A DNA stretch of 63,327 nucleotides, the filler included, from Nemertoderma westbladi (lineage: Eukaryota; Animalia; Xenacoelomorpha), in the NCBI GenBank assembly GCA_032718475.1. It is 2 parts of 2 records of this genome, joined end to end, with 100 filler letters (N's around TTAATTAATTAA, not from the genome) between each part and the next. Parts side by side here need not be neighbours in the genome. Positions count along the whole stretch, not along the records: positions 31,989 to 63,327 come from JAUCBJ010002577.1; 1 more part is not named here. One strand, 5' to 3'. This document shows, one piece after another, positions 1 through 63,327 of the stretch. The notes beneath the pieces are model-generated. The model had not been told where the DNA came from, ran no database searches, and saw only the letters and a program-made list of their open reading frames with translations. Made by a program: the position numbers and the translations under genes. Numbering within the stretch: the first letter of the stretch is position 1; every line of letters starts with the position of its first letter.

Positions 1-182
1 TTTTTTCGCTGAGAAAGGGCAGAAACTCAAGTACTCATTTAGCTACCATTTAAGGATACAATGCAGAGAAGCTTTCAAAGCCTACGTGCCGAAACGAAAA
101 CTGACTTGGCCCCTATGCGCGGGGGTTGAACCCACGACCTCCGCGAGATGTGACATCAAACTAACCACTACACCACTACGCT
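1..182 (-). mobile_element. tRNA-derived SINE (5' head; body runs off the window)
   Basis: Minus strand reads GCGTAGTGGTGTAGTGGTTAG...GGAGGTCGTGGGTTCAACCCCCG, i.e. Pol III A-box and B-box at tRNA-like spacing. No proper cloverleaf or acceptor stem. Confidence 0.65.
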
Positions 183-734
183 GTTACCTTTCTGTTCCTT
201 GTTAATCAGCCGAACAGTCCCTATAGTACTTAACCACTACCCTGCTAGTAATTAACTGCTCTACTGCTCAGAGTTTAAAAACCAATAACTGAAGTTCAAT
301 GGCGGTGAATTTAGTAATATTAATGATGACCCCTCTGTAAAATTACATGTAAACCTATAAAATTCATAGTTTTCAAGTCAAAGAATGGTTTCCATTGTTT
401 CAATTTTACATTATATATTGATTTCTAATTTTTAATTTGCATCTCCTTTACCTGTTATTGGAATTGGGGGCCCCAAAAAGTCGGGGGCCCCTAGGCTATA
501 GCCTAGCTAGCCTAGGCCTTAGTCCAGCCCTGCTAACAATGTTGGCTAATAGCATCACTCGATGCCCTTCGTTAAGGAGTCAGTATGGTTGGATTTACGG
601 GTGCCGGAGCGCCGTGGCTGCGTAGCGGTGGGGTGGGTGGTATGGTTGGGTGGGTGGTTGGTTGGTCTATTATATTGCTTTAACCAGTAAGAATGTTAGA
701 ATGGTTTCTGCTATATTTATATTTTTTCCTAAAG

Positions 735-1132
735 GAAAAACCTATATTCCTGCGACCTTTGTAAGCGAGAAGGTTGGACCAAGTGGACCTGAAGCCAAAT
801 GCGGATATGATATCAATGTGAGTTATGAGCAGGGCGATGCGGAACTCCGTGATATCATAGACAGAGCGCTCAGCTGCACCCAAACCATAACGCTCTCATC
901 TAAGGGCGTCTCCAGCTATGATTTGTGTTTTGCTGATCGCGATGCCACCAGGCATGTATTCAATTCCGGGAGGACAACAACTTGTCATCAGAGCTCTACC
1001 GAATGTCTCGAGACCATTGTTGTTGATGACAAGAAGTTACTGCCCATCACGCAATTACAGGTTGGGGACACCGGTTCGTCCAGCGAGGTGATCTACAGCG
1101 AGAGTGTCAGTGACATTGTCTGCGACGTCTAG
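735..1132 (+). CDS. Terminal coding exon of a protein with a Caspr/neurexin-IV-type fibrinogen-like module (copy 1)
   Basis: Pyrimidine tract plus AG (ttttttcctaaAG, 733-734). The translation VSYEQ..LRDIIDRALSCTQTI...DKKLLPITQLQVGDTGSSSE...DIVC* resembles the CNTNAP motif Y....I..S..CEQ.....K..LPVTQ....DT......L.C. Upstream exons are not visible. Confidence 0.6.
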
Positions 1133-1242
1133 TTCTATTAATTCTGAGGTGATGGTGATAGAACTGCTTTGTGTTGTCTCTCTCTGTATGCAGATCAGTG
1201 ACAAAAACTTTGTTGGTGAAAAGGCTTTCTTAATTGTGTAGA

Positions 1243-2270
1243 ACTTTGGTGTTTAAATTGGTTCATTAATCTACAGTTTATAACTTTGCTGTTTAAAATG
1301 GTTCATTAATCTACAGTTAATAACTTGGTGTTTAATTAATTACATCTACAGTTTATAACTTTGGTGTTTAATTAAATCTACAGTTTATAACTTTGGTGTT
1401 TAATTAAATCTACAGTTCATAACTTTGGTGTTTAATTAAATCTACAGTTCATAACTTTGGTGTTTAATTAAATCTACAGTTTATAACTTTGGTGTTTAAT
1501 TAAATCTACAGTTCATAACTTTGGTGTTTAATTAAATCTACAGTTCATAACTTTGGTGTTTAATTAAATCTACAGTTCATAACTTTGGTGTTTAATTAAA
1601 TCTACAGTTCATAACTTTGGTGTTTAATTAATTATATCTACAGTTTATAACTTTGCTGTTTAAAAGGGTTCATTAATCTACAGTTTATAACTTTGCTGTT
1701 TAAAATGGTTCATTAATCTACAGTTTATAACTTTGCTGTTTAAAATTGTTCATTAATCTACAGTTAATAACTTGGTGTTTAATTAAATCTACAATTCATA
1801 ACTTTGGTGTTTAATTAAATCTACAATTCATAACTTTGGTGTTTAATTAATTAAATCTACAGTTTATAACTTTGGTGTTTAAAATGGTTCATTAATCTAC
1901 AGTTTATAACTTTGCTGTTTAAAATGGTTCATTAATCTACAGTTTATAACTTTGCTGTTTAAAATGGTTCATTAATCTACAGTTAATAACTTGGTGTTTA
2001 ATTAATTAAATCTACAGTTTATAACTTTGCTGTTTAAAATGGTTCATTAATCTACAGTTTATAACTTTGCTGTTTAAAATGGTTCATTAATCTACAGTTT
2101 ATAACTTGGTGTTTAATTAATTAAATCTACAGTTCATATCTTTGGTGTTTAATTAATTAAATCTACAGTTTATAACTTGGTGTTTAATTAATTAAATCTA
2201 CAGTTTATAACTTTGGTGTTTAATTAAATCTACAGTTCATAACTTTAGTGTTTAAAGTAGTTCTACAGTA
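1243..2270 (+). repeat. AT-rich minisatellite, 32/36/40-bp unit variants with core ATCTACAGTT(T/C)ATAACTTTG
   Basis: Direct tandem repetition; periods of 32 (1377/1409) and 40 (1677/1717) counted. Confidence 0.97.
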
Positions 2271-2799
2271 TAGACTTTAGTGTTTATAGTTTATAATGTA
2301 TACAGTAGTAAGCAGAGACGCAGCTTGTTTATAATTATATATGTTTTTATCAGTGTTTAACCAGTTTGACTTGATGCCCCGATATATAATTATGTAATGA
2401 CGAAGATATTACATGTATCATGTATATGACTATTGCTGTTCATTTTTGGTTATTTGGTTTATTTTTTAGTTTTAGTCTTATTTTTAGTTTTTTCTTTTTG
2501 TTTATTGGTTATTTTTGGTTTGTGGCCAATTTTACAGTATTTTTCGTTTGCGTTTGGTGTCTGTATTTATGTTCCATTCATATTTTCACCTCTTCAATAA
2601 ACTTATATATATTTGAACTGTTTCATACATGGGGCCGAAACTTTTTTGGATTATGATTGGTTGATGAATCAAGAATTAGTGATTGCGACAAGAGTGGGCC
2701 TATAAAAAATTATGTGAGTAACTGTGGGCATATGAATTTATAATAAGTAAATTTATTATTATTAACACTTAAACCATCATATGACATACATAGAATATA

Positions 2800-4590
2800 G
2801 AGTATACATGTAACATAGATGTTAGACATGTAGTATGAGAGAGAGCAGAGAGAAATTAAAACAAGGGAGGAAGCGGAATTAAGGGCACGTGTTTGTGGTC
2901 AAACTTGTCCGGAACAGACACATACCGATGGGGAGGAGATCGAGTAAGAAGACAAGGTGGAAAGGGAGAGGATGTGGGAAGACTAGACCAAGAACGGAGA
3001 AGGCAGCGATGACACGCACATGGGGGTGGCAGAGTGCGAGGGGGCATTAAATGGTAAGCCATTATGCGTACCGAAGAATGACCGGGGGTCATCGGGGGCT
3101 TTAACGCCAGCGCACATATTGAGGGGGAGGCCAGTAGTAAGAGAGTAAAGGGTATGGTATGTAGCTATACCATAGAAGTAGTAGTAGGGTACATAGTACC
3201 GTAGAAGTTAGAAGTTGTGGGCACTGAGGGCGATTATTTATCAAGAGGAGACTGCCATTCACATATCAGGAGGTAGCGACAGCGGCATCGTATGGAGGAG
3301 TCATCAACACTCAGAGATACTTGGATAGATGGTCGCCAGAGACAGGGTCGAGTTCAGGGACTTTCTGGTGGAACACGTGCCGCGGGCGATAAAAATGATC
3401 CTGTGGGACGCTACCAGGGGGAAGCAGGAGGGACACTCGGAGGGACCACCTGCAAAGTGTAACCGGGAGTTGATAACACCAGCGCCCAAAGAACCAACGA
3501 CGGGGCTTAGTAAAACGGTAACGGCAAGAATGAGGAGGACAAGCCGAAGGGAAGGAAGCGGCCCAGACAAGACGATGACAGGGGCAAAGAACTTAGATGG
3601 TTCCCAAAGACGGGAGGAGCGAACTAGACCTCAGGGACAGAGATGTGGGTGTGCCTGGAAGGTACCACATGTAGGATAAAATACGAACTCCTAAGTGCAA
3701 ATAATTAAAGTGCAATTAGTATGGTACGTATGTAGATAATCGAATAATCAATATAAATATATAATCAATCTAAGTATTACAGTCATATATAACCTTTTCC
3801 AATTAGCTACTGGGGCTGGGGACCAATTGACTACGACAGGAGGACGAGACACTAGACGAATCACGCTTCTTGAGTGTGGCGGCACAAAAGGGGAGGGTGA
3901 GGCTCGTCAGGGGTAGGTGGAGTAAGATATCAGTTGAGTACAAGGGAAACGGGGAAGTATGGAGATGAGGTGTTGGCGCGTGAGGAAGTGAAAGAGAATG
4001 AGCAGTGAGAGGGGAAGAATCCCAAGGGACCGAAGTGAGAGTAAGGGACAGCAAGGTCCATGAGGAAGATTAGAGTGAGGTTGAAGAAAATTGTGTGGAG
4101 AGTAAGCACAATTGTCTCAAACAGAGACACCAGATACCTTGGTGCAACATAGCTCGCGATTGCACCAAGGAGGGGTAGTAATAACACACCCAGGGGGGGG
4201 GGGGGTCTGGGAAGCGGACCCCGAGAAAAGAACTCTACCCCACCCCCGATATTAGATTGGGTTCCAGCGGAATTGAAGCGCAATTAAGATTGATGCTATC
4301 TTCGTACTGGGAAGATAGCATGGGGGGGGGGGGGGGGTGTAAGCGGATTCAATTCCCTTACATTATCCACCCGAAAATGGGACCAGTGGCATTTTACCAA
4401 TATAGTTGGCGATACGAGATTACCAATAATAATCTCGCCTCATAACCAACTTGGGGGGGGGGGGGCGATACAGGCCCCAAAGCCACAGAGAGAGGTGAGA
4501 GGTCAAACCACCTCAGAGGGAGAACACAGCTAGTAAAGGCTAGCGGCAGGGGGAAACACTCACAAGGAGTGCCAAAGTGACAATTAGTAT
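2800..4590 (-). mobile_element. Probable decayed retroelement 3' portion with small poly-G/C-containing inserts
   Basis: Pyrimidine-rich strand bias and broken reading frames; no diagnostic motif recognised. Confidence 0.25.
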
Positions 4591-6027
4591 ATAAGCCAAT
4601 AGCGGGCAGGGGAGCACGTGAACAGAGATAGGAAAGCATCCATTGGGTACAGAAGGCCAAGTAGAGTAAGAGGTGAAACCAATATCTATGCGTATCAATC
4701 ATATAGTTATTCTGTGTTACTGATTTACCAGTCAGTTCATTAATCACAGAGTTGCAGACCGGTTATAGTTTTTGACCGTCACTACGTCAACTAACATCAA
4801 TTGTATATCTGCTGTTATTCTGTTATTCTATTATCATTTGGAACATTAACATTGAGGAACACAACCTCTGTTATTTTTCCCCAACAGCTTTCAGCCAAAA
4901 GGACACTAGCCCAGCAGTCAGGTGACGCGTACTAAATCTTACCCAGTCGGGATCTACGATCCCGTCACAGAAATGGAATCACCGTCCAGGAAAACCCCTC
5001 TAATTACATTTTTTGCGATGTTGTGTCCTTTCCTAAATTTCGACTGACAGACGGACAGATTGTTTGATAAACAGACAGTCTGACAGTTAGACAGTCTGGA
5101 ATTCTTCAAACGTGAAAACTAACATTGGTATTGAAATCACCGACCAGGAAAACCACCCTAACCTAAATTTCAGTTCGGTAGACAGACAGACTGACAGTCT
5201 GGAATTCATCAAACGTCAAAACTGACATCGGAAATGCAATCACCACCCCAGAAAACCCCCATATCGAAAATTTTAGTTAAGAAGTATTCTTCCTTATTTT
5301 TTCAATACAATTTGAATTATCCCTCCATTTAACATAAAATGGTGGGAAGGTTTGAAAACTTTAAATGGATTTATCTCAGAATTTTATTTTTCGTTTTTAT
5401 TTTTCACTCATGTACCTGTTTATCTGGAACTACTGGAACTATTTGAACCAAATTGCATGAAATTTTCAGTAGATGTTCTTCTACTAATCCTTTATAGGTG
5501 GTAGCACATTTAGACATGTGGGTTAGAAATTGAAAAAGTTACATCACAAAAAACGGCCAAAATACGTGTTTTTTTCACTTTTTACAATAATAACATTTTT
5601 CACTTTGAAAATTTCTGGTGATCACAATACATTTTTTTATTTATTTTGCAACCAAAAGTCTGAGACAAATGCAAAATTAATTCCCCTCCAAATTTCAAGC
5701 CATTCTGTTGAACCAATTCCTCAGAAGAGGTACATAAGCTTAATAGTCAAATGTATGGACAAACACGTGCCCTTAAGGAATGAGGAAGCGAGGGCGAGAG
5801 AATTGATACCAATTAAACAGAATGAAATAGAGAGAAAGAATATGTGGCAAAGAAAGCACTTATTAGGGAACAGAACGAGTTATTAGAATTAGAAGAGCAA
5901 CAATCAGAGTTAGCACATAGGAATAAAGGTTAACCAACTAGTAGAGAAATAATAACTATGAATACCCTATTAATAGATAAGGTAAGTCAACCTACACAGA
6001 GAGAAATGTGTAAACAAGTCGGCAGCT

Positions 6028-6653
6028 CCAAACCAAAACCCAGTAAGTACATTTATTGACTTTTCGAGATAATCGCGTTTAAAGTTTTTGGACTTTAAAC
6101 AGCTGGCATTTGGTTAAAATTTAATTTAATGAGTTATAATTTTGTGTACCTTTACAAATTGTACATAGTATACTGTATATTAGTGCCAAAACTTTTTTTT
6201 TTAATTTATTCCTTACTTTTCATATAAATCGTCTTACACGGTTTTGGTATGGTAGAAAACAAAATAATTGTGATTTTTCATGCATCAATACCCAGTAACG
6301 TCACGATTCCCATTTCAAAACACAGTAACTAATTTGCCCACACCAAAACCCAGTAAACTAACATTTAACTTTTCCAATCAGTTACCTTTCACATGCCAAA
6401 ACCAAGTAACTGACAAGTCCCTTCGCCAAAACCCAGTAACTCTGACTTCCTTCGCCAACGGTTAGCGAAAACAAAGAGGCAACATTCTAGAATATAATAT
6501 TCTAGAACATTTAATTATTTGTCTACGTCTGTTGCGTTGCCGGAGTTACTGGGTTTTGGTTTGGCATATCTGCATTCGGGAAATCCCACGTCAAAACCCA
6601 GTATCTCAAACTGCTGGAAACCCAGTAACTCTGTTTACTGGGTTTTGACGTGG
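6028..6653. repeat. MITE-like cluster of AAAACCCAGTAA motifs in both orientations
   Basis: Perfect 19-bp IR 6028-6046/6546-6564, 18-bp IR 6586-6603/6636-6653, and palindrome TTCTAGAATAT-A-ATATTCTAGAA at 6485-6507. Confidence 0.7.
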
Positions 6654-6910
6654 TAAATCTGACATTATCTTTGTTCTTGAGGATAATCTTGAGTAGCTCG
6701 AGGTCACACCACATTGCATCCGTACCGTAACTGAACTGAACTGCTGAAATACGAAAAACTGCTCTTAACTTTCGTGATAATTTTAACTGTAACCGTACCG
6801 TAAGTTTGAGTTGGCACCGGTTCTCCGGGTTGCCCTTCAAGCCATTACCCCCTCCTTCGACTAAGAAGATCCCCCAAGATTAAGTCAAGGAATACACACA
6901 ACCTGTAGGA

Positions 6911-9900
6911 ATGATGTTGACAGCGGGAGCGGCAAAACTCGCGGCCAGTAAGAGCCACGGATCGGCAAACTCTCCTCTTCATAGAATGAGGCAGTCGATC
7001 GCCATCCGAACAAACCAGAAAGAATCGCTCGGCCTGCAATCGATACCTAAACACAAACCACTGGCAGGCGCAAAGAAGGGAAACGGGATGAAAGAAAATA
7101 TGTCGCAGAAACGAACGTCGACTGACGGAATAATTCAAGGAGATATCGACAGAAACTCGATAGACCTGTCCACTTCAGGTCATTCTGAATCGCCAACTCA
7201 TCCATCTCCCGTTCCGCACTCATCAGACACAGAAACATCAGAAACGTTCGTCAAACCGGAACCTTCCATCGACATATCGGAACCCGTCCAAACGGAAGCG
7301 AGTTCCCTCAAAAAGAGTAAAATTATCTTCAAAAAGACAATTGGAGCCAATAATGGTAAAGGTGCAATTACGATAAAGCCTGGATCCTTTGATGGGATTA
7401 CTAGAGGGGAATTTAACCCCAGTGCCATAAATTTGGAGAACTCTGTTAACTTCGATTTCAGTACGACGTTCTCAGTAAGCACACCTTCCGAGAAAATCCC
7501 GCACCAGGAACCGGCCGAAATCGGTGAAAATGTCGAAATAATTGACAACCCTATAACAATAAGACACGAAAGGCAAGCCACTAAGGTAGACAGTTGCGAA
7601 TTATATCCTAACGCGATCGAAAAACTGGACCCACAGGAGCTAATAAATAAGATAAAAAATTGTCTACAAGAAATCACCGATAACCGTCCGGCCAACACCA
7701 TCCCCCTACCCGCGGCGCTGAAAACACTCGAAAATAAAGCCTGGTTCAGTGATGATGTTGTGGATGGATTTATGGTACTAATACAACTCCACTTCCCCCA
7801 CACAGCGCCTGTACCAAGCCAACTCGCGGAGCAGCTGAGATCATCGGGCTGTAGCCAACTTTCGGCAATCCAATACGTGGCGACCCGGTATCTCGGTCGC
7901 TATCAATCTATAGCACTGACTCTTCTCTTCTTGCCGGATTGTAATAAAGATCACTTCATCCTTCACATGGCCGACACCAGAGTACGTACCGTGTACGCAA
8001 TAGACTCAAACCGAGCATCGATGCCCATGCGAATACCTTCGCTTTCGCAAATATTCCGAACACAATCGACGAAAATAATCCTTGGAGCAAAAATAAAGCA
8101 ACTGAGAAATGGAAAGTGGGATCAAAGTATACAACGTTAAGTAAGCAGGGGAACAGCTATGATTGCGGGGTGTATGTCTGTCTGGGCTCCCTAACAGTAG
8201 CCCAGGACAAGAATCAGTTACCGCCAATTCATTACGACAGTGCAAAGGCTCGGGGCTGGCTGCAGTCCTGTTTTAAATACTTTAAACTTGCGAATAATGT
8301 GGATGTGGATATCGATTTTGACTATACTCCAGCGACCACCGTCTCTACCGAGGTGAACCATCTCAGCGAACATCGGAATACTGAGGGGAACCCTCCAAAC
8401 CACAAACTAGCGCTGGGAGAACTTGATAATATCATGCATCTACCTAGGAAAGAAGCTCTTAAAATCATATCAGATAAATATTATATGGAGCAAATCTCAA
8501 ATATTCGGAATGACCTGTTCAATTGCGTTACTAAATTAACATCACCTCTCCAACAGGTAACGCTACAGCTGCAATCGCGATCCTCTGCAAGCGCCCTGGC
8601 AACCGACCTTCTAGAACTGCTACGGTGTAGACTAGTGCTGCGAACTGAAACTGAAATTGAACTGGAACTGAAATCGAACTGAAATTGTTTTTGGCAATTT
8701 TAGTGAACTGAAACTAGAACTGAAACATTCATTTTTTTAAAACTGAAACTGAAACTAGAACTGAAACTTGTTATCTTGGAATAGGCCTACTGGAACTGGA
8801 ACTAGAACTGAATTGCCAGAAATTTAAAACTGAAAGTATGATCTATAAATTGGGAATAAGAACAAATTTAAAATTAGCGTTTTTAGTGTTCATAAATACT
8901 ATTTCAATCTTTAATAAATAAATGTAATTTGCTTTATTGTGTTGCAAGACCTACTACTACTGTATAGAAACGAACAGCCAAATCACTGCAAAGTTCATAA
9001 ATTTAGTGGGCCTGTTAAATAGGCCTATCTTAGTTAGAATCTATAAAACAATAGGTCTAGCTCGTCGAAAGTACTTGGCCCTAACTAAATTATGTCCTCT
9101 TTCAGATGATGCAAATAAAAATTGTAATAGCTCCAGTAGTTTTCGAGATTGGGAGTTCCTGGTACCTATTTTAGCACCTTTCGGAATTGAATTACTCAAA
9201 TATATATTTTATTTTAAAGTAATACGTTAATTGTCAACCTAACAATTACCTTTTTGCAGCAAAAAATTCCGGTTGTTTTCATTAAAAATGTAATAAATGG
9301 CAGTCGGATCCATCGGTGGGTACCACACGATTGGCCACGGCAGATTGTTATGTACCAGTATGTAAACAAGACACTTGCAAAATTTTCTGAACATAGAACT
9401 GAAACTACATATTTTTGGGAACTTGAACTTAAACTGGAACTGAAATAAATAGGTTTATTAGAACTGAAACAAGAACTAAAACTGAAATTATTATTTTTTT
9501 GGGAACTGGAACTGAAACTTGAACTGAAATAAACGTGTTTATTAAAACTAAAACTGAAACCGAAACAAGTCAAATTTTCTTTCAGTTCGCAGCACTAGTG
9601 TAGACTAAATGGGTTATTGACAGAACCCTGCCGCAAACGTTTGCGTAAGATTGAATCTACGGATAAAGGTATCACATTGGAAGGCCTCAAGAACGATCTC
9701 ATAACTGCTGTCTCTGCCCTACAGGCTCGCATGTGTATGATCGAGGCTGAGAACTCCAACCTCAAAGAGCGCAGGGGAACTGTGGTAGATGAACTGAGCA
9801 TCGAAAGCCACCATCGAGTCATGTGGGAGTCTAAATTCAACAAACTCAGTTCGACTAAACCAACAATAGGACAGATACTATACGACAATCCCAGCTCAAC

Positions 9901-10936
9901 AATCACCACTATAATAGAGCCCGTCACAGAAAACCAACCAATGGGCGACTTCATTCTAAACATGCCTCTCTCGCCTCATGGCTTGCCCCAAATAGAAGAA
10001 TACGTGATTGTTGACTCAATCAATTCTCCACCAGTTTCACCAGCAGCGCCCCCTGTATTCAAAGACGTGACACAACAATCAAACGCCGATGGCTGGACAA
10101 CTGTAGAACCAAAAAAGAACAAATACACACGAAATTTGGGCGTCGAAACTAAGAGTGACAACCGCGGTCAAAAAAGAGGCACTATAAGAGGGAACGACAT
10201 TCAACCGAGCAAACCGGCCTCAAACAGAGATCCTCCACAAAGACTGCGCTGCGCAGACTCGAGGCGACTTCATTCCCTGTTCATCAGCGGAGTGTCAAGG
10301 AATAATAACGAGAATGATGTTCTAGAATACCTGCACCGTAACAAAATTGAGGTACATCGTTCATCATGCAGGTTAAGCCGTGACTCCATTAACATCTGAC
10401 TAACCGTGGATTTAAACAATTCAGAGACACTAAAACAATCTGACTTCTGGCCTGCTGGAATTCGATGTCGCGACTGGGAATATCATCCCAGATATGTGGA
10501 ACAAAGAAAACGTCATGAAGATAATCGAGATCACCATAACAACCACGTACAACACCGACGGCATAAAGACCCCCATATTCAACGTGATAATAGCGGACAG
10601 CTTTCGAGTCAACACGACCGCAACAGCCAACAAGATACCAACGGACAACCCTGGGTGCATCGCAACCTGACCGAACAACTAGACTCCCGCGAACAACGTT
10701 CGAGGAATGGAGACCAGTATGGGGGGCAACGAGATCAGTCTAGGAAACGAGACTATGATGGACAATCCTCGTGGCTGTGCAACCCCAACGAGCAACACTC
10801 ATGGAAACCGGATCGCTACGGACAGCCCTCAGGCCATCGTGACCACGATGAACAACAATCGTGGAAACGAGAACGCAACGGACAGCCATCATCATATACT
10901 AATCCTAGAGAGTTCCCAAGCCGGTATCGTCTTTAA
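6911..10936 (+). pseudogene. LINE ORF1, disrupted: Ulp1/C48-like cysteine protease + coiled coil + RRM-like domain + R/D/Q-rich tail
   Basis: Protease motifs LENKAWFSDDVVD, LFLP..NKDHFIL, YAIDS and KQGNSYDCGVYVC. Frameshift near 8005-8010. Removing the MITE 8633-9597 plus one TSD joins ...LELLRCRL to NGLLTEPCRK in frame. In-frame TGA at 10397. C-terminal LFISGV...FWPAGIRCRDW is typical of LINE ORF1. Confidence 0.8.
8633..9597. mobile_element. hAT-type MITE (965 bp)
   Basis: Perfect 18-bp TIRs TAGTGCTGCGAACTGAAA, 8-bp TSD GTGTAGAC (8625-8632, 9598-9605), and subterminal (G)AACTG(A/G)A repeats. Confidence 0.95.
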
Positions 10937-13413
10937 CACGTCAAACAACGAGGAGAGAAGTGAAATCGTAGCTGTAAGATGTGGTACACTAAATACAAAC
11001 GGATTTTCAAGCAATACAAACTATATAAATAAACTTCTTGATGAATGTGACTTCCTTGGAATACAGGAACACTGGTTGGACGATCTGGAATGTCAGGCCA
11101 GCCTCTTTCCGCTTGACAATAAATTTGACTGCGTCTACGCTGTCAGTTCCTTGATGGAAAATCCGGATAGAAAACGCGGTGCGGGCGGCGTCGCTTTATT
11201 CTTTAAGAAGGATTTAGTGAGGAATTGGTCTCAGGTAAACGGCGGCGACGACATAGTTGGCATTATTGCTGACCTACACCATGCCGAGCGGCCGGTCTTG
11301 GTGTTATCATGTTATGCTCCGGATCAATCAAAGGACACCGCCTTGTATGACAGTTTCCTGGGTCGCCTACGCTCCCTCATAACTCAATATTCAGGGTGTC
11401 TTCCGATAGTCCTAATGGACTGCAATGCCGATGTCGGTAACTTACAAGGTGCGAGGGGACACCTATCAAACGAAAAACCAAATTCTAGAGGCATTCATCT
11501 GAACTCATTCCTAAACACCATCGAGTTATGCGCGGCAGACACTCACACTCAGTTCAGTGGGCCAGTGGTAACTTTCCGGGGACAGGGTAGAGATACGTCC
11601 TCGTATATCGACCATATACTGGCGTCAACCACCGGGCTCGATCTCATCAACACTGGAATAGTATATGACGACGATCCAGCCAATAACTTCTCCGACCACG
11701 TTCCAGTAACTGCAAATTTTCAGCTCACTTCAAATAACGGCGATGCACAAACGACGTCAATTGAAGTTCAATTGGGCGAAGGCAACGGATGAGGATAAAG
11801 ATAAATATAAGGAGGTAGTTGACTTCGCTGTCGAAAAGTCTGCCCTAGAGATCAATGACCTTCGAGCCAAAAATGGTAGCATCGAGGACATAAACAACTG
11901 CATGGACAAACTACAATGTGCAGTGGTTGCGGCCACAACAACATACATCCCGACGCTGAAACAAAGATGCAGTACGAAAAATATACGAATCCGTTCCAAA
12001 CTGCTACAATCAAGTGTGAAGATTACACGGCAGCTGTATAAACTGTGGGAGGAGGCGGGCCATGAGCCCACCGACCAACTGGGTTCGGAGTTCAAAGAGT
12101 CGAAACGGCGCACTCAGAGGATTAAAAATTATTTATCAAAGAACTTTGTTCGCAATTCCACAAACAAATGGGCCAGAAACGTCAGTTCAAACCCTAGAAA
12201 TTTCTGGTCCAACGTTAATCGCGCGAAGACTTCTAGTGCCCCGCCAACGATGGAGTCTCCCCTACGAGACCACAACGCCACTAAGTTCAGTGGAGGCGGC
12301 GGAGTGAGTGAAACTCTGAACGCCGAACTGCGGGAAGCCTGTTCGGAAACGGTTCTCCCTCAAATCTCGTCGTTAGCTGTGAGACGAGCCATGGTCTCAC
12401 TATCGACTGGGAAATCCCCTGACTTCGCCTCATTAACTGTGGAACATTTACTGCACATGAACCCAGAACCGATCTGTGAATATCTCGCCTCCTTAATCAA
12501 TGCCTGTTTTAATCTAAAGCAAGTACCTGAACTGTTTGGAAATTCGGTCGTATCAAGTCTTTACAAAGGAAAGCAAAGAGACATATACAACACTGGATCC
12601 TATAGACCTATAGCTTCCATAAGTATCTGGGCGAAGGTTTTCGAACGTATCATTCTCACCGACTTCCCCATCAATATCAAACTCCACGATAACCAAACTG
12701 CATATCGGGACAGGATCGGCTGTGATATTGCCATAGCGACAATTCTAGAATGTATGGAGAACAATCTATCCAGCAAATCGACACTGTTCTATGTCAGCTG
12801 GACATCGAGTCGGCGTTCGACACGGTAGACTACGACGCACTCGGTCTCAAGATGTTGGAATTCGTCAACCCCCATGTGGTCGCGACCGTGCTGAACTATT
12901 ACACCATCAGTATGATATTCCTTAAGTTTGCCGGTTTAGTAGACAGCGACGGAATCCAAGTCTCCCGCGGAGTTAAACAGGGGTCGCTCCTATCGCCTCT
13001 CCTGTTCAATCTATATACCCGGAGTATTATTGATGACCTTCAGGACACAAACATCGGATACTCAATTAACTCGATCTGGTTGGGAGCAATCTCATATGCT
13101 GACGATTTTCTGTTGATGGCTAACAGCGCCAAAGACATTCAGCAGCTGTACACTACGTTTAGCTCAAGCGCCAAAAACATAAAGCTGTTGGTGGAAAAGA
13201 GTAAAATCAACTGGTCGGTTTTTTCGAACCAATGATCTCTACATCTCCCAACCTTCCTCACATTAGAAGGCCAACTGATCCCCACCAAGAACTCGTGGAC
13301 CTTTCTGGGCTACAACTTAGCCCAGGCTATGACCAACCCTCTGGGCGCGTCGGTGCAGAAAATCGCTGCTCTGGCCCACATGTTCCAGTCGAAGGGTTGG
13401 TCCATGAGGTGGC
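10707..13413 (+). pseudogene. LINE ORF2: AP endonuclease + reverse transcriptase, frameshifted and 3'-truncated
   Basis: APE motifs TLNTNG, IQEHWL, GGVAL, DCNA, SYIDHIL, SDHVPV. RT motifs YRPI, LDIESAFDTV, GVKQGSLLSP, SYADD. Frameshifts near 11750, 12790 and 13230; ends at the TGTT junction at 13414. Confidence 0.93.
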
Positions 13414-16400
13414 TGTTCGCGCTTTCAGACCTTTAGCAGTTTAACCTGCCAAATTTGGATGTCTTCTAGATAATAAATCGACTTTAGCCTATGACGAGTA
13501 TTTGATACACTACATTAGCCGAAGCCAGTCTATGCGCGACCATTCACCCGCTGGATATACCCGGGAGACTGGATTCGGAAGCTTAACCTTATTGCGGTGT
13601 AGGCCTACTGTATTATTCAACTGATCGTAATATATAATCTCTGACAAATATTATTCACTTTCGGGAAATATTAACAGTTCCTTTAGGACGTGGCGCTCTA
13701 AATATGTAAACAGAGTTATGACTTAAACTAGACACAACGGGATGGCTATGGATTCACGTATATAGCGCATTCTTTAGGAGATGCTTTGTTATCAGTCACA
13801 ATCATGTACACTACCGCACAATACTGCACACCGATCTGCCGACCTTCACTAATTTTAGTCACATATAAAGAGAACAACAACCGATACATGTAGTGCCTAT
13901 GAAATAGCATTAGATTCACTTCAAAACCACTTTAATGTAAGTCGCAATCGTTATATGTAACCGGTCTCTCTTACCTTCAGTATATCAAGAAGATTGAGGG
14001 TTTTGTAATTATTTATCGATATTCCAAATATAATAATATTACATCAACTGATATAATGAATGACCGACAGTAAATAGCAGTAAAAATGCGGTGTTTGTAG
14101 TTGACAATATGATTAGGTGAGTAGGTAAGATAACAGATATACGTTCTATAATTAAGCCTACTAATGTTGGTCTAAAGCCTGAAAACACAGAGATTCCAAA
14201 GCCGGTCTTCTAGGCTCGGGAAAACTAACACAACTGAACCCTCTGGGATGTTGTAGGTATCTTTCAACACAAAGAGAAACAGCTCTCATTGGCCGAGTTC
14301 CAGATTCTGTAGGTTCCACGAATGTCTAAATGCCGAACTATTCGGGTTTTTGCAGCCCATATTCAACACAAGGCGAAATCGCTCTGATTGGTGGATCATT
14401 GTTCTGATTGGTTGATCGAACAGAACAAAGAGCCTATAGGCGTACAGCAAATCGGTTGGTAGATTGCGTCATTTGAGTTAGGTAGTTTAGAGTATTTGAG
14501 CGCATTGTGGGAAAACTGGCTTTTTATGGCCGCTAAAGCACACATGCAGACACAGCGGATAAATCGCTAGTTATGTCCTCTAAAAACACCTTACACAGTA
14601 CATTGCGGAGAAAAGGGCCAGTTATATCCCGCAAAAGCTTTTACACCACTCCCAGAAAATGGGATTTAATTCTATAAAATATAAGAAATCACAGTTTCTA
14701 AAATATAAAAATACTCTAAACAGCTAGTCTTTCTTGCGCGGACGGCGTTTACGCAGTTTTTTGAGGCTAGCAAGAGTCCTTTTCTCTTTGGGGCGAGCCA
14801 CTTTACTAGGAGGGCTATAACTCCTGGGTGAAGGGTGCAATACAATTGCATCAGAAGGTTTAGGGTTACGGTCGATGTCTCGTCCATTTCGATATGCTTC
14901 TCCTCGAGCTGATTTTCCTCCGCTTATCGTTGGATGCGTTCGTCCAAAACTCTTGCAGAGAATAGGGTCGTCCAAGTTCGATATCTTCTTAGAGATTCTG
15001 AATTTTCTGATCGAACTGAGATAAAATTAATTCGTTTACCGCTTGGACTTGCTGCTGCAATTTACGTTTCTCTAAACAATTGTAGGTTCATTTTCCGATC
15101 TTTTGACGAATAGTGTCCAACGCGTTTCGTACAACTCTTTCCTCCGCCTCGGTGACAGGTTATATCGGGTTAAACAGGGACGATGATACGGTTGAATGGC
15201 GATATTAGCTGTCCACGTCCCAATCCGACTAAGTGAGATGGGTGAATATTTAGGGAGCCCACAACCGGAGTGCCACCGACTAACTGTTCGGGTAACACTA
15301 GATCTTGGAACAGTGAGTACAGTTCGGGAGGATCCGTGATACTATTAGGATCAAGAGTCTGAGGTCCAACTAGGGAATGAGGAGGTCTGACCGAGTATTC
15401 CAGAACTCTGATCATAGGTTTATTTAAGGATCGTTTGAATCGAGCGAGCGTAGGTGATACATCGAACAAGTTTCGCTCGAAACTCCCGTAAATATAGCGA
15501 GTAAAACTGTGTTTAAAGCAACGTCTCCGCGGATGTTTATGTCTTTCCGTTTGTTGGTTGGGTCTTGGGCATTCATCGCAATAATACCAAAGACGCACGT
15601 ATTGTAGGGGAAACGCGGGTGATATTTATTCGGTGTTACAACGTTTCTCTCAAGAATTCTAAATATACGTTAGAGTGACTGCGTTTATCCGGTTCTTTAA
15701 CGTCTTCTCTTTCGAGTCGATTTCGAATAGAATTTTCGCATTCGATTTTCAGTTTATCGTTCCGACTCCGCTGGGTAGGATACTCAAAACAGTACCATTT
15801 CCCTTTCGGTGTCGACATCGTCCGTATCGTGTAAATCGATAGGATGACCAGTAGTTAAGAAGTCCATATACATACCATTACGATGCGTATAGTGAGCGGT
15901 GAGTTTTCTATAGTCCAATTCACGCGTAAGTTGCTCCTGGGACATTGGCGGTTCGATATAACGACCATCGTCCTCCGAAGTAGTTGGACCAGCGTCGCCG
16001 CGTATCAAGCTATCAACAAACGCTTGTAAAGGTAGAGTATATCGCTCCCTGATACCAAGATCATCTTCTATCAACTCAGTCATATCTGCTATATGAGTTT
16101 ATCAATATTATAATGAGTTTATATTTAGGCTAGCGGGCGTCGCTGCCTACCCCTCTCGGCCCCCGGACAGCGCAAGATCCTCAGCGCTGGTGTGCCGTCG
16201 CCTCTGTGTTTTCGCCAACGTAGTAGCTACACAACGACAACCGGCACAAGTCACTCCACCGTCCGTCCCAAAGGCTTAGATTTACTTCAGGTTCTTACTG
16301 GAGAGTTAGGGCTACTTTCACAATTGCGACTCGCTACTGTAAACACACTTTAGTAGTAACATTCACCTATAAACGCACAAATTCCACACAACTGTCACAA

Positions 16401-17697
16401 ATCGCACACATTCGGGCCATTTGTCTGTTAGTCAGTGCCTTCCAGAATGCCACGTTATTATTGGGTATCCTTGGATAATAGCAGTGTGCTATTTTATTCC
16501 TTATGCTATTTAATGGGGCAAGCCTTTATTGTTCTTTTAACTCACTTCTAATTCTAGCGTGGTTGTTGCCATGGTGACATTATGGAAAGCTAGCGGTAGA
16601 ATTAGGGTAATTCTCATGCATACAGATCTGGGATGCTATTTAATAGTAATTCTTTAATTGTCAATATTTCTCTTTATACATGATTTTATGAATTTTATCG
16701 GCTATTGACTATATATTGGAGATTCTCGCACACTAATATACTTAATAGGGTGAATCTCCGCTCCCATGATCTATTAATTTATGGAATTTTGGGAATGTTA
16801 TAAATTGTATAAAAATGACAATTTATCAAATTCATTAAAAAGATGAATTTAAATTTATTCCCGTAAATTTTATTATTTAATATTAAATAGACACAATTTT
16901 ATTCCAGAACATGTCTGGGGACTGGGATCCTTGATTCTAGGAAATTGATCTTTTTAAGAATATCGGTAAGTGCTACGATATCTTAATAGACTAGAATTTT
17001 AAAGGATCAAAAATTTGACAGATTTTGTAAATATTAATAATTAATATTTAGGATGGGCACCAGTTTATTCCAGAACATGTCTGGGGACGTTAACCACTGA
17101 TTCTAGAATTTTGTCTTTCAAGTATATCGGTGGGTGCCGCGATATCTTAATCGACTAGAATTGCAGATGGTCAAAGGGTTTAACAGATTTATTTTGCGTT
17201 GTACGCTACTGTTAAAGTGACATCACGCTACTATATGTATTATTTAATATACGGTATGAGAGCAATATCGCACGAAGCAATGTCAGTGAGAAGAGGCAAG
17301 TCGTTTCCAAGGTCTACCCAGAGCTTGGTTTAGCCGAGACACGAGGATCTGAACTTTGCATTCCTAATACTCTACTTACCAATAATACTTGAATATAGTA
17401 GGAGCTTTATTGTACTTTAATAAGTACGGATATTTCATCTTACTGTAGTTACGTATTTGTAATGTAATACGGACAGTAAGGAAAGAGAAAAAGAATTATT
17501 TCTCGCCGTCGCACTAAATATATAATATATAAGTAATTAAGTAATAAACGCGAATATATATTGCACTAATCTACTAAATAATCGCTAAAATAACATTCTA
17601 CTAAATAAAATTAAAGAAAACGATTATAATAAAATTACATAATAATACATACATAAATATAAAATAATAAAAACAAATATAAAATAATATAGTCACA
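13414..17697 (-). mobile_element. Putative 3' LTR (~4.3 kb) of a BEL/Pao element
   Basis: On the minus strand it starts TGTGAC directly after purine-rich GGAGTGGGTG following the pol stop, and ends GCGAACA. The first ~1.2 kb has a diverged homologue beginning at the same TGTTCGCG boundary at 42063. Confidence 0.6.
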
Positions 17698-18610
17698 CAC
17701 CCACTCCAGACGCTGTTATGTTGGGGAGTCCCTAGATGTTTGTTGGATTAGGGAGGTGGTCGTGGGAAGAGTATCTTGCCTTCCATAGTTTCCGGACAGT
17801 TCTCGGTCTCGTTCCAGTAAACATAAACGACCAACTGGGCGATTGAGCTGCTGTGTCTCGAAGACAATTCCAGGTTTCCTCTTCGTCCTGGAATAGTGAC
17901 GATAGAAACATCGCTTCAAATACACGACGGCCTTACAAAGCCGATTCCAGGATCTATAGTGGTCCATCGCTCCCGGCAGGAGAGGTGAGAGTCCCGGCGA
18001 GACGTCTGGTGTTCCAGATCTCCAGTCTCTCTCTCTGATCTCCACAACAGATCGGTTCGCGGTGGGGGAGTTTAGATCCACAGTGTCGTCCCTGGCAATG
18101 TGTAGTACAGACAGATCTATCATGGGTTTAAATAACCTTGATTTACTCGTCCGGGTTTTAGGTTTGACTTTCTCCGCTCCCTTGGCTTGCCCAATCTCAA
18201 CCGTGGTAAGATGGGGAGGCCATTCATCTTCTTTACTTAGGAAGTCGGGTCCACCTAACCAGTCTGGAGTATCTGTCAGTTCTTGAGGAGTTGCTCCTCT
18301 GGAAGCGATGACGGCTAAATTAATCGTCTCGGGGCAATGTCTCCATTGATCTACATTGGAGTTAATATCGTCATTATCTGACGAGTATGGTGTTCCCTCA
18401 GTTGGGTCGTCTACCTCACTGCTCTCCGCTTCCCATTCACTTACTTGGTATACCCATTCTTTTGGTAACCTTTCTATGAGAGTTCTACGGGAAGGGCCAG
18501 TAAAGTACCAACCTACTCTAGTTCTTCCCGCATAGGCTTGTAGTGGTTGCGGTTGAGCAGGTCGTTTCTCCGATTTTGGCCGATGAGTATTTGCACTCCA
18601 GGGTAGTCTG
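17698..18610 (-). mobile_element. Internally deleted BEL/Pao pol fragments
   Basis: Pieces match the element at 31989-38114 (DYPGVQILI.QN; VGWYFTGPSRRTL; WRHCP.TIN.A.IASRG), followed by SWNRL...YLKR and the C-terminal RPVGRLCLLE motif. RT, RNase H and integrase core are absent. Confidence 0.85.
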
Positions 18611-21600
18611 CCAAATTTATGGCACTGGGGTTAAATTCCTCTCTAGTAATCCCATCAAAGGATCCAGGCTTTATCGTAATTGCACCTTTTCCATTATTGG
18701 CTCCAATTGTCTTTTTGAAGATAATTTTACTCTTTTTGAGGGAACTCGCTTCCGTTTGGACGGGTTCCGATATGTCGATGGAAGGTTCCGGTTTGACGAA
18801 CGTTTCTGATGTTTCTGTGTCTGACGAGTGCAGAACGGGAGATGGATGAGTTGGCGATTCAGAATGACCTGAAGTGGACAGGTCTATCAAGTTTCTGTCG
18901 ATATCTCCTTGAATTATTCCGTCAGTCGACGTTCGTTTCTGCGACATATTTTCTTTCATCCCATTTCCCTTCTTTGCGCCTGCCAGTGGTTTGTGTTTAG
19001 GTATCGATTGCAGGCCGAGCGATTCTTTCCGGTTTGTTCGGATGGCGATCGACTGCCTCATTCTATGAAGAGGAGAGTTTGCCGATCCGTGGCTCTTACC
19101 GGCCGCGAGTTTTGCCGCTCCCGCTGTCAACATCATTCCTACAGGTTGTGTGTATTCCTTGACTTAATCTTGGGGGATCTTCTTAGTCGAAGGAGGGGGT
19201 AATGGCTTGAAGGGCAACCCGGAGAACCGGTGCCAACTCAAACTTACGGTACGGTTACAGTTAAAATTATCACGAAAGTTAAGAGCAGTTTTTCGTATTT
19301 CAGCAGTTCAGTTCAGCTACGGTACGGATGCAATGTGCTGTGACCTCTAGCTACTCAAGATTATCCTCAAGAACAAAGATAATGTCAGATTTACCACGTC
19401 AAAACCCAGTAAACAGAGTTACTGGGTTTCCAGCAGTTTGAGATACTGGGTTTTGACGTGGGATTTCCCGAATGCAGATATGCCAAACCAAAACCCAGTA
19501 ACTCCGGCAACGCAACAGACGTAGACAAATAATTAAATGTTCTAGAATATTATATTCTAGAATGTTGCCTCTTTGTTTTCGCTAACCGTTGGTGAAGGAA
19601 GTCAGAGTTACTGGGTTTTGGCGAAGGGACTTGTCAGTTACTTGGTTTTGGCATGTGAAAGGTAACTGATTGGAAAAGTTAAATGCTAGTTTACTGGGTT
19701 TTGGTGTGGGCAAATTAGTTACTGTGTTTTGAAATGGGAATCGTGACGTTACTGGGTATTGATGCATGAAAAATCACAATTATTTTGTTTTCTACCATAC
19801 CAAAACCGTGTAAGTCGATTTATATGAATAGTAAGGAATAAATAAATAAAAAAAGTTTTGGCACTAATATACAGTATACTAAGTACAATTTGTAAAGGTA
19901 CACAAAATTATAACTCATTAAATTAAATTTTAACCAAATGCCAGCTGTTTAAAGTCCAAAAACTTTAAACGCGATTATCTCGAAAAGTCAAAAAATGTAC
20001 TTACTGGGTTTTGGTTTGGAGCTGCCGACTTGTTTACACATTTCTCTCTGTGTAGGTTGACTTACCTTATCTATTAATAGGGTATTCATAGTTATTATTT
20101 CTCTACTAGTTGGTTAACATTTATTCCTATGTGCTAACTCTGATTGTTGCTCTTCTAATTCTAATAACTCGTTCTGTTCCCTAATAAGTGCTTTCTTTGC
20201 CACATATTCTTTCTCTCTATTTCATTCTGTTTAATTGGTATCAATTCTCTCGCCCTCGCTTCCTCATTCCTTAAGGGCACGTGTTTGTCCATACATTTGA
20301 CTATTAAGCTTATGTACCTCTTCTGAGGAATTGGTTCAACAGAATGGCTTGAATTTTGGAGGGGAATTAATTTTGCATGTGTCTCAGACTTTTGGTTTGC
20401 AGAATAAATAAAAAAATGTATTGTGATCACCAGAAATTTTCAAAGTGAAAAATGTTATTATTGTAAAAAGTGAAAAAAACTCGTATTTTGGCCGTTTTTT
20501 GTGATGTAACTTTTTCAATTTCTAACCCACATGTCTAAATGTGCTACCACCTATAAAGGATTAGTAGAAGAACATCTACTGAAAATTTCATGCAATTTGG
20601 TTCAAATAGTTCCAGTAGTTCCAGATAAACAGGTACATGAGTGAAAAATAAAAACGAAAAATAAAATTCTGAGATAAATCCATTTAAAGTTTTCAAACCT
20701 TCCCACCATTTTATGTTAAATGGAGGGATAATTCAAATTGTATTGAAAAAATAAGGAAGAATACTTCTTAACTAAAATTTTCGATATGGGGGTTTTCTGG
20801 GGTGGTGATTGCATTTCCGATGTCAGTTTTGACGTTTGATGAATTCCAGACTGTCAGTCTGTCTGTCTACCGAACTGAAATTTAGGTTAGGGTGGTTTTC
20901 CTGGTCGGTGATTTCAATACCAATGTTAGTTTTCACGTTTGAAGAATTCCAGACTGTCTAACTGTCAGACTGTCTGTTTATCAAACAATCTGTCCGTCTG
21001 TCAGTCGAAATTTAGGAAAGGACACAACATCGCAAAAAATGTAGTTAGAGGGGTTTTCCTGGACGGCGATTCCATTTCTGTGACTGGGTAAGATTTAGTA
21101 CGCGTCACCTGACTGCTGGTCTGCTGGGCTAGTGTCCTTTTGGCTGAAAGCTGTTGGGGAAAAATAACAGAGGTTGTGTTCCTCAATGTTAATGTTCCAA
21201 ATGATAATAGCACAGAATTAGTTACAGTATGTGATTGAAATCGCAATACAGAATAACAGCAGATATACAATTGATGTTAGTTGACGTAGTGACGGTCAAA
21301 AACTATAACCGATCTGCAACTCTGTGACTGTGATTAATGAACTGACTGGTAAATCAGTAACACAGAATAACTATATGATTGATACGCATAGATATTGGTT
21401 TCACCTCTTACTCTACTTGGCCTTCTGTACCCAATGGATGCTTTCCTATCTCTGTTCACGTGCTCCCCTGCCCGCTATTGGCTTATATAGCTTATTGCAG
21501 GTCCCTCAAACCAGCCGTCTGCCATAGACCATAGACATAGTCTGCAGTACTGCAGTATGCAACTATAGCTCAGTAGTAGTTAGATAGGCCTACCCTAATC

Positions 21601-21693
21601 AACTGACCCATACATCAGACTTTAGACCTTAAGACTTTAAACCAGTTACTATACCGGTACTATACGCTTCCCGTCCCGTACGCGTACCCTATT

Positions 21694-22275
21694 ATGTCTG
21701 TCGCGTGGAAAGACGTCGGACCAACTCTGATGGAAACGTTAGAACAAATAAAAAAAGATACTGCCTTGATCCCGATAATCGTGCAACAATTAGTTGAAAC
21801 ACGCACCGAAAACCACCAGCTTAAACTTTAAAACGACTCCCTTATGCAATACATCCGACGCTACAATGTACTTATTCATGCGGTTCCGGAATCAATAACT
21901 GTAGAAGAAGAAAGAGGCAAAGTTCAGAAAGTTGTGGAACAACTAGGTATAACATTCGAAAGCGTAGATGTATTCCACCGCTTAGGACCGAAACCGAGTA
22001 GGCCTATATCAAACGATTCGGATGGGACTGCAGTAGGCCAGTCATCTCAATTAAAGGCCAAACTACGTCCTATTCTGATCAAATTCTTAGGTCATCGCCA
22101 CCGCCTGTCCGCTTTAATGAACCAACGCAAAATTGAGCCCGCTTACGTGTCTGACCATCTAACACCATGACGTGCCACTATCTTACGCCAACTAAGAGAG
22201 TATAAAAATAAAAATCCAGGATCGATACACGCAGCCTATTCCCGTAATGGCGAAGTCTATATGAAGAAGACATAA
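21694..22275 (+). pseudogene. LINE ORF1 remnant (L1-ORF1-like coiled coil/RRM/CTD)
   Basis: QYIRRYNVLIHAVPE, HRLG, RPILIKF, VSDHLTP and SRNGEVY, with in-frame stops. Confidence 0.8.
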
Positions 22276-23284
22276 TCTTCTCGACCGCTGCACGTAGTCG
22301 ACGAGAATACTGCCAATTCCATAGTTGGCGTCGCACCCAAACCAAGTATAGAGCAGTCTATCCTCGATCTTCTCCACCAACCAGTTGATCCGAATACCTA
22401 CCATCAAGTATCAGAAAGAAGAACCAGTCGTCGGAATGCGAACGTACGTTCCGGCTCGCAATCGATGGCGGATACTTCGAATAGTAACGACGCTGTCAAC
22501 AACCGATATAACTACTTATCATCCTAGTATGGGGATTGGCTCGCCATACCCATGTTATCTGTATGAACCCACCCAGTTACCGTCAAACCGGGTCACCCTG
22601 GTCAATGGTTCTGACCCGTTTTCTTAAAACCTGTAACGAGGAATTATTGGTGATGGTCATTCTGTTTATTAGCCCATTTCTTTCTTGAGATCGACCACTT
22701 AAAGCTTAGCTTAATTTTTCAAAATATTGATACATATAACAACTCTAGACGATTTTTTTTTTCTTTTTGCAAGTATGTCGTTGAGATATGTTTTCTTTTT
22801 ATCTTATATTTCAGACTTTTTTCAATGCCCGTCACTAGTTGGTATGTAATTGGCTGTCTCATTATATAGTCTCATAAACTTAAAATGGATATTCAATTCT
22901 ATCTACTTCAACTGGATCCGCAGTTTTACAAAAAAAAATTTTCGTTTTCTTTTTTGAAAGTATATATAATAATTCATTGAGATACGTTATTTTGTTTATC
23001 TTATCCCTCAGTTTCTTTTTTCAAAATATGACATATATATTATTGGTATAGAAACTTAAAACTAGATACTCAAATCCATTCTAATTTAGATCCACAGTTT
23101 CCTTTCCTTTCGCAAGTATATAATTTATTCATTGAGTTATGTTTTTTGCTTATCCTATCCTTCATATGGAATCACCCATATATTTTCCAAAATATGATAT
23201 ATATTACTGGTATATGTAATTGGCACTTTCCAAAATATGATATATTATTTGTTCTTTAGGTAAAAGAATATTACTTATTCATTA

Positions 23285-26200
23285 TTGGGTTTTTTAGTTT
23301 TTTACCCTTTCAAATATATATGGGTACAGTCTAATCTATCTATTATTATAGCTATAAATTTGTATATTATATGTCCCCCCGTTCCACCTTCTTGTTCATT
23401 CTGTTTCTCGGTAGTATCCCCGTCTGATTTATTGCTAAATTGCTCAATTTGTAAAAACACTTTCCACTTCCCGTGCGGGACCTGTCTTGATTTATCTGAT
23501 CTCTCCATATCGAAATCTGACCTCTCCATCACAACCTATTGTATTCACTGCTACTCTGATTTATTTCCCTTTGCTAATGATATATTCCCATCTAATGACG
23601 ACAACAATAATGACAATACCGACTTCACAGATTCAAATAACCATTTTCATTCGATTGACCCAGACAGTAATTTACTTTCTACAATTAACAGCTCTGACTA
23701 CTATAATCAAGACTCATTCAATACCCTAGTAGACCAACAGACCAGTAACAAGAAGCAACTATCCGTCTTCCACCTAAACTGCAGAAGTCTCCGGAAAAAC
23801 TTTCAGGATACAACAACTCATTTAGATTTACTTATTAAACAGTTTGACATATTAACTTTTACAGAGACATTTCTTACTGACGAAACAGACCTCTCTTTAA
23901 CTAAACTTGACGGATACAGTGGACCTCTCACAAATAATAGACTATACGGGAAATTGGACAGGGGCGGAACCGCAATCTATATCAAAGACGGACTACAATA
24001 TTCTATACAGACAAAATTTAATTTGGATGGATGTGAATCTTCTTGGGTACTACTGAAACCAGGCGGAGTAAACAACACTAACAGAAAACCATTACTCATA
24101 GGAACAATTTACCGTCCAGATACTTGCCCAGAAGTTAAATTCTTAGACGAATTAAACCGCAATCTTAACATTATGTCTGATCTTAAATACGATACAATTA
24201 TTACAGGTGATATAAACATCGATTCCTTAAAACATAACTTATCAACGAAAAACTACAATAACATATTACACACATACGGGTTTCAACAGATAATTAAGCA
24301 GGCAACGAGAATCACTCTATATTCAAAATCACTGATCGACCACATATCCACAAATATTACCGACAAGTTCGTTTCCGCCGGAGTTTTCCTGACTCAAATA
24401 GGTACCACGGATCACTTGGCCACCTTTATTTTAATTAATGATTTTGATTCCTACCTAACCTCATCTGAACCAAAACGTACTACATTCGATTACACAAAAT
24501 TCAACCAAAAAAGTTTTTTAGCGGATCTTCAAAACAAAAATAACTGGACTTATAACGAAGATGTAATAGCAAACGAAGATAAATTTTCAATTTTTTATGA
24601 AAACTTCAACTCATTGTGCACTAAACACTTACCAAAAAGGAAATTAAAACAAAATTTATTCCCAAAAAGCCATGGATGACCACAAATCTAGTAAAATGTG
24701 TAATAAAAAAAAATAATTTATACGCTGCGTTAATGTCAAACCCATCTAACTTAAAATTATCGCAATACTCCTGCTATAGAAATAAATTAACAAAAACACT
24801 TCGTGCTGCAGAAAAAAACTTTTATGAAAATGAATTTATTAAAAACAGAAATTGCTCGAATAAAAAGTGGAAAACCATAAACTCAGCTCTACATCGATCA
24901 AAAAAGTTATCTAGCCCAATCAAAATTAAAACAGACCCATCCGGTAGAACCACGAGTGATAGTGCATTAATTGCCGATATTTTTAATTCTCATTTTTCAT
25001 CTATAGGACCTCAACTTGCCAAACAAAATTTTCAACAAAATTCCAAAATCTAATAGACAACCAACTCGCTTCATTAAAAATAGTAAATATAATTCCTTTT
25101 CTCTTTTAGAACCATGTGAAATAGAAATTGTTTATTTTTTACTTGACATAGACAATAATGTATCTACTTATGATGAATTTCCCGTTTCACTGGTTAAATT
25201 AGCAGCACACATAATAGCTCCACACCTCACATATTTAATTAAATTATCTATTTTAAATGGATTGTATCCGCAAATTCTAAAAAAGGCTAAAATAATACCT
25301 ATTTATAAGTCAGGTGATCCGACAGACAAAAATAATTACCGTCCAATTTCAATTTTACCAATCTTCACTAAAATCTATGAAAGACTAATTAATACTCAAT
25401 TAATGGCATACTTAAATAAATATTCCCTACTTTCTTCAGCTCAACACGGATTCCGTAAACAAATTACCACTACTGACGCCATACTAACCATTACTGAACA
25501 ATTGCAAGAAACTCTGGACAACCAAAGCTCCGCCTGTCTTATTTCAGTAGACCTTAAGAAAGCATTCGACACCCTTGACCACGACATACTTTTAAAAAAA
25601 CTAGACTGTTACGGCATACGCGGACTCCCACATCAATTAATATGCAGTTTTTTAAACAATAGAACACAGGTCGTACACATTGACGGCACTACATCTGCAA
25701 CAACTAGCTCACCTTGTGGAACTCCTCAGGGAGCCATACTCAGTCCCACATTATTCTTACTCTACATAAATGACTTACCGAATTGCACTAAATTACTGAC
25801 AACACTCTTCGCTGACGATACGACATTACTTTACTGCAATAACAATACCAATACGTTTATTTCAACTGTTAACACAGAACTCGAGAAACTACACGACTGG
25901 CTTAGACAACAAACTATCATTAAATTTAAAAAAAACTGAGTATATCGTATTCCACAACTCTAGACAACCACAGATTCCTACGGTTAATATACAGTCCACC
26001 CCGCTGCCACAAAAAATAGCTTCTAAATTTTTAGGTATTTACATAGATAATAAAATTAACTGGAAATTACACTGTGAATATATTTTATCCAAAATCTCAA
26101 AACTTACAGGAATATTTTTCAAATTAAGGCACATTCTCCCATTACACATACTAAGAACATTATGCTTTGCGCTAGTCCACCCACATCTATTGTACGGCTT

Positions 26201-26637
26201 AGTTTTATGGGGAAACAGCTACGATATTTATACCAACAAAATTAAAACTAAAGTTAACAAAATAATTAGAGCAATAACTTTTAACCACTTCCGAGAACAT
26301 GCGGCCCCGATATACAAATCTCTAAATATTTTGCCATTTAATAAACTTTTTGAATTGGAGACCGCAAAGTTCATGTTCGACATCAAAAATAGAACCAAAA
26401 CTGAAGCTCTAGTAAATATTTTTAAAGCCACATCCTCAATACACCACTACAATACCCGTTCTGCGTCAGCACAAAATTTTTGTTATTCCCCGAGTTCGGT
26501 TACAAATTTCCCAACAATCACTAAAATTTACTGGACCTAAAATTTGGAACGATCTACCACTCGAAATTAAAACCTCAAAAAATAAAGTTATGTTCACTTC
26601 TCGTTTAAAAAAACTATATTTGGAATCACTTCTATAA
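23285..26637 (+). pseudogene. LINE ORF2: PHD finger + APE + RT, several frameshifts
   Basis: C-x2-C...C-x2-C-x4-H-x2-C...C-x2-C; HLNCRSL, TETFL, GDINID, SLIDHI, TDH; NYRPISIL, VDLKKAFD, GTPQGAILSP, FADD. Confidence 0.93.
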
Positions 26638-29519
26638 TGTCCTCCCTAAAGCTGTTACCTGTCACATCCCCAAAAATATCCGATGGCCAAAACTTCATAG
26701 GTTTCACCTCCATACTCAGCTTTTATTACAGTAGGCTATTAATAATAATATGAAAACTACAGTTTTAAACTTCTTGCTATCCTATCCACAGTACCTACGC
26801 TCCTTTTAGGAATCTACTATCCCACTATATAGATACTGTATCTAGCCAGATTCCCGCACATTTCTGTCATATCCAACTGTATATATATAAGTTTTATTTA
26901 AAATTTGATACTACCGAGATTCCCCCCCCCCCCTCCTCTTTTTTCGCTTATTTCTATCAATGTAACCCAATAGCTTAAGATTAAACGCCCGGTTGCTAGC
27001 TATACTAGCACTGCTACAGCTAAGCAACCGGGTGGTCTCATTATTCACCCTACCAGTATTATTTCCAATTACACTGTATCTTCTGTTTATTGGTGTTGGG
27101 GTGCTACATATTAAAGCTATTCTTATTATTGATTGGTAATAACAATGGACCGGGCCATCCCGGATTGATATACTAATTGTCACTTTGGCACTCCCTGTGA
27201 GTGTTTCCCCCTGCCGCTAGCCTTTACTAGCTGTGTTCTCCCTCTGAGGTGGTTTGACCTCTCACCTCTCTCTGTGGCTTTGGGGCCTGTATCGCCCCCC
27301 CCCCCCCCCCGAGTTGGTTATGAGGCGAGATTATTATTGGTAATCTCGTATCGCCAACTATATTGGTAAAATGCCACTGGTCCCATTTTCGGGTGGATAA
27401 TGTAAGGGAATTGAATCCGCTTACACCCCCCCCCCCCCCCCCCATGCTATCTTCCCAGTACGAAGATAGCATCAATCTTAAGTGCGCTTCAATTCCGCTG
27501 GAACCCAATCTAATATCGGGTGTGGGGTGGAGTTCTTTTCTCGGGGTCGGCTTCCCAGACCGCCCCCCCCCCCCTGGGTGTGTTATTACTACCCTTCCTT
27601 GGTGCAATCGCGAGCTATGTTGCACCAAGGTATCTGGTGTCTCTGTTTGAGACAATTGTGCTTACTCTCCACACAATTTTCTTCAACCTCACTCTAATCT
27701 TCCTCATGGACCTTGCTGTCCCTTACTCTCACTTCGGTCCCTTGGGACTCTTCCCCTCTCACTGCTCACTCCCCACATTTGAATTGCACTTCTTTCACTT
27801 CCTCACGCGCCAACACCTCCTCTCCATACTTCCCCGTTTCCCTTGTACTCAACTGATATCTTACTCCACCTACCCCTGACGAGCCTCACCCTCCCCTTTT
27901 GTGCCGCCGCACTCAAGAAGCGTGATTCGTCTAGTGTCTCGTCCTCCTGTCGTAGTCAATTGGTCCCCAGTCCCAGTAGCTAATTGGAAAAGGTTATATA
28001 TGACTATAATACTTAGATTGATTATATATTGATTATTCGATTATCTACATACGTACCATACTAATTGCACTTTAATTATTTGCAGTTAGGAGTTCGTATT
28101 TTATCCTACATGTGGTACCTTCCAGGCACACCCACATCTCTGTCCCTGAGTTCTAGTTCTCTCCTCCCGTCTTTGGGAACCATCTAAGTTCTTTGCCCCT
28201 GTCATCGTCTTGTCTGGGCCGCTTCCTTCCCTTCGGCTTGTCCTCCCTGAGACTCCTCATTCTTGCCGTTACCGTTTTACTAAGCCCCGTCGTTGGTTCT
28301 TTGGGCGCTGGTGTTATCAACTCCCGGTAACACTTTGCAGGTGGTCCCTCCGAGTGTCCCTCCTGCTTCCCCCTGGTAGCGTCCCACAGGATCATTTTTA
28401 TCGCCCGCGGCACGTGTTCCACCAGAAAGTCCCTGAACTCGACCCTGTCTCTGGCGACCATCTATCCAAGTATCTCTGAGTTTTGATGACTCCTCCATAC
28501 GATGCCGCTGTCGCTACCTCCTGATATGTGAATGGCAGTCTCCTCTTGATAAATAATCGCCCTCAGTGCCCACAACTTCTAACTTCTACGGTACTATGTA
28601 CCCTACTACTACTTCTATGGTATACCTACATACCATACCCTTTACTCTCTTACTACTGGCCTCCCCCTCAATATGTGCGCTGGCGTTAAAGCCCCCGATG
28701 ACCCCCGGTAATTCTTCGGTACGCATAATGGCTAACCATTTAATGCCCCCTCGCACTCTGCCACCCCCATGTGCGTGTCATCGCTGCCTTCTCCGTTCTT
28801 GGTCTAGTCTTCCCACATCCTCTCCCTTTCCACCTTGTCTTCTTACTCGATCTCCTCCCCATCGGTATGTGTCTGTTCCGGACAAGTTTGACCACAAACA
28901 CGTGCCCTTAATTCCGCTTCCTCCTTGTTTTAATTTCTCTCTGCTCTCTCTCATACTACATGTCTAACATCTATGTTACATGTATACTCTATATTCTATG
29001 TATATCATATGATGGTTTATGTGTTAATAATAATAAATTTACTTATTATAAATTCATATGCCCACAGTTACTCACATAATTTTTTATGGGCCCACTCTTG
29101 TCGCAATCACTAATTCTTGTTTCATCAACCAATCATAATCCAAAAAAAGTTTCGGCCCCATGTATGAAACAGTTCAAATATATATAAGTTTATTGAAGAG
29201 GTTAAAATATGAATGGAACATAAATACAGACACCAAAAGCAAACGAAAAATACTGTAAAATTGGCCACAAACCAAAAATAACCAATAAACAAAAAAAAAA
29301 CTAAAAATAAGTCTAAAACTAAAAAATAAACCAAATAACCAAAAATGAACAGCAATAGTCATATACATGATACATGTAATATCTTCGTCATTACATAATT
29401 ATATATCGGGGCATCAAGTCAAACTGGTTAAACACTGATAAAAACATATATAATTATAAACAAGCTGCGTCTCTGCGTACTACTGTATACATTATAAACT
29501 ATAAACACTAAAGTCTATA

Positions 29520-31075
29520 CTGTAGAACTACTTTAAACACTAAAGTTATGAACTGTAGATTTAATTAAACACCAAAGTTATGAACTCTAGATTTAATTAA
29601 ACACCAAAGTTATGAACTGTAGATTTAATTAAACACCAAAGTTATGAACTGTAGATTTAATTAAACACTAAAGTTATAAACTGTAGATTTAATTAATTAA
29701 ACACCAAGTGATTAAACACCAAGTTCATCTGCATGAACTGTAGATTAATGAACCATTTTAAACAGCAAAGTTTTAAACTGTAGATTAATGAACCATTTTA
29801 AACAGCAAAGTTATAAACTGTAGATTAATGAACCATTTTAAACACCAAAGTTATAAACTGTAGATTTAATTAATTAAACACCAAAGTTATGAATTGTAGA
29901 TTTATTAAACACCAAAGTTATGAATTGTAGATTTAATTAAACACCAAGTTATTAACTGTAGATTAATGAACCATTTTAAACAGCAAAGTTATAAACTGTA
30001 GATTAATGAACCATTTTAAACAGCAAAGTTATAAACTGTAGATTAATGAACCATTTTAAACAGCAAAGTTATAAACTGTAGATTTAATTAATTAAACACC
30101 AAAGTTATGAACTGTAGATTTAATTAAACACCAAAGTTATGAACTGTAGATTTAATTAAACACCAAAGTTATGAACTGTAGATTTAATTAAACACCAAAG
30201 TTATGAACTGTAGATTTAATTAAACACCAAAGTTATAAACTGTAGATTTAATTAAACACCAAAGTTATGAACTGTAGATTTAATTAAACACCAAAGTTAT
30301 GAACTGTAGATTTAATTAAACACCAAGTTATTAACTGTAGATTAATGAACCATTTTAAACAGCAAAGTTATAAACTGTAGATTAATGAACCATTTTAAAC
30401 AACAAAGTTATAAACTGTAGATTAATGAACCATTTTATACAGCAAAGTTATAAACTGTAGATTAATGAACCATTTTAAACACCAAAGTTATAAACTGTAG
30501 ATTTAATTAATTAAACACCAAGTTATTAACTGTAGATTAATGAACCATTTTAAACAGCAAAGTTATAAACTGTAGATTAATGAACCAATTTAAACAGCAA
30601 AGTTATAAACTGTAGATTTAATTAATTAAACACCAAGTTATTAACTGTAGATTAATGAACCATTTTAAACAGCAAAGTTATAAACTGTAGATTAATGAAC
30701 CATTTTAAACAGCAAAGTTATAAACTGTAGATTAATGAACCATTTTATACAGCAAAGTTATAAACTGTAGATTAATGAACCATTTTAAACACCAAAGTTA
30801 TAAACTGTAGATTTAATTAATTAAACACCAAGTTATTAACTGTAGATTAATGAACCATTTTAAACAGCAAAGTTATAAACTGTAGATTAATGAACCAATT
30901 TAAACAGCAAAGTTATAAACTGTAGATTAATGAACCATTTTAAACAGCAAAGTTATAAACTGTAGATTAATGAACCATTTTATACAGCAAAGTTATAAAC
31001 TGTAGATTAATGAACCATTTTAAACAGCAAAGTTATAAACTGTAGATTAATGAACCAATTTAAACACCAAAGCTC
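29520..31075 (-). repeat. Inverted, longer copy of the 32-40-bp minisatellite
   Basis: Tandem CAAAGTTATAAACTGTAGAT units, ~1.55 kb versus ~1.0 kb in arm A. Confidence 0.97.
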
Positions 31076-31183
31076 TACACAATTAAGAAAGCCTTTTCAC
31101 CAACAAAGTTTTTGTCACTGATCTGCATACAGAGAGAGACAACACAAAGCAGTTCTATCACCATCACCTCAGAATTAATAGAA

Positions 31184-31581
31184 CTAGACGTCGCAGACAA
31201 TGTCACTGACACTCTCGCTGTAGATCACCTCGCTGGACGAACCGGTGTCCCCAACCTGTAATTGCGTGATGGGCAGTAACTTCTTGTCATCAACAACAAT
31301 GGTCTCGAGACATTCGGTAGAGCTCTGATGACAAGTTGTCGTCCTCCCGGAATTGAATACATGCCTGGTGGCATCGCGATCAGCAAAACACAAATCATAG
31401 CTGGAGACGCCCTTAGATGAGAGCGTTATGGTTTGGGAGCAGCTGAGCGCTCTGTCTATGATATCACGGACTTCCGCATCGCCCTGCTCATAACTCACAT
31501 TGATATCATATCCGCATTTGGCTTCAGGTCCACTTGGTCCAACCTTCTCGCTTACAAAGGTCGCAGGAATATAGGTTTTTC
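31184..31581 (-). CDS. Caspr-like terminal exon, copy 2
   Basis: Mirror of 735-1132; two amino-acid differences (AELR/AEVR, SCTQ/SCSQ), frame intact. Confidence 0.6.
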
Positions 31582-31888
31582 CTTTAGGAAAAAATATAAA
31601 TATAGCAGAAACCATTCTAACATTCTTACTGGTTAAAGCAATATAATAGACCAACCAACCACCCACCCAACCATACCACCCACCCCACCGCTACGCAGCC
31701 ACGGCGCTCCGGCACCCGTAAATCCAACCATACTGACTCCTTAACGAAGGGCATCGAGTGATGCTATTAGCCAACATTGTTAGCAGGGCTGGACTAAGGC
31801 CTAGGCTAGCTAGGCTATAGCCTAGGGGCCCCCGACTTTTTGGGGCCCCCAATTCCAATAACAGGTAAAGGAGATGCAAATTAAAAAT

Positions 31889-31988
31889 NNNNNNNNNNNN
31901 NNNNNNNNNNNNNNNNNNNNNNNNNNNNNNNNTTAATTAATTAANNNNNNNNNNNNNNNNNNNNNNNNNNNNNNNNNNNNNNNNNNNN
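31889..31988. other. Assembly gap containing an artificial TTAATTAATTAA linker
   Basis: 100-base N run with an embedded six-frame stop linker. Confidence 0.95.
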
Positions 31989-34900
31989 TCCTCTGGAGGC
32001 GATGTCAGCTGGGTTAATCGTACCAGGGCAATGTCTCCATTGATCTATCGTTGTGCGACTAAGAATAATGGCCACTCTGTTAGTAACAAAGACGCTGAAC
32101 TGACAGACTTCATTCGTTATATATTCCAACACAAGTAAAGCGTCGGTCCAATAAACAGTTTTCTCCAGTGGATAATCGATCTGTTCTGTTACATTCCGGC
32201 CGATAGCTGTAGCGTATAAAGCTGCTTTTAACTCCGCCCGAGGAACCTTAAGCTTGTTGTTAATCAATGCCTTAGAGGTAACCAAGGCAACTTTGATTCC
32301 ATCCGGAGTTTCGACTCGCAGGTATGCTACTATACCGATTCCCATATCGCTGGCATCTCCAAATACATGGAGTTGATAGGAATACGTAGGGAGAACATGA
32401 CCAAAATATGAACGGGAAATTATAAAGTTCTCGATGGCAGGTAGCGAGTCCTCCCATTTCATCCATTTCTTTAATAGTTCTCCCTTGAGTGGATCGTCCC
32501 ACGAGTGGTTTTCAAGCCACATTTGTTGTACTAAACTCCGAGCAATCAATATAACTGGGCTAATAAATCCCAAGGGATCGAAATAAGTGCTCAGAATACT
32601 TAAACAAATCCGTTTGGTCCGAACTGGATTATCTCGCTGTTTTAGCTGAAAAAACAGGATATCTCTTTCTGTGTCCCACTTCAAGCCAAGCGTCTTGGTT
32701 TCCGGAAGATCGTCATGTATTAAGTCGAGGTCTTTTGATCCCCGGTCTTCTACAGATATTGCTTCCAGAAACTCACGGGAGTTGCTGGTGAACTTCGTCA
32801 ATCGAAATCCACCTCTTTTCAAACACTCAACCGTTCCTTTCGCGACATCAATGGCTTCTTTTACTGATGGAAGGGACTTTAAATTGTCGTCCATGTATAT
32901 GTCTCGTTTGATGTTATCTATCACCTCTTTGGAGAAGGCATCCCGGTTGTCATCCGCAGTGGTACGAACCACTGAACAGGCGTTTGAAGGGCTTGATATA
33001 ATCCCAAAAGCCTGGATGGTCATCCAGTACTCTACCGGTTTCTGGTTGAGATCTCCTTCAGGCCACCACAGGAATCTTAGGCTGTCTCTATCACGATCCA
33101 ATGCCTTGACTTGTAAGAACATTCCTTCTATATCGGAGGCGAACGCGATGGAATATTGTCTTAATCTTAAAAGTATTCCCAACAAAGATTGGAGCAAGTT
33201 GGGTCCTGGTAACAACTCGGAATTGAGGGATTGGCCCATATATAGGGCGGAGCCATCAAATACGACCCGTACTTCATGGGGTTTACCGGGTTTGGGAACG
33301 TAATGATGTGTTAGATAATAAGTTCTTTCAGTTATTGGAGTTCCTTCCGGTACTCGCTCCGCATATCCCTTTGTGATAAATTTCTTCAACTGAGTTTGGT
33401 ACATTTCCTTAGCTGAAGCATTTGCCGTAAGACGTCGATGTAATTGATTGATTCTTTTCTCAGCCAAGGGTCTGTTATTTATAAATCTAGGTTCCCGTTT
33501 TCGGAAGGGTAGTCCGATTTCATATCTACCTTGATCTTTTAAAAAACGTGTGGTTGTTTCCTGGATTTGCTTGGCTCTTTCTTCTTCTATCGACAGGGCT
33601 TTGTCGTATGAATTGGGTTCTACCAATTCTTGGGTAAAGAATCGTACGGCTAGTTCGTCCCGAGTTCTAGCGTTGTAGCGCTCTATCTCATCGTTAAGTT
33701 CGTCATTGTAAGCAATGGGTTCCGATGGGCGAATCAGTTGACATAGATTCACCTGATTTTTCCAAGTTTGGTTTTCGGTAAGTAGGTCCATTGTGTTCTC
33801 TTCATCGAAGAGTTGGTAGATGTCGTCATTATCTGAGGAGTATGGTGTTCCCTCAGTTAGTTCGTCCACCTCACTGCTTTCCACTTCCCAATCGTTTACT
33901 TGATATATTTGTTCGTGTGGCATTCTCTCTTCGAGAGTTCTACGGGAAGGGCCAGTAAAGTACCAACCTACTCTAGTTCTTACCGCATAGGTTTGCAGTG
34001 GCTGTGGTTGAGCAGGCCGTTTCTCTAATGTTTCGAGCGCCTCGTGCGCGTTTTGGTCGATGAGTATTTGCACTCCAGGATAATCTGTCTGGAATCGAGG
34101 TATCTTAAGATGTTGGATGCTCTCATCTTCGTCCCAATTATAAAGGTCTGCTTGAGTAGTAGCAAAGTTCTTTATAGCCACCATTTTTACTGACCTTATA
34201 CCTTGTGTTCCTAACTTATCCTGGGGGGTGGACAACACACCTACATAGTAATCTGCCGTTAGGGTAGATTTCCAAACCTGCATAATTCCTGACATATTCA
34301 ATTTAGTCCGGAACTTGGGTTGTCCAGCAAAGATATCTTCGGCTAGTTCTTGATTGATGAATGTTCCTGTGCTGCCGGAGTCAAGGAGGGCGTTCACTAT
34401 GTAGCTTTTGTTAAGACCGTGAACTCTTACTTGAACTACAGGAAATTCTCTGATTCCTACGTTGGAAGCTGGAGCTTTCCAAGATGGTTGTTTGGCGAAA
34501 GTAGTTGGGGGAAACTCATCGTTGATGTCCTTTTCGTAAGTAAGTGCTCGATACACTGCGGTATTTATTAGATAACAGGATTCATTGGCGTCGGAGAATT
34601 CGTCAGTATAGAATCCTTCCATCTCAGACTCTTGATCAGTGTCGTTTACGTCACTGAATTGGACATGTAGTTCGGGCTCACTTACCTGACTCTGTCTGTC
34701 TCGTTCGAACTCACTGTGTAACAAGATGTGATGTTTCGCGCCACACTTTGCACACTTTATGTCGGAGTAACAGGTTCGCCGTTGATGTCCTGGTCTGAGG
34801 CAATTATAGCATAACCGCTTGTCCCACACGACTGTACGTCTGTCTACAAGGGATTTCTTTAGAAATTCAGCACACGCACTCAAACGGTGGGTCCCGTCGC

Positions 34901-37900
34901 ACAGCGCACAGTTAGGTTTTATGTTACTCACTTTACCTTGGGTAACTTGATGCACTCTCGTTTTTTCTTCGGGTTTTCTTCGGTGCATTCTGTTAGGAGA
35001 CTGAGGAGGGGTCTTGGCAACCTGTTCTCTCCTATCGTTGTTTCGAGCCTTGTATTTACTTACGTCCTTTGAGGTTTTGTCAACATAGTAAGATCGGTCT
35101 GTGTCTTTCCCGCTGTCCTCTTCTTGGGAAGCTTGGCTTTCGCCGTCGTCAGTGTAACACACCGGTGTTACTCTTCTCCTAGAAGTGGGTTTCTCACTTA
35201 CCTTATTTTCCGATGTTTTCTCTCTGGACTGCTTGATGAGTTGTAGTTTTACTTCACCATCTAAGAAAGACATGAGATCAGCCATGGTAGGACTTCGTCG
35301 TTGTTGTTCATTCATGTACAACACTTTCTTGTCCCAGCGTGTACATACTCCACCCTTTGGTAAAGTAGAGACTACGGCTCCAATAACCATGGAACTCTGA
35401 TATTCATGCGACTTACCTAACCAGTCCAGTTGTCTACAGATCTCTTGAATTTCATCGGAAAACTCTATAATCCCGCTACTAAGGAAGTGTCGGGGGGCTA
35501 CTAATTTTGCATACAAATACTTAGCTATGTTATCCTTGTTACCATACCTGATGTTTAATGTATCCCAAACTTGTCTTAATCCATCTGGATGTCCAATAAA
35601 CTTTAACGCCATTAACTTGGGAGGTCCTTCCAAGCACTTGATGAGGAATCTAAGTTTCTCTCCGTTAGATAGTACAGAGTTCTGTATGCTATCTTTGTAA
35701 TATTCGTTGAAAGGTAACCATTTCATCTCATCTCCATTGAATTTGACGATCTCTCCCACTTTGACCGCTTGGCGGGCTTCTGTTCTAGCCATCTGACGCG
35801 TAAAGCTTTCTTGGGCCATCGTGTTATTTAATATCGAATTATCGGTATATAAATTTCTCGGATTATTATCAGGTCTATAGGGAATATCATTAGCAACAGG
35901 CGTATAATCACCCTTAATAGGGTTTGCTATAGGAGTTTCTACTTCACTAGCAGTATAGATGCGTGTAGGCTCCACACCTTGCGCATGTAGTACTTCAGAC
36001 CTAACAGGTTGACACAATGTTACAGGGGGTATTGGTATGCCCTTTTGGATATTGACTAATTTGTCGCGTTCTAGTGCGATACTTTGCTGCACTTCTTGCA
36101 ACTCTGCTCTACCTTCCCTCACTGTTCCCTTAAGTTGGTGGACAGTCTCCTGCATCTGTCCTAGCAGGAGATTCATCCCCCGCCGTCCCTCTTCTACCCA
36201 CTCAACCGCCGAAGCGGGAGTCGCCAACATAGTAGCGGGCTGACGCGGGACGACGGGAGACAAATCTTTGATTTCTCTCTCTGCTATCCGGACAGGGATA
36301 TTCTCTTGGACTGTTCTACCGGGTACAGGCAGTGTAGTACTATGTAAAGGGAATTTAGAGTTAAGCTCTGGAAGTACAGGGGTCTCTAACACAGAAGTGA
36401 CTTTGGGAACGACAGGCCTAATTATTTCAGGCTCATCAACTATTGTAGGGAGTCTTTTGACCTTAATACTTTGGGCTGTAGGTTCTATACTACTCAAGTC
36501 TGTGCTAGCTAGCTGTCTTCTAACAGCTGGGGGCAAATCAGGCAATTTGCGACGGTAAGATGTTTTTCTACGCCTACTTAGATGAGATCTATTTCCTCCG
36601 CCTTCAGGATCGGTGGTCTCGCCTTCCTCCGAGGATGTGTATCCCTGGCGCTTGGGAGTAGATTTTCTCATCATCTGCATTTGATTAGCAGTAAACTGTT
36701 TATTTATACTGTCTTGCGTCTCTTGCAGATTTTCCAACTTCAGTTGGATAGTCTCCTCAGAAGCTCTCTGTTCTGCTTCTGCCACTGCTGCTTTTCTTTC
36801 TGCTTCTGCTTCTGCCGCCTTTCTTTCGGCTTCTGCTTCTGCCGCTTTTCTTTCGGCTTCTGCTTCTGCCGCCTTTCTTTCGGCTTCTGCTTCTGCCGCT
36901 TTTCTTTCGGCTTCTGCTTCTGCCGCCGCTGCTGCTGCCACCTTTCTTTTCTCTATCCATTCTTTCTTTACTTGTTCTTCTCGGACTCTAGTGAGGCGGA
37001 GTTTTTCATCAAATTCAGCTTGGTTTGCAGCTAACATTTCGGCATTGATTGAGTCCAACACAAGCTTGGTTCCTTCACTATTAGGGGAAAGTCCAGACAG
37101 CCGTCTCCTCAACTCTTCGTCTCCTAGGAATCGCTGATAGTCGGACAGATAAATGTCGATAGCGTCTCTAGTTCGCGGTTTCTCGGCGGTCTCTTCGCTT
37201 TCCGCTTGAGAAAGGGTGACATCAGTTTGTTCTTCATAGGTTGATCTCTCAGCCAGCTGGGATTTCCACTGGGCCGTTTCCTGTACTTTGAGACCTACCC
37301 GATGGAACCAAGTTTTGACAGCAACCTGCAGCGACGTGTCCTGTCTTCTTTTGGAAGTTTCCTCAAAGGCTGATAGGATTAGTCGAATGCGTAGGGTTCT
37401 TTCGCGTACTTGGTATAGCAGCTCTTCCTGCTCTTGAGGTCCTTGGGGTTGTCGAAACAGTTGTTCTTCCAATCGCTCCAAGGAGCCGAAGAATCCCTGC
37501 ACATATCCTGCTGCCGACCTCTTCCAAACAGCTGGATCCATTGTATCTTTAGCCACTCCCATCCTGTGTATATCTTCCCAAGTAGCCTCGGACAGATCCA
37601 ACGGGAGTCCGAGTCCGGGAAAGTTCCATTGTGACTCGACAATAGACATCAATTCTTCCCTGGCGTATCCCGCATAATTATCTTGGGTCGCTCGCTTATT
37701 TCTCGCCCAGTCGGCTTGATGTTCCTCCACCGCAATGAATATAGTAGTTAGCACTGCAGCAGGAAGGGTGAGAAGGGGGTCCGAGTAGACAGTAGCAGCC
37801 ATCTGCACTCCGTGTTCAGGGGTCAGCTCTACAGTATCCGAACTACTGGAGCTATCGGGTCGCTGGGAAGTAGGTTCTTGACCAAGATGTTGCTGCGATA

Positions 37901-38114
37901 GGACAACTGCCTCTTGGTTCCGTTTGACCTGTGCCCGAGTGCCTATGATGGACCTATGGTGGATTAGCCTAGGGTCTGATACTACTGGAGGGATGACCTT
38001 TCTTGCAGTAGGAGGTGAGCTGAACTCCTTTCTTAATCGCTCCACACTCCTATCTGTGTCACAGATGGTTGTATCGATCAGACTGTCTGACAGGTTTTGC
38101 TGAGTGTCAGACAT
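31989..38114 (-). CDS. BEL/Pao LTR retrotransposon gag-pol polyprotein (runs into the gap before integrase)
   Basis: Single open frame with gag (KFNGD...W..F), three Cys/His knuckles (CALC..H....C, CYNC....H....C, CAKC...HH.LLH), protease LLDSGS, RT (RVVFDGS, DIEGMFLQV, YMDD) and RNase H (HVFGDAS, PRAELKAA, WTD, NPADIASRG). Confidence 0.97.
36775..36935 (-). repeat. 27-bp coding repeat (AAEAEAERK) x ~5 in gag
   Basis: Visible in both DNA and translation. Confidence 0.95.
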
Positions 38115-38249
38115 GTTTAGCTATACAGTTGAATGTCTACTACTATAGTTTCAGTTAAAGCAAGTCTAGTAATTCAGTATGACCGCAAGCCTAGCGATTT
38201 ATTACCGATACCGTTACTCGGTGTAACGTGATATATATACAATATATTA

Positions 38250-38502
38250 GAATACCGGTATGCTTATAGTATATATATAAGTATTATTACAGACTAGATT
38301 TGTCACAGAGTACCGGTATATAATTTTAGCACAAATATATATAAATATATAATAGGCCTATCGTGAATACCGGTATACAGCTGACACTTATAGTATATAT
38401 AAGTATAATTATTACAGACTAGAATTAATTACAGAGTACCGGTATGATTTCAGCTCAAATTTATAGAGATAAATATAATAAGCCTATGGTAAATACCGGT
38501 AT
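38250..38502. repeat. ~120-bp tandem repeat in the BEL 5' leader
   Basis: Recurring AATACCGGTAT...ACAGACTAGA...GAGTACCGGTAT blocks. Confidence 0.75.
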
Positions 38503-39479
38503 GTCAATTATCAATTATTTTAGAATAATTGAATTTCTGAATATTTTAGGGTTACTTGGTTACTTTAACTTACTTTATTACCGTTATTTAAGCAGTAGTC
38601 CAACTGATATTGAGACCTAGTTGTTGTATGGCAGGCCTACTATTTATAAATCGTTTGAGTTGATTTATAATAGATATATACCCGTTTAAAAGGGGTTTTG
38701 TCAATATTTGAAATAAATGTTATTATTTCTGGGGGAGTCACTACACAGAAGCTGTGCGCTCTCAGTGAAGTGTTACTTATTGAGACACTAAAACAGATAA
38801 TTCTAATTTACCTAAGTTACTTAATACTACAAATTACTTACGATACGGGTGAGATTAATTCTCTAATTAAACACAACAAAATATTACGTACGAATTTTTT
38901 AGGGTAATTTTACAGGAAGTCTACAAACCAGCCTAACAAAGGGTTAGATTTCTGGTTATTACAACGGACAGGGTACTACGGTATTTGAAATAATAAGTAG
39001 TAGTAAATATATTGCACTGTCCAGATAGGAAAATACCACCGCCTGACGACCTATAACCGTATCGCTATAGGTACTACGTTATGTATCACGGAGTGTTCCT
39101 ACCCAGAAGTTAATAGAGCTAACGAATGTGCCTATCAACCACTTTACAACACAAATATACTGCCTACACCCTAATTACTCTCGGAAAGCACTGTACACTA
39201 AACCCTAAATTAGGTACAAGTACTGGTACAACAAATAATCAGTAGTTAAATATACTTGAACAGTTAAAAGAACCACGGCATCTGCTGGAGTGACCAGAGC
39301 ACAAAGTCACCAGTCTTGTCCTACGCCAAGCAGCCCGTGTAGTACCGGGGTTAATTTAACTATAACGGTATGTATAACAAGCACAATTACTGTAGGGATA
39401 AACTTGGGGACATGAATGTTGCGAATAATCGCATAAACTCTGAATAATAAATATTACGCTACCCGTACAGAATACTCAA

Positions 39480-39886
39480 ACAAAAATACAAACCAAACGC
39501 TGGCAGACTACCACCAAGCCTAAATAAACTACCGTACGCGTAGATTCTGAAATAGTTAGTTAGTATGCGTTCTAACACGGTAGTACGACTTATTCTTTAA
39601 GAGGGGATTGACCTTACAGCTATGGCTGCCCCAACTTACTAACGGCACTTTATCAGACAAACTCCACACACGCAGCAATCTCTTCAGACCTAATAATAGC
39701 TAGACAACAATCCAGCCTACAAAATATCTGAGTAATAACTATTACGGTACCTGAACAAACTACACAAACAAACACAGGCCAAAATGCTGGCAGACCACGA
39801 TCAAGCCTAAATAAACTACAGTATATGCAGATTCTGAAATTGTTAGTTAGTATGCGTTCTAACACGGTAGTACGACTTATTCTTTA
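39480..39886. repeat. Direct repeat pair (~115 bp; 39480-39598 and 39768-39886)
   Basis: Shared GCTGGCAGAC...GTTAGTTAGTATGCGTTCTAACACGGTAGTACGACTTATTCTTTA. Confidence 0.85.
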
Positions 39887-41429
39887 TTATTCTTTATTCT
39901 TTATTCTATATTACAGTTTATCTATGTCGGGAAGGGAGGGGGGGGGGGGGGGGGTATAGTCCCTATAGCCCTCCTTCGGGACTAATCAATGACTTGCTGC
40001 TGTACTCTTGGCCGAACGGATATTTAACTACACAATGGATACAGCGTGTTAGGCAGTAAGTAAGTGGGCTGCTAATAATTAATAGCCCATATTTATTTTT
40101 AAGACTATAATAATAATTGAACACCCAATTATCTACCCCTGTACTCCTCTTACAGCAAACAGTGTTTGTATAGTAAGCAGAATGTCAATGTGTATAGGAA
40201 ATGAACATTTCCCCTGGATAACATACATTTAATTAGTCGCCCAGTTTTAGCCCCTGTCTAATTATTAATTAAACTAATAAATGAAAATAAACTAATATTT
40301 ATTCTATTAATAATTACAGAAACATTGTGATTTACTCTTTATTACTCAAAATATGTTCAATAGTAATAAATACAGTGTGTGATCCTACATTTATTTGTAA
40401 GATCAATACGATTTTAAATTATTCCAGAGCCCACCAGCAGCCCACGCACGTTAACTATGTGCGGATGTGTGTGGATTTCATCAAAAATAGAGTTTATATT
40501 TTAATTATTATTTACCTCAGAGGCTGGCAATACAAGGTAGGAGTGTTATCTTCCATCGATGACCATACATCAATGAACTGAACACTACGCAAACTTTAGG
40601 ACGAGTTTAGTCCATTCTATACAACTTAATGATTGACAGGTTAGAGAAGAAGTGGACCAGCACAAGCATAGTCTGAGTCAGTCCACCTTTCAGACATCAA
40701 AGTAAGCGCCGATTTCCAAGTAAATTCCTAATGAAATCCAAGTCAAATCCTAAGTGCCTCCAAGTCTGGAATTTGGGCTAAATTTCATTTCCAATTAAAT
40801 CCTATCTCCAATAGTAGTGAATCAGTGAATTGGATCCTAATAGGATTCTATTAGGATCCAATACGACGTTATTTGAAAGCGGTACTGTATTTGTGTTTAT
40901 TAGCCTTCAAAAATTAGTCAACAGAACGACCAACAGACGGAAGGATGGACAACGGTCGGAAGAAATACATAAACTACATATGCAATACTGTAAGCCTAAC
41001 TGGTAAGCAGTATTGCTGTATTGCAGAATACTGAATTCATGATTAGTGTTGTCCGGACATTTTGTGTGTTGTCCCCAAACGTTTGACTGTTTTCCTGCGA
41101 CTTGCCGGCGATATGCGGAGATGAAACTTGGCATAATTACTTTTAGGACTGCGATCTACTGTTATTCACATTCTTTGTGGCCATTTTTGATAATCGTCAA
41201 CCATTTTTTGACTGTGGCTTGACTGTCGCCACCATTTTTAGGTGTTGTCACAAATTCCACCTATCCTACAAAGGGCATATCTAGATCTAGGTTATTTCAC
41301 ATTGACTTTTATTGTATTGATTAGAATAACCTGCAACTCAACTTTCCTGATAATTAACATTTAATTAACTGATAATAAACATTATCGGCCAAGCCATTCT
41401 CATCGGTATAGCGTTTACATCATAGCATT

Positions 41430-42000
41430 TAACCCTATTTGGTCGGGGGGGGGGGGGGGGGGGGGGGGTGATTTATTTTAGAAATTTTTTGTACTGTAAA
41501 TCATCTGTATCTTTGTGTCATGTTTGTTGGGAAAACCGAAAATTCGTGACTTTTCCTAAAATTTAGTGTGCAATCCAACAGCGAAAACGCCGTTTACATG
41601 GCTATGTTAAGTTTTCGTGCGGTGGATCCTTTCGGGTATTTTTTGTGCTAAAATTTTCAAATATTTGTTTGGCTCACTAAAATAAATTTATTTGCGGCAT
41701 ATAGCGGTTTTTTGGATGCTAATCACGATTATAGAACAAAAATATAAAATTCGAGTACATTTTTGGTAATTTTGAATGTGCCATCTGGGGCACGAAAAAA
41801 CAACTAGTATAAATATGATATGATAATGAAAAATCACGACGAAATCAAATTGATTTTATGACCATATAGGGATGCTGATCACGAATATGACAATCAAAAA
41901 TATCGTATTATCCAACCAAATATTCCAAATTTAAAATTCCAAATATTAGCGGTGAATTTTGTTTGACAACAAAATTCAGGATAAGGATAAACCTCGGAAT
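41430..42000 (+). mobile_element. Possible piggyBac-type non-autonomous element, one end only
   Basis: TTAA|CCCT terminus followed by poly-G; no matching AGGG|TTAA found. Confidence 0.3.
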
Positions 42001-42062
42001 TTCGACAACAGCAATTTCCCAAAGGAGCCAACGGTTACCACGAGACGGTCAACTACGAGGAG

Positions 42063-43270
42063 TGTTCGCGCTTTTCAAGACCTTTAGCAGTTTAACCTGC
42101 CAAAATTTATATGTCTTTTAGTTAATTAACACACCTTTAGCATACGACAATATTTTATGCTAATAAACAAAACATTAACCGAAGCCAGCCCATGCGCGAT
42201 CATTCACCCGATGGATACACCCGGGAGGCTGAATTCGGATGCTTAAATTTTATTATTGCAGTGTAAGATTGCAGTGTAAACCTACTGTATTATTCGATTG
42301 ATCACTCATATGTAATTTCTGACAGATATTATTAACTTTCGGGAAATATTAACAGTTCCTTTAGGACGTGGCGCTCTATCTATTTAAACAGAGCTAGGAC
42401 TTATACTAAACGCAACGATAATGCTTATGATTAAATTATTAGGCGCATTCTTTAGGAAATGCTTTGTTACCAATCACAATCATGCACACTATTCTGCCGA
42501 CCGTCAGTAAATTTGATCACACATAAAGAGAACAGCAATTGACTCATGTAGTGTCTGCTAAATAACATTAGATTCAATACACACCACATTGATATAAATC
42601 GCAATTGTTATGTATAGCCTGTCTCTCTAACCTGTAGTGTATCAAGAAAATTGGGAATTTTGGGTGATTTATCAGTATTCTCCAAAGGGCAATATTTCAT
42701 CAACAAATCGATACAATTAATAACTGACGGTAAATAACAGTACAAACAATATAATTAATAAGTAAAGTTCGTGCCGTGTGCCGATTAAACTAGTGACTAG
42801 TGACTAGTTAAGTCAAGACTAGCTAGGTAACAGTTATACTTTCTATAATTTAAGCAGTTTTACTAGAGTTCTTCCCAAAAGCCGGTGTTCTGGCGAAAAA
42901 TGGGAACACAACAACAGAATCATATGACTACTACTCTATACGAGGATACCAACTACCCTTATTCCACGAAGCTCCCGTCCAACACAGAGGATGAGCATAC
43001 AGATAGGAAATTCAGTTCAGTAGCTCTGGGATAGGTCAAAATCAACGCCAACTCAAATTCTATTGGCCGATACGGAAAGCAGGGCTGAGGCAACCTTCCT
43101 AAGCTGGTTGGCCGATCGAACAGAACCCAGATCCCTTCGCACAGCAAATCAGCCAATCAGCCGGTAGCTTGCACTATTCTAGCTAGATATCCCTTTTTAG
43201 AGTATTCAGGGACTGGGGGGAACTGGTTAGCAAAGCAAACGAATCAGTTATCCCACAAAAGCTTTTACAA
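42063..43270 (-). mobile_element. Diverged homologue of the LTR end at 13414-14645
   Basis: Colinear similarity from TGTTCGCGCTTT to CAAAAGCTTTTACA (e.g. GGAAATATTAACAGTTCCTTTAGGACGTGGCGCTCTA is shared). Confidence 0.85.
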
Positions 43271-43816
43271 GGAGGGACCACCTATAAACTAGACAATCCG
43301 AGTCTACCTTCCGTAGGGCAACCTCCACAAACTCACAGAGAAATAGACACCAGGATCAGGTACATGAACAAAGGGCCTGAGTGATCAACGCACGTATGGA
43401 CAACGAATACGTGCAGTTATAACTCGAAAGAGATAAGCTTGCGCAAGAAATCATCAATCAGCATAGGACGATCGACATCGAGGAACCCGAAAGAGAAACT
43501 GAACTCGAAATCGAGAAACGCAAATGAGAACACGCTAAAGTTAACAAGATACTGATATGGGAGGCAGAACAACGAACCCGGGAAATAATGACCGAAAAGG
43601 TCATGATCCAAAAGAAATGCAAGGATGATGCCAAGTTGGACGATTATGAAACTGCTCTCCTTGATCGAGATCTTCTGATCGAGGAAGGGAAGACAGGTAA
43701 AGGCTTACAGTACATGTGAGTGATTCCATATTTATTGGAAATTTCCAATACTTGAATCGTATCGCGTGTGAAAGTGACAAAATAAGAAGGAGGCAATAAA
43801 CAGTCATCGAACATTT

Positions 43817-45743
43817 TTACAAATTTGGAAAAATTACGTCACCTCTAGCACTGTAACTGTCACCGGTACTTTTGAAGCACATTGGTGAACAGGTGAACGT
43901 AGATATCGTAGTTGTCCAATTGGTGATAAAAAATAATGTGGTTAATGGTCTGGTTTCCACTGATAATGGCATTTGCAAATATCCATTACGTGTATCCAAT
44001 TTTGTGAAAAATTTATTGCCTGTGCCAATTTAGGTTGTTGCTTCTATTGGTGTAGGTGCTGGATATAAAGGTGAGTGTCTTTGGGTCGGCACAAATACAA
44101 ATTGTTTTATCTGGTTAGCGAACTGTTACCATCGGATGGTACCAAATGGCAGGTTCATCGGCGCTTACCAGTTCTATAACGCCAGTGTTAATCATAGAGT
44201 TTGTTGGCGAAGACAAACGGGAATTGTGCGTGCAGTCCTAATAGCAGTGGGTGTGTAATTTCCTTTCAAGTGTGTATATCCATTGGAGTACCAGCTGAAC
44301 CACACATTGGTTGTAGTTCTTCAGAGTCATTAAATACTGTGTTAAAATAGTGTGTAAGTTTATCCCAAATTGCCAATTTCTCAATTTCAGAAGAATTTTG
44401 TGGTATTGAATTGTTAAAATCCATGGTTTGTATCTCTGTATATATTGGCAAGCAAGTTGGTAACGTTAGTGAAGGGTAATCTTAATTCAATTATTTAGTT
44501 ACAGATGCAACAAATGAGTTATTATTATAAATTGGTTCGGGGAAATTGGATAAGATTATTCCTAATTTGCAACAGGTGTCACTACAGTATCTAGGATATA
44601 CCATTGACACCTTCATAAATTGTTTAGACAGTTGTTGCATGCTTAGTACAGTAAATAATTTAATGTCTAAAAGTTATTTGACCAATCTTGCTTATAATAC
44701 CACCATTGATATTTTTGTATGGTTTTTCGTTAGATTGGATAATTGGTTTAATTTCAGCCGAAATACCAAGATGGTGATCAAAATCATAACCTGCAACTGT
44801 CTTGTCAGTTCCAGTTCGAAACCTAAGATGAAAAGAAAAGCTAATAATTCATCTTCATCGATATCTCCGACTGCCCGTCTATTTGCTATAAGTTTTGCTT
44901 TAAATACCCCAGGTGAAATGCCATTCTGTGATGTGGTCAGGAAATTTTTCCAAGCAGTTGATTTTCTGCATAACCAGTACAGGTACTGTATGATGCCAAG
45001 ACTAAGACTATGACACCTGTACAAGTTTTTGGATCAATGGCTGGTGAATTTGTGCAGATTAAATTTAAAAAATCCGGTATCATGGGCAATGAGCCATCTA
45101 TGATGATTCAGGAATATTTGATGCCATCGCATAATTCCTCCCATAGTATTCGCCATTCTGTGAAAAACATGAAGTCAGTGTCCTTGGTAAGACGTTGTGT
45201 GGTGGGGACATCACGTATATTTGTTGGTAAGGGCGCGTTAGCGGTAGGGGTGGTATTGTGAATTTTCTAATTTCTTGATTTGAGAATTGCATCAGCGTCG
45301 TATTGTTTCCTAGCAATACCTCCATGTATTTCATCTTGAATTTCGTCGCTTAAAGCATCTAACTCCTGATGGAGGGCGATGACCTCCTTTTCGTACCGTG
45401 CATAACGTTCACGGCCATCTTCATCCACTGTTGTGATAGTTGCTTCATAGTTTTCAGTAACATTGATGAATGCATTGACCAGGGGCTTGATGTTATCGAC
45501 CTCATCATGAAGATATTTGACATGGACTTCGCGACGATGGGCAGAAGTCCATAGGGCTTCCACGGATTGGTGGAGAGATGTAGGCAAAATGCTTTTGTAA
45601 CACGAATTTGTGGTTTGATCCTGGCGTCCTTTGTGACCTTTATATCAGCCATTGTATTTAAGACTGATATTAGTGCTTTAGTATATTAGTCGCTGTTATT
45701 AGTGCTTAGGATTAAAAGAGACGCTTTTACCCACAATGCGCCA
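43817..45743 (-). mobile_element. Decayed Gypsy/Ty3 LTR retrotransposon internal region (PBS, gag, protease region, RT start)
   Basis: ...CACAACA|TGGCGC LTR-end/PBS junction at 45744/45743; gag-like start at 45652; RT motif DTRNGYLQMPLSVETRPLTT; many stops and frameshifts. Confidence 0.7.
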
Positions 45744-46145
45744 TGTTGTGGTTCATCACAGCATTGTTTAGTAAAATGAAATAATATAGTTTAAATAAAC
45801 TACATGTCAATTATTACATTAAAATAAAATGTACATAATATTAAATGTTTTACTTCTAAACTTTTACAAAGAAAAACTCTACAATTATAAAGATACACAT
45901 ATTGTCCTATCACATAGAATCCAGCTGATCGATATAGCTCTCAACAAATCACAAATAACCAAAGTAAAGTACTCTAACCAGATGTCAATAAAAAATAAAC
46001 AATAACCATCACCAATATAATAACGTATAGTTCGTTGTCTTTCATATTATAATGTCCAATGTGATATAATCAACTTGATAGAGTTCAATATCAATTATGG
46101 AATCACTATAATCCGGTAACGAACTGTATGAGTTACAGACTGTAA

Positions 46146-46850
46146 CTACTCTACTGGAACGGTTTCCATTTCGCTGTAGGGTTCTATGATTCTTTCGCGT
46201 TTTACCATGAACGGTTTCCAGCCATCAGAACCGTCTCCTGTGGAATACTTCTTACGTTCCATCACAAGACACGGACCCAAATGTTTCTCCTCTAGCAGTT
46301 CGTTGCAACAACCTCTTCCACCCTCTGGATAATACTTATGTTGTTTAGCCTTGCAGTCACCGATGTGTAGAAAAATCTTTTCACCACTGTTACGATATTC
46401 CTTGTGGAACAATGCCGGGGAATCACATGGTAAAGTATCTGGTGGCTGCCCCACAGGGTATGTAGGTTCAACAATCACAATGTTGTTTGTGTTATCAACA
46501 CCCATACATCTCATGCGATCAGTTTCGAATGTCAGTAGCGAATAAAATCGTTTTGACAAAGAACCCCTTTTTCTATGTTCATATATGTATTGAGTTATTA
46601 TCGTTCCCGACTTACAAGCTGCCTCGTTCTCATAACATTGGAAGGTTATGTCGTTATTGTTATTGTCGCTATCGCACTCCAAGTATTGTGCGTTATAACC
46701 TTTTTTAACAATTTTCGTTTCACTTTTACATTTACTTTCGATATAAATTCTTATTTTATCTCCCTTTCTTCCTGTCCATTTGCATTCATCATCTGTCTCT
46801 TCAACGACACCCGGAGAACAACATAGGCATTTTTTGAGAAATTTCGCCAT
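46146..46850 (-). CDS. Intronless 234-aa protein, putative IL-1/IL-18-family beta-trefoil cytokine
   Basis: Intact ORF (an upstream in-frame ATG at 46907 lies in the transposon end). No signal peptide. Ordered motifs EETD, QYLECD, TIITQYIYE, LLTFE, CMGVDN..IVIVE, PPDTL, ALFHKE, KIF and FMV parallel IL-18 LESD, QVLFID, TIFIISMYK, VTISV, LSCENKIISFKE, PPDNI, IIFFQR, MQF and FTV. Confidence 0.65.
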   Translation of the reverse strand: MAKFLKKCLCCSPGVVEETDDECKWTGRKGDKIRIYIESKCKSETKIVKKGYNAQYLECDSDNNNNDITFQCYENEAACKSGTIITQYIYEHRKRGSLSKRFYSLLTFETDRMRCMGVDNTNNIVIVEPTYPVGQPPDTLPCDSPALFHKEYRNSGEKIFLHIGDCKAKQHKYYPEGGRGCCNELLEEKHLGPCLVMERKKYSTGDGSDGWKPFMVKRERIIEPYSEMETVPVE

Positions 46851-47019
46851 TAATAAATTATTTTTAACACTATACAGCGCCCATGTGAAGTTTCCCAGGA
46901 TTCCCATTCCCAGCGGAAAAAAAACCCATTAGAAAGGAATTTGACATTCATGTGTTGCGCGAAGTCCTCTTTTTTTTTTGAGAAGGGATGGTCTGTTGAT
47001 CACTGGGTCGGACGGTGAG

Positions 47020-48160
47020 TGAGAAGGTGGGCGGGTGGGTGGTAAGGTGGGTGGGTGGAAGGGAATGTGGGAAGGTTGATGGGAATGTGGGAAGATAGGA
47101 ATGGGGGAATGTGGGAAGATGGGAAAATGGGTGGATGGGAATGTCTGAATGTTGGTAGATGTAAATGTGGGTAGATGGGTATGTGGGAAGGTGGATGGGA
47201 ATGTGGGAAGATGATAATGTGGGAAGGTGGATTGGAATGTGGGAAGGTGGGTGGGGATATAGGAAGATGGGAATGTGGATGGGAATTTGGGAAGATGATA
47301 GTGAGGGAAGGTGGATGGGAAGGTGGGAAGTTGGGTGGAATTGTAGGAAGATGGGAATGTGGGAAGGTGAATTGGAATGTGGCAATATGGGAATGTGGGA
47401 AGATGGGAATGTGGAAGGTGGATGGTTATATGGGAAGAAGAGAATGTGGGAAGGGGGATGGGAATGTATGAAGGTGGGTGGGAATGTAGGAAGATGGGAA
47501 TGTGGGAAGATGGGAATATGGGAAGGTGGATGGGAATTTGGGAAGATGATAATGTGGTAAGGTGGATGGGAATGTGGATGGGAATTTGGGAAGATGATAG
47601 TGAGGGAAGGTGGATGGGAATGTGGGAAGTTGGGTGGAATTGTAGGAAGATGGGAATGTGGGAAGGTGAATTGGAATGTGGCAATATGGGAATGCGGGAA
47701 CATGGGAATGTGGAAGGTGGATGGTTATGTGGGAAGAAGAGAATGTGGGAAGGGGGATGGGAATGTATGAAGGTGGGTGGGAATGTAGGAAGATGGGAAT
47801 GTGGGAAGATGGGAATGAGGGGAGATGGGAATGTGGGAAGGTGGATGGAAATGTGGGAATATGGGAATGTGGGAAGATGGAGGGAAATGTAGGAATATGG
47901 GAATTGGGAAGGTGGATGGGAATGTGGGAAGGTAGGTGGGAATGTAGGAAGAATGGAATGTGGTAATAAGATTGGAATGTGGGAAGGTGGATGGGAATGT
48001 GGGAAGATGGGAATGTGGAAAGGTGGGTGGCAATATTGGAATGTTGGAAGAGTTGGTGAGAATGTGGGAAGGTGGATGGGATTGTGGGAAGGTTGATGTG
48101 AATGTGGGAAGATTGATGAAAATTTTGGAAGGTGGTTGGATGGGAATGTGGGAAGGTGGC
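47020..48160 (+). repeat. Degenerate (GGGAATGT/GGGAAGAT)n satellite
   Basis: Direct inspection. Confidence 0.97.
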
Positions 48161-48164
48161 CAGA

Positions 48165-51115
48165 TGGTTATTTATTGTTTTGGTTAGAAAAGACAGCCTC
48201 GGTAACATGCACCTCACCCTCAATTGGTAGGTAGCAACATCGTTTATTGTTTTGGTTAGAAAAGCTCGCCTATGTAACCTGCTCCTTTCCCTCATTTGGT
48301 AGGGATCAACAACGTTTATTGTTTTGGTTAGAATAGAACAATCATGTACCTTGATCCTTTCCTACAATTGATGGGTAACAAAATCGTTTTTGTTTTGGTT
48401 AGAAAATGGCGCCCCTGAAATCTTCTCCTTTCCCTCCATTTATAGGTAACAACAACTTATATTGTTTTTGTTAGAAAAGCGAAACCATGTAACCTAGAAC
48501 AACACAGTTTATTGTTTTGGTTATGAGGTGTGTTAAAATGCCTAGGCAATCATTATATACTTAGTAGGTAATCGTCTGAATATTTAGTAAGTAAGAAACG
48601 GATCCGGATTTTTGACGATTTTCCCAGATAAATGATATTAGTGCTATTCGGAAGAAAGATTGAAGTAATACAGTATTTCTGTATGTATTTGGTATTTACG
48701 TAAAAAATCTTAATTGTTATAATAGGAAATTGGGGAAATGATAAGGATTAGCGGTCATTTTAAGTCATATTTGGGACAGAGGAACATTTGGGTGCATTTA
48801 CATTTACTTGGGTACAATATTTTTATTCATAGCTAACACAATAATGTGTACAGTGTATGTATATTCAATAAGAATACCACCGCAATCGTATTTGGATAGT
48901 AAAACGTATAGCCCCAGTAATCCCTTTGTAAGAATTCATCATTACGTAATAGCTTGTTTATAGTGTTAGATTATTGAGTATAGGTCTATTAGAATAGATC
49001 ACTTTCATTACCATATATGGTAATAATTCTCTGAGAAAGGAGCTAGGAGGGCTATATTCCAGCTCACTCATTAGCTTAGCCATTTCGGTTGCTCCAATGG
49101 CAGGAGTTTTTGCTTGACCATTGGTGACTCATTCTTCTTGTTATGTTTTGTACAGTAGATGGAAGTTGTCATGTGATTTTGTTTTGTTGTTGAATTAAGC
49201 AGTAATCTTACTTAGTTTGTTATGATTTTGCTTTGCTTTTGTACTTTCGCTATAATTAATACAGTAATTTGTACCGTGAAAGACTGACCGATGCATGCTA
49301 TTATTATGTAATCAGTTTCCGCTAACTTAACTGCGTTATTTGCTTACTGCCTTTGCAGTACTCTACACCGGCTTACCGCTAGAATGGCACTCTGCGACAT
49401 GGAGTAGACGGCGTAGGAAGTGCCTACTGGGAGCGCGTTTGAGAGCAGGTGGACAAGATGACAACCTGTGGGGTTTCTATTAAGTAAAGGGAAGTGCGGG
49501 CATGTTTTAGGGATCACTATATGGTGGGGCGGATGCCGTGGGGGTTCTGCTTTACACTTGGGATTTGGTGAAAGTTTTAAGTCGACTGACAGGCCGGAAA
49601 CACCTTTCGTATTTTTAGTCTTAATCCAATATTAATGTTTAATCCAATATTAATGTTTAATCCTATATTTCTAAATCAAATTTAGATAGCCATCTTTGCC
49701 ATTTTAGGTAACCAATTTGTAAATTTTTAAATTTTTAACATTTGTAAATAAAAACATAAGTTAATAAGAACATAAGTTAAGTGATTGAAATAAAACATGT
49801 CAGTACTATTTTTTGCCGACAAAATATTAGCTACAACGTTATTCATTTGTTTATTTTGTTTAGTCGAGTGCAGGAAGGTTGGACAGTATATAGACATACA
49901 TTGGCACTCGGAACGCTAGGTAATCCGGTCCTATTGACAGATGTTTAATCAAGGTTTAGCACATTCGCTATTCAGAATTATTAGATATTTTCGGGTAAAA
50001 TTATAAAATTAAATTAGCCCGCGCCCCAGTGCGCACCCTGAATTACAGAATGTTTGTCGACTGATAAGTCTTTACTACTTGAGTAATAAAATTGATTTTC
50101 CCCTTCAGGAGAAAGTAGCTGGTGAGGTTACACATTTGCCACAGTTAGCAACAGCTGTACGCTCGAGTATAGGACGATTTTCGATTTTTAGCAGCGGTTG
50201 GCTGACCTTGGTGAGTGGACCTGCTTTATTCCCTGAAATGGTAACAACATCGATTATTGTTTTGGTTTGGAAATCATGCCGCTGTAACCTGCTACTTTCC
50301 CTCAATGGGTAGGTAAAAACAACATTTATTGTTTTGGTTAGAAAAGCCCGCCACTGTAACATGCTACTTCCCTCAATTTGTAAGTCACAACATCGTTTAT
50401 TGTTTTGGTTCGAAAATGATGCCGCTGTAACCAGCTCCTTTCCTTAAATTGTTGTAACATGCGTTTATTGATTCCCACATTCACATTCAACTTCCCACAT
50501 TCACATCTTCCCACTTTCACATCCACCTTCTCACATTCCCATCTTCCCATTTATCTTCCCTCATTCCCATCCACCTTCCCATCTCCCCACATTCCCATTG
50601 GTTGGTAACAACATCGTTTATTGTTTTGGTTAGAAAAGCCCGCATCTGTAACCTTATCCTTTCCCTCAATTGGGATGTAAAAACAACGTTTATTGTTTTC
50701 GTTAGCAAAATACTGCCGCTGCAACCTGCTCCTATCCTTCAATTGGTAGGTACGAACAACGTTTATTGTTTTGGTTAGAAAAGCGCTAATCATGTAACTG
50801 CTCCCTTCCTACAATTGGTGGGTAAAAACATCGTTTATTATTATTATTATAAATATTTATTTCAACATAACTAATATTGTCATAGCTCTACTGTACGTAC
50901 TCCACTAAATATATCAATGAAGGACAAGATTAATCTATAGCACAAAATATTAGTTAATACCAAGTCGACGTAGTGCACATATTATTATTGTTTTGGTTAG
51001 AAAAGTAACCTGTAACCTGCTCCTTTACCTCCATTTATATGTAACAACTTATATTGTTTGGTTAGAAAAGCAAAACCATGTAACCTGCTCAACACATTAA
51101 CGTTTGGTTAGAAAA
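48165..51115 (+). repeat. ~72-bp tandem repeats (TTTATTGTTTTGGTTAGAAAAG core) interrupted by unrelated inserts at ~48525-50222 and ~50840-50982
   Basis: Core motif at 48171, 48243 and 48315, and again from ~50250. Confidence 0.85.
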
Positions 51116-53640
51116 ATCCCAATTCCATCTTCCCAGATTCCCATCCACCTTCCCATCCATCTTCCCTCATTCCCATCTACCTTCCCACATCCCTTCCCAG
51201 ATTCCCATCTTCCTACATTCCCATTTTCCCACATTCCCATCTTCCGATAATCCCATCCACATTCCCATATTTCTATATTCCCATCCACCTTTCCATCTTC
51301 CCACATTCCCATCTTCCTACAATCCCACCTCTCTTCCCATATTCCCACATTCCCATCTCCCTACATTACCATTTTCCTACATTCCATCTTTCTACATTCC
51401 CATCTTCGCACATTCTCATCCACCTTCCCACATTTACACATATCAATATTCTCACATTCTCATCTTCCTATATTCCCATCCACATTCCCATATTCCCATC
51501 TTCCCATCCACCTTCCTATCTTCCCATCTTCCTACAATCCCATCTCTCTTCCCATATTCCCACATTCCAATCTTCCTACATTCCTACCCATCTTCCCACA
51601 TTCCCATCTCCCTATAATCCCATCCACCTTCCCACATTTACACATATCAATATTCTCACATTCTCATCTTCCTATATTCCCATCCACATTCCCATATTCC
51701 TATCTTCCCATCCACCTTCCCACATTCCCATCTTCCTACAATCCCACCTCTCTTCCAATATTCCCACATTCCCATCTTCCTACATTCCCATCTTCATACA
51801 TTCCCATCTTCCTACATTCCCACCTACCTTCCCACATTTACAAATATCCATATTCTCACATTCCTATCTCCCTACATTCCTACCCACCTTCACACATTCC
51901 TATCTTCCTACATTCCCATTTTCCTACATTCCCACCTTCCTACATTCCCATTTTCCTACATTCCCATCTTCCCACATTTCCATCTTCCTACAGTCCTACC
52001 CACATTCGCACATTCCCATCTTCCCACATTCCCATCTTCCTACCTTCCGACATTCCCACCTACCTTCCCACATTCCCATCCACCTTCCCACATTCCCATC
52101 CCTCCAACATTCCCATTTTCCCACATTCCTAACTTTCTATATTCCCAACCACATTCCCACATTCCCATCTTCCTACATTCCCATCATCCTACATTCCCAC
52201 CTAACTTCCCATATTCCCATCCACCTTCCAATCCATCTTCCCACATTCCCATCTACTATCCCGCATCCCTTCCCAGATTTCTATCTTCATACATTCCCAT
52301 CTTCCCACATTCCCCTCCACCTTCACACATTCCCATCTTCCCACATTCTCACTTACCTTCGCACATTTCCATCCACCTTCCCACATTCACATCTTTTCAT
52401 ATTCCCATCTTCCTACATTCCCATACACCTTCCCACATTCCCACCCACCTTCACATCTTTCCACATTACCATCCACCTTCCCACATTCCCACCCACCTTC
52501 CCATCTTCCTACATACCCATCTTTCCACATTCCCATATTTATACATTTCCATCCACCTTCCCACATTACCATCTTCCTACATTCCCATCTTCATACATTC
52601 CCATCCACCTTCCCGCATTCCCATCTTCCTACATTCCCTCCCACATTACCATCTACCAACATTCCCATATTCATACATTCCCATCCACCTTCCAATCCAT
52701 CTTCCCACATTCCCATCTACCTTCCCGCATCCCTTCCCAGATTTCTATCTTCCTACATTCCCATCTTCCCACATTCCCATCCACCTTCACACATTCCCAT
52801 CTTCCCACATTCTCTCCTACCTTCGCGAAATCCCATCCACCTCCCCGCATTCCAATCTTCTCAAATTCCTATCTTCCTACATTCCCACCTATCTTCGCAT
52901 ATTTCCATCCACCTTCCCACATTCACATCTTTTCATATTCCCATCTTCATACATTCCCATCCAACTTCCCACATTCCCACCCATCTTCCCATCTTTCCAC
53001 ATTACCATCCACCTTCCCACCCACCTTCCCCATCTTCCTACATACCCATCTTTCCACATTCCCATATTTATACATTTCCATCCACCTTCCCACATTACCA
53101 TCTTCCTACATTCCCATCTTCCTACATTTCCTCCCACCTTCCCACATTCCCATCTTCCTACATTCCCATTTTCCCACATTCCTAACTTTCTATATTCCCT
53201 CCCACCTTCCCACATTCCCATCTTCCTACATTCCCTCCCACATTACCATCTTCATACATTCCCAACCACCTTCCCACATTCCCATCTTCCTACATTCCAT
53301 CCCACCTTCCCACATTCCCACACCTTCGTGCAATCCCACCCACCTTCCCACCCACCTTCCCATCTTTCCACATTACCATCCACCTTCCCACCCACCTTCC
53401 CATCTTCCTACATACCCATCTTTCCACATTCCCATCTTTATACATTTCCATCCACCTTCCTACATTCCCATCTTCCTACATTCCCATCTTCGCACATTCC
53501 CATCCATCCACCCACCTTCCCATCTTCCTACATTCCCATCTTCCCACATTCCCATCTTCCTACATTCCCACCGACCTACCCACCAACCCACCCACCACCG
53601 ACCGACATACCGACAACCGACTGACCGACCGACCAACCAA
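51116..53640 (-). repeat. Degenerate (ACATTCCC/ATCTTCCC)n satellite, inverse of 47020-48160
   Basis: Direct inspection; a small block also lies at 50470-50600. Confidence 0.97.
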
Positions 53641-53727
53641 CCGGCGCCCGAAGTTGACTCATTTTGGCTTTCCTGGGCACTCTGGGATTGTTCACATGGG
53701 CCCTACAAATACAACTACCGGTAGAAT

Positions 53728-54694
53728 TGATTATTTATTTAATACACGATAACATACATTAAAATATATATAGTATAACCAATACAGTAGAATTAAGAAA
53801 TACTAAATATAGGTAATCGACAATTTTTCGAGGGAGATCGCCGCCCAGGCTCGAGGCACTTAAAGGGGCGATTTAAATGATTTAAAAGAAGAGAAATTAA
53901 GTGTAAATATATGTGTACATACAGAGTATAGTGATAAATATTGTGATAAAAATAATTTCATTGGTTATTACTTAATAAAATAGGTAGGAATGAAATAAAA
54001 ATAACAAACACAATCACACAACGGATACAAAACCTTAAAAAAAAAATAGTTTAAAAAATAATATAAATAAGTAAAAAGTTAAACGGCTATTTGCACCAAT
54101 GGTCGACCGAACAGTGTGACTTGAAATCGAACGTTAATAATTTACGAGAAAAAATTCGTAGGTTTTTAGCATCAACAATATCTTGCGATAAAGAATTCCA
54201 GAATGGAACAGTGCGGTAGTTAAAAGAGTTCTTACAAAGTTGTAGTCTGCAATACGGAATATGAAGTTTATAGCTGTGTCCACGTAGCCCTCTTACTGGC
54301 GCACGTGAAAAGTAGTTACTAAACGTAAGGTCAACAAGGCCGTGAAAAATACGGTACACCATTTTCAAGTCGAAAATAATTCTCCTAACCTCCAAGGGTT
54401 GTAGAGACAGGCAGGTTAGACGGTCACAATATGAAACATAAGTTAATTTGCACCGACGATACAATCTGCGTGTAAAATAGTGTTGAACTCGTTCGACTAA
54501 ATTTATACCATACTTAGTGAAGGGCGACCAAACAGGGGTACGGTACTCTAAAACCGGTCTAACAATAGACTTGTAGGCCGTTAAAAGTGCCGATTTATTA
54601 CACGATTTAATGTTACGAAATATTGGTTCACGGTCCTTGACATAAGTGTTGGTTCACGGTCCTTGACATAAGTGACCATTATTACCGTAATGTG

Positions 54695-54751
<57 letters not shown>

Positions 54752-56290
54752 AGAGCGATATCTCAGTTATTTATTAATCAATCGAAACAAAATTTGGACA
54801 AAAGTTAGATATAGGGATGGCGAAGGCTCATACAAAAAATTGGGTGTCGAGATGGTATTTGTGCGATGTGAGCGCTATATTTGCGTGTTTTCGCATGGTT
54901 TAGGAAAAAGCTATCTTGTCATAGGGAACGCAATGAATGATTCTGATATTTGGCATGGAGGTACCTGAATTATTTCTAAATCGATTAACGGAGGCCGATT
55001 TTTAAATTTGGACCTATATTATGACCTAATTGAAGATTTAATTAAGGTAATTAATTAGCACTGCTAGTACTGTCTGATTGTCTGCCTGTAGTAGGCATAC
55101 CGGACCGGTACTACCGGACCACTGTAGGCCTATCTACCTATCTTCATACTGTCATAGGTCAGTACAGCAGTAGGTCCTAGCCTAGCCCTAGCAGTAAATA
55201 TAATATTTCGCCATGTTCGCAGGCGATTTCGCACTGACTACCGGTAGGCCTATGCAGCTATGCTATGAGATTAACCGTCCAGTCGTTCAGATGCATATGG
55301 TACCGGTACTGGAACGGGTTACGGTTTAATCCTGCATTTGTCAATTACGACAATACCGGTACGACTTTGAGTACCGCTGTACCGGTACGCAGTAGCCTAC
55401 CGTTACCGGCAGGCGTAGGCGGTAGACCTACGGTGCGATGGTAGCCAGCCGGTAGGTGGTAGGCTTACCGTACCGGTATAAATGTTGGCGGATGGCGGGA
55501 TGACGTCGTTTGGCGCGTAATTACTTACCGGTTGCCGGTAGACGCCTACCCAACTCGTAACTGGTGGTCGTGGTCGTGGTGGGATGAGCATGAGGTCGCC
55601 TACGATGGGAACAAGTGAAAAGGAAACATAGGCCTACCCGAATGCCGAATGAAAACGTATTATTATTGTACTGATTAAGTAGGAGGACCGTGAACCCTCC
55701 AGGCTTGCCAGCTTGTCATATTTATTATCCTATAAGCTTTAGCAACTTGCTGCTTACAATAATTATTAAACTTCAAATCAGCACTAACAATAATACCAAG
55801 GTCTTTGCAGAAATCTTCGCACTTAATTACATTACCGTTTAAAATATAATTAAAATTACTGTTCGATGCGCCAACATGTATAACAGTGCATTTATGAGCT
55901 GCAACGTCTAGCTGCCACTCATTTGCCCATGTCTCTAACAATTTGAGGGCGTTGGCTAAAGAGTCACATTCGGTGGTGGGTGCGTAGAGTTTAACATCAT
56001 CAGCAAAAAGTTTAACATCAATAGGTGAAAGCAATTCAGGTAAGTCGTTTATAAATAGTAAAAAAAGAACAGGACCTAAAACACTCCCCTGGACTGTACC
56101 TGATAAAACAGCACAATAATCTGAAAAAGTGTTACCGATTAAAATACGATGCTTTCTATTTGTTAAAAATGCTTTAAGCCATAACAATAAATCACCTGTA
56201 AAGCCGTAACTTTCTAATTTAGCAAACAATTTCGAAGTGACTACCGAATCGAACGCTTTGGCGTAATCAATATAAATATAAATATAAACA
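53728..56290 (-). mobile_element. 5'-truncated CR1-like LINE (RT and C-terminus), interrupted
   Basis: IDYAKAFDSV, GTVQGSVLGPVLF, FADD, KDLGI; resumes IFRN...IVRPVLEY...LRGHSYKL across the insertion; AATAAATAA-type tail. Confidence 0.9.
54624..55716 (+). mobile_element. Helentron-associated (HINE/DINE-1-like) element
   Basis: Subterminal IR GGTTCACGGTCCT/AGGACCGTGAACC (55684-55696), (TG)n near the 5' end, short 3' hairpin and no TSD. Removal restores the LINE frame ...RIINM|IFRN. Confidence 0.75.
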
Positions 56291-58301
56291 ATTACAAATT
56301 GGAGCACTGTATTTTAAAATATTTTAGACAGATTATTTTAGGTTAGGGAATCCTGTATTTATGGAGACGAGAAATAGGTATTGTGCTTACGTCATATGTA
56401 CAATAAGTGCGGTAACTGTACTGTAGTGTTATGATTTCACTACCAGCTTCCCCCAGGGTATTCATATTCTATCATTGAACACGTGATCTTTTGGGATTGT
56501 AAATGTATTGTATTATTGATATTGAATGACTCAGTCAGTACAGCCTCATTTCCCGATGCCCCTGGAATTATGGACTCTACCAGTCAGACACAAACCATAA
56601 TTTTAGCAGTAATTTAACCCTAACTCTAAGTCTTGAGGCTCTAATCTAAGACATTTTGTGGAATTTCAGACATTTAAGTCTTATTAAGTCTCATTTAAGT
56701 CCAGACATACTGTAAGTAATGTCGGCCGCCACTATATTGTAACCTGTGAGGTCCACTAGAACCGTGGAAAAGTCGCGCCTGTAGTCTGGTTCTGGTATGG
56801 TAGTGTGATATCCCATTCTTGTCAGTTCGATTATATTTTCTACACTGCAGCACCAGAGCACTGGGAATATGGCGGTCGGTTGGAACGTAATGCGGGCCAC
56901 TGCCGAGTTCCACATGCCTCACTCAGGTCAGCTTGGAGTGCGATGCCGGTGGGAAATCGAGTCTTACGTCTACGACTGGACGAGTCGACGAGGATTGCGA
57001 TCTGGGTTTAGCGGCGGCCCTGATCCTGGGATCGCCTGGGGTAAATGGTTGAACGTCGGGCAGAGGTGTATCGCAGCGGACACCGGATTACGTTCTCTGC
57101 GACGCGAAAGTGTGAGGAGAATTCGTTGTCAAATTCGGGTCGGAAGCTGCGGGAATTCTACTGTTCTACGGGAATAAACCGCAGCGGCGGGGCGACTACG
57201 GGCGGATACTGACAGACTGGGATGTAATAAATAGAGGTACTACTTCGATCGAGTTTCTCGTATTCTCGATGCTCGAGGCGGATAGAGAGTTGGTCGGGGT
57301 TGGCGGATATACCGATAGCTGATAGCTCCGATCTGTTTATAAGTCCGACGTTGTTAGTCGGGGTGGATAATGTCGTCGGCGACGATAAAATGCGATGGTG
57401 CGTCATGCAGTCATGTCACTCAGAATTTGAGGAAGTCGACATTGACGAAGTAATTAACGCGTAACGCACAATGTTACTTTAAACAGAGAACACAAACTTC
57501 TCTGTTTGTGTTCTCTGTTTTGTGTACCCCCCCCCCCCCCCCCCCCCCCCCCCTCCCCCCGCCTTATGATTTTACACCCATACAGTATAGGCCCATTTAG
57601 ATAGGATATTTGCTGTTATATGATTTCAACCGATTTACTATACTGCTCTCCCTTCATAGGTAGGCCTACTGCATATACTACTGCATATTATATTTTGTAT
57701 TTTGGCCGTCTTTTTTCAAATTTCTGTTATATTTTATTTTTGGTGCTTATTGATTGCAACTGGTGTATTGTTTTGGTTAGAATCAGCCCTTCTGAAATCT
57801 GTGGTGTTAGTGAAATCCTTGTATTCTTCACATGGGGTAACTAATCTTTTCTATATGCGGCCCCTATGATCGATGTCTCCTCCTACTGTACTTTGGTAGC
57901 ACCACCATGGAACCTCACATTTTGGTTCTCTGGTCCATGAAATTGGGCCAATATTATTTTTTGTGCTACTAAACATCGTCTGGGTTGTCTAAGAATAGCC
58001 AAACAAAATATTTTTAGAATTGGTCCCAAAATGGCTCTGTAATGGCCAAAAGTGCCTTTTTGCGCCTTTCTCCACCAATATTTGTCGGAATTTGTCAAAA
58101 TTTAGAAATATAAGTTCAGAAGACCCCTGCATCCAATTCTTCTGAACGTTTTTAGTTGAAAATTTATTGGGACCATTTTATAACAAAAAGGACCCAAAAA
58201 AGGCCATTTGAACATAAAGCCCCCAAAAAAGGGTTTTGATATAAAAAGGCTGAAATCCCGCTACTCTCAGCTAGTTATACCACCTCTACATGTTAAACTG
58301 A

Positions 58302-58841
58302 GGGGGCGTTCATAAAGTATGTCACGCAAATTTTTCCGATTTTTGACCCCCCCCCCCCCCCCCCCCCCCCCCCTCTGTCACAAAGTGTCACACAAGCTCG
58401 ACCCCCCCCCCCCCTTCTGTCACATTAGACAATTTGTAATACCCCCCCCCCCCCCCCCCCCCCGCCCCGTCAACAAATATTTTATGGTAATAATACACAA
58501 TGTTTGTTATGCCAAAATACAATATAAATTCAATCACTATATCTACATTTTCCCACGGGCAAGTCAAGTGTTCTTATTCTATATTTATAACAGGCATTAC
58601 AGTGTTGGAGTCAATGGCTTCTATGTCCTACTCAATTTATCGATTATTTATTGTTTATCTTAAAGTTACCCACTCTTCTACACATGTGTGAAAGTCAAAG
58701 TCAAGCTAACATTAAAGCAAAGAACATCGCCATGACCATCTCAAAAGTCGACACCCCCCCTCCCCCCTCTGTCACAAAATGTCACGCAAGCTCTAACCCC
58801 CCCTCCCCCCCTAGTGCGTGACATACTTTATGAACGCCCCC
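58302..58841. mobile_element. PIF/Harbinger-type MITE (540 bp)
   Basis: 27-bp perfect TIR GGGGGCGTTCATAAAGTATGTCACGCA; 3-bp TSD TGA (58299-58301, 58842-58844). Confidence 0.92.
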
Positions 58842-59117
58842 TGACGCTAAAACCCCGCTATTTATTTGGTCGATTTATTCATACGCTAAAGTTTCGCTAA
58901 ATCAAAGTTTTTTCCAGATATTTAGCGGATTCTCCCCAGAGAATTTTCGGATTCCATTATCCAGCTATTAGCCGAGTGAGTACAAAACAAAGAAAGACCC
59001 AATTATACAGTCCTGCATAATCTTATAACATGTGTTAACTTTCGTTTTTTGTTTTGGTTCCCCCAACACGCCTTTGTAACCTGCTCCTTTACAAACCTGC
59101 CCCTTTAAATGGCAATG

Positions 59118-59468
59118 GGACCTAACGCTCTTTGGGATCTAACGTTATTTGGGACCTAACGCTCTTTGGGACCTAACGCTCTTTGGGACCTAACGCTCTT
59201 TGGGAGGTAACGCTCTTTGGGACCTAACGTTATTTGGGACCTAACGCTCTTTGGGACCTAACGTTATTTGGGACCTAACGCTCTTTGGGACCTAACGCTC
59301 TTTGGGAGGTAACGCTCTTTGGGACCTAACGTTATTTGGGACCTAACGCTCTTTGGGACCTAACGCTCTTTGGGACCTAACGTTATTTGGGACCTAACGT
59401 TCTTTGGGACCTAACGTTATTTGGGACCTAACGCTCTTTGGGACCTAACGTTATTTGGGACCTAACGC
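59118..59468 (+). repeat. 17-bp minisatellite GGGACCTAACG(CTC/TTA)TTT, ~20 copies
   Basis: Period of 17 counted directly. Confidence 0.97.
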
Positions 59469-60469
59469 GAGTTGACCTCTTTGTCTTGTAACTTTTGTAC
59501 ATACAGTATGTGTTTTGTACTCACCCGCTATTAGCCGGATATTAATACGCTAAAAACCAAACTAGAGAGGTTTAGCTGGAAATTAGCCGGTTGTGTCTTT
59601 GCTGGGGAGTAGCTCTTACGTTTTGGCTAATAATTTTAGTATAAGAAAAGGCTGTTGTAGCGCCCTTAACCTGCTGTAGCGCCCAAAAAGTTCTGAGTTT
59701 AATATTATTTATTACACAGGCAGAAATATGAAAACGCTTGTAAAGTATACCCTAAGGTTCCATAGCTTTATCAACCTTTATAAAATGATAAATTATTTAG
59801 AAAATTTTGCTAAAGTTAATATTTTTTCTGTGATGGAGCTCTACACAATGGGTCTGTTTTGTAGGATATTTAATTGTTTTAAAGTCTGAGATTCCACAAA
59901 ATTTCTCCGATTAGAGCCTCACTGACTTAGGATTAGAGTTCTACTGCTTTAATTAGTGTTTGAACGCCCCCGCCAATCTGCGGAATCCACGACAACACGA
60001 GAGCAGATAATAGTTGGATACTTCTATTTTGATATCCCCTTTTTAATTAATTAAAATAGTTAATTAAATTTACTAATTAATAAAAACTTAAAAGAATGTA
60101 CCCTTGATACATAGGATGACTTATTATACAAATTTGAATCAGTATTATGATTCCTTAGGTAGAACTTGCATTTTCAGTAGGTTTTGGAGATCGTTATGTG
60201 ACTTTCGGCTTTGTATGATGGATGAGAAGGCTTTATGATAGGGTTTTATAAAACATTAAGAGACACAATATAACTTTTTAAAATTAAAATTAAAAAAAGA
60301 ACCCGTAACAGTTGTAAAATATTGGAAACAAGATATTTTTGCTTTATTCTGATATCGTACAGTACAAATTACACCAAATATACAGTACCTTCTATAAATC
60401 TAGTTCCGTGAAAATCGTAAAGTCTACTGCACTACAAATTCAGTTAAATTTAAATCATGTTATCTTTAT

Positions 60470-61775
60470 GGCTGTGGGGCGAGCCACGAAGTTGGCGGAG
60501 CCTTAGCGAATTGACACTGTTAGGGGGTGGGTCAATTTATGCAAATAGTTGTCGTCGTCGTCGTCGTCGTTGTCGTCGTCGTCGTCGTCGTTACGATTTT
60601 GACATGCTAATAACTTTGTCGGATTTAAAGCTGCCAAGTTGAAAATTTGTAGGTATCAATATGAGCAAAAGTTGAGATTTTTGAGAGACTTTCAGAAACC
60701 ATCAGTGCAATGGTCTCCCGCTAGAGGGCCACATGTCTAAACATTAAATGCCCTCCCATTTCTTTGCTTTTAATCCGTTTAAGCTGAAACTTGGCAGATA
60801 TGTATTAGACCATTAGCTGTGACTTTCAAAGGAGGCGAATCCATCTGCAGTTCTCCAGTCTGCCGCTAGAGGGCCAAAGGTCTGAAAGTGAAATCGTGGT
60901 CGTCGTTACGATTTTGACATGCTAATAACTTTGTCGGATTTAAAGCTGCCAAGTTGAAAATTTGTAGGTATCAATATGAGCTAAAGTTGAGATTTTTGAG
61001 AGACTTTCAGACACCATCAGTGCAATGGTCTCCCGCTAGAGGGCCACATGTCTAAACATTAAATGCCCTCCCATTTCTTTGCTTTTAATCCGTTTAAGCT
61101 GAAACTTGGCAGATATGTATTAGACCATTAGCTGTGACTTTCAAAGGAGGCGAATCCATCTGCAGTTCTCCAGTCTGCCGCTAGAGGGCCAAATGTCTGA
61201 AAGTGAAATCGTTGTCGTCGTTATGATATTGACATGCTTATAACTTTGTCGAATTTAAAGCTGCCAAGTTGAAAATTTGTTTTGTTGAAAATCAGTTCAA
61301 CAGTCACCCGCTATAGGACTACTTTATGCCTGAAAGTGAATAGATTCTCCCGTCTCATTGATTTTAATCAGTTTAAGCTGAATCTTGCCATATATTCTGG
61401 ACCACATGCTGCGTCTTTGTGGGGGGGGGGGGGGGGGGGGGGGGGAGATTTAATCGGTCTGCCGCTATACGACGAAATTTCTGAAAGTGAGATCCGTCTC
61501 TCATTTCGTTATCCGTTATTCAAGATGAAACTTGGCCGATGATGTACGTATGTACTATTCATCCATAGGAGCTGTGTCTTTGTGGGGCTGGAGACCCTAA
61601 TCCATCTTCAGTTCTCACTACTGTATACCGCTAGAGTCAGAAATGTCTGAATAGAAATGAAAGAGGTAAAAAGTGATTAGGCGAAATCTGCTTAAAATTT
61701 GCTAATACAGTAATACTTTCGAATTAGTACTTAAATTAAATTTAAGTCACGTGCTGCGCGAAGGCCCCACTTCGT
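60470..61775 (+). mobile_element. HINE-like element with (GTC)n microsatellite and 315-bp internal tandem repeat
   Basis: Units start at 60591, 60906 and 61221 (third diverged); short subterminal IR GTGGGGC/GCCCCAC. Confidence 0.6.
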
Positions 61776-62235
61776 GTTAGATTACTGTACTGTAGTGATA
61801 TTAATTAAAATAAATTGGAGATGAGCCATAATACACCATATTAAACCCATAATATTACACCTTTAATTGTACTGTAGGGCCTACCATTATGTTAGTAGTA
61901 GGAGAAGCATAGTTCTCGGCTAACTCCTCCCTAGCCTGGGCTACGGGCCAGATCTCAGAGGGCTATTAAAAATGCCAAATTCCGGTGCTAAATCGTGGTG
62001 TTTAATGACCATCTGTCACCATCAATATTGATTCGCGTCGTTGCCTTCAGCCAATCGCTGCGTATCACCTACGCGTAGCCTAACCTCGCGATGCCCTCCT
62101 TACTCCTACAGCTGTTACCTCCCGTCAGTATTGGTTCGCGTCGTTGCATCAACCAACCATAGCATATTCATCTTCGCGTACCCAAACCTCTCATCGCGTG
62201 GCTAGCCCCACACTACCCTATTATATCGAATCGAT

Positions 62236-62615
62236 CGCCAACTCACCACGGCTGTCACCAATCCATTCAACCAAGCAACCTACCAATCCAGCAGTAGGAT
62301 ACGTGTTGAAATTCCGCCACGTTTCCGGCTACACGTATACGAACATTTCCATAGTTATTTCCTATTCACGCAACCAACCAGTGTATACTGTATATGCTGA
62401 CAACGTGGCCACCAACTACAGCAGATATTATATTGATTGCCAACTCCACCACGGCTGTCACCAATCCAACCAACCAAGCGACCTGCCTACTCCAATGCTA
62501 TTATGAAATTCCGCCACGTCCCGGCTACACGTATACGAACAACATTTGCATAGTACTTACTCAACCTAACCAAACCCACAGCATCTGTGCCATATTGAAA
62601 GGCTACCACCGCTAA
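62236..62615 (+). repeat. Diverged ~203-bp tandem duplication
   Basis: CCACGGCTGTCACCAATCCA at 62246 and 62449; CCGGCTACACGTATACGAAC occurs twice. Confidence 0.75.
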
Positions 62616-63327
62616 CATTATATACTGCACGTTTTTATTATAATAATTATTGATTATTACACACACAACCCTATGATTCATATTCTTTCATGTATTTCCT
62701 ATCCACGCAATCAACCAGCCAGCTATTCATCCACGTTGCTCCTCATCTCTTTTCTTATTCGTCGATGATTATGACACGTACCATCTCTTCTTCGTTGACT
62801 ATGCCACATCACAAATTTATATATATAAGTGAATGCTTTTAATAAAATTCATCACTTCTAGTAATCTTCATGGTAATATATTGATACCATATCTAATTTT
62901 TTTGTTCTCACTCTGAAAATTGTGTTTTTTCCTTAATAATTTCTTCATTATCTTACTTGTTGGTCGGAAAATCATACACTCGAATAAATGTTACTGATTC
63001 CCGCATTGGGTTTCTAATCGTAATTATGTAACTCAAAGGAAATCTCGTTTGGATGTGTGGGAGAATTTTTAGTATCGATGAATATATTAATCAAACGACG
63101 ACACCTCAAAGATTATTTAAGAGCATATTACGATAACGAAGAAATTTCCAAGGAAAATACATCAATGTCAAAACTTATATCATGCTACTGTGTACACTTT
63201 GTGTAATTGACTCTGAAATTGATGTATTTCCTTGGAAATTTCTTCGTTATCGTAATATGCTCCTTACATAATCTTCGCGGTGTCGTCTTTTATTAATATA
63301 TTCATCGATACTATAAATTCTTCCTTA

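Follow-up and report, generated by a model that had tools for sequence, protein, structure and literature searches.

We identified a LINE in the genome of Nemertoderma westbladi (assembly GCA_032718475.1) whose first open reading frame contains a Ulp1/SENP (C48)-like protease domain. The window (the whole stretch of DNA that was analyzed) is 63,327 nucleotides long, filler included, and all positions count along it. The features of the locus are as follows.

6727–6910, + strand: probable 5' leader of the LINE, with no fixed start (in runs X2 and X3, contigs meet the LINE at 6727 and have different sequence before it)
6911–10936, + strand: ORF1, 1017 codons read across three lesions
6911–7720, + strand: S/T/P-rich N-terminal region of ORF1, likely disordered from its composition
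7721–8260, + strand: Ulp1/SENP (C48)-like protease domain (PDB phmmer, ESM Atlas, Pfam)
8034–8035, + strand: frameshift of this copy, between the catalytic Asp and Gln (extra base in contigs of other runs)
8485–9790, + strand: predicted coiled-coil region, split by an insertion into about 8485–8590 and 9689–9790
8633–9597, strand not assigned: 965-bp non-autonomous DNA transposon (MITE), with terminal inverted repeat (TIR) and target duplication, skipped in other contigs
10262–10474, + strand: RRM-like domain of ORF1, ending in an FWP-G--CR-W motif and broken by a TGA at 10397–10399
10475–10936, + strand: low-complexity ORF1 tail rich in R, D, Q, N and H; the start of ORF2 overlaps it
10683–13413, + strand: ORF2 in four pieces, first ATG at 10707, overlapping ORF1 at 10683–10936
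10983–11699, + strand: APE endonuclease domain (PF03372, E 4.6e-10)
12592–13214, + strand: reverse transcriptase (RT) core, frameshifted near 12790 (PF00078, E 0.09 and 2.3e-20 for two pieces)
13414–14086, strand not assigned: high-copy repeat that cuts the 3' part of the LINE, 75% like 42063–42746
18611–19320, − strand: second copy of the LINE 5' end (to position 7436), in a long inverted duplication

ORF1 runs from the ATG at 6911 to the TAA ending at 10936 and is interrupted in this copy by the frameshift, the MITE and the in-frame TGA. When the insertion and one 8-bp duplicate are taken out, the frames on either side join, and with an X in place of the frameshift and of the TGA the 1017 codons contain no stops. 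Shuffling the same DNA 2000 times gives a mean of 51 stops and a minimum of 33, which upholds the single frame of about 1000 amino acids proposed in a preliminary description. Ahead of the insertion, more than 570 codons form an open reading frame in phase with the coil and the RRM-like domain. The MITE has an 18-bp perfect TIR and an 8-bp target duplication (8625–8632 and 9598–9605), and from the duplication we take it to be hAT-like. Its depth is at repeat level, and contigs of three of four runs (X1, X2 and X3, which represent two studies) skip it, a difference of 973 bases. Contigs of the same three runs also carry the extra base at 8034, with depths of 22.8/77.5 in X1, 64.1/64.1 in X2 and 163.4/163.4 in X3. 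This places the frameshift at 8034 and not near 8120–8140 as previously suggested. The contigs of runs X4 and X5 give no useful cover of the element.

The protease domain contains the complete His-Asp-Cys triad and the oxyanion Gln of the C48 family in the right order and spacing (His 7952, Asp 8003, Gln 8146, Cys 8164); the preliminary description had noted all four residues. The His and Asp are 17 residues apart with no gap relative to yeast Ulp1 (1euv_A), and the Gln and Cys are 6 apart (Gln-x5-Cys). Yeast Ulp1 is the best PDB phmmer match for each half of the domain separately, and the two matches are collinear and do not overlap (chain residues 39–132, E 0.043, and 172–194, E 0.011). Because both halves match independently and collinearly, chance motifs can be ruled out as the source of the signal. 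The ESM Atlas search gave 0.94 to C48 clusters, with C48 making up 23 of 30 matches. The Pfam search envisaged earlier gives a weak match: scanned in pieces, as the domain is split, the C half matches PF02902 at 17.9 bits (E 0.0029; curated cut-off 20.7) and the N half alone does not match. The N-terminal Trp of the aromatic Gly-Gly clamp is present at 7742. However, a Phe follows the catalytic His instead of the Trp found there in all 22 rows of S5 Fig in PMC4640811.

A host SENP gene adjoining the LINE is ruled out, as one frame runs through the protease, the coil and the RRM-like domain. A Pfam scan of the seven ORF pieces of the element found no transposase family, and in a self-comparison of the window no pair of repeats, inverted or direct, flanks the protease. 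With no DDE transposase family and no such repeats, the element does not belong with Ginger1 or Mutator.

The N-terminal region (6911–7720) has no Pfam match, and its composition over residues 1–245 is 27% S+T+P and 23% hydrophobic. In the two parts of the coil, a crude heptad scan finds hydrophobic residues at 7/8 and 6/8 of the a/d positions. The RRM-like domain has 16 relatives, and a profile built from them matches on either side of the stop (E 9e-12 and 2e-12). The coil and RRM described previously are both recovered. The profile of these relatives also matches the RRM of hnRNP A2/B1 (E 0.0015). One relative, P0023, which is not the window protein, is predicted to fold as beta-alpha-beta-beta-alpha-beta, with RRMs as its best structural matches. 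The tail is 29% Q+N+H. Judged from its sequence, ORF1 outside the protease is of the ordinary coil-RRM type. None of 17 ORF1 relatives contains a C48 domain, and for this reason the protease was likely captured in this lineage. An RRM-alignment search of 7991 candidates of 889–2535 residues found none that combines C48 with this RRM, and a word-based search with the N half of the protease found nothing among 289 long candidates; both are weak evidence. The top HMMER match is a chance match through the coil to P0020, a C1q coiled-coil protein of 1055 aa.

The APE domain, the RT and the overlap with ORF1 are found as first described. ORF2 itself, however, is also broken by two frameshifts (near 11720–11790 and near 12790) and a stop behind the RT (13233–13235), and the 3' end of the LINE is missing where the high-copy repeat cuts it at 13414. 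In one X1 contig, the LINE sequence reaches 13414 and is followed by about 600 other bases. With an N-terminal APE and an RT in ORF2, and a coil and an RRM in ORF1, the element has the organization of a two-ORF APE LINE. The best RT matches are 26–38% identical, with R2 proteins at the top. However, a quick tree places the RT outside 16 R2-like rows, on a long branch, and an R2 origin is unsupported. The tree contains no NeSL row, was made without P0011, P0014 and 70 of 80 metagenome loci, and does not settle the clade. The QEHW (APE), GVKQG..LSP and SYADD motifs resemble those of the RTE group (RTEX/Proto2). The 80 metagenome loci match the RT at 26–34%, and most have group II intron motifs; the ORF1 profile matches none of them. 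A PDB search with the APE piece (to E 1), a search of viral contigs for the APE pattern and an Rfam scan of 5000–21500 produced no matches.

Other copies of the element are present in the contigs. One X3 contig of 2439 bases spans 7125–8624 and 9598–10544, that is, from the protease to the RRM. The linkage of protease to RT is seen in this window only, as no listed contig spans both. The proposed LINE family is accordingly slender: the copies seem few, come from one species and show the RT link in the window alone. Copies starting downstream of the protease, which would have pointed to a fortuitous fusion, do not occur among the 17 of 23 loose ends listed; the alternative 5' junctions at 6727 (X2, X3), 6926 (X3) and 7128 (X2) all lie upstream of it. 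They may reflect truncated copies or else sequences that inserted later at a single locus. The depth of the element is 59/77/163 in X1/X2/X3 compared with 38/51/149 at the flank (5931); contig depth is not copy number, and copies seem few. The other copies have 1-base deletions of their own (7001, 7309 and 8124), so no fully intact copy is among those seen.

Read by eye, the loose ends at 8592 and 8628 come from a diverged sister copy. It has the same residue at 15 of 19 codons, and 10 of these 15 use another codon, which argues for past selection on the ORF1 frame immediately behind the protease. The contig of the sister copy stops 104 bases upstream of 8592 and does not reach the protease; by eye, the sister copy also seems to have the same 5' leader. 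Between the window and the other copies, substitutions look neutral (13/40 synonymous, 11.7 expected, P 0.37, for 40 of 103 rows listed), and the evidence for selection is thus confined to the frame behind the protease and does not cover the protease itself. The second copy in the window (18611–19320) stops at a Bel/Pao-like fragment without reaching the protease and shares kilobases of flank with the first, which identifies it as a duplication and not a new insertion.

The architecture first described, a C48 domain in frame with a coil and an RRM ahead of an overlapping APE-RT ORF2, is thus supported. This copy is dead. We propose that it is a decayed two-ORF APE-RT LINE whose ORF1 protease likely served as a SUMO isopeptidase on the element's own ribonucleoprotein, a reading to which the sequence evidence gives about an even chance. 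ORF1p would multimerize through the coil and coat the element RNA through the RRM and basic tail, and each particle would consequently display many protease domains. These could strip SUMO from silencing or repair factors at the nascent transcript or the integration site, or alternatively from the particle's own proteins. Piwi silencing in Drosophila is reported to need SUMOylation of Panoramix (10.1101/2021.07.27.453956), and an anti-silencing role in working ancestors is plausible. More tentatively, this may be an APE-LINE lineage, with at least two subfamilies here, in which an active SUMO isopeptidase within ORF1p makes the particle an eraser of SUMO-dependent silencing and repair signals.

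Other functions can be considered for the domain. It might act on NEDD8 or ubiquitin, or tune repair at the integration site, rather than affect transcriptional silencing. SENP8, a NEDD8 protease, is among the C48-type matches with nearly the same weak score, and the Phe after the His departs from SENP/Ulp1. In addition, Bao et al. suggest that the Ulp1/OTU domains of transposons act in DNA repair (PMC2836005). However, for both halves SENP8 ranks below Ulp1 and SENP1/2, though every score is weak, and we regard this alternative as unlikely. It is still less probable that the enzyme is a maturation protease that releases itself from ORF1p or trims ORF2p. Such a role would suit a protease within a long multi-domain protein. 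C48 proteases cut behind Gly-Gly, and the single Gly-Gly of ORF1 is at residue 947, in the tail; another is near the first ATG of the overlapping ORF2 frame. However, there is none between the protease and the coil or RRM, which disfavors the self-processing suggested earlier, and with ORF1 and ORF2 in separate frames the element makes no polyprotein that would need cleavage.

The domain could also be a passenger fragment, derived from a host gene or from a Ginger, Mutator or NeSL-like element, which was fused to this LINE once and spread only by duplication of the locus, with no benefit to the element. The few copies, the neutral-looking substitutions, the segmental origin of the second copy in the window and the failure to find a cross-species relative are all consistent with this. 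However, all four catalytic residues are retained, the long open frame continues into the coil and RRM, no repeats bracket the protease, and the sister copy keeps the frame right behind it and seems to share the leader. We therefore consider a passenger improbable and favor a protease that worked on the element's ribonucleoprotein, likely against SUMO.

Several kinds of transposons have acquired Ulp1-like domains, and their role there is an open question in the literature cited here. A domain carried on a multimeric, RNA-coating ORF1p points to a place and time of action, and the one described here would be a small soluble enzyme that can be assayed. It adds to the domains known from ORF1 (RRM, PHD, zinc knuckle and esterase), and would be a further independent capture of Ulp1 by non-LTR elements, outside the RLE clade. 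If the proposed role is correct, this ORF1 class combines an enzyme and an RRM in one chain and is a direct counter-defense against piRNA-guided heterochromatin. The weight of the example is limited, as the element is dead, low-copy and from one species.

Our literature search, which did not extend to Repbase, found no report of Ulp1 in the ORF1 of an APE-type LINE, and the main text of Metcalfe and Casane on 448 Jockey-superfamily elements contains neither 'protease' nor 'peptidase' (PMC4120745). The domain shares with yeast Ulp1 (1euv_A) the Trp, His, Asp, Gln and Cys in the same order and spacing, but similarity is weak and Phe replaces Trp after the His. Ginger1 and Mutator are TIR elements that also carry a C48 domain, either joined to a DDE transposase or next to it, with a proposed role in transposition (PMC2836005), whereas here it is part of a retroelement RNA-binding protein. 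Among non-LTR elements, a Ulp1-like cysteine protease upstream of the RT is described for the single-ORF NeSL elements of nematodes and Utopia-1_TSP (PMC4640811). The window element has the same order, and by eye the P-x-C-x(2-3)-H and Q-x3-C-G-V-x-V-C-L motifs are similar. However, in NeSL and Utopia-1_TSP a single protein contains the zinc fingers, the RT and a C-terminal restriction-like endonuclease (PMC4640811). This LINE instead has two overlapping ORFs: its endonuclease is an APE at the N-terminus of ORF2, and its protease belongs to ORF1, together with a coil and an RRM. Type II ORF1 proteins of APE LINEs likewise have a coil and one RRM, C-terminal, before an APE-RT ORF2 (PMC4120745), and the ORF1 described here differs by about 570 more N-terminal residues, including the protease. 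The ORF1 proteins of ZfL2-1, CR1 and RTEX also place a captured enzyme beside a coiled coil, but that enzyme is an SGNH esterase, not protease-like, and according to the same account no esterase ORF1 in Repbase has an RRM (PMC3905857). Unlike these, the window ORF1 combines an enzyme domain and an RRM in one protein.

Seven long frames on the plus strand of the window at 6911–13413 represent two broken ORFs. The first is interrupted by a 965-bp MITE (8633–9597) that has a perfect 18-bp terminal inverted repeat and lies within an 8-bp target duplication; removal of 973 bases at this site joins the frames before and behind it. The reconstructed ORF1 extends from an ATG at 6911 to a TAA at 10936; its 1017 codons contain no stops when X is placed at one frameshift and at a TGA (10397–10399), compared with 51 stops in shuffled ORF1 sequence (minimum 33 in 2000 shuffles). 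The preliminary description of a single frame of about 1000 amino acids is thus borne out, as is its overlap with an APE-RT ORF2, which opens at 10683 and matches Pfam APE (PF03372, E 4.6e-10) and RT (PF00078, E 2.3e-20) domains. That description did not include the ORF2 defects, which are two frameshifts, one stop and a cut at 13414. We consider the architecture by itself, a C48 (Ulp1/SENP-type) protease and coil-RRM ORF1 with an APE-RT ORF2, highly probable.

The two halves of the protease (7721–8260) were searched separately against 177,635 PDB sequences, and yeast Ulp1 (1euv_A) was the top match to both. The N half aligns with chain residues 39–132 (E 0.043), including Trp, His and Asp with a gap-free His-Asp interval, and the C half with residues 172–194 (E 0.011), which cover Gln and Cys. 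The N half also matches C48 clusters in the ESM Atlas at 0.94, with the C48 family in 23 of 30 matches. In the C48 profile search proposed in the preliminary description, with the pieces scanned separately against Pfam, PF02902 matched the C half at 17.9 bits, below the cut-off of 20.7, and did not match the N half. The four catalytic residues it listed are all present (His 7952, Asp 8003, Gln 8146 and Cys 8164), and none is changed in other copies among 40 of 103 rows.

A HMMER search of 1.84 billion representatives with the part of ORF1 behind the insertion yielded 17 matches, one of which was a chance coil match and was rejected as an ORF1 relative. The remaining 16 (133–507 residues) all have the motif FWP-G--CR-W, and their profile matches both flanks of the ORF1 stop as well as hnRNP RRMs. 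One relative is predicted, at a pLDDT of about 97, to adopt RRM topology, and RRMs head its structural matches (lowest E 0.002). C48 occurs in none of the 17, several of which are short and may be fragments. The back half is thus a coil-RRM ORF1 of the ordinary kind, to which the front half with the protease is an addition.

The LINE stretch is present in three public DNA sequencing runs from one organism, two from one sample (X1 and X3) and one from another study (X2); the run with the best match may itself be the source of the window. Every bin from ORF1 through RT is covered in all three, and none of the 32 pieces listed (of many) is a contig linking protease to RT. In three of four runs examined a contig jumps precisely over the insertion (8624 to 9598), and an X3 contig of 2439 bases spans protease through RRM (7125–8624 plus 9598–10544; 113 letters differ). 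An extra base at 8034, found in contigs of three of the four runs examined over 6690–8636, places the window frameshift after the catalytic Asp and before the Gln. Other copies have private deletions, of one base at 7001, 7309 and 8124 and of three bases at 8426. Lesions thus differ in site from copy to copy, the pattern that decay of an open ancestor would leave, and no fully intact copy was found among the contigs of the runs compared. Close copies differ from the window by substitutions that look neutral (13 of 40 synonymous versus 11.7 expected, P 0.37; 40 of 103 rows). Contigs over the LINE have about the depth seen at flank position 5931, far less than the neighbouring repeats, which is at most a hint of low copy number. 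An X1 contig tracks ORF2 up to 13414 and then diverges from the window, so the repeat there replaces or interrupts the LINE 3' end. The repeats at 13414–15500 are very high-copy (summed X1 contig depth 1e5–1e6, versus about 55 for the LINE) and have no Rfam match; 13414–14086 is 75% like 42063–42746.

Copies starting downstream of the protease, which the preliminary description took as the sign of a chance juxtaposition, are not seen among the listed 5' junctions (17 of 23 loose ends), where foreign sequence is attached at 6727, 6926 and 7128, in each case upstream of the protease. Such junctions could reflect insertions with 5' truncation, or a single locus that later received other insertions. 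When the loose ends of X1 and X3 at 8592 and 8628 are translated by eye in the ORF1 frame, 15 of 19 codons specify the identical residue, 10 of the 15 by a different codon, and there is a two-codon gap. These ends are read as a diverged sister copy in which selection has acted on the ORF1 frame to either side of the insertion site. This copy extends just 104 bases upstream of 8592, short of the protease, and therefore says nothing about it. The window itself contains a further copy:

18611–19320, minus strand: second copy of the LINE 5' end, 11 differences in 837 bases, ending at 7436, before the protease

It belongs to a long inverted duplication with a flank common to both, and contigs of X1, X2 and X3 cross 7436 without a break. 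The duplication (428–7436 and 18611–31888; ~88–99% alike by segment) terminates at an assembly gap (N at 31889–31932 and 31945–31988) and may be a true duplication or a doubled haplotype.

Other LINE sequences in the window include:

23264–26540: CR1-like LINE with APE (E 5.9e-11) and RT (E 4.7e-28), in one duplication arm only
54087–56313, minus strand: another, fragmented CR1-like LINE, represented by RT and C-terminal pieces

By eye, the APE frame of the former starts with a Cys-rich PHD-like stretch. An LTR element at 17716–18610 and 31941–38120 (minus), which we take to be Bel/Pao-like, has a 2059-codon frame that the gap truncates; its 80%-alike fragment has an internal deletion and adjoins the second copy of the LINE 5' end. 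At 46930–54000, two oppositely oriented arms of a strongly skewed satellite with an 8-bp unit (GC skew +0.96 and -0.95) flank a 72-bp tandem array; the satellite's long P/H/S/F/I-rich frames are likely not genes. The stretches 626–1132, 31184–31690 and 46146–46928 are open over 168 or 260 codons, with no Pfam match in the two of three scanned. The repeat at 6030–6690, upstream of the LINE, has the look of a further small DNA transposon, with many short-motif copies in both orientations and a depth at the level of repeats.

The LINE RT is 26–38% identical to all matches found, the best-scoring of which are R2 proteins. R2 ancestry is not supported: in a quick tree of 29 rows the LINE RT lies outside the 16 R2-like rows and sits with two APE-type rows on a long unresolved branch. 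Its APE and RT motifs presumably resemble those of RTEX/Proto2.

ORF1 proteins form multimers via the coil and bind RNA via the RRM, as described in PMC3905857, and in Drosophila Panoramix SUMOylation links Piwi to heterochromatin (10.1101/2021.07.27.453956). With a predicted C48 domain on ORF1p, the particle would bring along many copies of the protease, which would strip SUMO from silencing factors, repair factors or the particle itself; we give this role about an even chance. That the protease instead acts on another tag or has a repair role is unlikely. Self-processing is quite improbable; ORF1 contains a single Gly-Gly, at residue 947. We are just as doubtful that the protease is a passenger fusion.

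Our literature search found no published report of C48 in the ORF1 of an APE LINE; Repbase, Dfam, subscription journals and bioRxiv supplements fell outside it and may contain precedent. Neither "protease" nor "peptidase" appears in the main text of PMC4120745, which surveys 448 Jockey-superfamily ORF1s, or in the portions covered of a gastropod survey (PMC11203168), and parts of PMC5718144, PMC5408684 and PMC9099904 hold nothing further on C48 in ORF1. Ulp1 domains are known from Ginger1 and Mutator DNA transposons (PMC2836005) and from NeSL and Utopia-1_TSP, single-ORF RLE elements (PMC4640811, S5 Fig). The protease-bearing LINE ORF1 is a real feature. The LINE protease has Phe after the catalytic His, whereas Trp occupies this position in 22 of 22 rows of S5 Fig of Kojima and Jurka.

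Follow-up and report, generated by a model that had tools for sequence, protein, structure and literature searches.

Candidate LTR of a decayed retrotransposon with an intact orphan open reading frame in Nemertoderma westbladi

A low-copy repeat unit in the genome of Nemertoderma westbladi (GCA_032718475.1), 1126 nt long and filled for more than half its length by an intact open reading frame (ORF), is likely to be a mobile-element repeat carrying a passenger gene. The best explanation that we can offer for it, to which we give a probability of roughly 0.4, is that the unit is the 5′ LTR of a truncated, old and decayed LTR retrotransposon, with the orphan ORF lying in its U3. The unit is located in what we call the window, the whole stretch of DNA that was analysed (63,327 nt). 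As a preliminary description of this DNA had reported, TGTT at 46869 is followed 19 nt later by an ATG, and then by the ORF, by an AT-rich trailer of ~400 nt, by CACAACA running to 45744 and by TGGCGC, all of which read on the minus strand. The same description had proposed a 1126-bp LTR, a proposal that is supported in part by the ends of the unit, by the boundaries that it shares with other copies and by a co-oriented RT-like remnant beside it, but that is weakened by the absence of an LTR pair in the 63 kb, by the absence of a TSD and by a fit to a primer-binding site (PBS) of 6-7 nt.

Ends, composition and copies of the unit

The unit, its parts and its immediate borders are as follows.

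45744..46869, minus strand: candidate LTR, a low-copy repeat unit of 1126 nt with 5'-TGTT...AACA-3' ends
46146..46850, minus strand: intact ORF of 234 codons plus TAG, encoding an orphan protein with 14 Cys and without a hydrophobic leader or membrane span
45744..46145, minus strand: AT-rich trailer of 402 nt, 26.6% GC; the end of U3 plus R and U5 if the unit is an LTR
45885..45889, minus strand: TATAA found by motif scan, a candidate promoter box by inferred function, located ~35 nt before the inner edge of the 109-nt module
45744..45852, minus strand: terminal module of 109 nt, candidate R-U5, common on its own to two long contigs
45731..45743, minus strand: TGGCGCATTGTGG, candidate decayed PBS directly after the unit
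46878..46922, minus strand: 45-nt piece of a ~30-fold repeated sequence (from contig depth), ending 8 nt upstream of the unit

By motif scan, the inverted terminal repeat of the unit is 4 nt long (TGTT/AACA). At its 3′ end, at 45744, the unit reads ...GAACCACAACA and is directly adjoined by TGGCGCATTGTGG, with TGGCGC standing right after the last A. These letters are complementary to what we take to be a tRNA 3′ end of the form ...GCGCCA; no other part of TGGCGCATTGTGG fits, the PBS-like match thus comprising just 6-7 nt, and the 63-kb window holds no tRNA gene with which it could be compared. GC content is 26.6% in the trailer (46145-45744) against 40.1% in the ORF. The terminal letters, ...CCACAACA, are without an A run, and a motif scan of 45744-46869 found neither AATAAA nor ATTAAA; the lack of a poly(A) tail and of both signals tells against the suggestion that a host retrogene might use the LTR for polyadenylation. 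Rfam gave no match in 42500-47100.

That no second LTR is visible, as had been cautioned at the outset, holds for the 63-kb window as a whole: a repeat search, blastn at a word size of 7 and a self-blast found no second copy of the unit, and no LTR pair flanks an interior within the window. Nor is there a TSD around the unit: its flanks, TATAG and TGGCG, are unlike each other, which is what a 5′ LTR that has lost its partner would show. Over the 45-nt piece that lies just upstream (46878-46922), contig depth rises from about 30-48 to 800-1400, and the piece is bounded on either side by loose ends, at 46878 and at 46921-46923.

Other copies of the unit are found in contigs from four public DNA runs of the same organism (X1-X4, from three studies), which were mapped at 85% and then at 80% likeness. 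The evidence on boundaries comes from contigs of X1-X3, which represent three studies; X4 leaves 43402-45813 uncovered, and nothing is drawn from this gap. Summed over contigs, depth inside the unit exceeds that of the neighbouring 43400-45700 by a factor of 3-6, and the same places are covered by contigs whose letters differ, so that the genome holds several copies of the unit. A single contig series accounts for the depth from 43400 to ~45700 (about 18-48 in X1-X3), and at ≥85% likeness one series alone matches the interior that follows the unit.

The likeness of the other copies stops ≤1 nt from the TG and CA ends proposed for the unit. At the 3′ end, likeness to 45743-45996 is ~84% in X1 record 3 (620 nt), X2 record 10 and X3 record 18, all of which diverge beyond it; at the 5′ end, X2 records 15 and 16, X3 record 24 and a loose end of X1 follow the window as far as 46870 before diverging. 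Because likeness is lost in other copies at 45743/45744 and at 46870, the boundaries represent more than a chosen 4-mer. In two long contigs, X2 record 11 (1911 nt) and X3 record 19 (3414 nt), the match is confined to 45744-45852, and both are unlike the window on either side of this module. X2 record 9 and X3 record 17 span the 3′ junction, from the unit into the interior, at single-copy depth. The window's own 5′ junction at 46870 is bridged by none of the contigs listed, and all contigs over 46766-46870 differ from the window at five places (46804-46836), which is a caveat on the 5′ end.

The trailer is ~16% from its nearest listed copy (X1 record 3, with 33 differences and 7 gaps in 254 nt), and trailer copies are 80-85% alike, giving extra depth at the 80% threshold that is absent at 85%. 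The extra depth over the ORF mostly passes the 85% threshold, whereas that over the trailer appears at 80% alone, which makes the ORF the better-kept part of the unit.

As to the surroundings of these copies, the one other copy with a listed downstream flank continues as ...AACA T ACAGTATTGTAG..., which is neither PBS-like nor like the interior in the window. The upstream flank common to two diverged copies contains the 3′ end of the unit itself, TGtACCACAACA, at a distance of 16 nt from the unit start; TGtACCACAACA matches the unit's 3′ end at 11/12 nt, a score reached by 5/2000 shuffles, and the arrangement looks tandem-like. That flank (...TTGTGACTGTATTGTG) is not rich in purines and shows no polypurine tract, although the copies behind it may occupy any place in an element; the window itself has no 3′ LTR, before which such a tract would be expected. 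Likeness between the sequences before and after the unit in GGCGC and TGT motifs is not significant, since 585/2000 shuffles reach its score, and neither are further flank comparisons, whose scores were reached by 404, 371, 770 and 1549 of 5000 shuffles; a shift of the unit boundaries based on these motifs was rejected for this reason.

The open frame and its orphan protein

The ORF starts with the ATG at 46850 and ends with the TAG at 46148-46146. An in-frame ATG further upstream, at 46907, would give a protein of 253 aa, but lies outside the unit. When the unit was shuffled, 0/3000 shuffles reached 234 codons (the longest frame had 156), and base use differs by codon position in the ORF (p = 0.027) compared with the trailer as control (p = 0.36). 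Taken together, the shuffles and the codon-position bias argue that the ORF is not a chance frame.

The preliminary description had asked whether copies of the unit would share both boundaries and retain the ORF, and the public contigs, as far as they reach, answer in its favour: in addition to the common ends described above, all four of the ORF indels listed are in frame on balance (+3 at 46183, -6 at 46666, and a -1/+1 pair at 46804/46808 that occurs in the same contigs). The listed indels among the copies number at least 12, beside which five more entries exist, and at least four of them fall in the ORF; those listed in the trailer measure 11, 1, 3, 4, 7 and 6 nt, so that 4/6 are not multiples of three. 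In a variant copy seen in X1 and X4 (and read from the loose end at 46149), the stop is replaced and six further codons lead to a TAA. The substitutions listed for the ORF, 27 in number (67 more entries exist for the stretch), comprise 20 non-synonymous and 7 synonymous changes and 0 stops. Among these listed substitutions the 20:7 ratio of non-synonymous to synonymous changes is roughly the neutral one, and speaks against constraint at the protein level.

Within the window, tblastn with the ORF finds only the ORF itself and thus no paralogue; on the same grounds, a reading of the interior as a second, decayed monomer of the unit was rejected.

Searches with the ORF protein returned 0 families from Pfam at E up to 1, 0 matches among PDB sequences at E up to 10 and 0 families from PHROGs. 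No homologue was found among 5.8 billion clustered proteins (51 candidates, none of which scored), nor among 1.84 billion representatives searched with HMMER at E up to 0.001. Metagenome contigs gave 104 pattern matches to the protein, none of them related, and 0 matches to an exact 32-nt word, while viral contigs gave 11 pattern matches, again none related.

The highest Kyte-Doolittle mean over 19 residues is 0.41 when the protein is read from the ATG at 46850 and 1.03 when it is read from 46907. By this simple hydropathy scan, which is not a trained predictor, the protein has no signal peptide, hydrophobic leader or membrane span, a result with which leaderless secretion remains compatible; the protein is predicted to be soluble and leaderless. 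AlphaFold2, run without an alignment, gave no confident fold (pLDDT was 35.6 over the full protein and 40.6 over residues 95-234). In the ESM Atlas the protein has just weak neighbours (0.86-0.88), with beta-trefoil-type families among them, and recognition is below the guide value; these neighbours are too weak as evidence and amount to no more than a lead towards a beta-trefoil. The ORF had been called cytokine-like, and an immune cytokine mimic had been proposed. This label is unsupported, given that no family, homologue, signal peptide or confident fold could be found, and that no family profile or solved member of the cytokine families considered (IL-17, IL-1/FGF beta-trefoil, TNF and MIF) was matched in Pfam or the PDB.

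A decayed coding remnant downstream of the unit

On the far side of the 3′ junction, the following features were found.

43344..45730, minus strand: decayed co-oriented coding remnant of ~2.4 kb with stop asymmetry and codon bias, candidate 5′ part of gag-pol
45359..45652, minus strand: ATG-initiated ORF of 97 codons, 92 nt after the unit, earlier taken as a 'gag-like start'
43817..44029, minus strand: RT-like piece (...FTKLDTRNGYLQMPLSVETRPLTT...), with a sub-threshold match to RVT_1 and an alignment to the RT of 8r0s_A

When stops are counted in bins of 300 nt from 45743 to 43344, one frame has ≤4 in 8/8 bins and ≤2 in 6/8, whereas another frame has up to 13; in two bins beyond 43344, every frame has 5-8. 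This asymmetry between frames, together with a codon-position bias over 45000-45743 (p = 1.6e-5), argues that 45743-43344 was once protein-coding. Near 43400 the coding remnant is truncated by a repeat of which there are thousands of copies. The rest of 38200-43400 is a mosaic of this very high-copy repeat and a LINE-like piece (42063-42746, which resembles 13414-14086), and the window at large is rich in unrelated TEs, including LINEs with endonuclease and RT, a BEL/Pao element and satellites.

The RT-like piece (~43820-44029) lies 1.7 kb downstream of the unit on the same strand. It matches RVT_1 with E = 0.05 and 13.7 bits, against a cut-off of 29.6, and aligns to a caulimovirus RT (PDB 8r0s_A, 'Enzymatic polyprotein'; E = 1.1) across an LD..GY.Q......RPLT motif, of which it has the only GY.Q-type match in 38200-45743; no homologue of the piece was found among 14 candidates. 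A decayed, co-oriented coding region with RT, starting ~90 nt after the unit, is therefore probable in our judgement.

The other parts expected of such a remnant were looked for in several ways. The gag-like start previously placed at 45652 does open an ATG-initiated ORF of 97 aa, but the reading of this ORF as gag gained nothing from Pfam, from a search for a CCHC motif, from a search for homologues (118 candidates, all longer proteins) or from the language-model search in the ESM Atlas, none of which gave a match. No Pfam retroelement family was found in the three read-through frames of 38200-45750 or of 43344-45743, nor in 37 stop-to-stop pieces, and neither protease nor RNase H nor integrase was found in the three read-through frames after the unit. 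The picture of a heavily decayed Gypsy interior beside an intact ORF therefore stands in part, in that the co-oriented coding sequence is decayed and the ORF intact, but not in its Gypsy label, the RT match being sub-threshold. From the sequence, an assignment to Gypsy over other LTR clades would draw on one sub-threshold RVT_1 match and on the RT match at E = 1.1.

Explanations for the unit and its relation to known systems

Several lines of evidence favour the reading of the unit as an LTR. The TG...CA ends, with their 4-nt inverted repeat, stand exactly where the copies end; TGG is found at the junction, directly after the last A; and the remnant beyond is co-oriented, with its RT-like piece at a distance that fits gag plus protease. 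In addition, the two long contigs that share just 45744-45852, the edge of which lies ~35 nt past TATAA, fit a variable U3 followed by a conserved R-U5. On this reading, U3 would extend over ~46869-45856 and would contain the ORF, R would start near 45860, as placed by TATAA at 45889, and the 109-nt module (45852-45744) would represent R-U5. Transcripts of a complete element, running from the 5′ LTR to the 3′ R, would carry the ORF of the 3′ LTR as their last gene, and its message might be spliced. The ORF copy in the window would itself be upstream of its own presumed promoter and so would be silent unless read through from outside.

A number of observations disfavour the same reading: there is no LTR pair in the 63 kb and no TSD, and the PBS-like fit is just 6-7 nt; gag, protease, RNase H and integrase were not found, and the RT match is below threshold; the downstream flank of the other copy resembles neither a PBS nor the interior; the upstream flank of two diverged copies is tandem-like and holds no polypurine tract; the interior is seen with one contig series at ≥85%, and the unit lacks AATAAA and ATTAAA. 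The near-neutral 20:7 ratio among the listed substitutions tells against it too, as do the five differences over 46766-46870 and a 5′ junction that the listed contigs leave unbridged. Relatives of the interior could fall below the 80% likeness threshold. An apparent conflict of age between an intact ORF and a ruined interior, which was considered as an objection, is weakened by the finding that the trailer is ~16% from its nearest listed copy, so that the unit is old too. Because the unit is then old like the interior, the open frame itself needs explaining, and its persistence across copies whose trailers are ~16% apart suggests selection or gene conversion acting on the ORF.

The strongest competitor, which we hold to be somewhat unlikely, is that the unit is a member of a small host gene family, namely an orphan gene of one exon, flanked by a short leader at its 5′ side and an untranslated trailer at its 3′ side, which is partly tandem elsewhere and has come to lie beside TE debris by chance, its TG...CA ends and the TGG being coincidental. 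The best-kept part of the unit is the ORF and its indels are in frame, as host-level selection on a multigene family gives, although the substitution pattern is one without purifying selection. The tandem-like flank is at home in such a family: at least two diverged copies have the unit's own 3′ end 16 nt upstream of the start, and each copy in a head-to-tail array would find its promoter in the AT-rich, TATAA-bearing trailer of the copy before it. Outside an array, however, a dispersed copy would be left without a promoter of its own, given just 19 nt before the ATG in the shared unit, and no joint back into the unit, of the kind that a regular tandem has, is reported for the contig that leaves it at 45743. 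The small size of the family (3-6 times single-copy depth), the downstream flank of the other copy, which is not PBS-like, and a window packed with unrelated TEs (LINEs, BEL/Pao, satellites) all agree with a host gene family. Set against these is the stack of coincidences that it has to accept, in shared ends, inverted repeat, TGG and RT-bearing remnant, whose joint chance we infer from a rough estimate to be well below 1%.

It is improbable, in our assessment, that the unit is a repeat not cognate with the adjacent remnant, whether an LTR (solo or of a younger family) or another mobile repeat, brought beside it by nesting or rearrangement. Some copies of the unit are indeed 94-100% like the window over 100-160 nt (X1 record 7; X3 records 22 and 23; X2 record 15), and the RT remnant is very decayed, with 13.7 bits and too few shared words for a homologue to be found; yet a trailer ~16% from the nearest listed copy means that the unit is not young. 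That the interior is present in one contig series alone is in keeping with this reading, but its relatives could also have dropped below 80% likeness. Nesting would also sit well with the remainder of 38200-43400, otherwise a mosaic of a LINE-like piece and high-copy repeat, whereas a simple insertion would be expected to leave a TSD, which is missing around the unit, and would give no reason for TGG to stand exactly at the junction.

Least probable is that the unit is an mRNA retrocopy made by LINE machinery, or that the ORF is a recently dead or never-translated frame in some other repeat: the layout is that of a mature message, with the ORF between a leader of 19 nt and a trailer of 402 nt, the window abounds in LINEs that have endonuclease and RT, the 20:7 listed substitutions are neutral-like, the protein searches gave 0 homologues, and the 12 nt abutting the unit in other copies are 10/12 alike on the two sides, which may stem from different copies, but this flank likeness is not significant by the shuffles given above (371-1549 of 5000; 585/2000), neither a poly(A) tail nor a simple repeat stands at 45744, the unit lacks a poly(A) signal, the length of the ORF is not due to chance, and several diverged copies keep the frame open.

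To our knowledge, LTRs are regarded as non-coding control regions, and the exception that we know of is the sag gene of MMTV, a retrovirus. The LTR of MMTV is just over 1 kb long. The preferred reading of the unit as a 5′ LTR would resemble the MMTV arrangement in having a long LTR of >1 kb, a U3 that is largely one complete ORF, a copy of the gene in each LTR and a gene at the 3′ end of the transcript. The sag ORF lies in the 3′ LTR and encodes a superantigen (PMC2119085, PMC2191119, PMC2119154), which is described as a type II membrane protein (PMC2191119). Sag thus has a membrane span, whereas the Nemertoderma ORF protein is without a hydrophobic span; there is no sequence likeness between the two, the ORF being without a homologue in any search; and the element here would be non-retroviral and Gypsy-like, with an LTR that has the status of a candidate. 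A broader proposal would be that an invertebrate Gypsy-type family keeps a selected, leaderless, Cys-rich gene in the U3 of its LTR, that each LTR, solo ones included, is a copy of that gene, and that it is expressed as a 3′-terminal message, as an independent counterpart of the MMTV superantigen gene; we consider this proposal decidedly unlikely. Were it true, an LTR-borne gene would be duplicated with each insertion and left in every solo LTR; this would give mobile elements an unusual means of carrying an accessory factor, and hosts an unusual means of acquiring a multigene family. The ends of the unit, its copy number and its open frame are all real, and should they belong to a plain host gene family, the finding is an ordinary one.

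Extra ORFs are on record for other LTR elements. The ORF0 of rice Retrosat2 is an extra, fast-evolving ORF of an LTR retrotransposon that lies in its interior (PMC3485330), and LTR elements of bdelloid rotifers have additional ORFs beside gag-pol, likewise in the interior (PMC5408684); a check of the latter text for five phrases that would describe an ORF located in an LTR, or extending into one, gave no match. In these cases, as in the present one, the extra ORFs are lineage-restricted and of unknown role, but theirs are interior, whereas the Nemertoderma ORF is inside a candidate LTR. A search of titles and abstracts found no ORF inside the LTR of a non-retroviral retrotransposon, which does not in itself prove its absence from print. 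The orphan multigene families of invertebrates, tandem or dispersed, offer a further comparison, since they too are small, single-exon, Cys-rich and taxon-restricted, with a conserved coding part, diverged flanks and in-frame variation in length; the unit described here differs from them in its 19-nt upstream region, its TG...CA ends, its PBS-like TGG and the decayed RT-bearing remnant that follows it.

Copy differences at the unit and its decayed neighbour

The 1126-nt low-copy repeat at 45744..46869 (-), a candidate LTR, was compared with contigs from public DNA sequencing runs of the same organism (X1-X4, three studies). Just past the stop codon of its ORF, at 46100-46149, depth falls to approximately that of a single copy, and higher-depth contigs (X3 record 21, depth 140) part from the window at 46100, continuing in sequence that does not resemble it. 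Copies of the unit therefore differ by a replaced segment at the boundary between ORF and trailer. Within the decayed coding remnant that adjoins the unit (43344..45730, -), all of the X1, X2 and X3 contigs that cover 45584 carry one extra base behind this position relative to the window; either the length differs here or the assembly contains an error.

Repeats bordering the unit and the remnant

Eight nucleotides upstream of the unit, a 45-nt piece (46878-46922) reaches a depth of 800-1400, about 30x single copy, and contigs continue variously on both sides of it; this piece is the end of another repeat. The decayed remnant is itself terminated by a high-copy repeat at 43000-43400, where summed contig depth in X1-X3 is 60,000-250,000, as compared with ~30-48 in neighbouring single-copy sequence. 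This repeat is present in thousands of copies, and a search of 42500-47100 against Rfam gave no match. The preliminary description took the co-oriented sequence downstream of the unit for a Gypsy interior; below 43400 this supposed interior is partly LINE-related, since 42063-42746 is 75% alike to 13414-14086 when the window is compared with itself.

Other elements and inverted structures in the window

Retroelement frames in the window (the LINE-type ORFs, as a group, carry Exo_endo_phos and RVT_1 domains)
10683-13235, +, LINE-type ORF
23264-25939, +, LINE-type ORF
55675-56313, -, LINE-type ORF
31941-38120, -, open frame of 2059 codons without interruption

In the last of these, residues 794-922 match DUF1759 (E = 6.5e-12) and residues 1835-1993 match Pao retrotransposon peptidase A17 (E = 2.8e-36); it is an apparently intact BEL/Pao gag-pol. 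Some 790 residues precede its gag-like domain, and the frame reaches into the N runs at 31889-31932 and 31945-31988.

Large inverted duplications relate 428-7436 to 18611-31888.

Inverted duplications
428-4592 against 31888-27168, 88-92%
4581-7436 against 21497-18611, 96.7%

One short-period satellite also occurs in two oppositely oriented blocks, 46990-48150 and 51084-53750, one having a GC skew of +0.96 and the other of -0.9. Along the inner edge of each block lie 72-nt repeats (at 48145-48513 and at 50227-50889), and the whole is a large inverted structure built around 48500-50200.

Follow-up and report, generated by a model that had tools for sequence, protein, structure and literature searches.

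Invertebrate homologues of interleukin-1, termed IL-1anc, came into print in 2025-26 (Fontenla-Iglesias et al., PMC13736523; preprint PMC12338702), so that the premise of the initial annotation of this locus, poorly characterised invertebrate IL-1s, is out of date. As described in that study, IL-1anc proteins escaped BLAST, PSI-BLAST and HMMER, most of the members tested are cytosolic or nuclear and leaderless, and one sea-urchin member is cleaved by a caspase upstream of the trefoil. An N-terminal PDZ domain is present in most members; a PDZ-less subset is accepted as part of the family, the domain having been lost repeatedly. The trefoil is split over 3-5 exons with two introns of conserved phase, its N-terminal part is the best conserved according to the authors, and an (F/L)ES motif in strand 9 is largely conserved across the family. 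The search was keyed on PDZ, (F/L)ES and annotated proteomes, and the authors themselves consider that very divergent members were possibly missed (PMC13736523).

A second described system bears on the origin of the locus. The appendicularian ligands Fgf9/16/20b-f are intronless, divergent and probably retroposed beta-trefoil proteins, and even these score 1e-7 to 1e-13 on the Pfam FGF model (bioRxiv 10.1101/2024.08.30.610304). They provide a precedent, in an invertebrate, for an intronless and divergent retroposed trefoil ligand.

Here we compare both systems with an open reading frame (ORF) located in a 63-kb window, the whole stretch of 63,327 nucleotides that was analysed. The reading that we favour, and to which we give about an even chance, is that the ORF encodes a PDZ-less beta-trefoil protein of the IL-1anc type, probably derived by retroposition from the mRNA of a spliced parent gene, and that its product, if expressed, would be a leaderless pro-cytokine. 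The product probably works like IL-1anc. Nevertheless, we list it as a candidate rather than as a confirmed member, because (F/L)ES, the optional PDZ domain and the introns are all lacking.

The open reading frame and its predicted product

The locus consists of the ORF and two flanking elements:
46146..46850, minus strand: single-exon ORF of 234 amino acids plus stop, candidate PDZ-less IL-1anc-type protein (translation, random-sequence test)
46875..53705, no strand assigned: TIR/foldback-like element; its inverted ends have diverged, and it contains inverted arrays of the GGGAATGT satellite as well as 72-bp tandem repeats (sequence)
43800..45743, minus strand: remnant of a Gypsy-like gag-protease-RT region, decayed and co-oriented with the ORF (three-frame translation by eye)

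Translation of the minus strand yields 234 amino acids with zero internal stops, inside a stop-to-stop open frame of 260 codons. A hydropathy scan found neither a hydrophobic signal peptide nor a transmembrane segment in the protein (the Kyte-Doolittle mean peaked at 0.41 over 19 residues and at 1.88 over 9 residues, the latter at the Cys cluster). Both results agree with the initial annotation, which had reported an uninterrupted ORF of this length without a hydrophobic signal peptide. Degenerate repeats on both sides, as claimed there, were also recovered in the form of satellite arrays at 47020-48490, which lie inside the foldback-like element, and of the decayed gag-pol-like stretch at ~43800-45743 (by eye). 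Among 200 random 63-kb sequences with the base composition of the ORF, 2 contained an ATG-initiated ORF of at least 234 amino acids; among 200 with the composition of the window, 0 did. The codon-position bias is weakly coding-like (132/5000 by one statistic, 1266/5000 by the other).

The protein can be divided as follows:
46818..46850, minus strand: basic, Cys-rich N-terminus (C8, C10, C11), a possible S-acylation anchor (sequence; Cys-rich starts also in amphioxus and sea-star IL-1anc rows)
46785..46805, minus strand: acidic linker, residues 16-22, a possible caspase site (sequence; sea-urchin IL-1anc precedent)
46194..46778, minus strand: predicted 12-strand beta-trefoil, residues ~25-219 (ESM neighbours, by-eye threading on published IL-1anc rows)
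46362..46379, minus strand: predicted strand 9, KIFLHI, with LHI at the (F/L)ES position of the family (by-eye ungapped register with SkowIL-1.2)

D20 and D21 directly precede the predicted first strand of the trefoil. Insertions are located in the predicted trefoil at residues ~39-53 and ~176-190, and an insertion containing Cys follows predicted strand 10. No PDZ domain was detected by Pfam or by pattern, and just 24 residues stand before the predicted trefoil; neither [FL]ES nor [FL][EQ]S occurs anywhere in the 234 residues. Internal three-fold symmetry was considered as support for the trefoil and rejected: the best off-diagonal score was 37 (reached by 60 of 2000 shuffles) at an offset other than the trefoil unit, and the scores in the unit register (22-24) were below the shuffle mean. 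A palindrome after the stop codon was likewise rejected (z = -0.21).

Relation to IL-1anc, IL-18 and other trefoils

For comparison by eye we used the 92 sequence rows of Table S2 in PMC13736523 (71 of them invertebrate), long sequences being covered to their first 400 letters. Within this family, the proteins that come nearest to the ORF product are the sea-star paralogues AplaIL-1.3/1.5-1.7 and PminIL-1.4-1.10, the hemichordate SkowIL-1.2, and PDZ-less proteins such as AjapIL-1.1, PclaIL-1.2/1.3 and PvanIL-1.2. Residues 25-37 fit the pattern W-x-G-x7-I-Y-[IVL] without gaps, as do 11 of the 21 sea-star rows, equal to 11 of the 71 invertebrate rows, and both oyster rows show W and I-x-I at the same spacing. 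Further along, Y-L (56), F-x-x-Y (70-73) and Y-x-Y (88-90) stand at the spacing seen in sea-star and hemichordate rows. Residues 143-163 align with strands 8-9 of SkowIL-1.2 without gaps, with 5 identities in 21 columns and LHI on FES. The ordered set of strand motifs, picked post hoc, was reached by 0 of 200,000 shuffles, and in a six-frame translation of the window the ORF is its single occurrence. This register with strands 1-4 and 8 of IL-1anc is suggestive of kinship rather than proof, because the motifs were chosen post hoc, the sea-star rows belong to a single clade, and the strand-1 motif by itself turns up at 2 other places in the window.

Besides this register, the ORF resembles IL-1anc in being leaderless, in being invisible to BLAST and HMMER, and in the acidic residues that stand shortly before its predicted trefoil. 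Its Cys-rich N-terminus is like that of amphioxus and some sea-star members. It differs from IL-1anc in having no introns and no PDZ domain, in reading LHI for (F/L)ES, and in its insertions near residues 39-53 and 176-190. A search for GCC2, ESD, TRAF3, EIF2A and IL-1R-like neighbours gave none among 70 + 100 selected ORFs of the 63-kb window, in a scan that short exons would escape. Several of the published amphioxus and sea-star proteins start with Gly/Cys-rich, acylation-like N-termini (PMC13736523 Table S2), and a keyword search found 'palmitoyl' nowhere in the text or the 7 supplements searched of that article.

The initial annotation had read the ORF as a leaderless beta-trefoil cytokine of the IL-18/IL-1 family. 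The general part of this claim, that the protein is a leaderless beta-trefoil of the IL-1 type, is still the reading that fits best in view of the language-model neighbours described below and the registers with IL-1anc. The identity with IL-18 is unsupported; the proteins that the ORF product resembles most are IL-1anc paralogues of invertebrates. A phmmer search against the PDB sequences gave 0 matches at E<=10. The seven ORF peptides that had been paired with IL-18 are indeed all present in the order given (7/7, at residues 55, 83, 115, 135, 146, 158 and 213). However, the pairing of MQFES with KIFLH is a mismatch at the best-conserved motif of the family, since the (F/L)ES position reads LHI. 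Like vertebrate IL-18 and IL-1beta, the ORF product is leaderless and has F at the strand-8 position, and its short acidic pro-piece with Asp before the predicted trefoil recalls IL-18 with its LESD site (PMC12108812). Unlike IL-18 and IL-1beta, it lacks the 'FES-PG-WF' signature (PMC12108812), is intronless and matches nothing in PDB or Pfam at E<=10.

Sequence libraries were silent throughout. Pfam returned zero matches at E<=10 for the whole protein and four sub-regions (HMMER filters on), PHROGs returned none for the 234-residue protein, and no homologue was found in a search of 5.8 billion proteins at near and longer lengths or among 1.84 billion representative proteins. An exact look-up of 2 start variants gave nothing, and viral and metagenome contigs held no relative of the protein. 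The silence of HMMER and BLAST fits IL-1anc, because IL-1anc proteins escape these tools while the Pfam FGF model recognises even very divergent retroposed FGFs at 1e-7 to 1e-13. Recognition of the protein by the language model was low (1723).

Single-sequence AlphaFold models reached pLDDT 35.6 and 32.4. Fold searches with these models (pLDDT 32-36), which are too poor to inform, had neither IL-1 nor other trefoils among the matches listed. In the ESM Atlas, the neighbours bearing a family were CDtoxinA, RicinB_2, I66, AbfB, CCL2-like and Fascin in a first search (score 0.86), and FRG1, MIR/Ins145 and CFAP161 in a second search that skipped the first families (scores 0.80-0.87). In each search all 10 of the 10 best named matches were of a common family or clan, and no IL-1 cluster was among the matches listed in either. 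We take all of these families to be of beta-trefoil type. With scores below 0.9, the finding that every neighbour with a family appears to be a trefoil is used here as a lead.

The same neighbours make another beta-trefoil the main rival, namely a divergent retroposed FGF or an intracellular protein resembling FRG1, fascin, MIR or lectins, which would serve growth signalling or the binding of actin or glycans and not act as an IL-1. The named Atlas neighbours are all trefoils from outside IL-1, (F/L)ES is missing from the ORF, and appendicularians provide examples of Fgf9/16/20 genes that are intronless, retroposed and highly divergent (bioRxiv 10.1101/2024.08.30.610304). The initial annotation had itself listed best hits to FGF, ricin or fascin as evidence against its reading, and the ricin-like, fascin, FRG1 and MIR trefoils found here come close to that; but the Atlas matches have 58-90 of 256 features in common with the protein, whereas 9 in 10 true family members share at least 170. 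Some strands also appear to fit an FGF register. FGFs, however, carry an invariant Cys and an invariant Glu around strand 8, and both are absent from the ORF. A typical FGF is further disfavoured because even the divergent appendicularian FGFs match Pfam at 1e-7 or better, unlike the ORF with its lack of any match at E<=10 over the whole protein and four sub-regions. We therefore consider a trefoil from outside the IL-1 family unlikely, though a contender to be taken seriously.

Origin of the locus

If the protein is of IL-1anc type, its gene structure has to be accounted for, as the whole predicted trefoil lies within one open frame without introns. A retroposed copy is plausible and the likeliest origin, because a TIR-like element comes to within 24 bp of the ATG and a decayed Gypsy-like one begins ~400 bp beyond the stop; such an origin would explain both the absent introns and the absent promoter space. 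The left end of the 6.8-kb foldback-like element is the one located 24 bp from the ATG, on the 5' side, and the ORF lies outside the pair of inverted ends. On the 3' side, a PBS-like TGGCGCA directly adjoins ...CAACA; a gag-like ATG is located at 45652, and gag-, protease- and RT-like pieces reach to ~43800. We take this stretch to be Gypsy-like, a label which, like the PBS and LTR end rules applied to it, is presumed here. Its RT piece gave a weak PDB match (E=1), and its pieces gave no Pfam match. Among the usual signs of retroposition, a poly(A) scar was not seen (the 446 bp that follow the stop contain no A-run of at least 5), and the direct repeats shared by the ORF flanks, two of 7 bp, do not form a convincing target-site duplication.

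The missing poly(A) scar, the frame that is still open over 26 codons 5' of the ATG and an AG located 19 nt ahead of this start codon would suit an IL-1anc-like gene that is not a retrocopy, its introns having been lost in place or the ORF being a last large exon with 5' exons, maybe coding for a PDZ domain, beyond the 6.8-kb element. We judge this improbable. The candidate splice acceptors upstream of the ATG have poor tracts with 4-7 pyrimidines in 15, no PDZ-like match exists upstream on the minus strand in the window, and the Cys-rich start after the ATG resembles the true N-termini of amphioxus and sea-star IL-1anc. In addition, published IL-1anc trefoils span 3-5 exons (PMC13736523).

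The position of the ORF between element ends, 24 bp and ~400 bp away, its co-orientation with the Gypsy-like gag and its lack of introns also raise the question whether it is an accessory ORF of the Gypsy-like or the TIR-bounded element, trefoil-like or not, and without an immune role in the host. We see a slim chance of this, as the ORF is intact and its neighbour heavily decayed, the latter having 27-35 stops in each frame and a maximal open stretch of 97-125 codons. The location outside the inverted-end pair also speaks against an element gene, as does the window, in which the ORF and its 3' flank each occur once and a second LTR was not seen. Viral and metagenomic searches gave no relative of the protein, and the pattern of the element ends had 0 viral and 5 metagenome matches, none of which is similar to the window or the protein. 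From the contrast between the intact ORF and the decayed Gypsy-like stretch we infer that the ORF is either under selection or younger than the decay of its neighbour.

A chance open frame in non-coding DNA, with which the missing library homologues, the weak codon bias and the low language-model recognition would be consistent, is hardly tenable given the 0-2 such ORFs per 200 random windows, a location neither antisense to a transposon ORF nor within a satellite, the ordered beta-strand pattern and the trefoil-only named neighbours.

Within the foldback-like element the 72-bp tandem repeats form two direct blocks, and an ACCG microsatellite lies close to one of its ends; the element has no clear target-site duplication. 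NF-kB-like promoter sites upstream of the ORF were considered and rejected: counted with the NF-kB consensus, there is 1 one-mismatch site in 170 bp, which is not above the background of 0.45-2.0 per kb, and it falls within the element end.

Possible function and the remainder of the window

Returning to the retroposed PDZ-less IL-1anc-type protein as the preferred reading, we propose that a pro-form would be made in the cytosol and may be held at the membrane by acylation of C8, C10 and C11. A caspase-type cut after D20 or D21 could then free the trefoil from about residue 22, and the freed trefoil might leave the cell by unconventional export and bind a receptor of the Ig-TIR type. With the loss of (F/L)ES and the Cys-containing insertion after strand 10, an altered receptor use or an antagonist role is plausible. 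Because just 24 bp separate the ATG from the element end, transcription would have to be initiated inside the adjoining element or from a 5' exon some distance away. It may also be that the copy is young and silent.

Provided that the assignment to the family is right, the ORF is probably an intronless variant of the known IL-1anc family. A keyword search of the IL-1anc article found neither 'intronless' nor 'retro' in the main text, and 'retro' was likewise absent from the 7 supplements searched (PMC13736523). A literature search at the level of listings of openly available papers found no intronless or retroposed invertebrate IL-1. The most far-reaching version of the proposal is a first intronless retroposed IL-1-type gene, devoid of PDZ and FES, with a lipid-anchor leader, caspase-type release and a promoter in a transposon end, acting as a membrane-tethered or antagonist IL-1, possibly in a lineage from which no IL-1anc is known; all of this together is distinctly unlikely.

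Current knowledge is not overturned by the ORF, because invertebrate IL-1s are already in print. If true, however, the assignment would place the ORF in the blind spot of the IL-1anc search, being PDZ-less, FES-less and intronless, and calls of 'absent' IL-1 in some lineages may then be wrong. It would also mean that IL-1 ligands can multiply by retroposition, as the appendicularian FGFs appear to have done. The Cys-rich leader common to the ORF and to amphioxus and sea-star members suggests a step of membrane tethering and release.

The window as a whole consists mostly of transposons and satellites, including a BEL/Pao polyprotein, three LINE-type RT/endonuclease sets and tandem arrays. No Rfam family or tRNA gene was found in the 63 kb. 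A large inverted segmental duplication extends over 428-7436 and 18611-31888, with blocks of 88-97% identity, and contains paired 168-codon ORFs (626-1132 and 31184-31690) that gave no Pfam, PDB or longer-protein match. By eye, these are presumably CASPR/neurexin-IV-like. Two overlapping ORFs at 6884-8682 (plus strand) are Ulp1/C48 protease-like (Pfam Peptidase_C48, E=0.0099, below the cut-off) and are probably part of a DNA transposon; a partial copy at 18513-19163 (minus strand) adjoins BEL-like sequence. The BEL/Pao element at 31941-38120 (minus strand) has a gag-pol frame open over more than 2,000 codons (Peptidase_A17, E=2.8e-36; DUF1759), ends at the assembly gap and is apparently young. 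Frameshifted LINE-type endonuclease/RT elements are located at 10683-13235 (plus), 23264-26540 (plus) and 54087-56313 (minus). CpG is undepleted in the LINEs of the window (observed/expected 0.99-1.07), and an invertebrate animal genome would therefore be fitting.

Follow-up and report, generated by a model that had tools for sequence, protein, structure and literature searches.

Results

An uninterrupted reading frame lies between two mobile elements

We analyzed a stretch of 63,327 nucleotides of Nemertoderma westbladi DNA (assembly GCA_032718475.1), referred to here as the window, which is repeat-rich and holds LINE and Pao/BEL coding regions. Its minus strand carries an open reading frame (ORF) whose predicted product, P0001, has a calculated mass of 26.9 kDa (approximately 24.7 kDa after a cut at the proposed site). 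The features of the locus are:

46146..46850, minus strand: uninterrupted ORF of 234 codons for P0001, a leaderless, IL-1anc-like protein (translation; stop codon at 46146-46148)
46818..46850, minus strand: residues 1-11, basic and amphipathic, with Cys8, Cys10, and Cys11 and no Gly2; predicted S-acylation anchor (charge, hydrophobic moment, conservation)
46785..46802, minus strand: residues 17-22 (EETDDE), an acidic linker that contains the putative caspase site (translation; one of the two other versions has another residue at E17)
46191..46778, minus strand: residues 25 to about 220 (end approximate), likely a beta-trefoil of IL-1anc type (five ordered motifs, Atlas leads)
46877..53703, unstranded: element of 6.8 kb that starts 26 bases 5′ of the ATG and contains GGGAATGT arrays; it has inverted repeats at its termini and a duplicated target, TACA
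45744..46120, minus strand: segment resembling an LTR, immediately 3′ of the stop codon; it ends sharply at 45744, where a TGGCGC similar to a primer site follows, and its other end can be placed only within 46100-46137
43820..45652, minus strand: broken gag-pol-like remnant with frameshifts and stops (RVT_1 match at E 0.052, which does not reach the curated cut-off)

Translation of positions 46788-46850 on the minus strand gave exactly 21 codons, MAKFLKKCLCCSPGVVEETDD, which are residues 1-21 of the ORF; the lysine- and cysteine-containing motif followed by a caspase-type string that had been described there from the sequence is indeed present. A hydropathy scan of P0001 revealed no signal peptide or membrane helix (best 19-residue value 0.41), tblastn of the window found no second copy, and our literature search found no work bearing directly on the gene.

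The stretch is contained in four publicly available DNA runs, X1 to X4, all from a single organism; they come from three studies, with X2 and X3 derived from one sample. The gene is present in several related versions, alleles or paralogues, and the summed contig depths are several times those of the contigs identical to the window. Farther than about 26 bases upstream of the ATG, the DNA of the window no longer matches that of the other versions, also past the inserted element, and for this reason the copy in the window may have lost its promoter. It lies between two mobile elements and may be transcriptionally impaired.

The upstream element reaches a high copy number in the runs, where many contigs have other flanks at its end. 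It is foldback-like: its interior holds long inverted GGGAATGT arrays and repeats of 72 bases, its terminal repeats are short, and its target duplication measures 4 bases. On the other side of the ORF, independent contigs cease matching the LTR-like segment at 45743/45744, 46100, and 46118, and a search with a piece of the gag-pol remnant found no relative. Depth drops to about one copy across the join between the ORF and the LTR-like segment (46096-46139), and other LTR-like contigs run into unrelated DNA. Because this join is at about single-copy depth, the LTR element is at most a possible carrier of the gene.

Elsewhere in the window, an intronless ORF of 143 amino acids without a Pfam match occurs twice in inverted orientation (701-1132, plus strand; 31184-31615, minus strand), within a several-kb inverted duplication containing 32- and 40-base minisatellites. 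A Pao/BEL gag-pol frame of more than 2,000 codons (31941-38114, minus strand) ends at an assembly gap. A 409-amino acid ORF (6911-8140, plus strand) and a shorter inverted copy (18513-19136, minus strand) belong to a 2.6-kb duplication that is 98% identical; this ORF lies upstream of a LINE endonuclease/reverse transcriptase region, has no Pfam match, and appears by eye to resemble an Ulp1-type protease in its C-terminal part.

The ORF probably starts at the ATG at 46850

The original prediction would have failed had the true start been located in an upstream exon, and this now appears unlikely. In contigs of runs X1, X2, and X3, the other versions have an in-frame TGA 10-11 codons 5′ of the ATG, and inspection by eye of the approximately 50 bases upstream of the ATG in two of these versions (from a loose end at 46870) revealed no AG. 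On these two grounds, the ATG at 46850 is likely the true start, and the splicing in of an upstream exon is unlikely. In the window itself, the frame stays open for 19 more codons and reaches an ATG at 46907; we rejected this codon as the start because it falls within the inserted element that begins at 46877. Three AG dinucleotides occur within codons 17-19, preceded by 40-60% pyrimidine, and a weak splice acceptor is possible at that point. The ORF may also contain short in-frame introns.

P0001 is likely an interleukin-1-type protein

Sequence searches with P0001 returned 0 matches in Pfam (E up to 10), PDB sequences, 1.84 billion representative proteins, and viral and metagenome contigs. 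The same was seen in 5.8 billion proteins, in both a near-length search and a search for longer proteins with residues 22-165. Two AlphaFold2 runs without an alignment gave models with a pLDDT of 35.6 and 35.7. Since models at this level (pLDDT approximately 36) make structural comparison uninformative, the best Foldseek E-value of 0.8 and the best VIA-align Z of 3.6 (none ≥5) weigh neither for nor against any fold.

Leads from the ESM Atlas, among the rows shown, scored 0.84-0.88 and comprised ricin-type, CDT, I66, AbfB, fascin, FRG1, FGF, and MIR families, all of which we take to be beta-trefoils. The best named rows among those shown were fascin/FRG1 and lectin-type families (0.86-0.88), and IL-1 (PF00340) was absent from the rows shown. 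All of these scores are below 0.9, and the recognition value of 1723 is below 2300.

Invertebrate IL-1anc proteins are missed by BLAST and HMMER (Fontenla-Iglesias et al. 2026, PMC13736523), and we compared the published members with P0001 by eye and with short motifs only. Five motifs of starfish IL-1anc occur in order in P0001, at residues 25-37, 55-73, about 88-90, 102-105, and 145-151, where they read W-x-G then I-x-I-Y-I; Q-Y-L..I-x-F..Y; Y-x-Y; Y-S-L-L; and P-x-L-F-H-K. The order common to P0001 and the starfish proteins is W-x-G..I-Y-I, YL..F..Y, Y-x-Y, YSL, and P-x-L-F/W..K. At most 2 of the 5 ordered motifs were recovered in any of 100,000 shuffles or in any of the 72 further frames of the window that are open for at least 100 amino acids; as the motifs were taken by eye from the published proteins, written after the query had been seen, and in one case loosened, these figures are to be read as a strong lead and not as a statistic of homology.

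By eye, the nearest members are the starfish proteins AplaIL-1.2 to 1.7 and PminIL-1.4 to 1.10 (PMC13736523), which P0001 resembles in being leaderless, in lineage-specific expansion, and in its invisibility to BLAST and HMMER. Several hallmarks of the family are lacking in P0001. The (F/L)ES motif of strand 9 is absent, the aligned column by eye being F160-L161-H162; this motif is often but not always conserved, and some listed IL-1anc members also lack it (PMC13736523). There is no N-terminal PDZ domain: 24 residues precede the trefoil, no Pfam match was found, and the other versions have the upstream in-frame stop. The PDZ domain is likewise absent in a small subset of IL-1anc proteins (PMC13736523). 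Trefoil introns are missing, all five motifs lying in one uninterrupted frame, whereas the IL-1anc trefoil is encoded on 3-5 exons with conserved intron phases in all species examined in that work. P0001 further differs from IL-1anc proteins in having long inserted stretches at two places, about residues 38-53 and 165-200, and in a pro-piece of only about 24 residues. When the window was inspected for linkage to GCC2, ESD, EIF2A, TRAF3, or an IL-1 receptor gene, 19 unspliced frames gave retroelement families or nothing.

The original prediction had assumed an IL-1/IL-18-like parent protein. The motif order and the language-model leads speak for this assumption, while the models, at a pLDDT of approximately 36, lend it no fold support. 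P0001 is likely an interleukin-1-type protein, judged from its sequence, and we file it as IL-1anc-like and not as a member of IL-1anc.

Other versions of the gene differ mostly outside residues 1-10

All 37 differences were listed over 46480-46877 in the version comparison, which distinguished two versions reaching the 5′ part of the ORF. Version one (X1, X2, and X3) has 6 differences in 105 bases, among them two synonymous changes in codons 5-6, the replacements Ser12 to Cys and Val16 to Cys, and one unlisted change. Version two (X2 and X3) has 14 differences and 2 gaps; it shares the two synonymous changes, replaces Cys11 by Pro, Ser12 by Cys, and Glu17 by Ile, and has a one-base shift at codons 15-16 that is compensated, so that residues 15-17 are replaced; 4-6 further changes are unlisted. 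By inference from the listing rule, the unlisted changes of both versions fall no more than 30 bases from the contig end, in codons 19-28. Thr19-Asp21 fall at the contig ends, and the residues there are not readable in the other versions.

Across the ORF, at least 53 differences were listed; 9 in two locally realigned stretches were dropped and 44 were classed singly. Eleven of the 44 were synonymous and 33 were not (expected synonymous site share 0.20, p = 0.25), and none introduced a stop (chance 0.08). Among the insertion and deletion events listed, the frame was kept by all 4 in the ORF and by 3 of the 10 in the flanking DNA (Fisher p = 0.07, or p = 0.12 when a difference at the last codon is counted as a fifth ORF event). 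Contigs of X1 and X4 differ at this last codon and do not share the stop codon of the window. In one run, several amino acid changes set the version of the window apart from nearly all covering contigs. At 46609, one contig each in X3 and X4 leaves the ORF for unrelated DNA; a truncated or interrupted copy therefore exists.

The pattern of differences fits a fast-changing coding family, with recent decay also possible. Substitutions are near neutral, and the versions could therefore be decaying duplicates. The copy in the window, or the whole set, would on this reading be a decaying retrocopy or a passenger of mobile elements, whose motif was inherited and is now idle. The lack of introns, the presence of a mobile element no more than 30 bases away on either side, and the divergence from nearly all covering contigs in that run agree with such an origin; against decay stand the absence of stops, the in-frame events, and the unchanged residues 1-10, and against a mobile passenger the single-copy depth of the LTR join. 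We regard this explanation as unlikely, albeit one to be taken seriously.

The N-terminal head is a predicted lipid anchor

Residues 1-11 have a computed net charge of +3 and a hydrophobic moment of 0.52, which ranks 6 among the 224 windows of the protein. At least three Cys with at least three Lys/Arg in the first 12 residues were found in 0.28% of 100,000 protein shuffles, a [DEILVWY]-E-x-D string of caspase type between residues 11 and 30 in 3.5%, and both together in 0.012%, all with criteria set after the sequence was seen. Ala2 precludes N-myristoylation of P0001.

Residues 1-10 are identical in both of the other versions, in contigs of X1 to X3; those of X4 do not reach them. The head region contains 3 and 5 cysteines in these versions. 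The CxCC pattern, whose conservation was to support the original prediction, held in part: a cysteine cluster was kept in both versions, but Cys11 is Pro in one of them. S-acylation of GAP-43 depends on Cys3/Cys4 and adjacent basic residues and involves no myristate (PMC6944663). Proteins of this type have, like P0001, N-terminal cysteines, a hydrophobic patch, and basic residues, with neither myristate nor Gly2; in P0001, however, the basic residues precede the cysteines and acylation is predicted. The head of P0001 is likely a fatty-acid membrane anchor. As a prediction, the lipid anchor proposed earlier gains from the unchanged residues 1-10, the persistence of the cysteine cluster, and the similar N-termini among published IL-1anc proteins described below.

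Acylation-type N-termini occur among published IL-1anc proteins

We counted by eye the proteins of Table S2 of PMC13736523 (104 rows, 71 invertebrate), leaving out one vertebrate row with such an N-terminus that looks misannotated. At least two Cys within the first 14 residues were found in 8 of the 71 invertebrate rows (AplaIL-1.4, AplaIL-1.7, PminIL-1.9, PminIL-1.10, SpurIL-1.5, and three amphioxus proteins), and two further rows have Gly2 plus one Cys. The chance expectation is 2 to 4 Cys-rich rows vs 8 observed (binomial p = 0.0007 to 0.05, depending on the assumed Cys frequency), with the reservation that the 8 rows come from only three lineages (starfish, sea urchin, and amphioxus) and are not independent. 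SpurIL-1.5 is cytoplasmic in 293T cells (PMC13736523), and an anchor in this protein is therefore not favored.

BfloIL-1, BlanIL-1, BbelIL-1, PminIL-1.9, and AplaIL-1.4 have, like P0001, lysine and clustered Cys in the first 14 residues. These amphioxus and starfish proteins have Gly2, a candidate for myristoylation, and in them a PDZ domain separates the anchor from the trefoil, whereas in P0001, with Ala2, the anchor joins the trefoil directly. The main text of PMC13736523 and its seven supplements with readable text make no mention of acylation, and our literature search found no paper combining "IL-1anc" with "acylation".

The proposed caspase site behind the head is likely not the release switch

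According to the original prediction, a caspase cut at ETD|D releases the cytokine from its tether. In the corresponding mechanism, an inflammatory or initiator caspase would cut the acylated pro-form after D20 or D21, and the trefoil would leave through gasdermin pores. Both EETD20 and ETDD21 provide Asp at P1 with accepted P4-P2 residues, and EETD sits 4-5 residues ahead of the first trefoil motif. Mammalian pro-IL-18 is cut just before its trefoil, and we know of no lipid anchor in IL-18; like P0001, pro-IL-18 and pro-IL-1alpha have a short or cleavable pro-piece in front of the trefoil. The P1′ residue would be Asp21 for a cut after D20 or Glu22 for a cut after D21, whereas caspases prefer Gly, Ala, or Ser (PMC13071377). 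Moreover, P0001 contains three x-E-x-D strings. Conservation of the ETD region, which was also to be expected from a release site, differs between the versions: one has at most 1 change in codons 19-28, and the other combines the replaced E17 and the shift at codons 15-16 with 4-6 changes there.

Published IL-1anc data also point in both directions. SpurIL-1.3 is cleaved by human caspase-1 and by a sea urchin caspase at DEPD184|G, the only mapped site in an invertebrate IL-1anc, and known IL-1 cleavage sites diverge widely (PMC13736523). Starfish rows of Table S2 have LETD/LEND approximately 15 residues before the same W-x-G motif. On the other side, the aspartates of SpurIL-1.3 nearer to its trefoil (D226, D227, and D229) are not the cut site, and 7 of 8 IL-1anc proteins tested were not cleaved (PMC13736523). 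From the sequence, the caspase-type string behind the head is likely not a release switch; the claim of release at ETD|D keeps its P1 residue and is weakened by the P1′ residues and by the version remodeled there, and we consider the complete caspase mechanism improbable.

Discussion

A tentative model of a membrane-held IL-1-type protein

Our preferred reading, to which we give a probability of roughly 45%, is that P0001 is a retroposed, duplicated, PDZ-less IL-1anc-like protein held by S-acylation on cytosolic membrane faces and freed by lysis, de-acylation, or cleavage of the linker. The ORF, its motif, and the retention of residues 1-10 in other versions are read directly from the DNA. The protein would fold as an IL-1-type trefoil from Trp25 onward, its amphipathic Lys/Phe/Leu patch would dock on anionic membranes, and a DHHC enzyme could then acylate Cys8, Cys10, and Cys11, as in GAP-43. 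The cytokine would sit on the Golgi or plasma membrane, on the side facing the cytosol. Exit is the weakest step: it might follow lytic death, or proceed through pores after de-acylation or a linker cut, which could fall anywhere in the variable residues 12-24 and not necessarily be made by a caspase at D20/D21. An S-acyl anchor keeps a protein on the cytosolic face of membranes, and a cut alone would therefore not free P0001 from the cell. The gene may have originated by retroposition from a PDZ-less transcript, followed by duplication.

Alternatively, the acylated head could be an export signal leading, through unconventional transport, to a surface-displayed cytokine that acts by contact. 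Leishmania HASPB and Plasmodium AK2 need no more than N-terminal acylation together with basic residues to be exported (PMC8182054), and pro-IL-1alpha has a myristoylated membrane form (PMC7827341). The HASPB and AK2 signals, however, use myristoylation of Gly2 where P0001 has Ala2, and IL-1alpha, unlike the predicted form of P0001, is myristoylated on Lys82 and not S-acylated at its N-terminus; we find this route very doubtful. Equally hard to credit is a membrane-anchored protein with another beta-trefoil (fascin/FRG1, lectin, or intracellular FGF) or another fold and no cytokine role, which would agree with the best Atlas rows shown and the missing FES motif but not with the lack of a Pfam match to those families or with the ordered IL-1anc motifs.

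If the S-acylated, cytosol-facing protein of our preferred reading exists, the gene would represent a pared-down design of candidate lipid anchor, short linker, and trefoil. Invertebrate IL-1 proteins were first described only in 2025-2026, and their route out of the cell is stated as open in the Discussion of PMC13736523. The acylation-type N-termini in 8 to 10 of its 71 invertebrate proteins are unremarked in its main text and readable supplements, and an intronless, multi-copy form is unlike the gene structures it describes. The lipid-anchor model can be tested at once with the annotated starfish and amphioxus genes. The boldest version would be an expressed, retroposed family of PDZ-less IL-1 proteins, acyl-anchored and set free when a linker of 10 residues is cut once, with N-terminal acylation as an ancient, unrecognized control on invertebrate IL-1 that is common to starfish and amphioxus. 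We would call this combination a long shot.

Two further N-terminal patterns are seen in Table S2 of PMC13736523 and are undiscussed in its main text and readable supplements. One, of the dual-acylation type, combines Gly2 with cysteines at the start of starfish and amphioxus IL-1anc proteins. The other, present in three sea anemone IL-1anc proteins, is a basic amphipathic stretch with Trp-x-Cys at its end, which in one of the three was scored as a nuclear signal in that publication.
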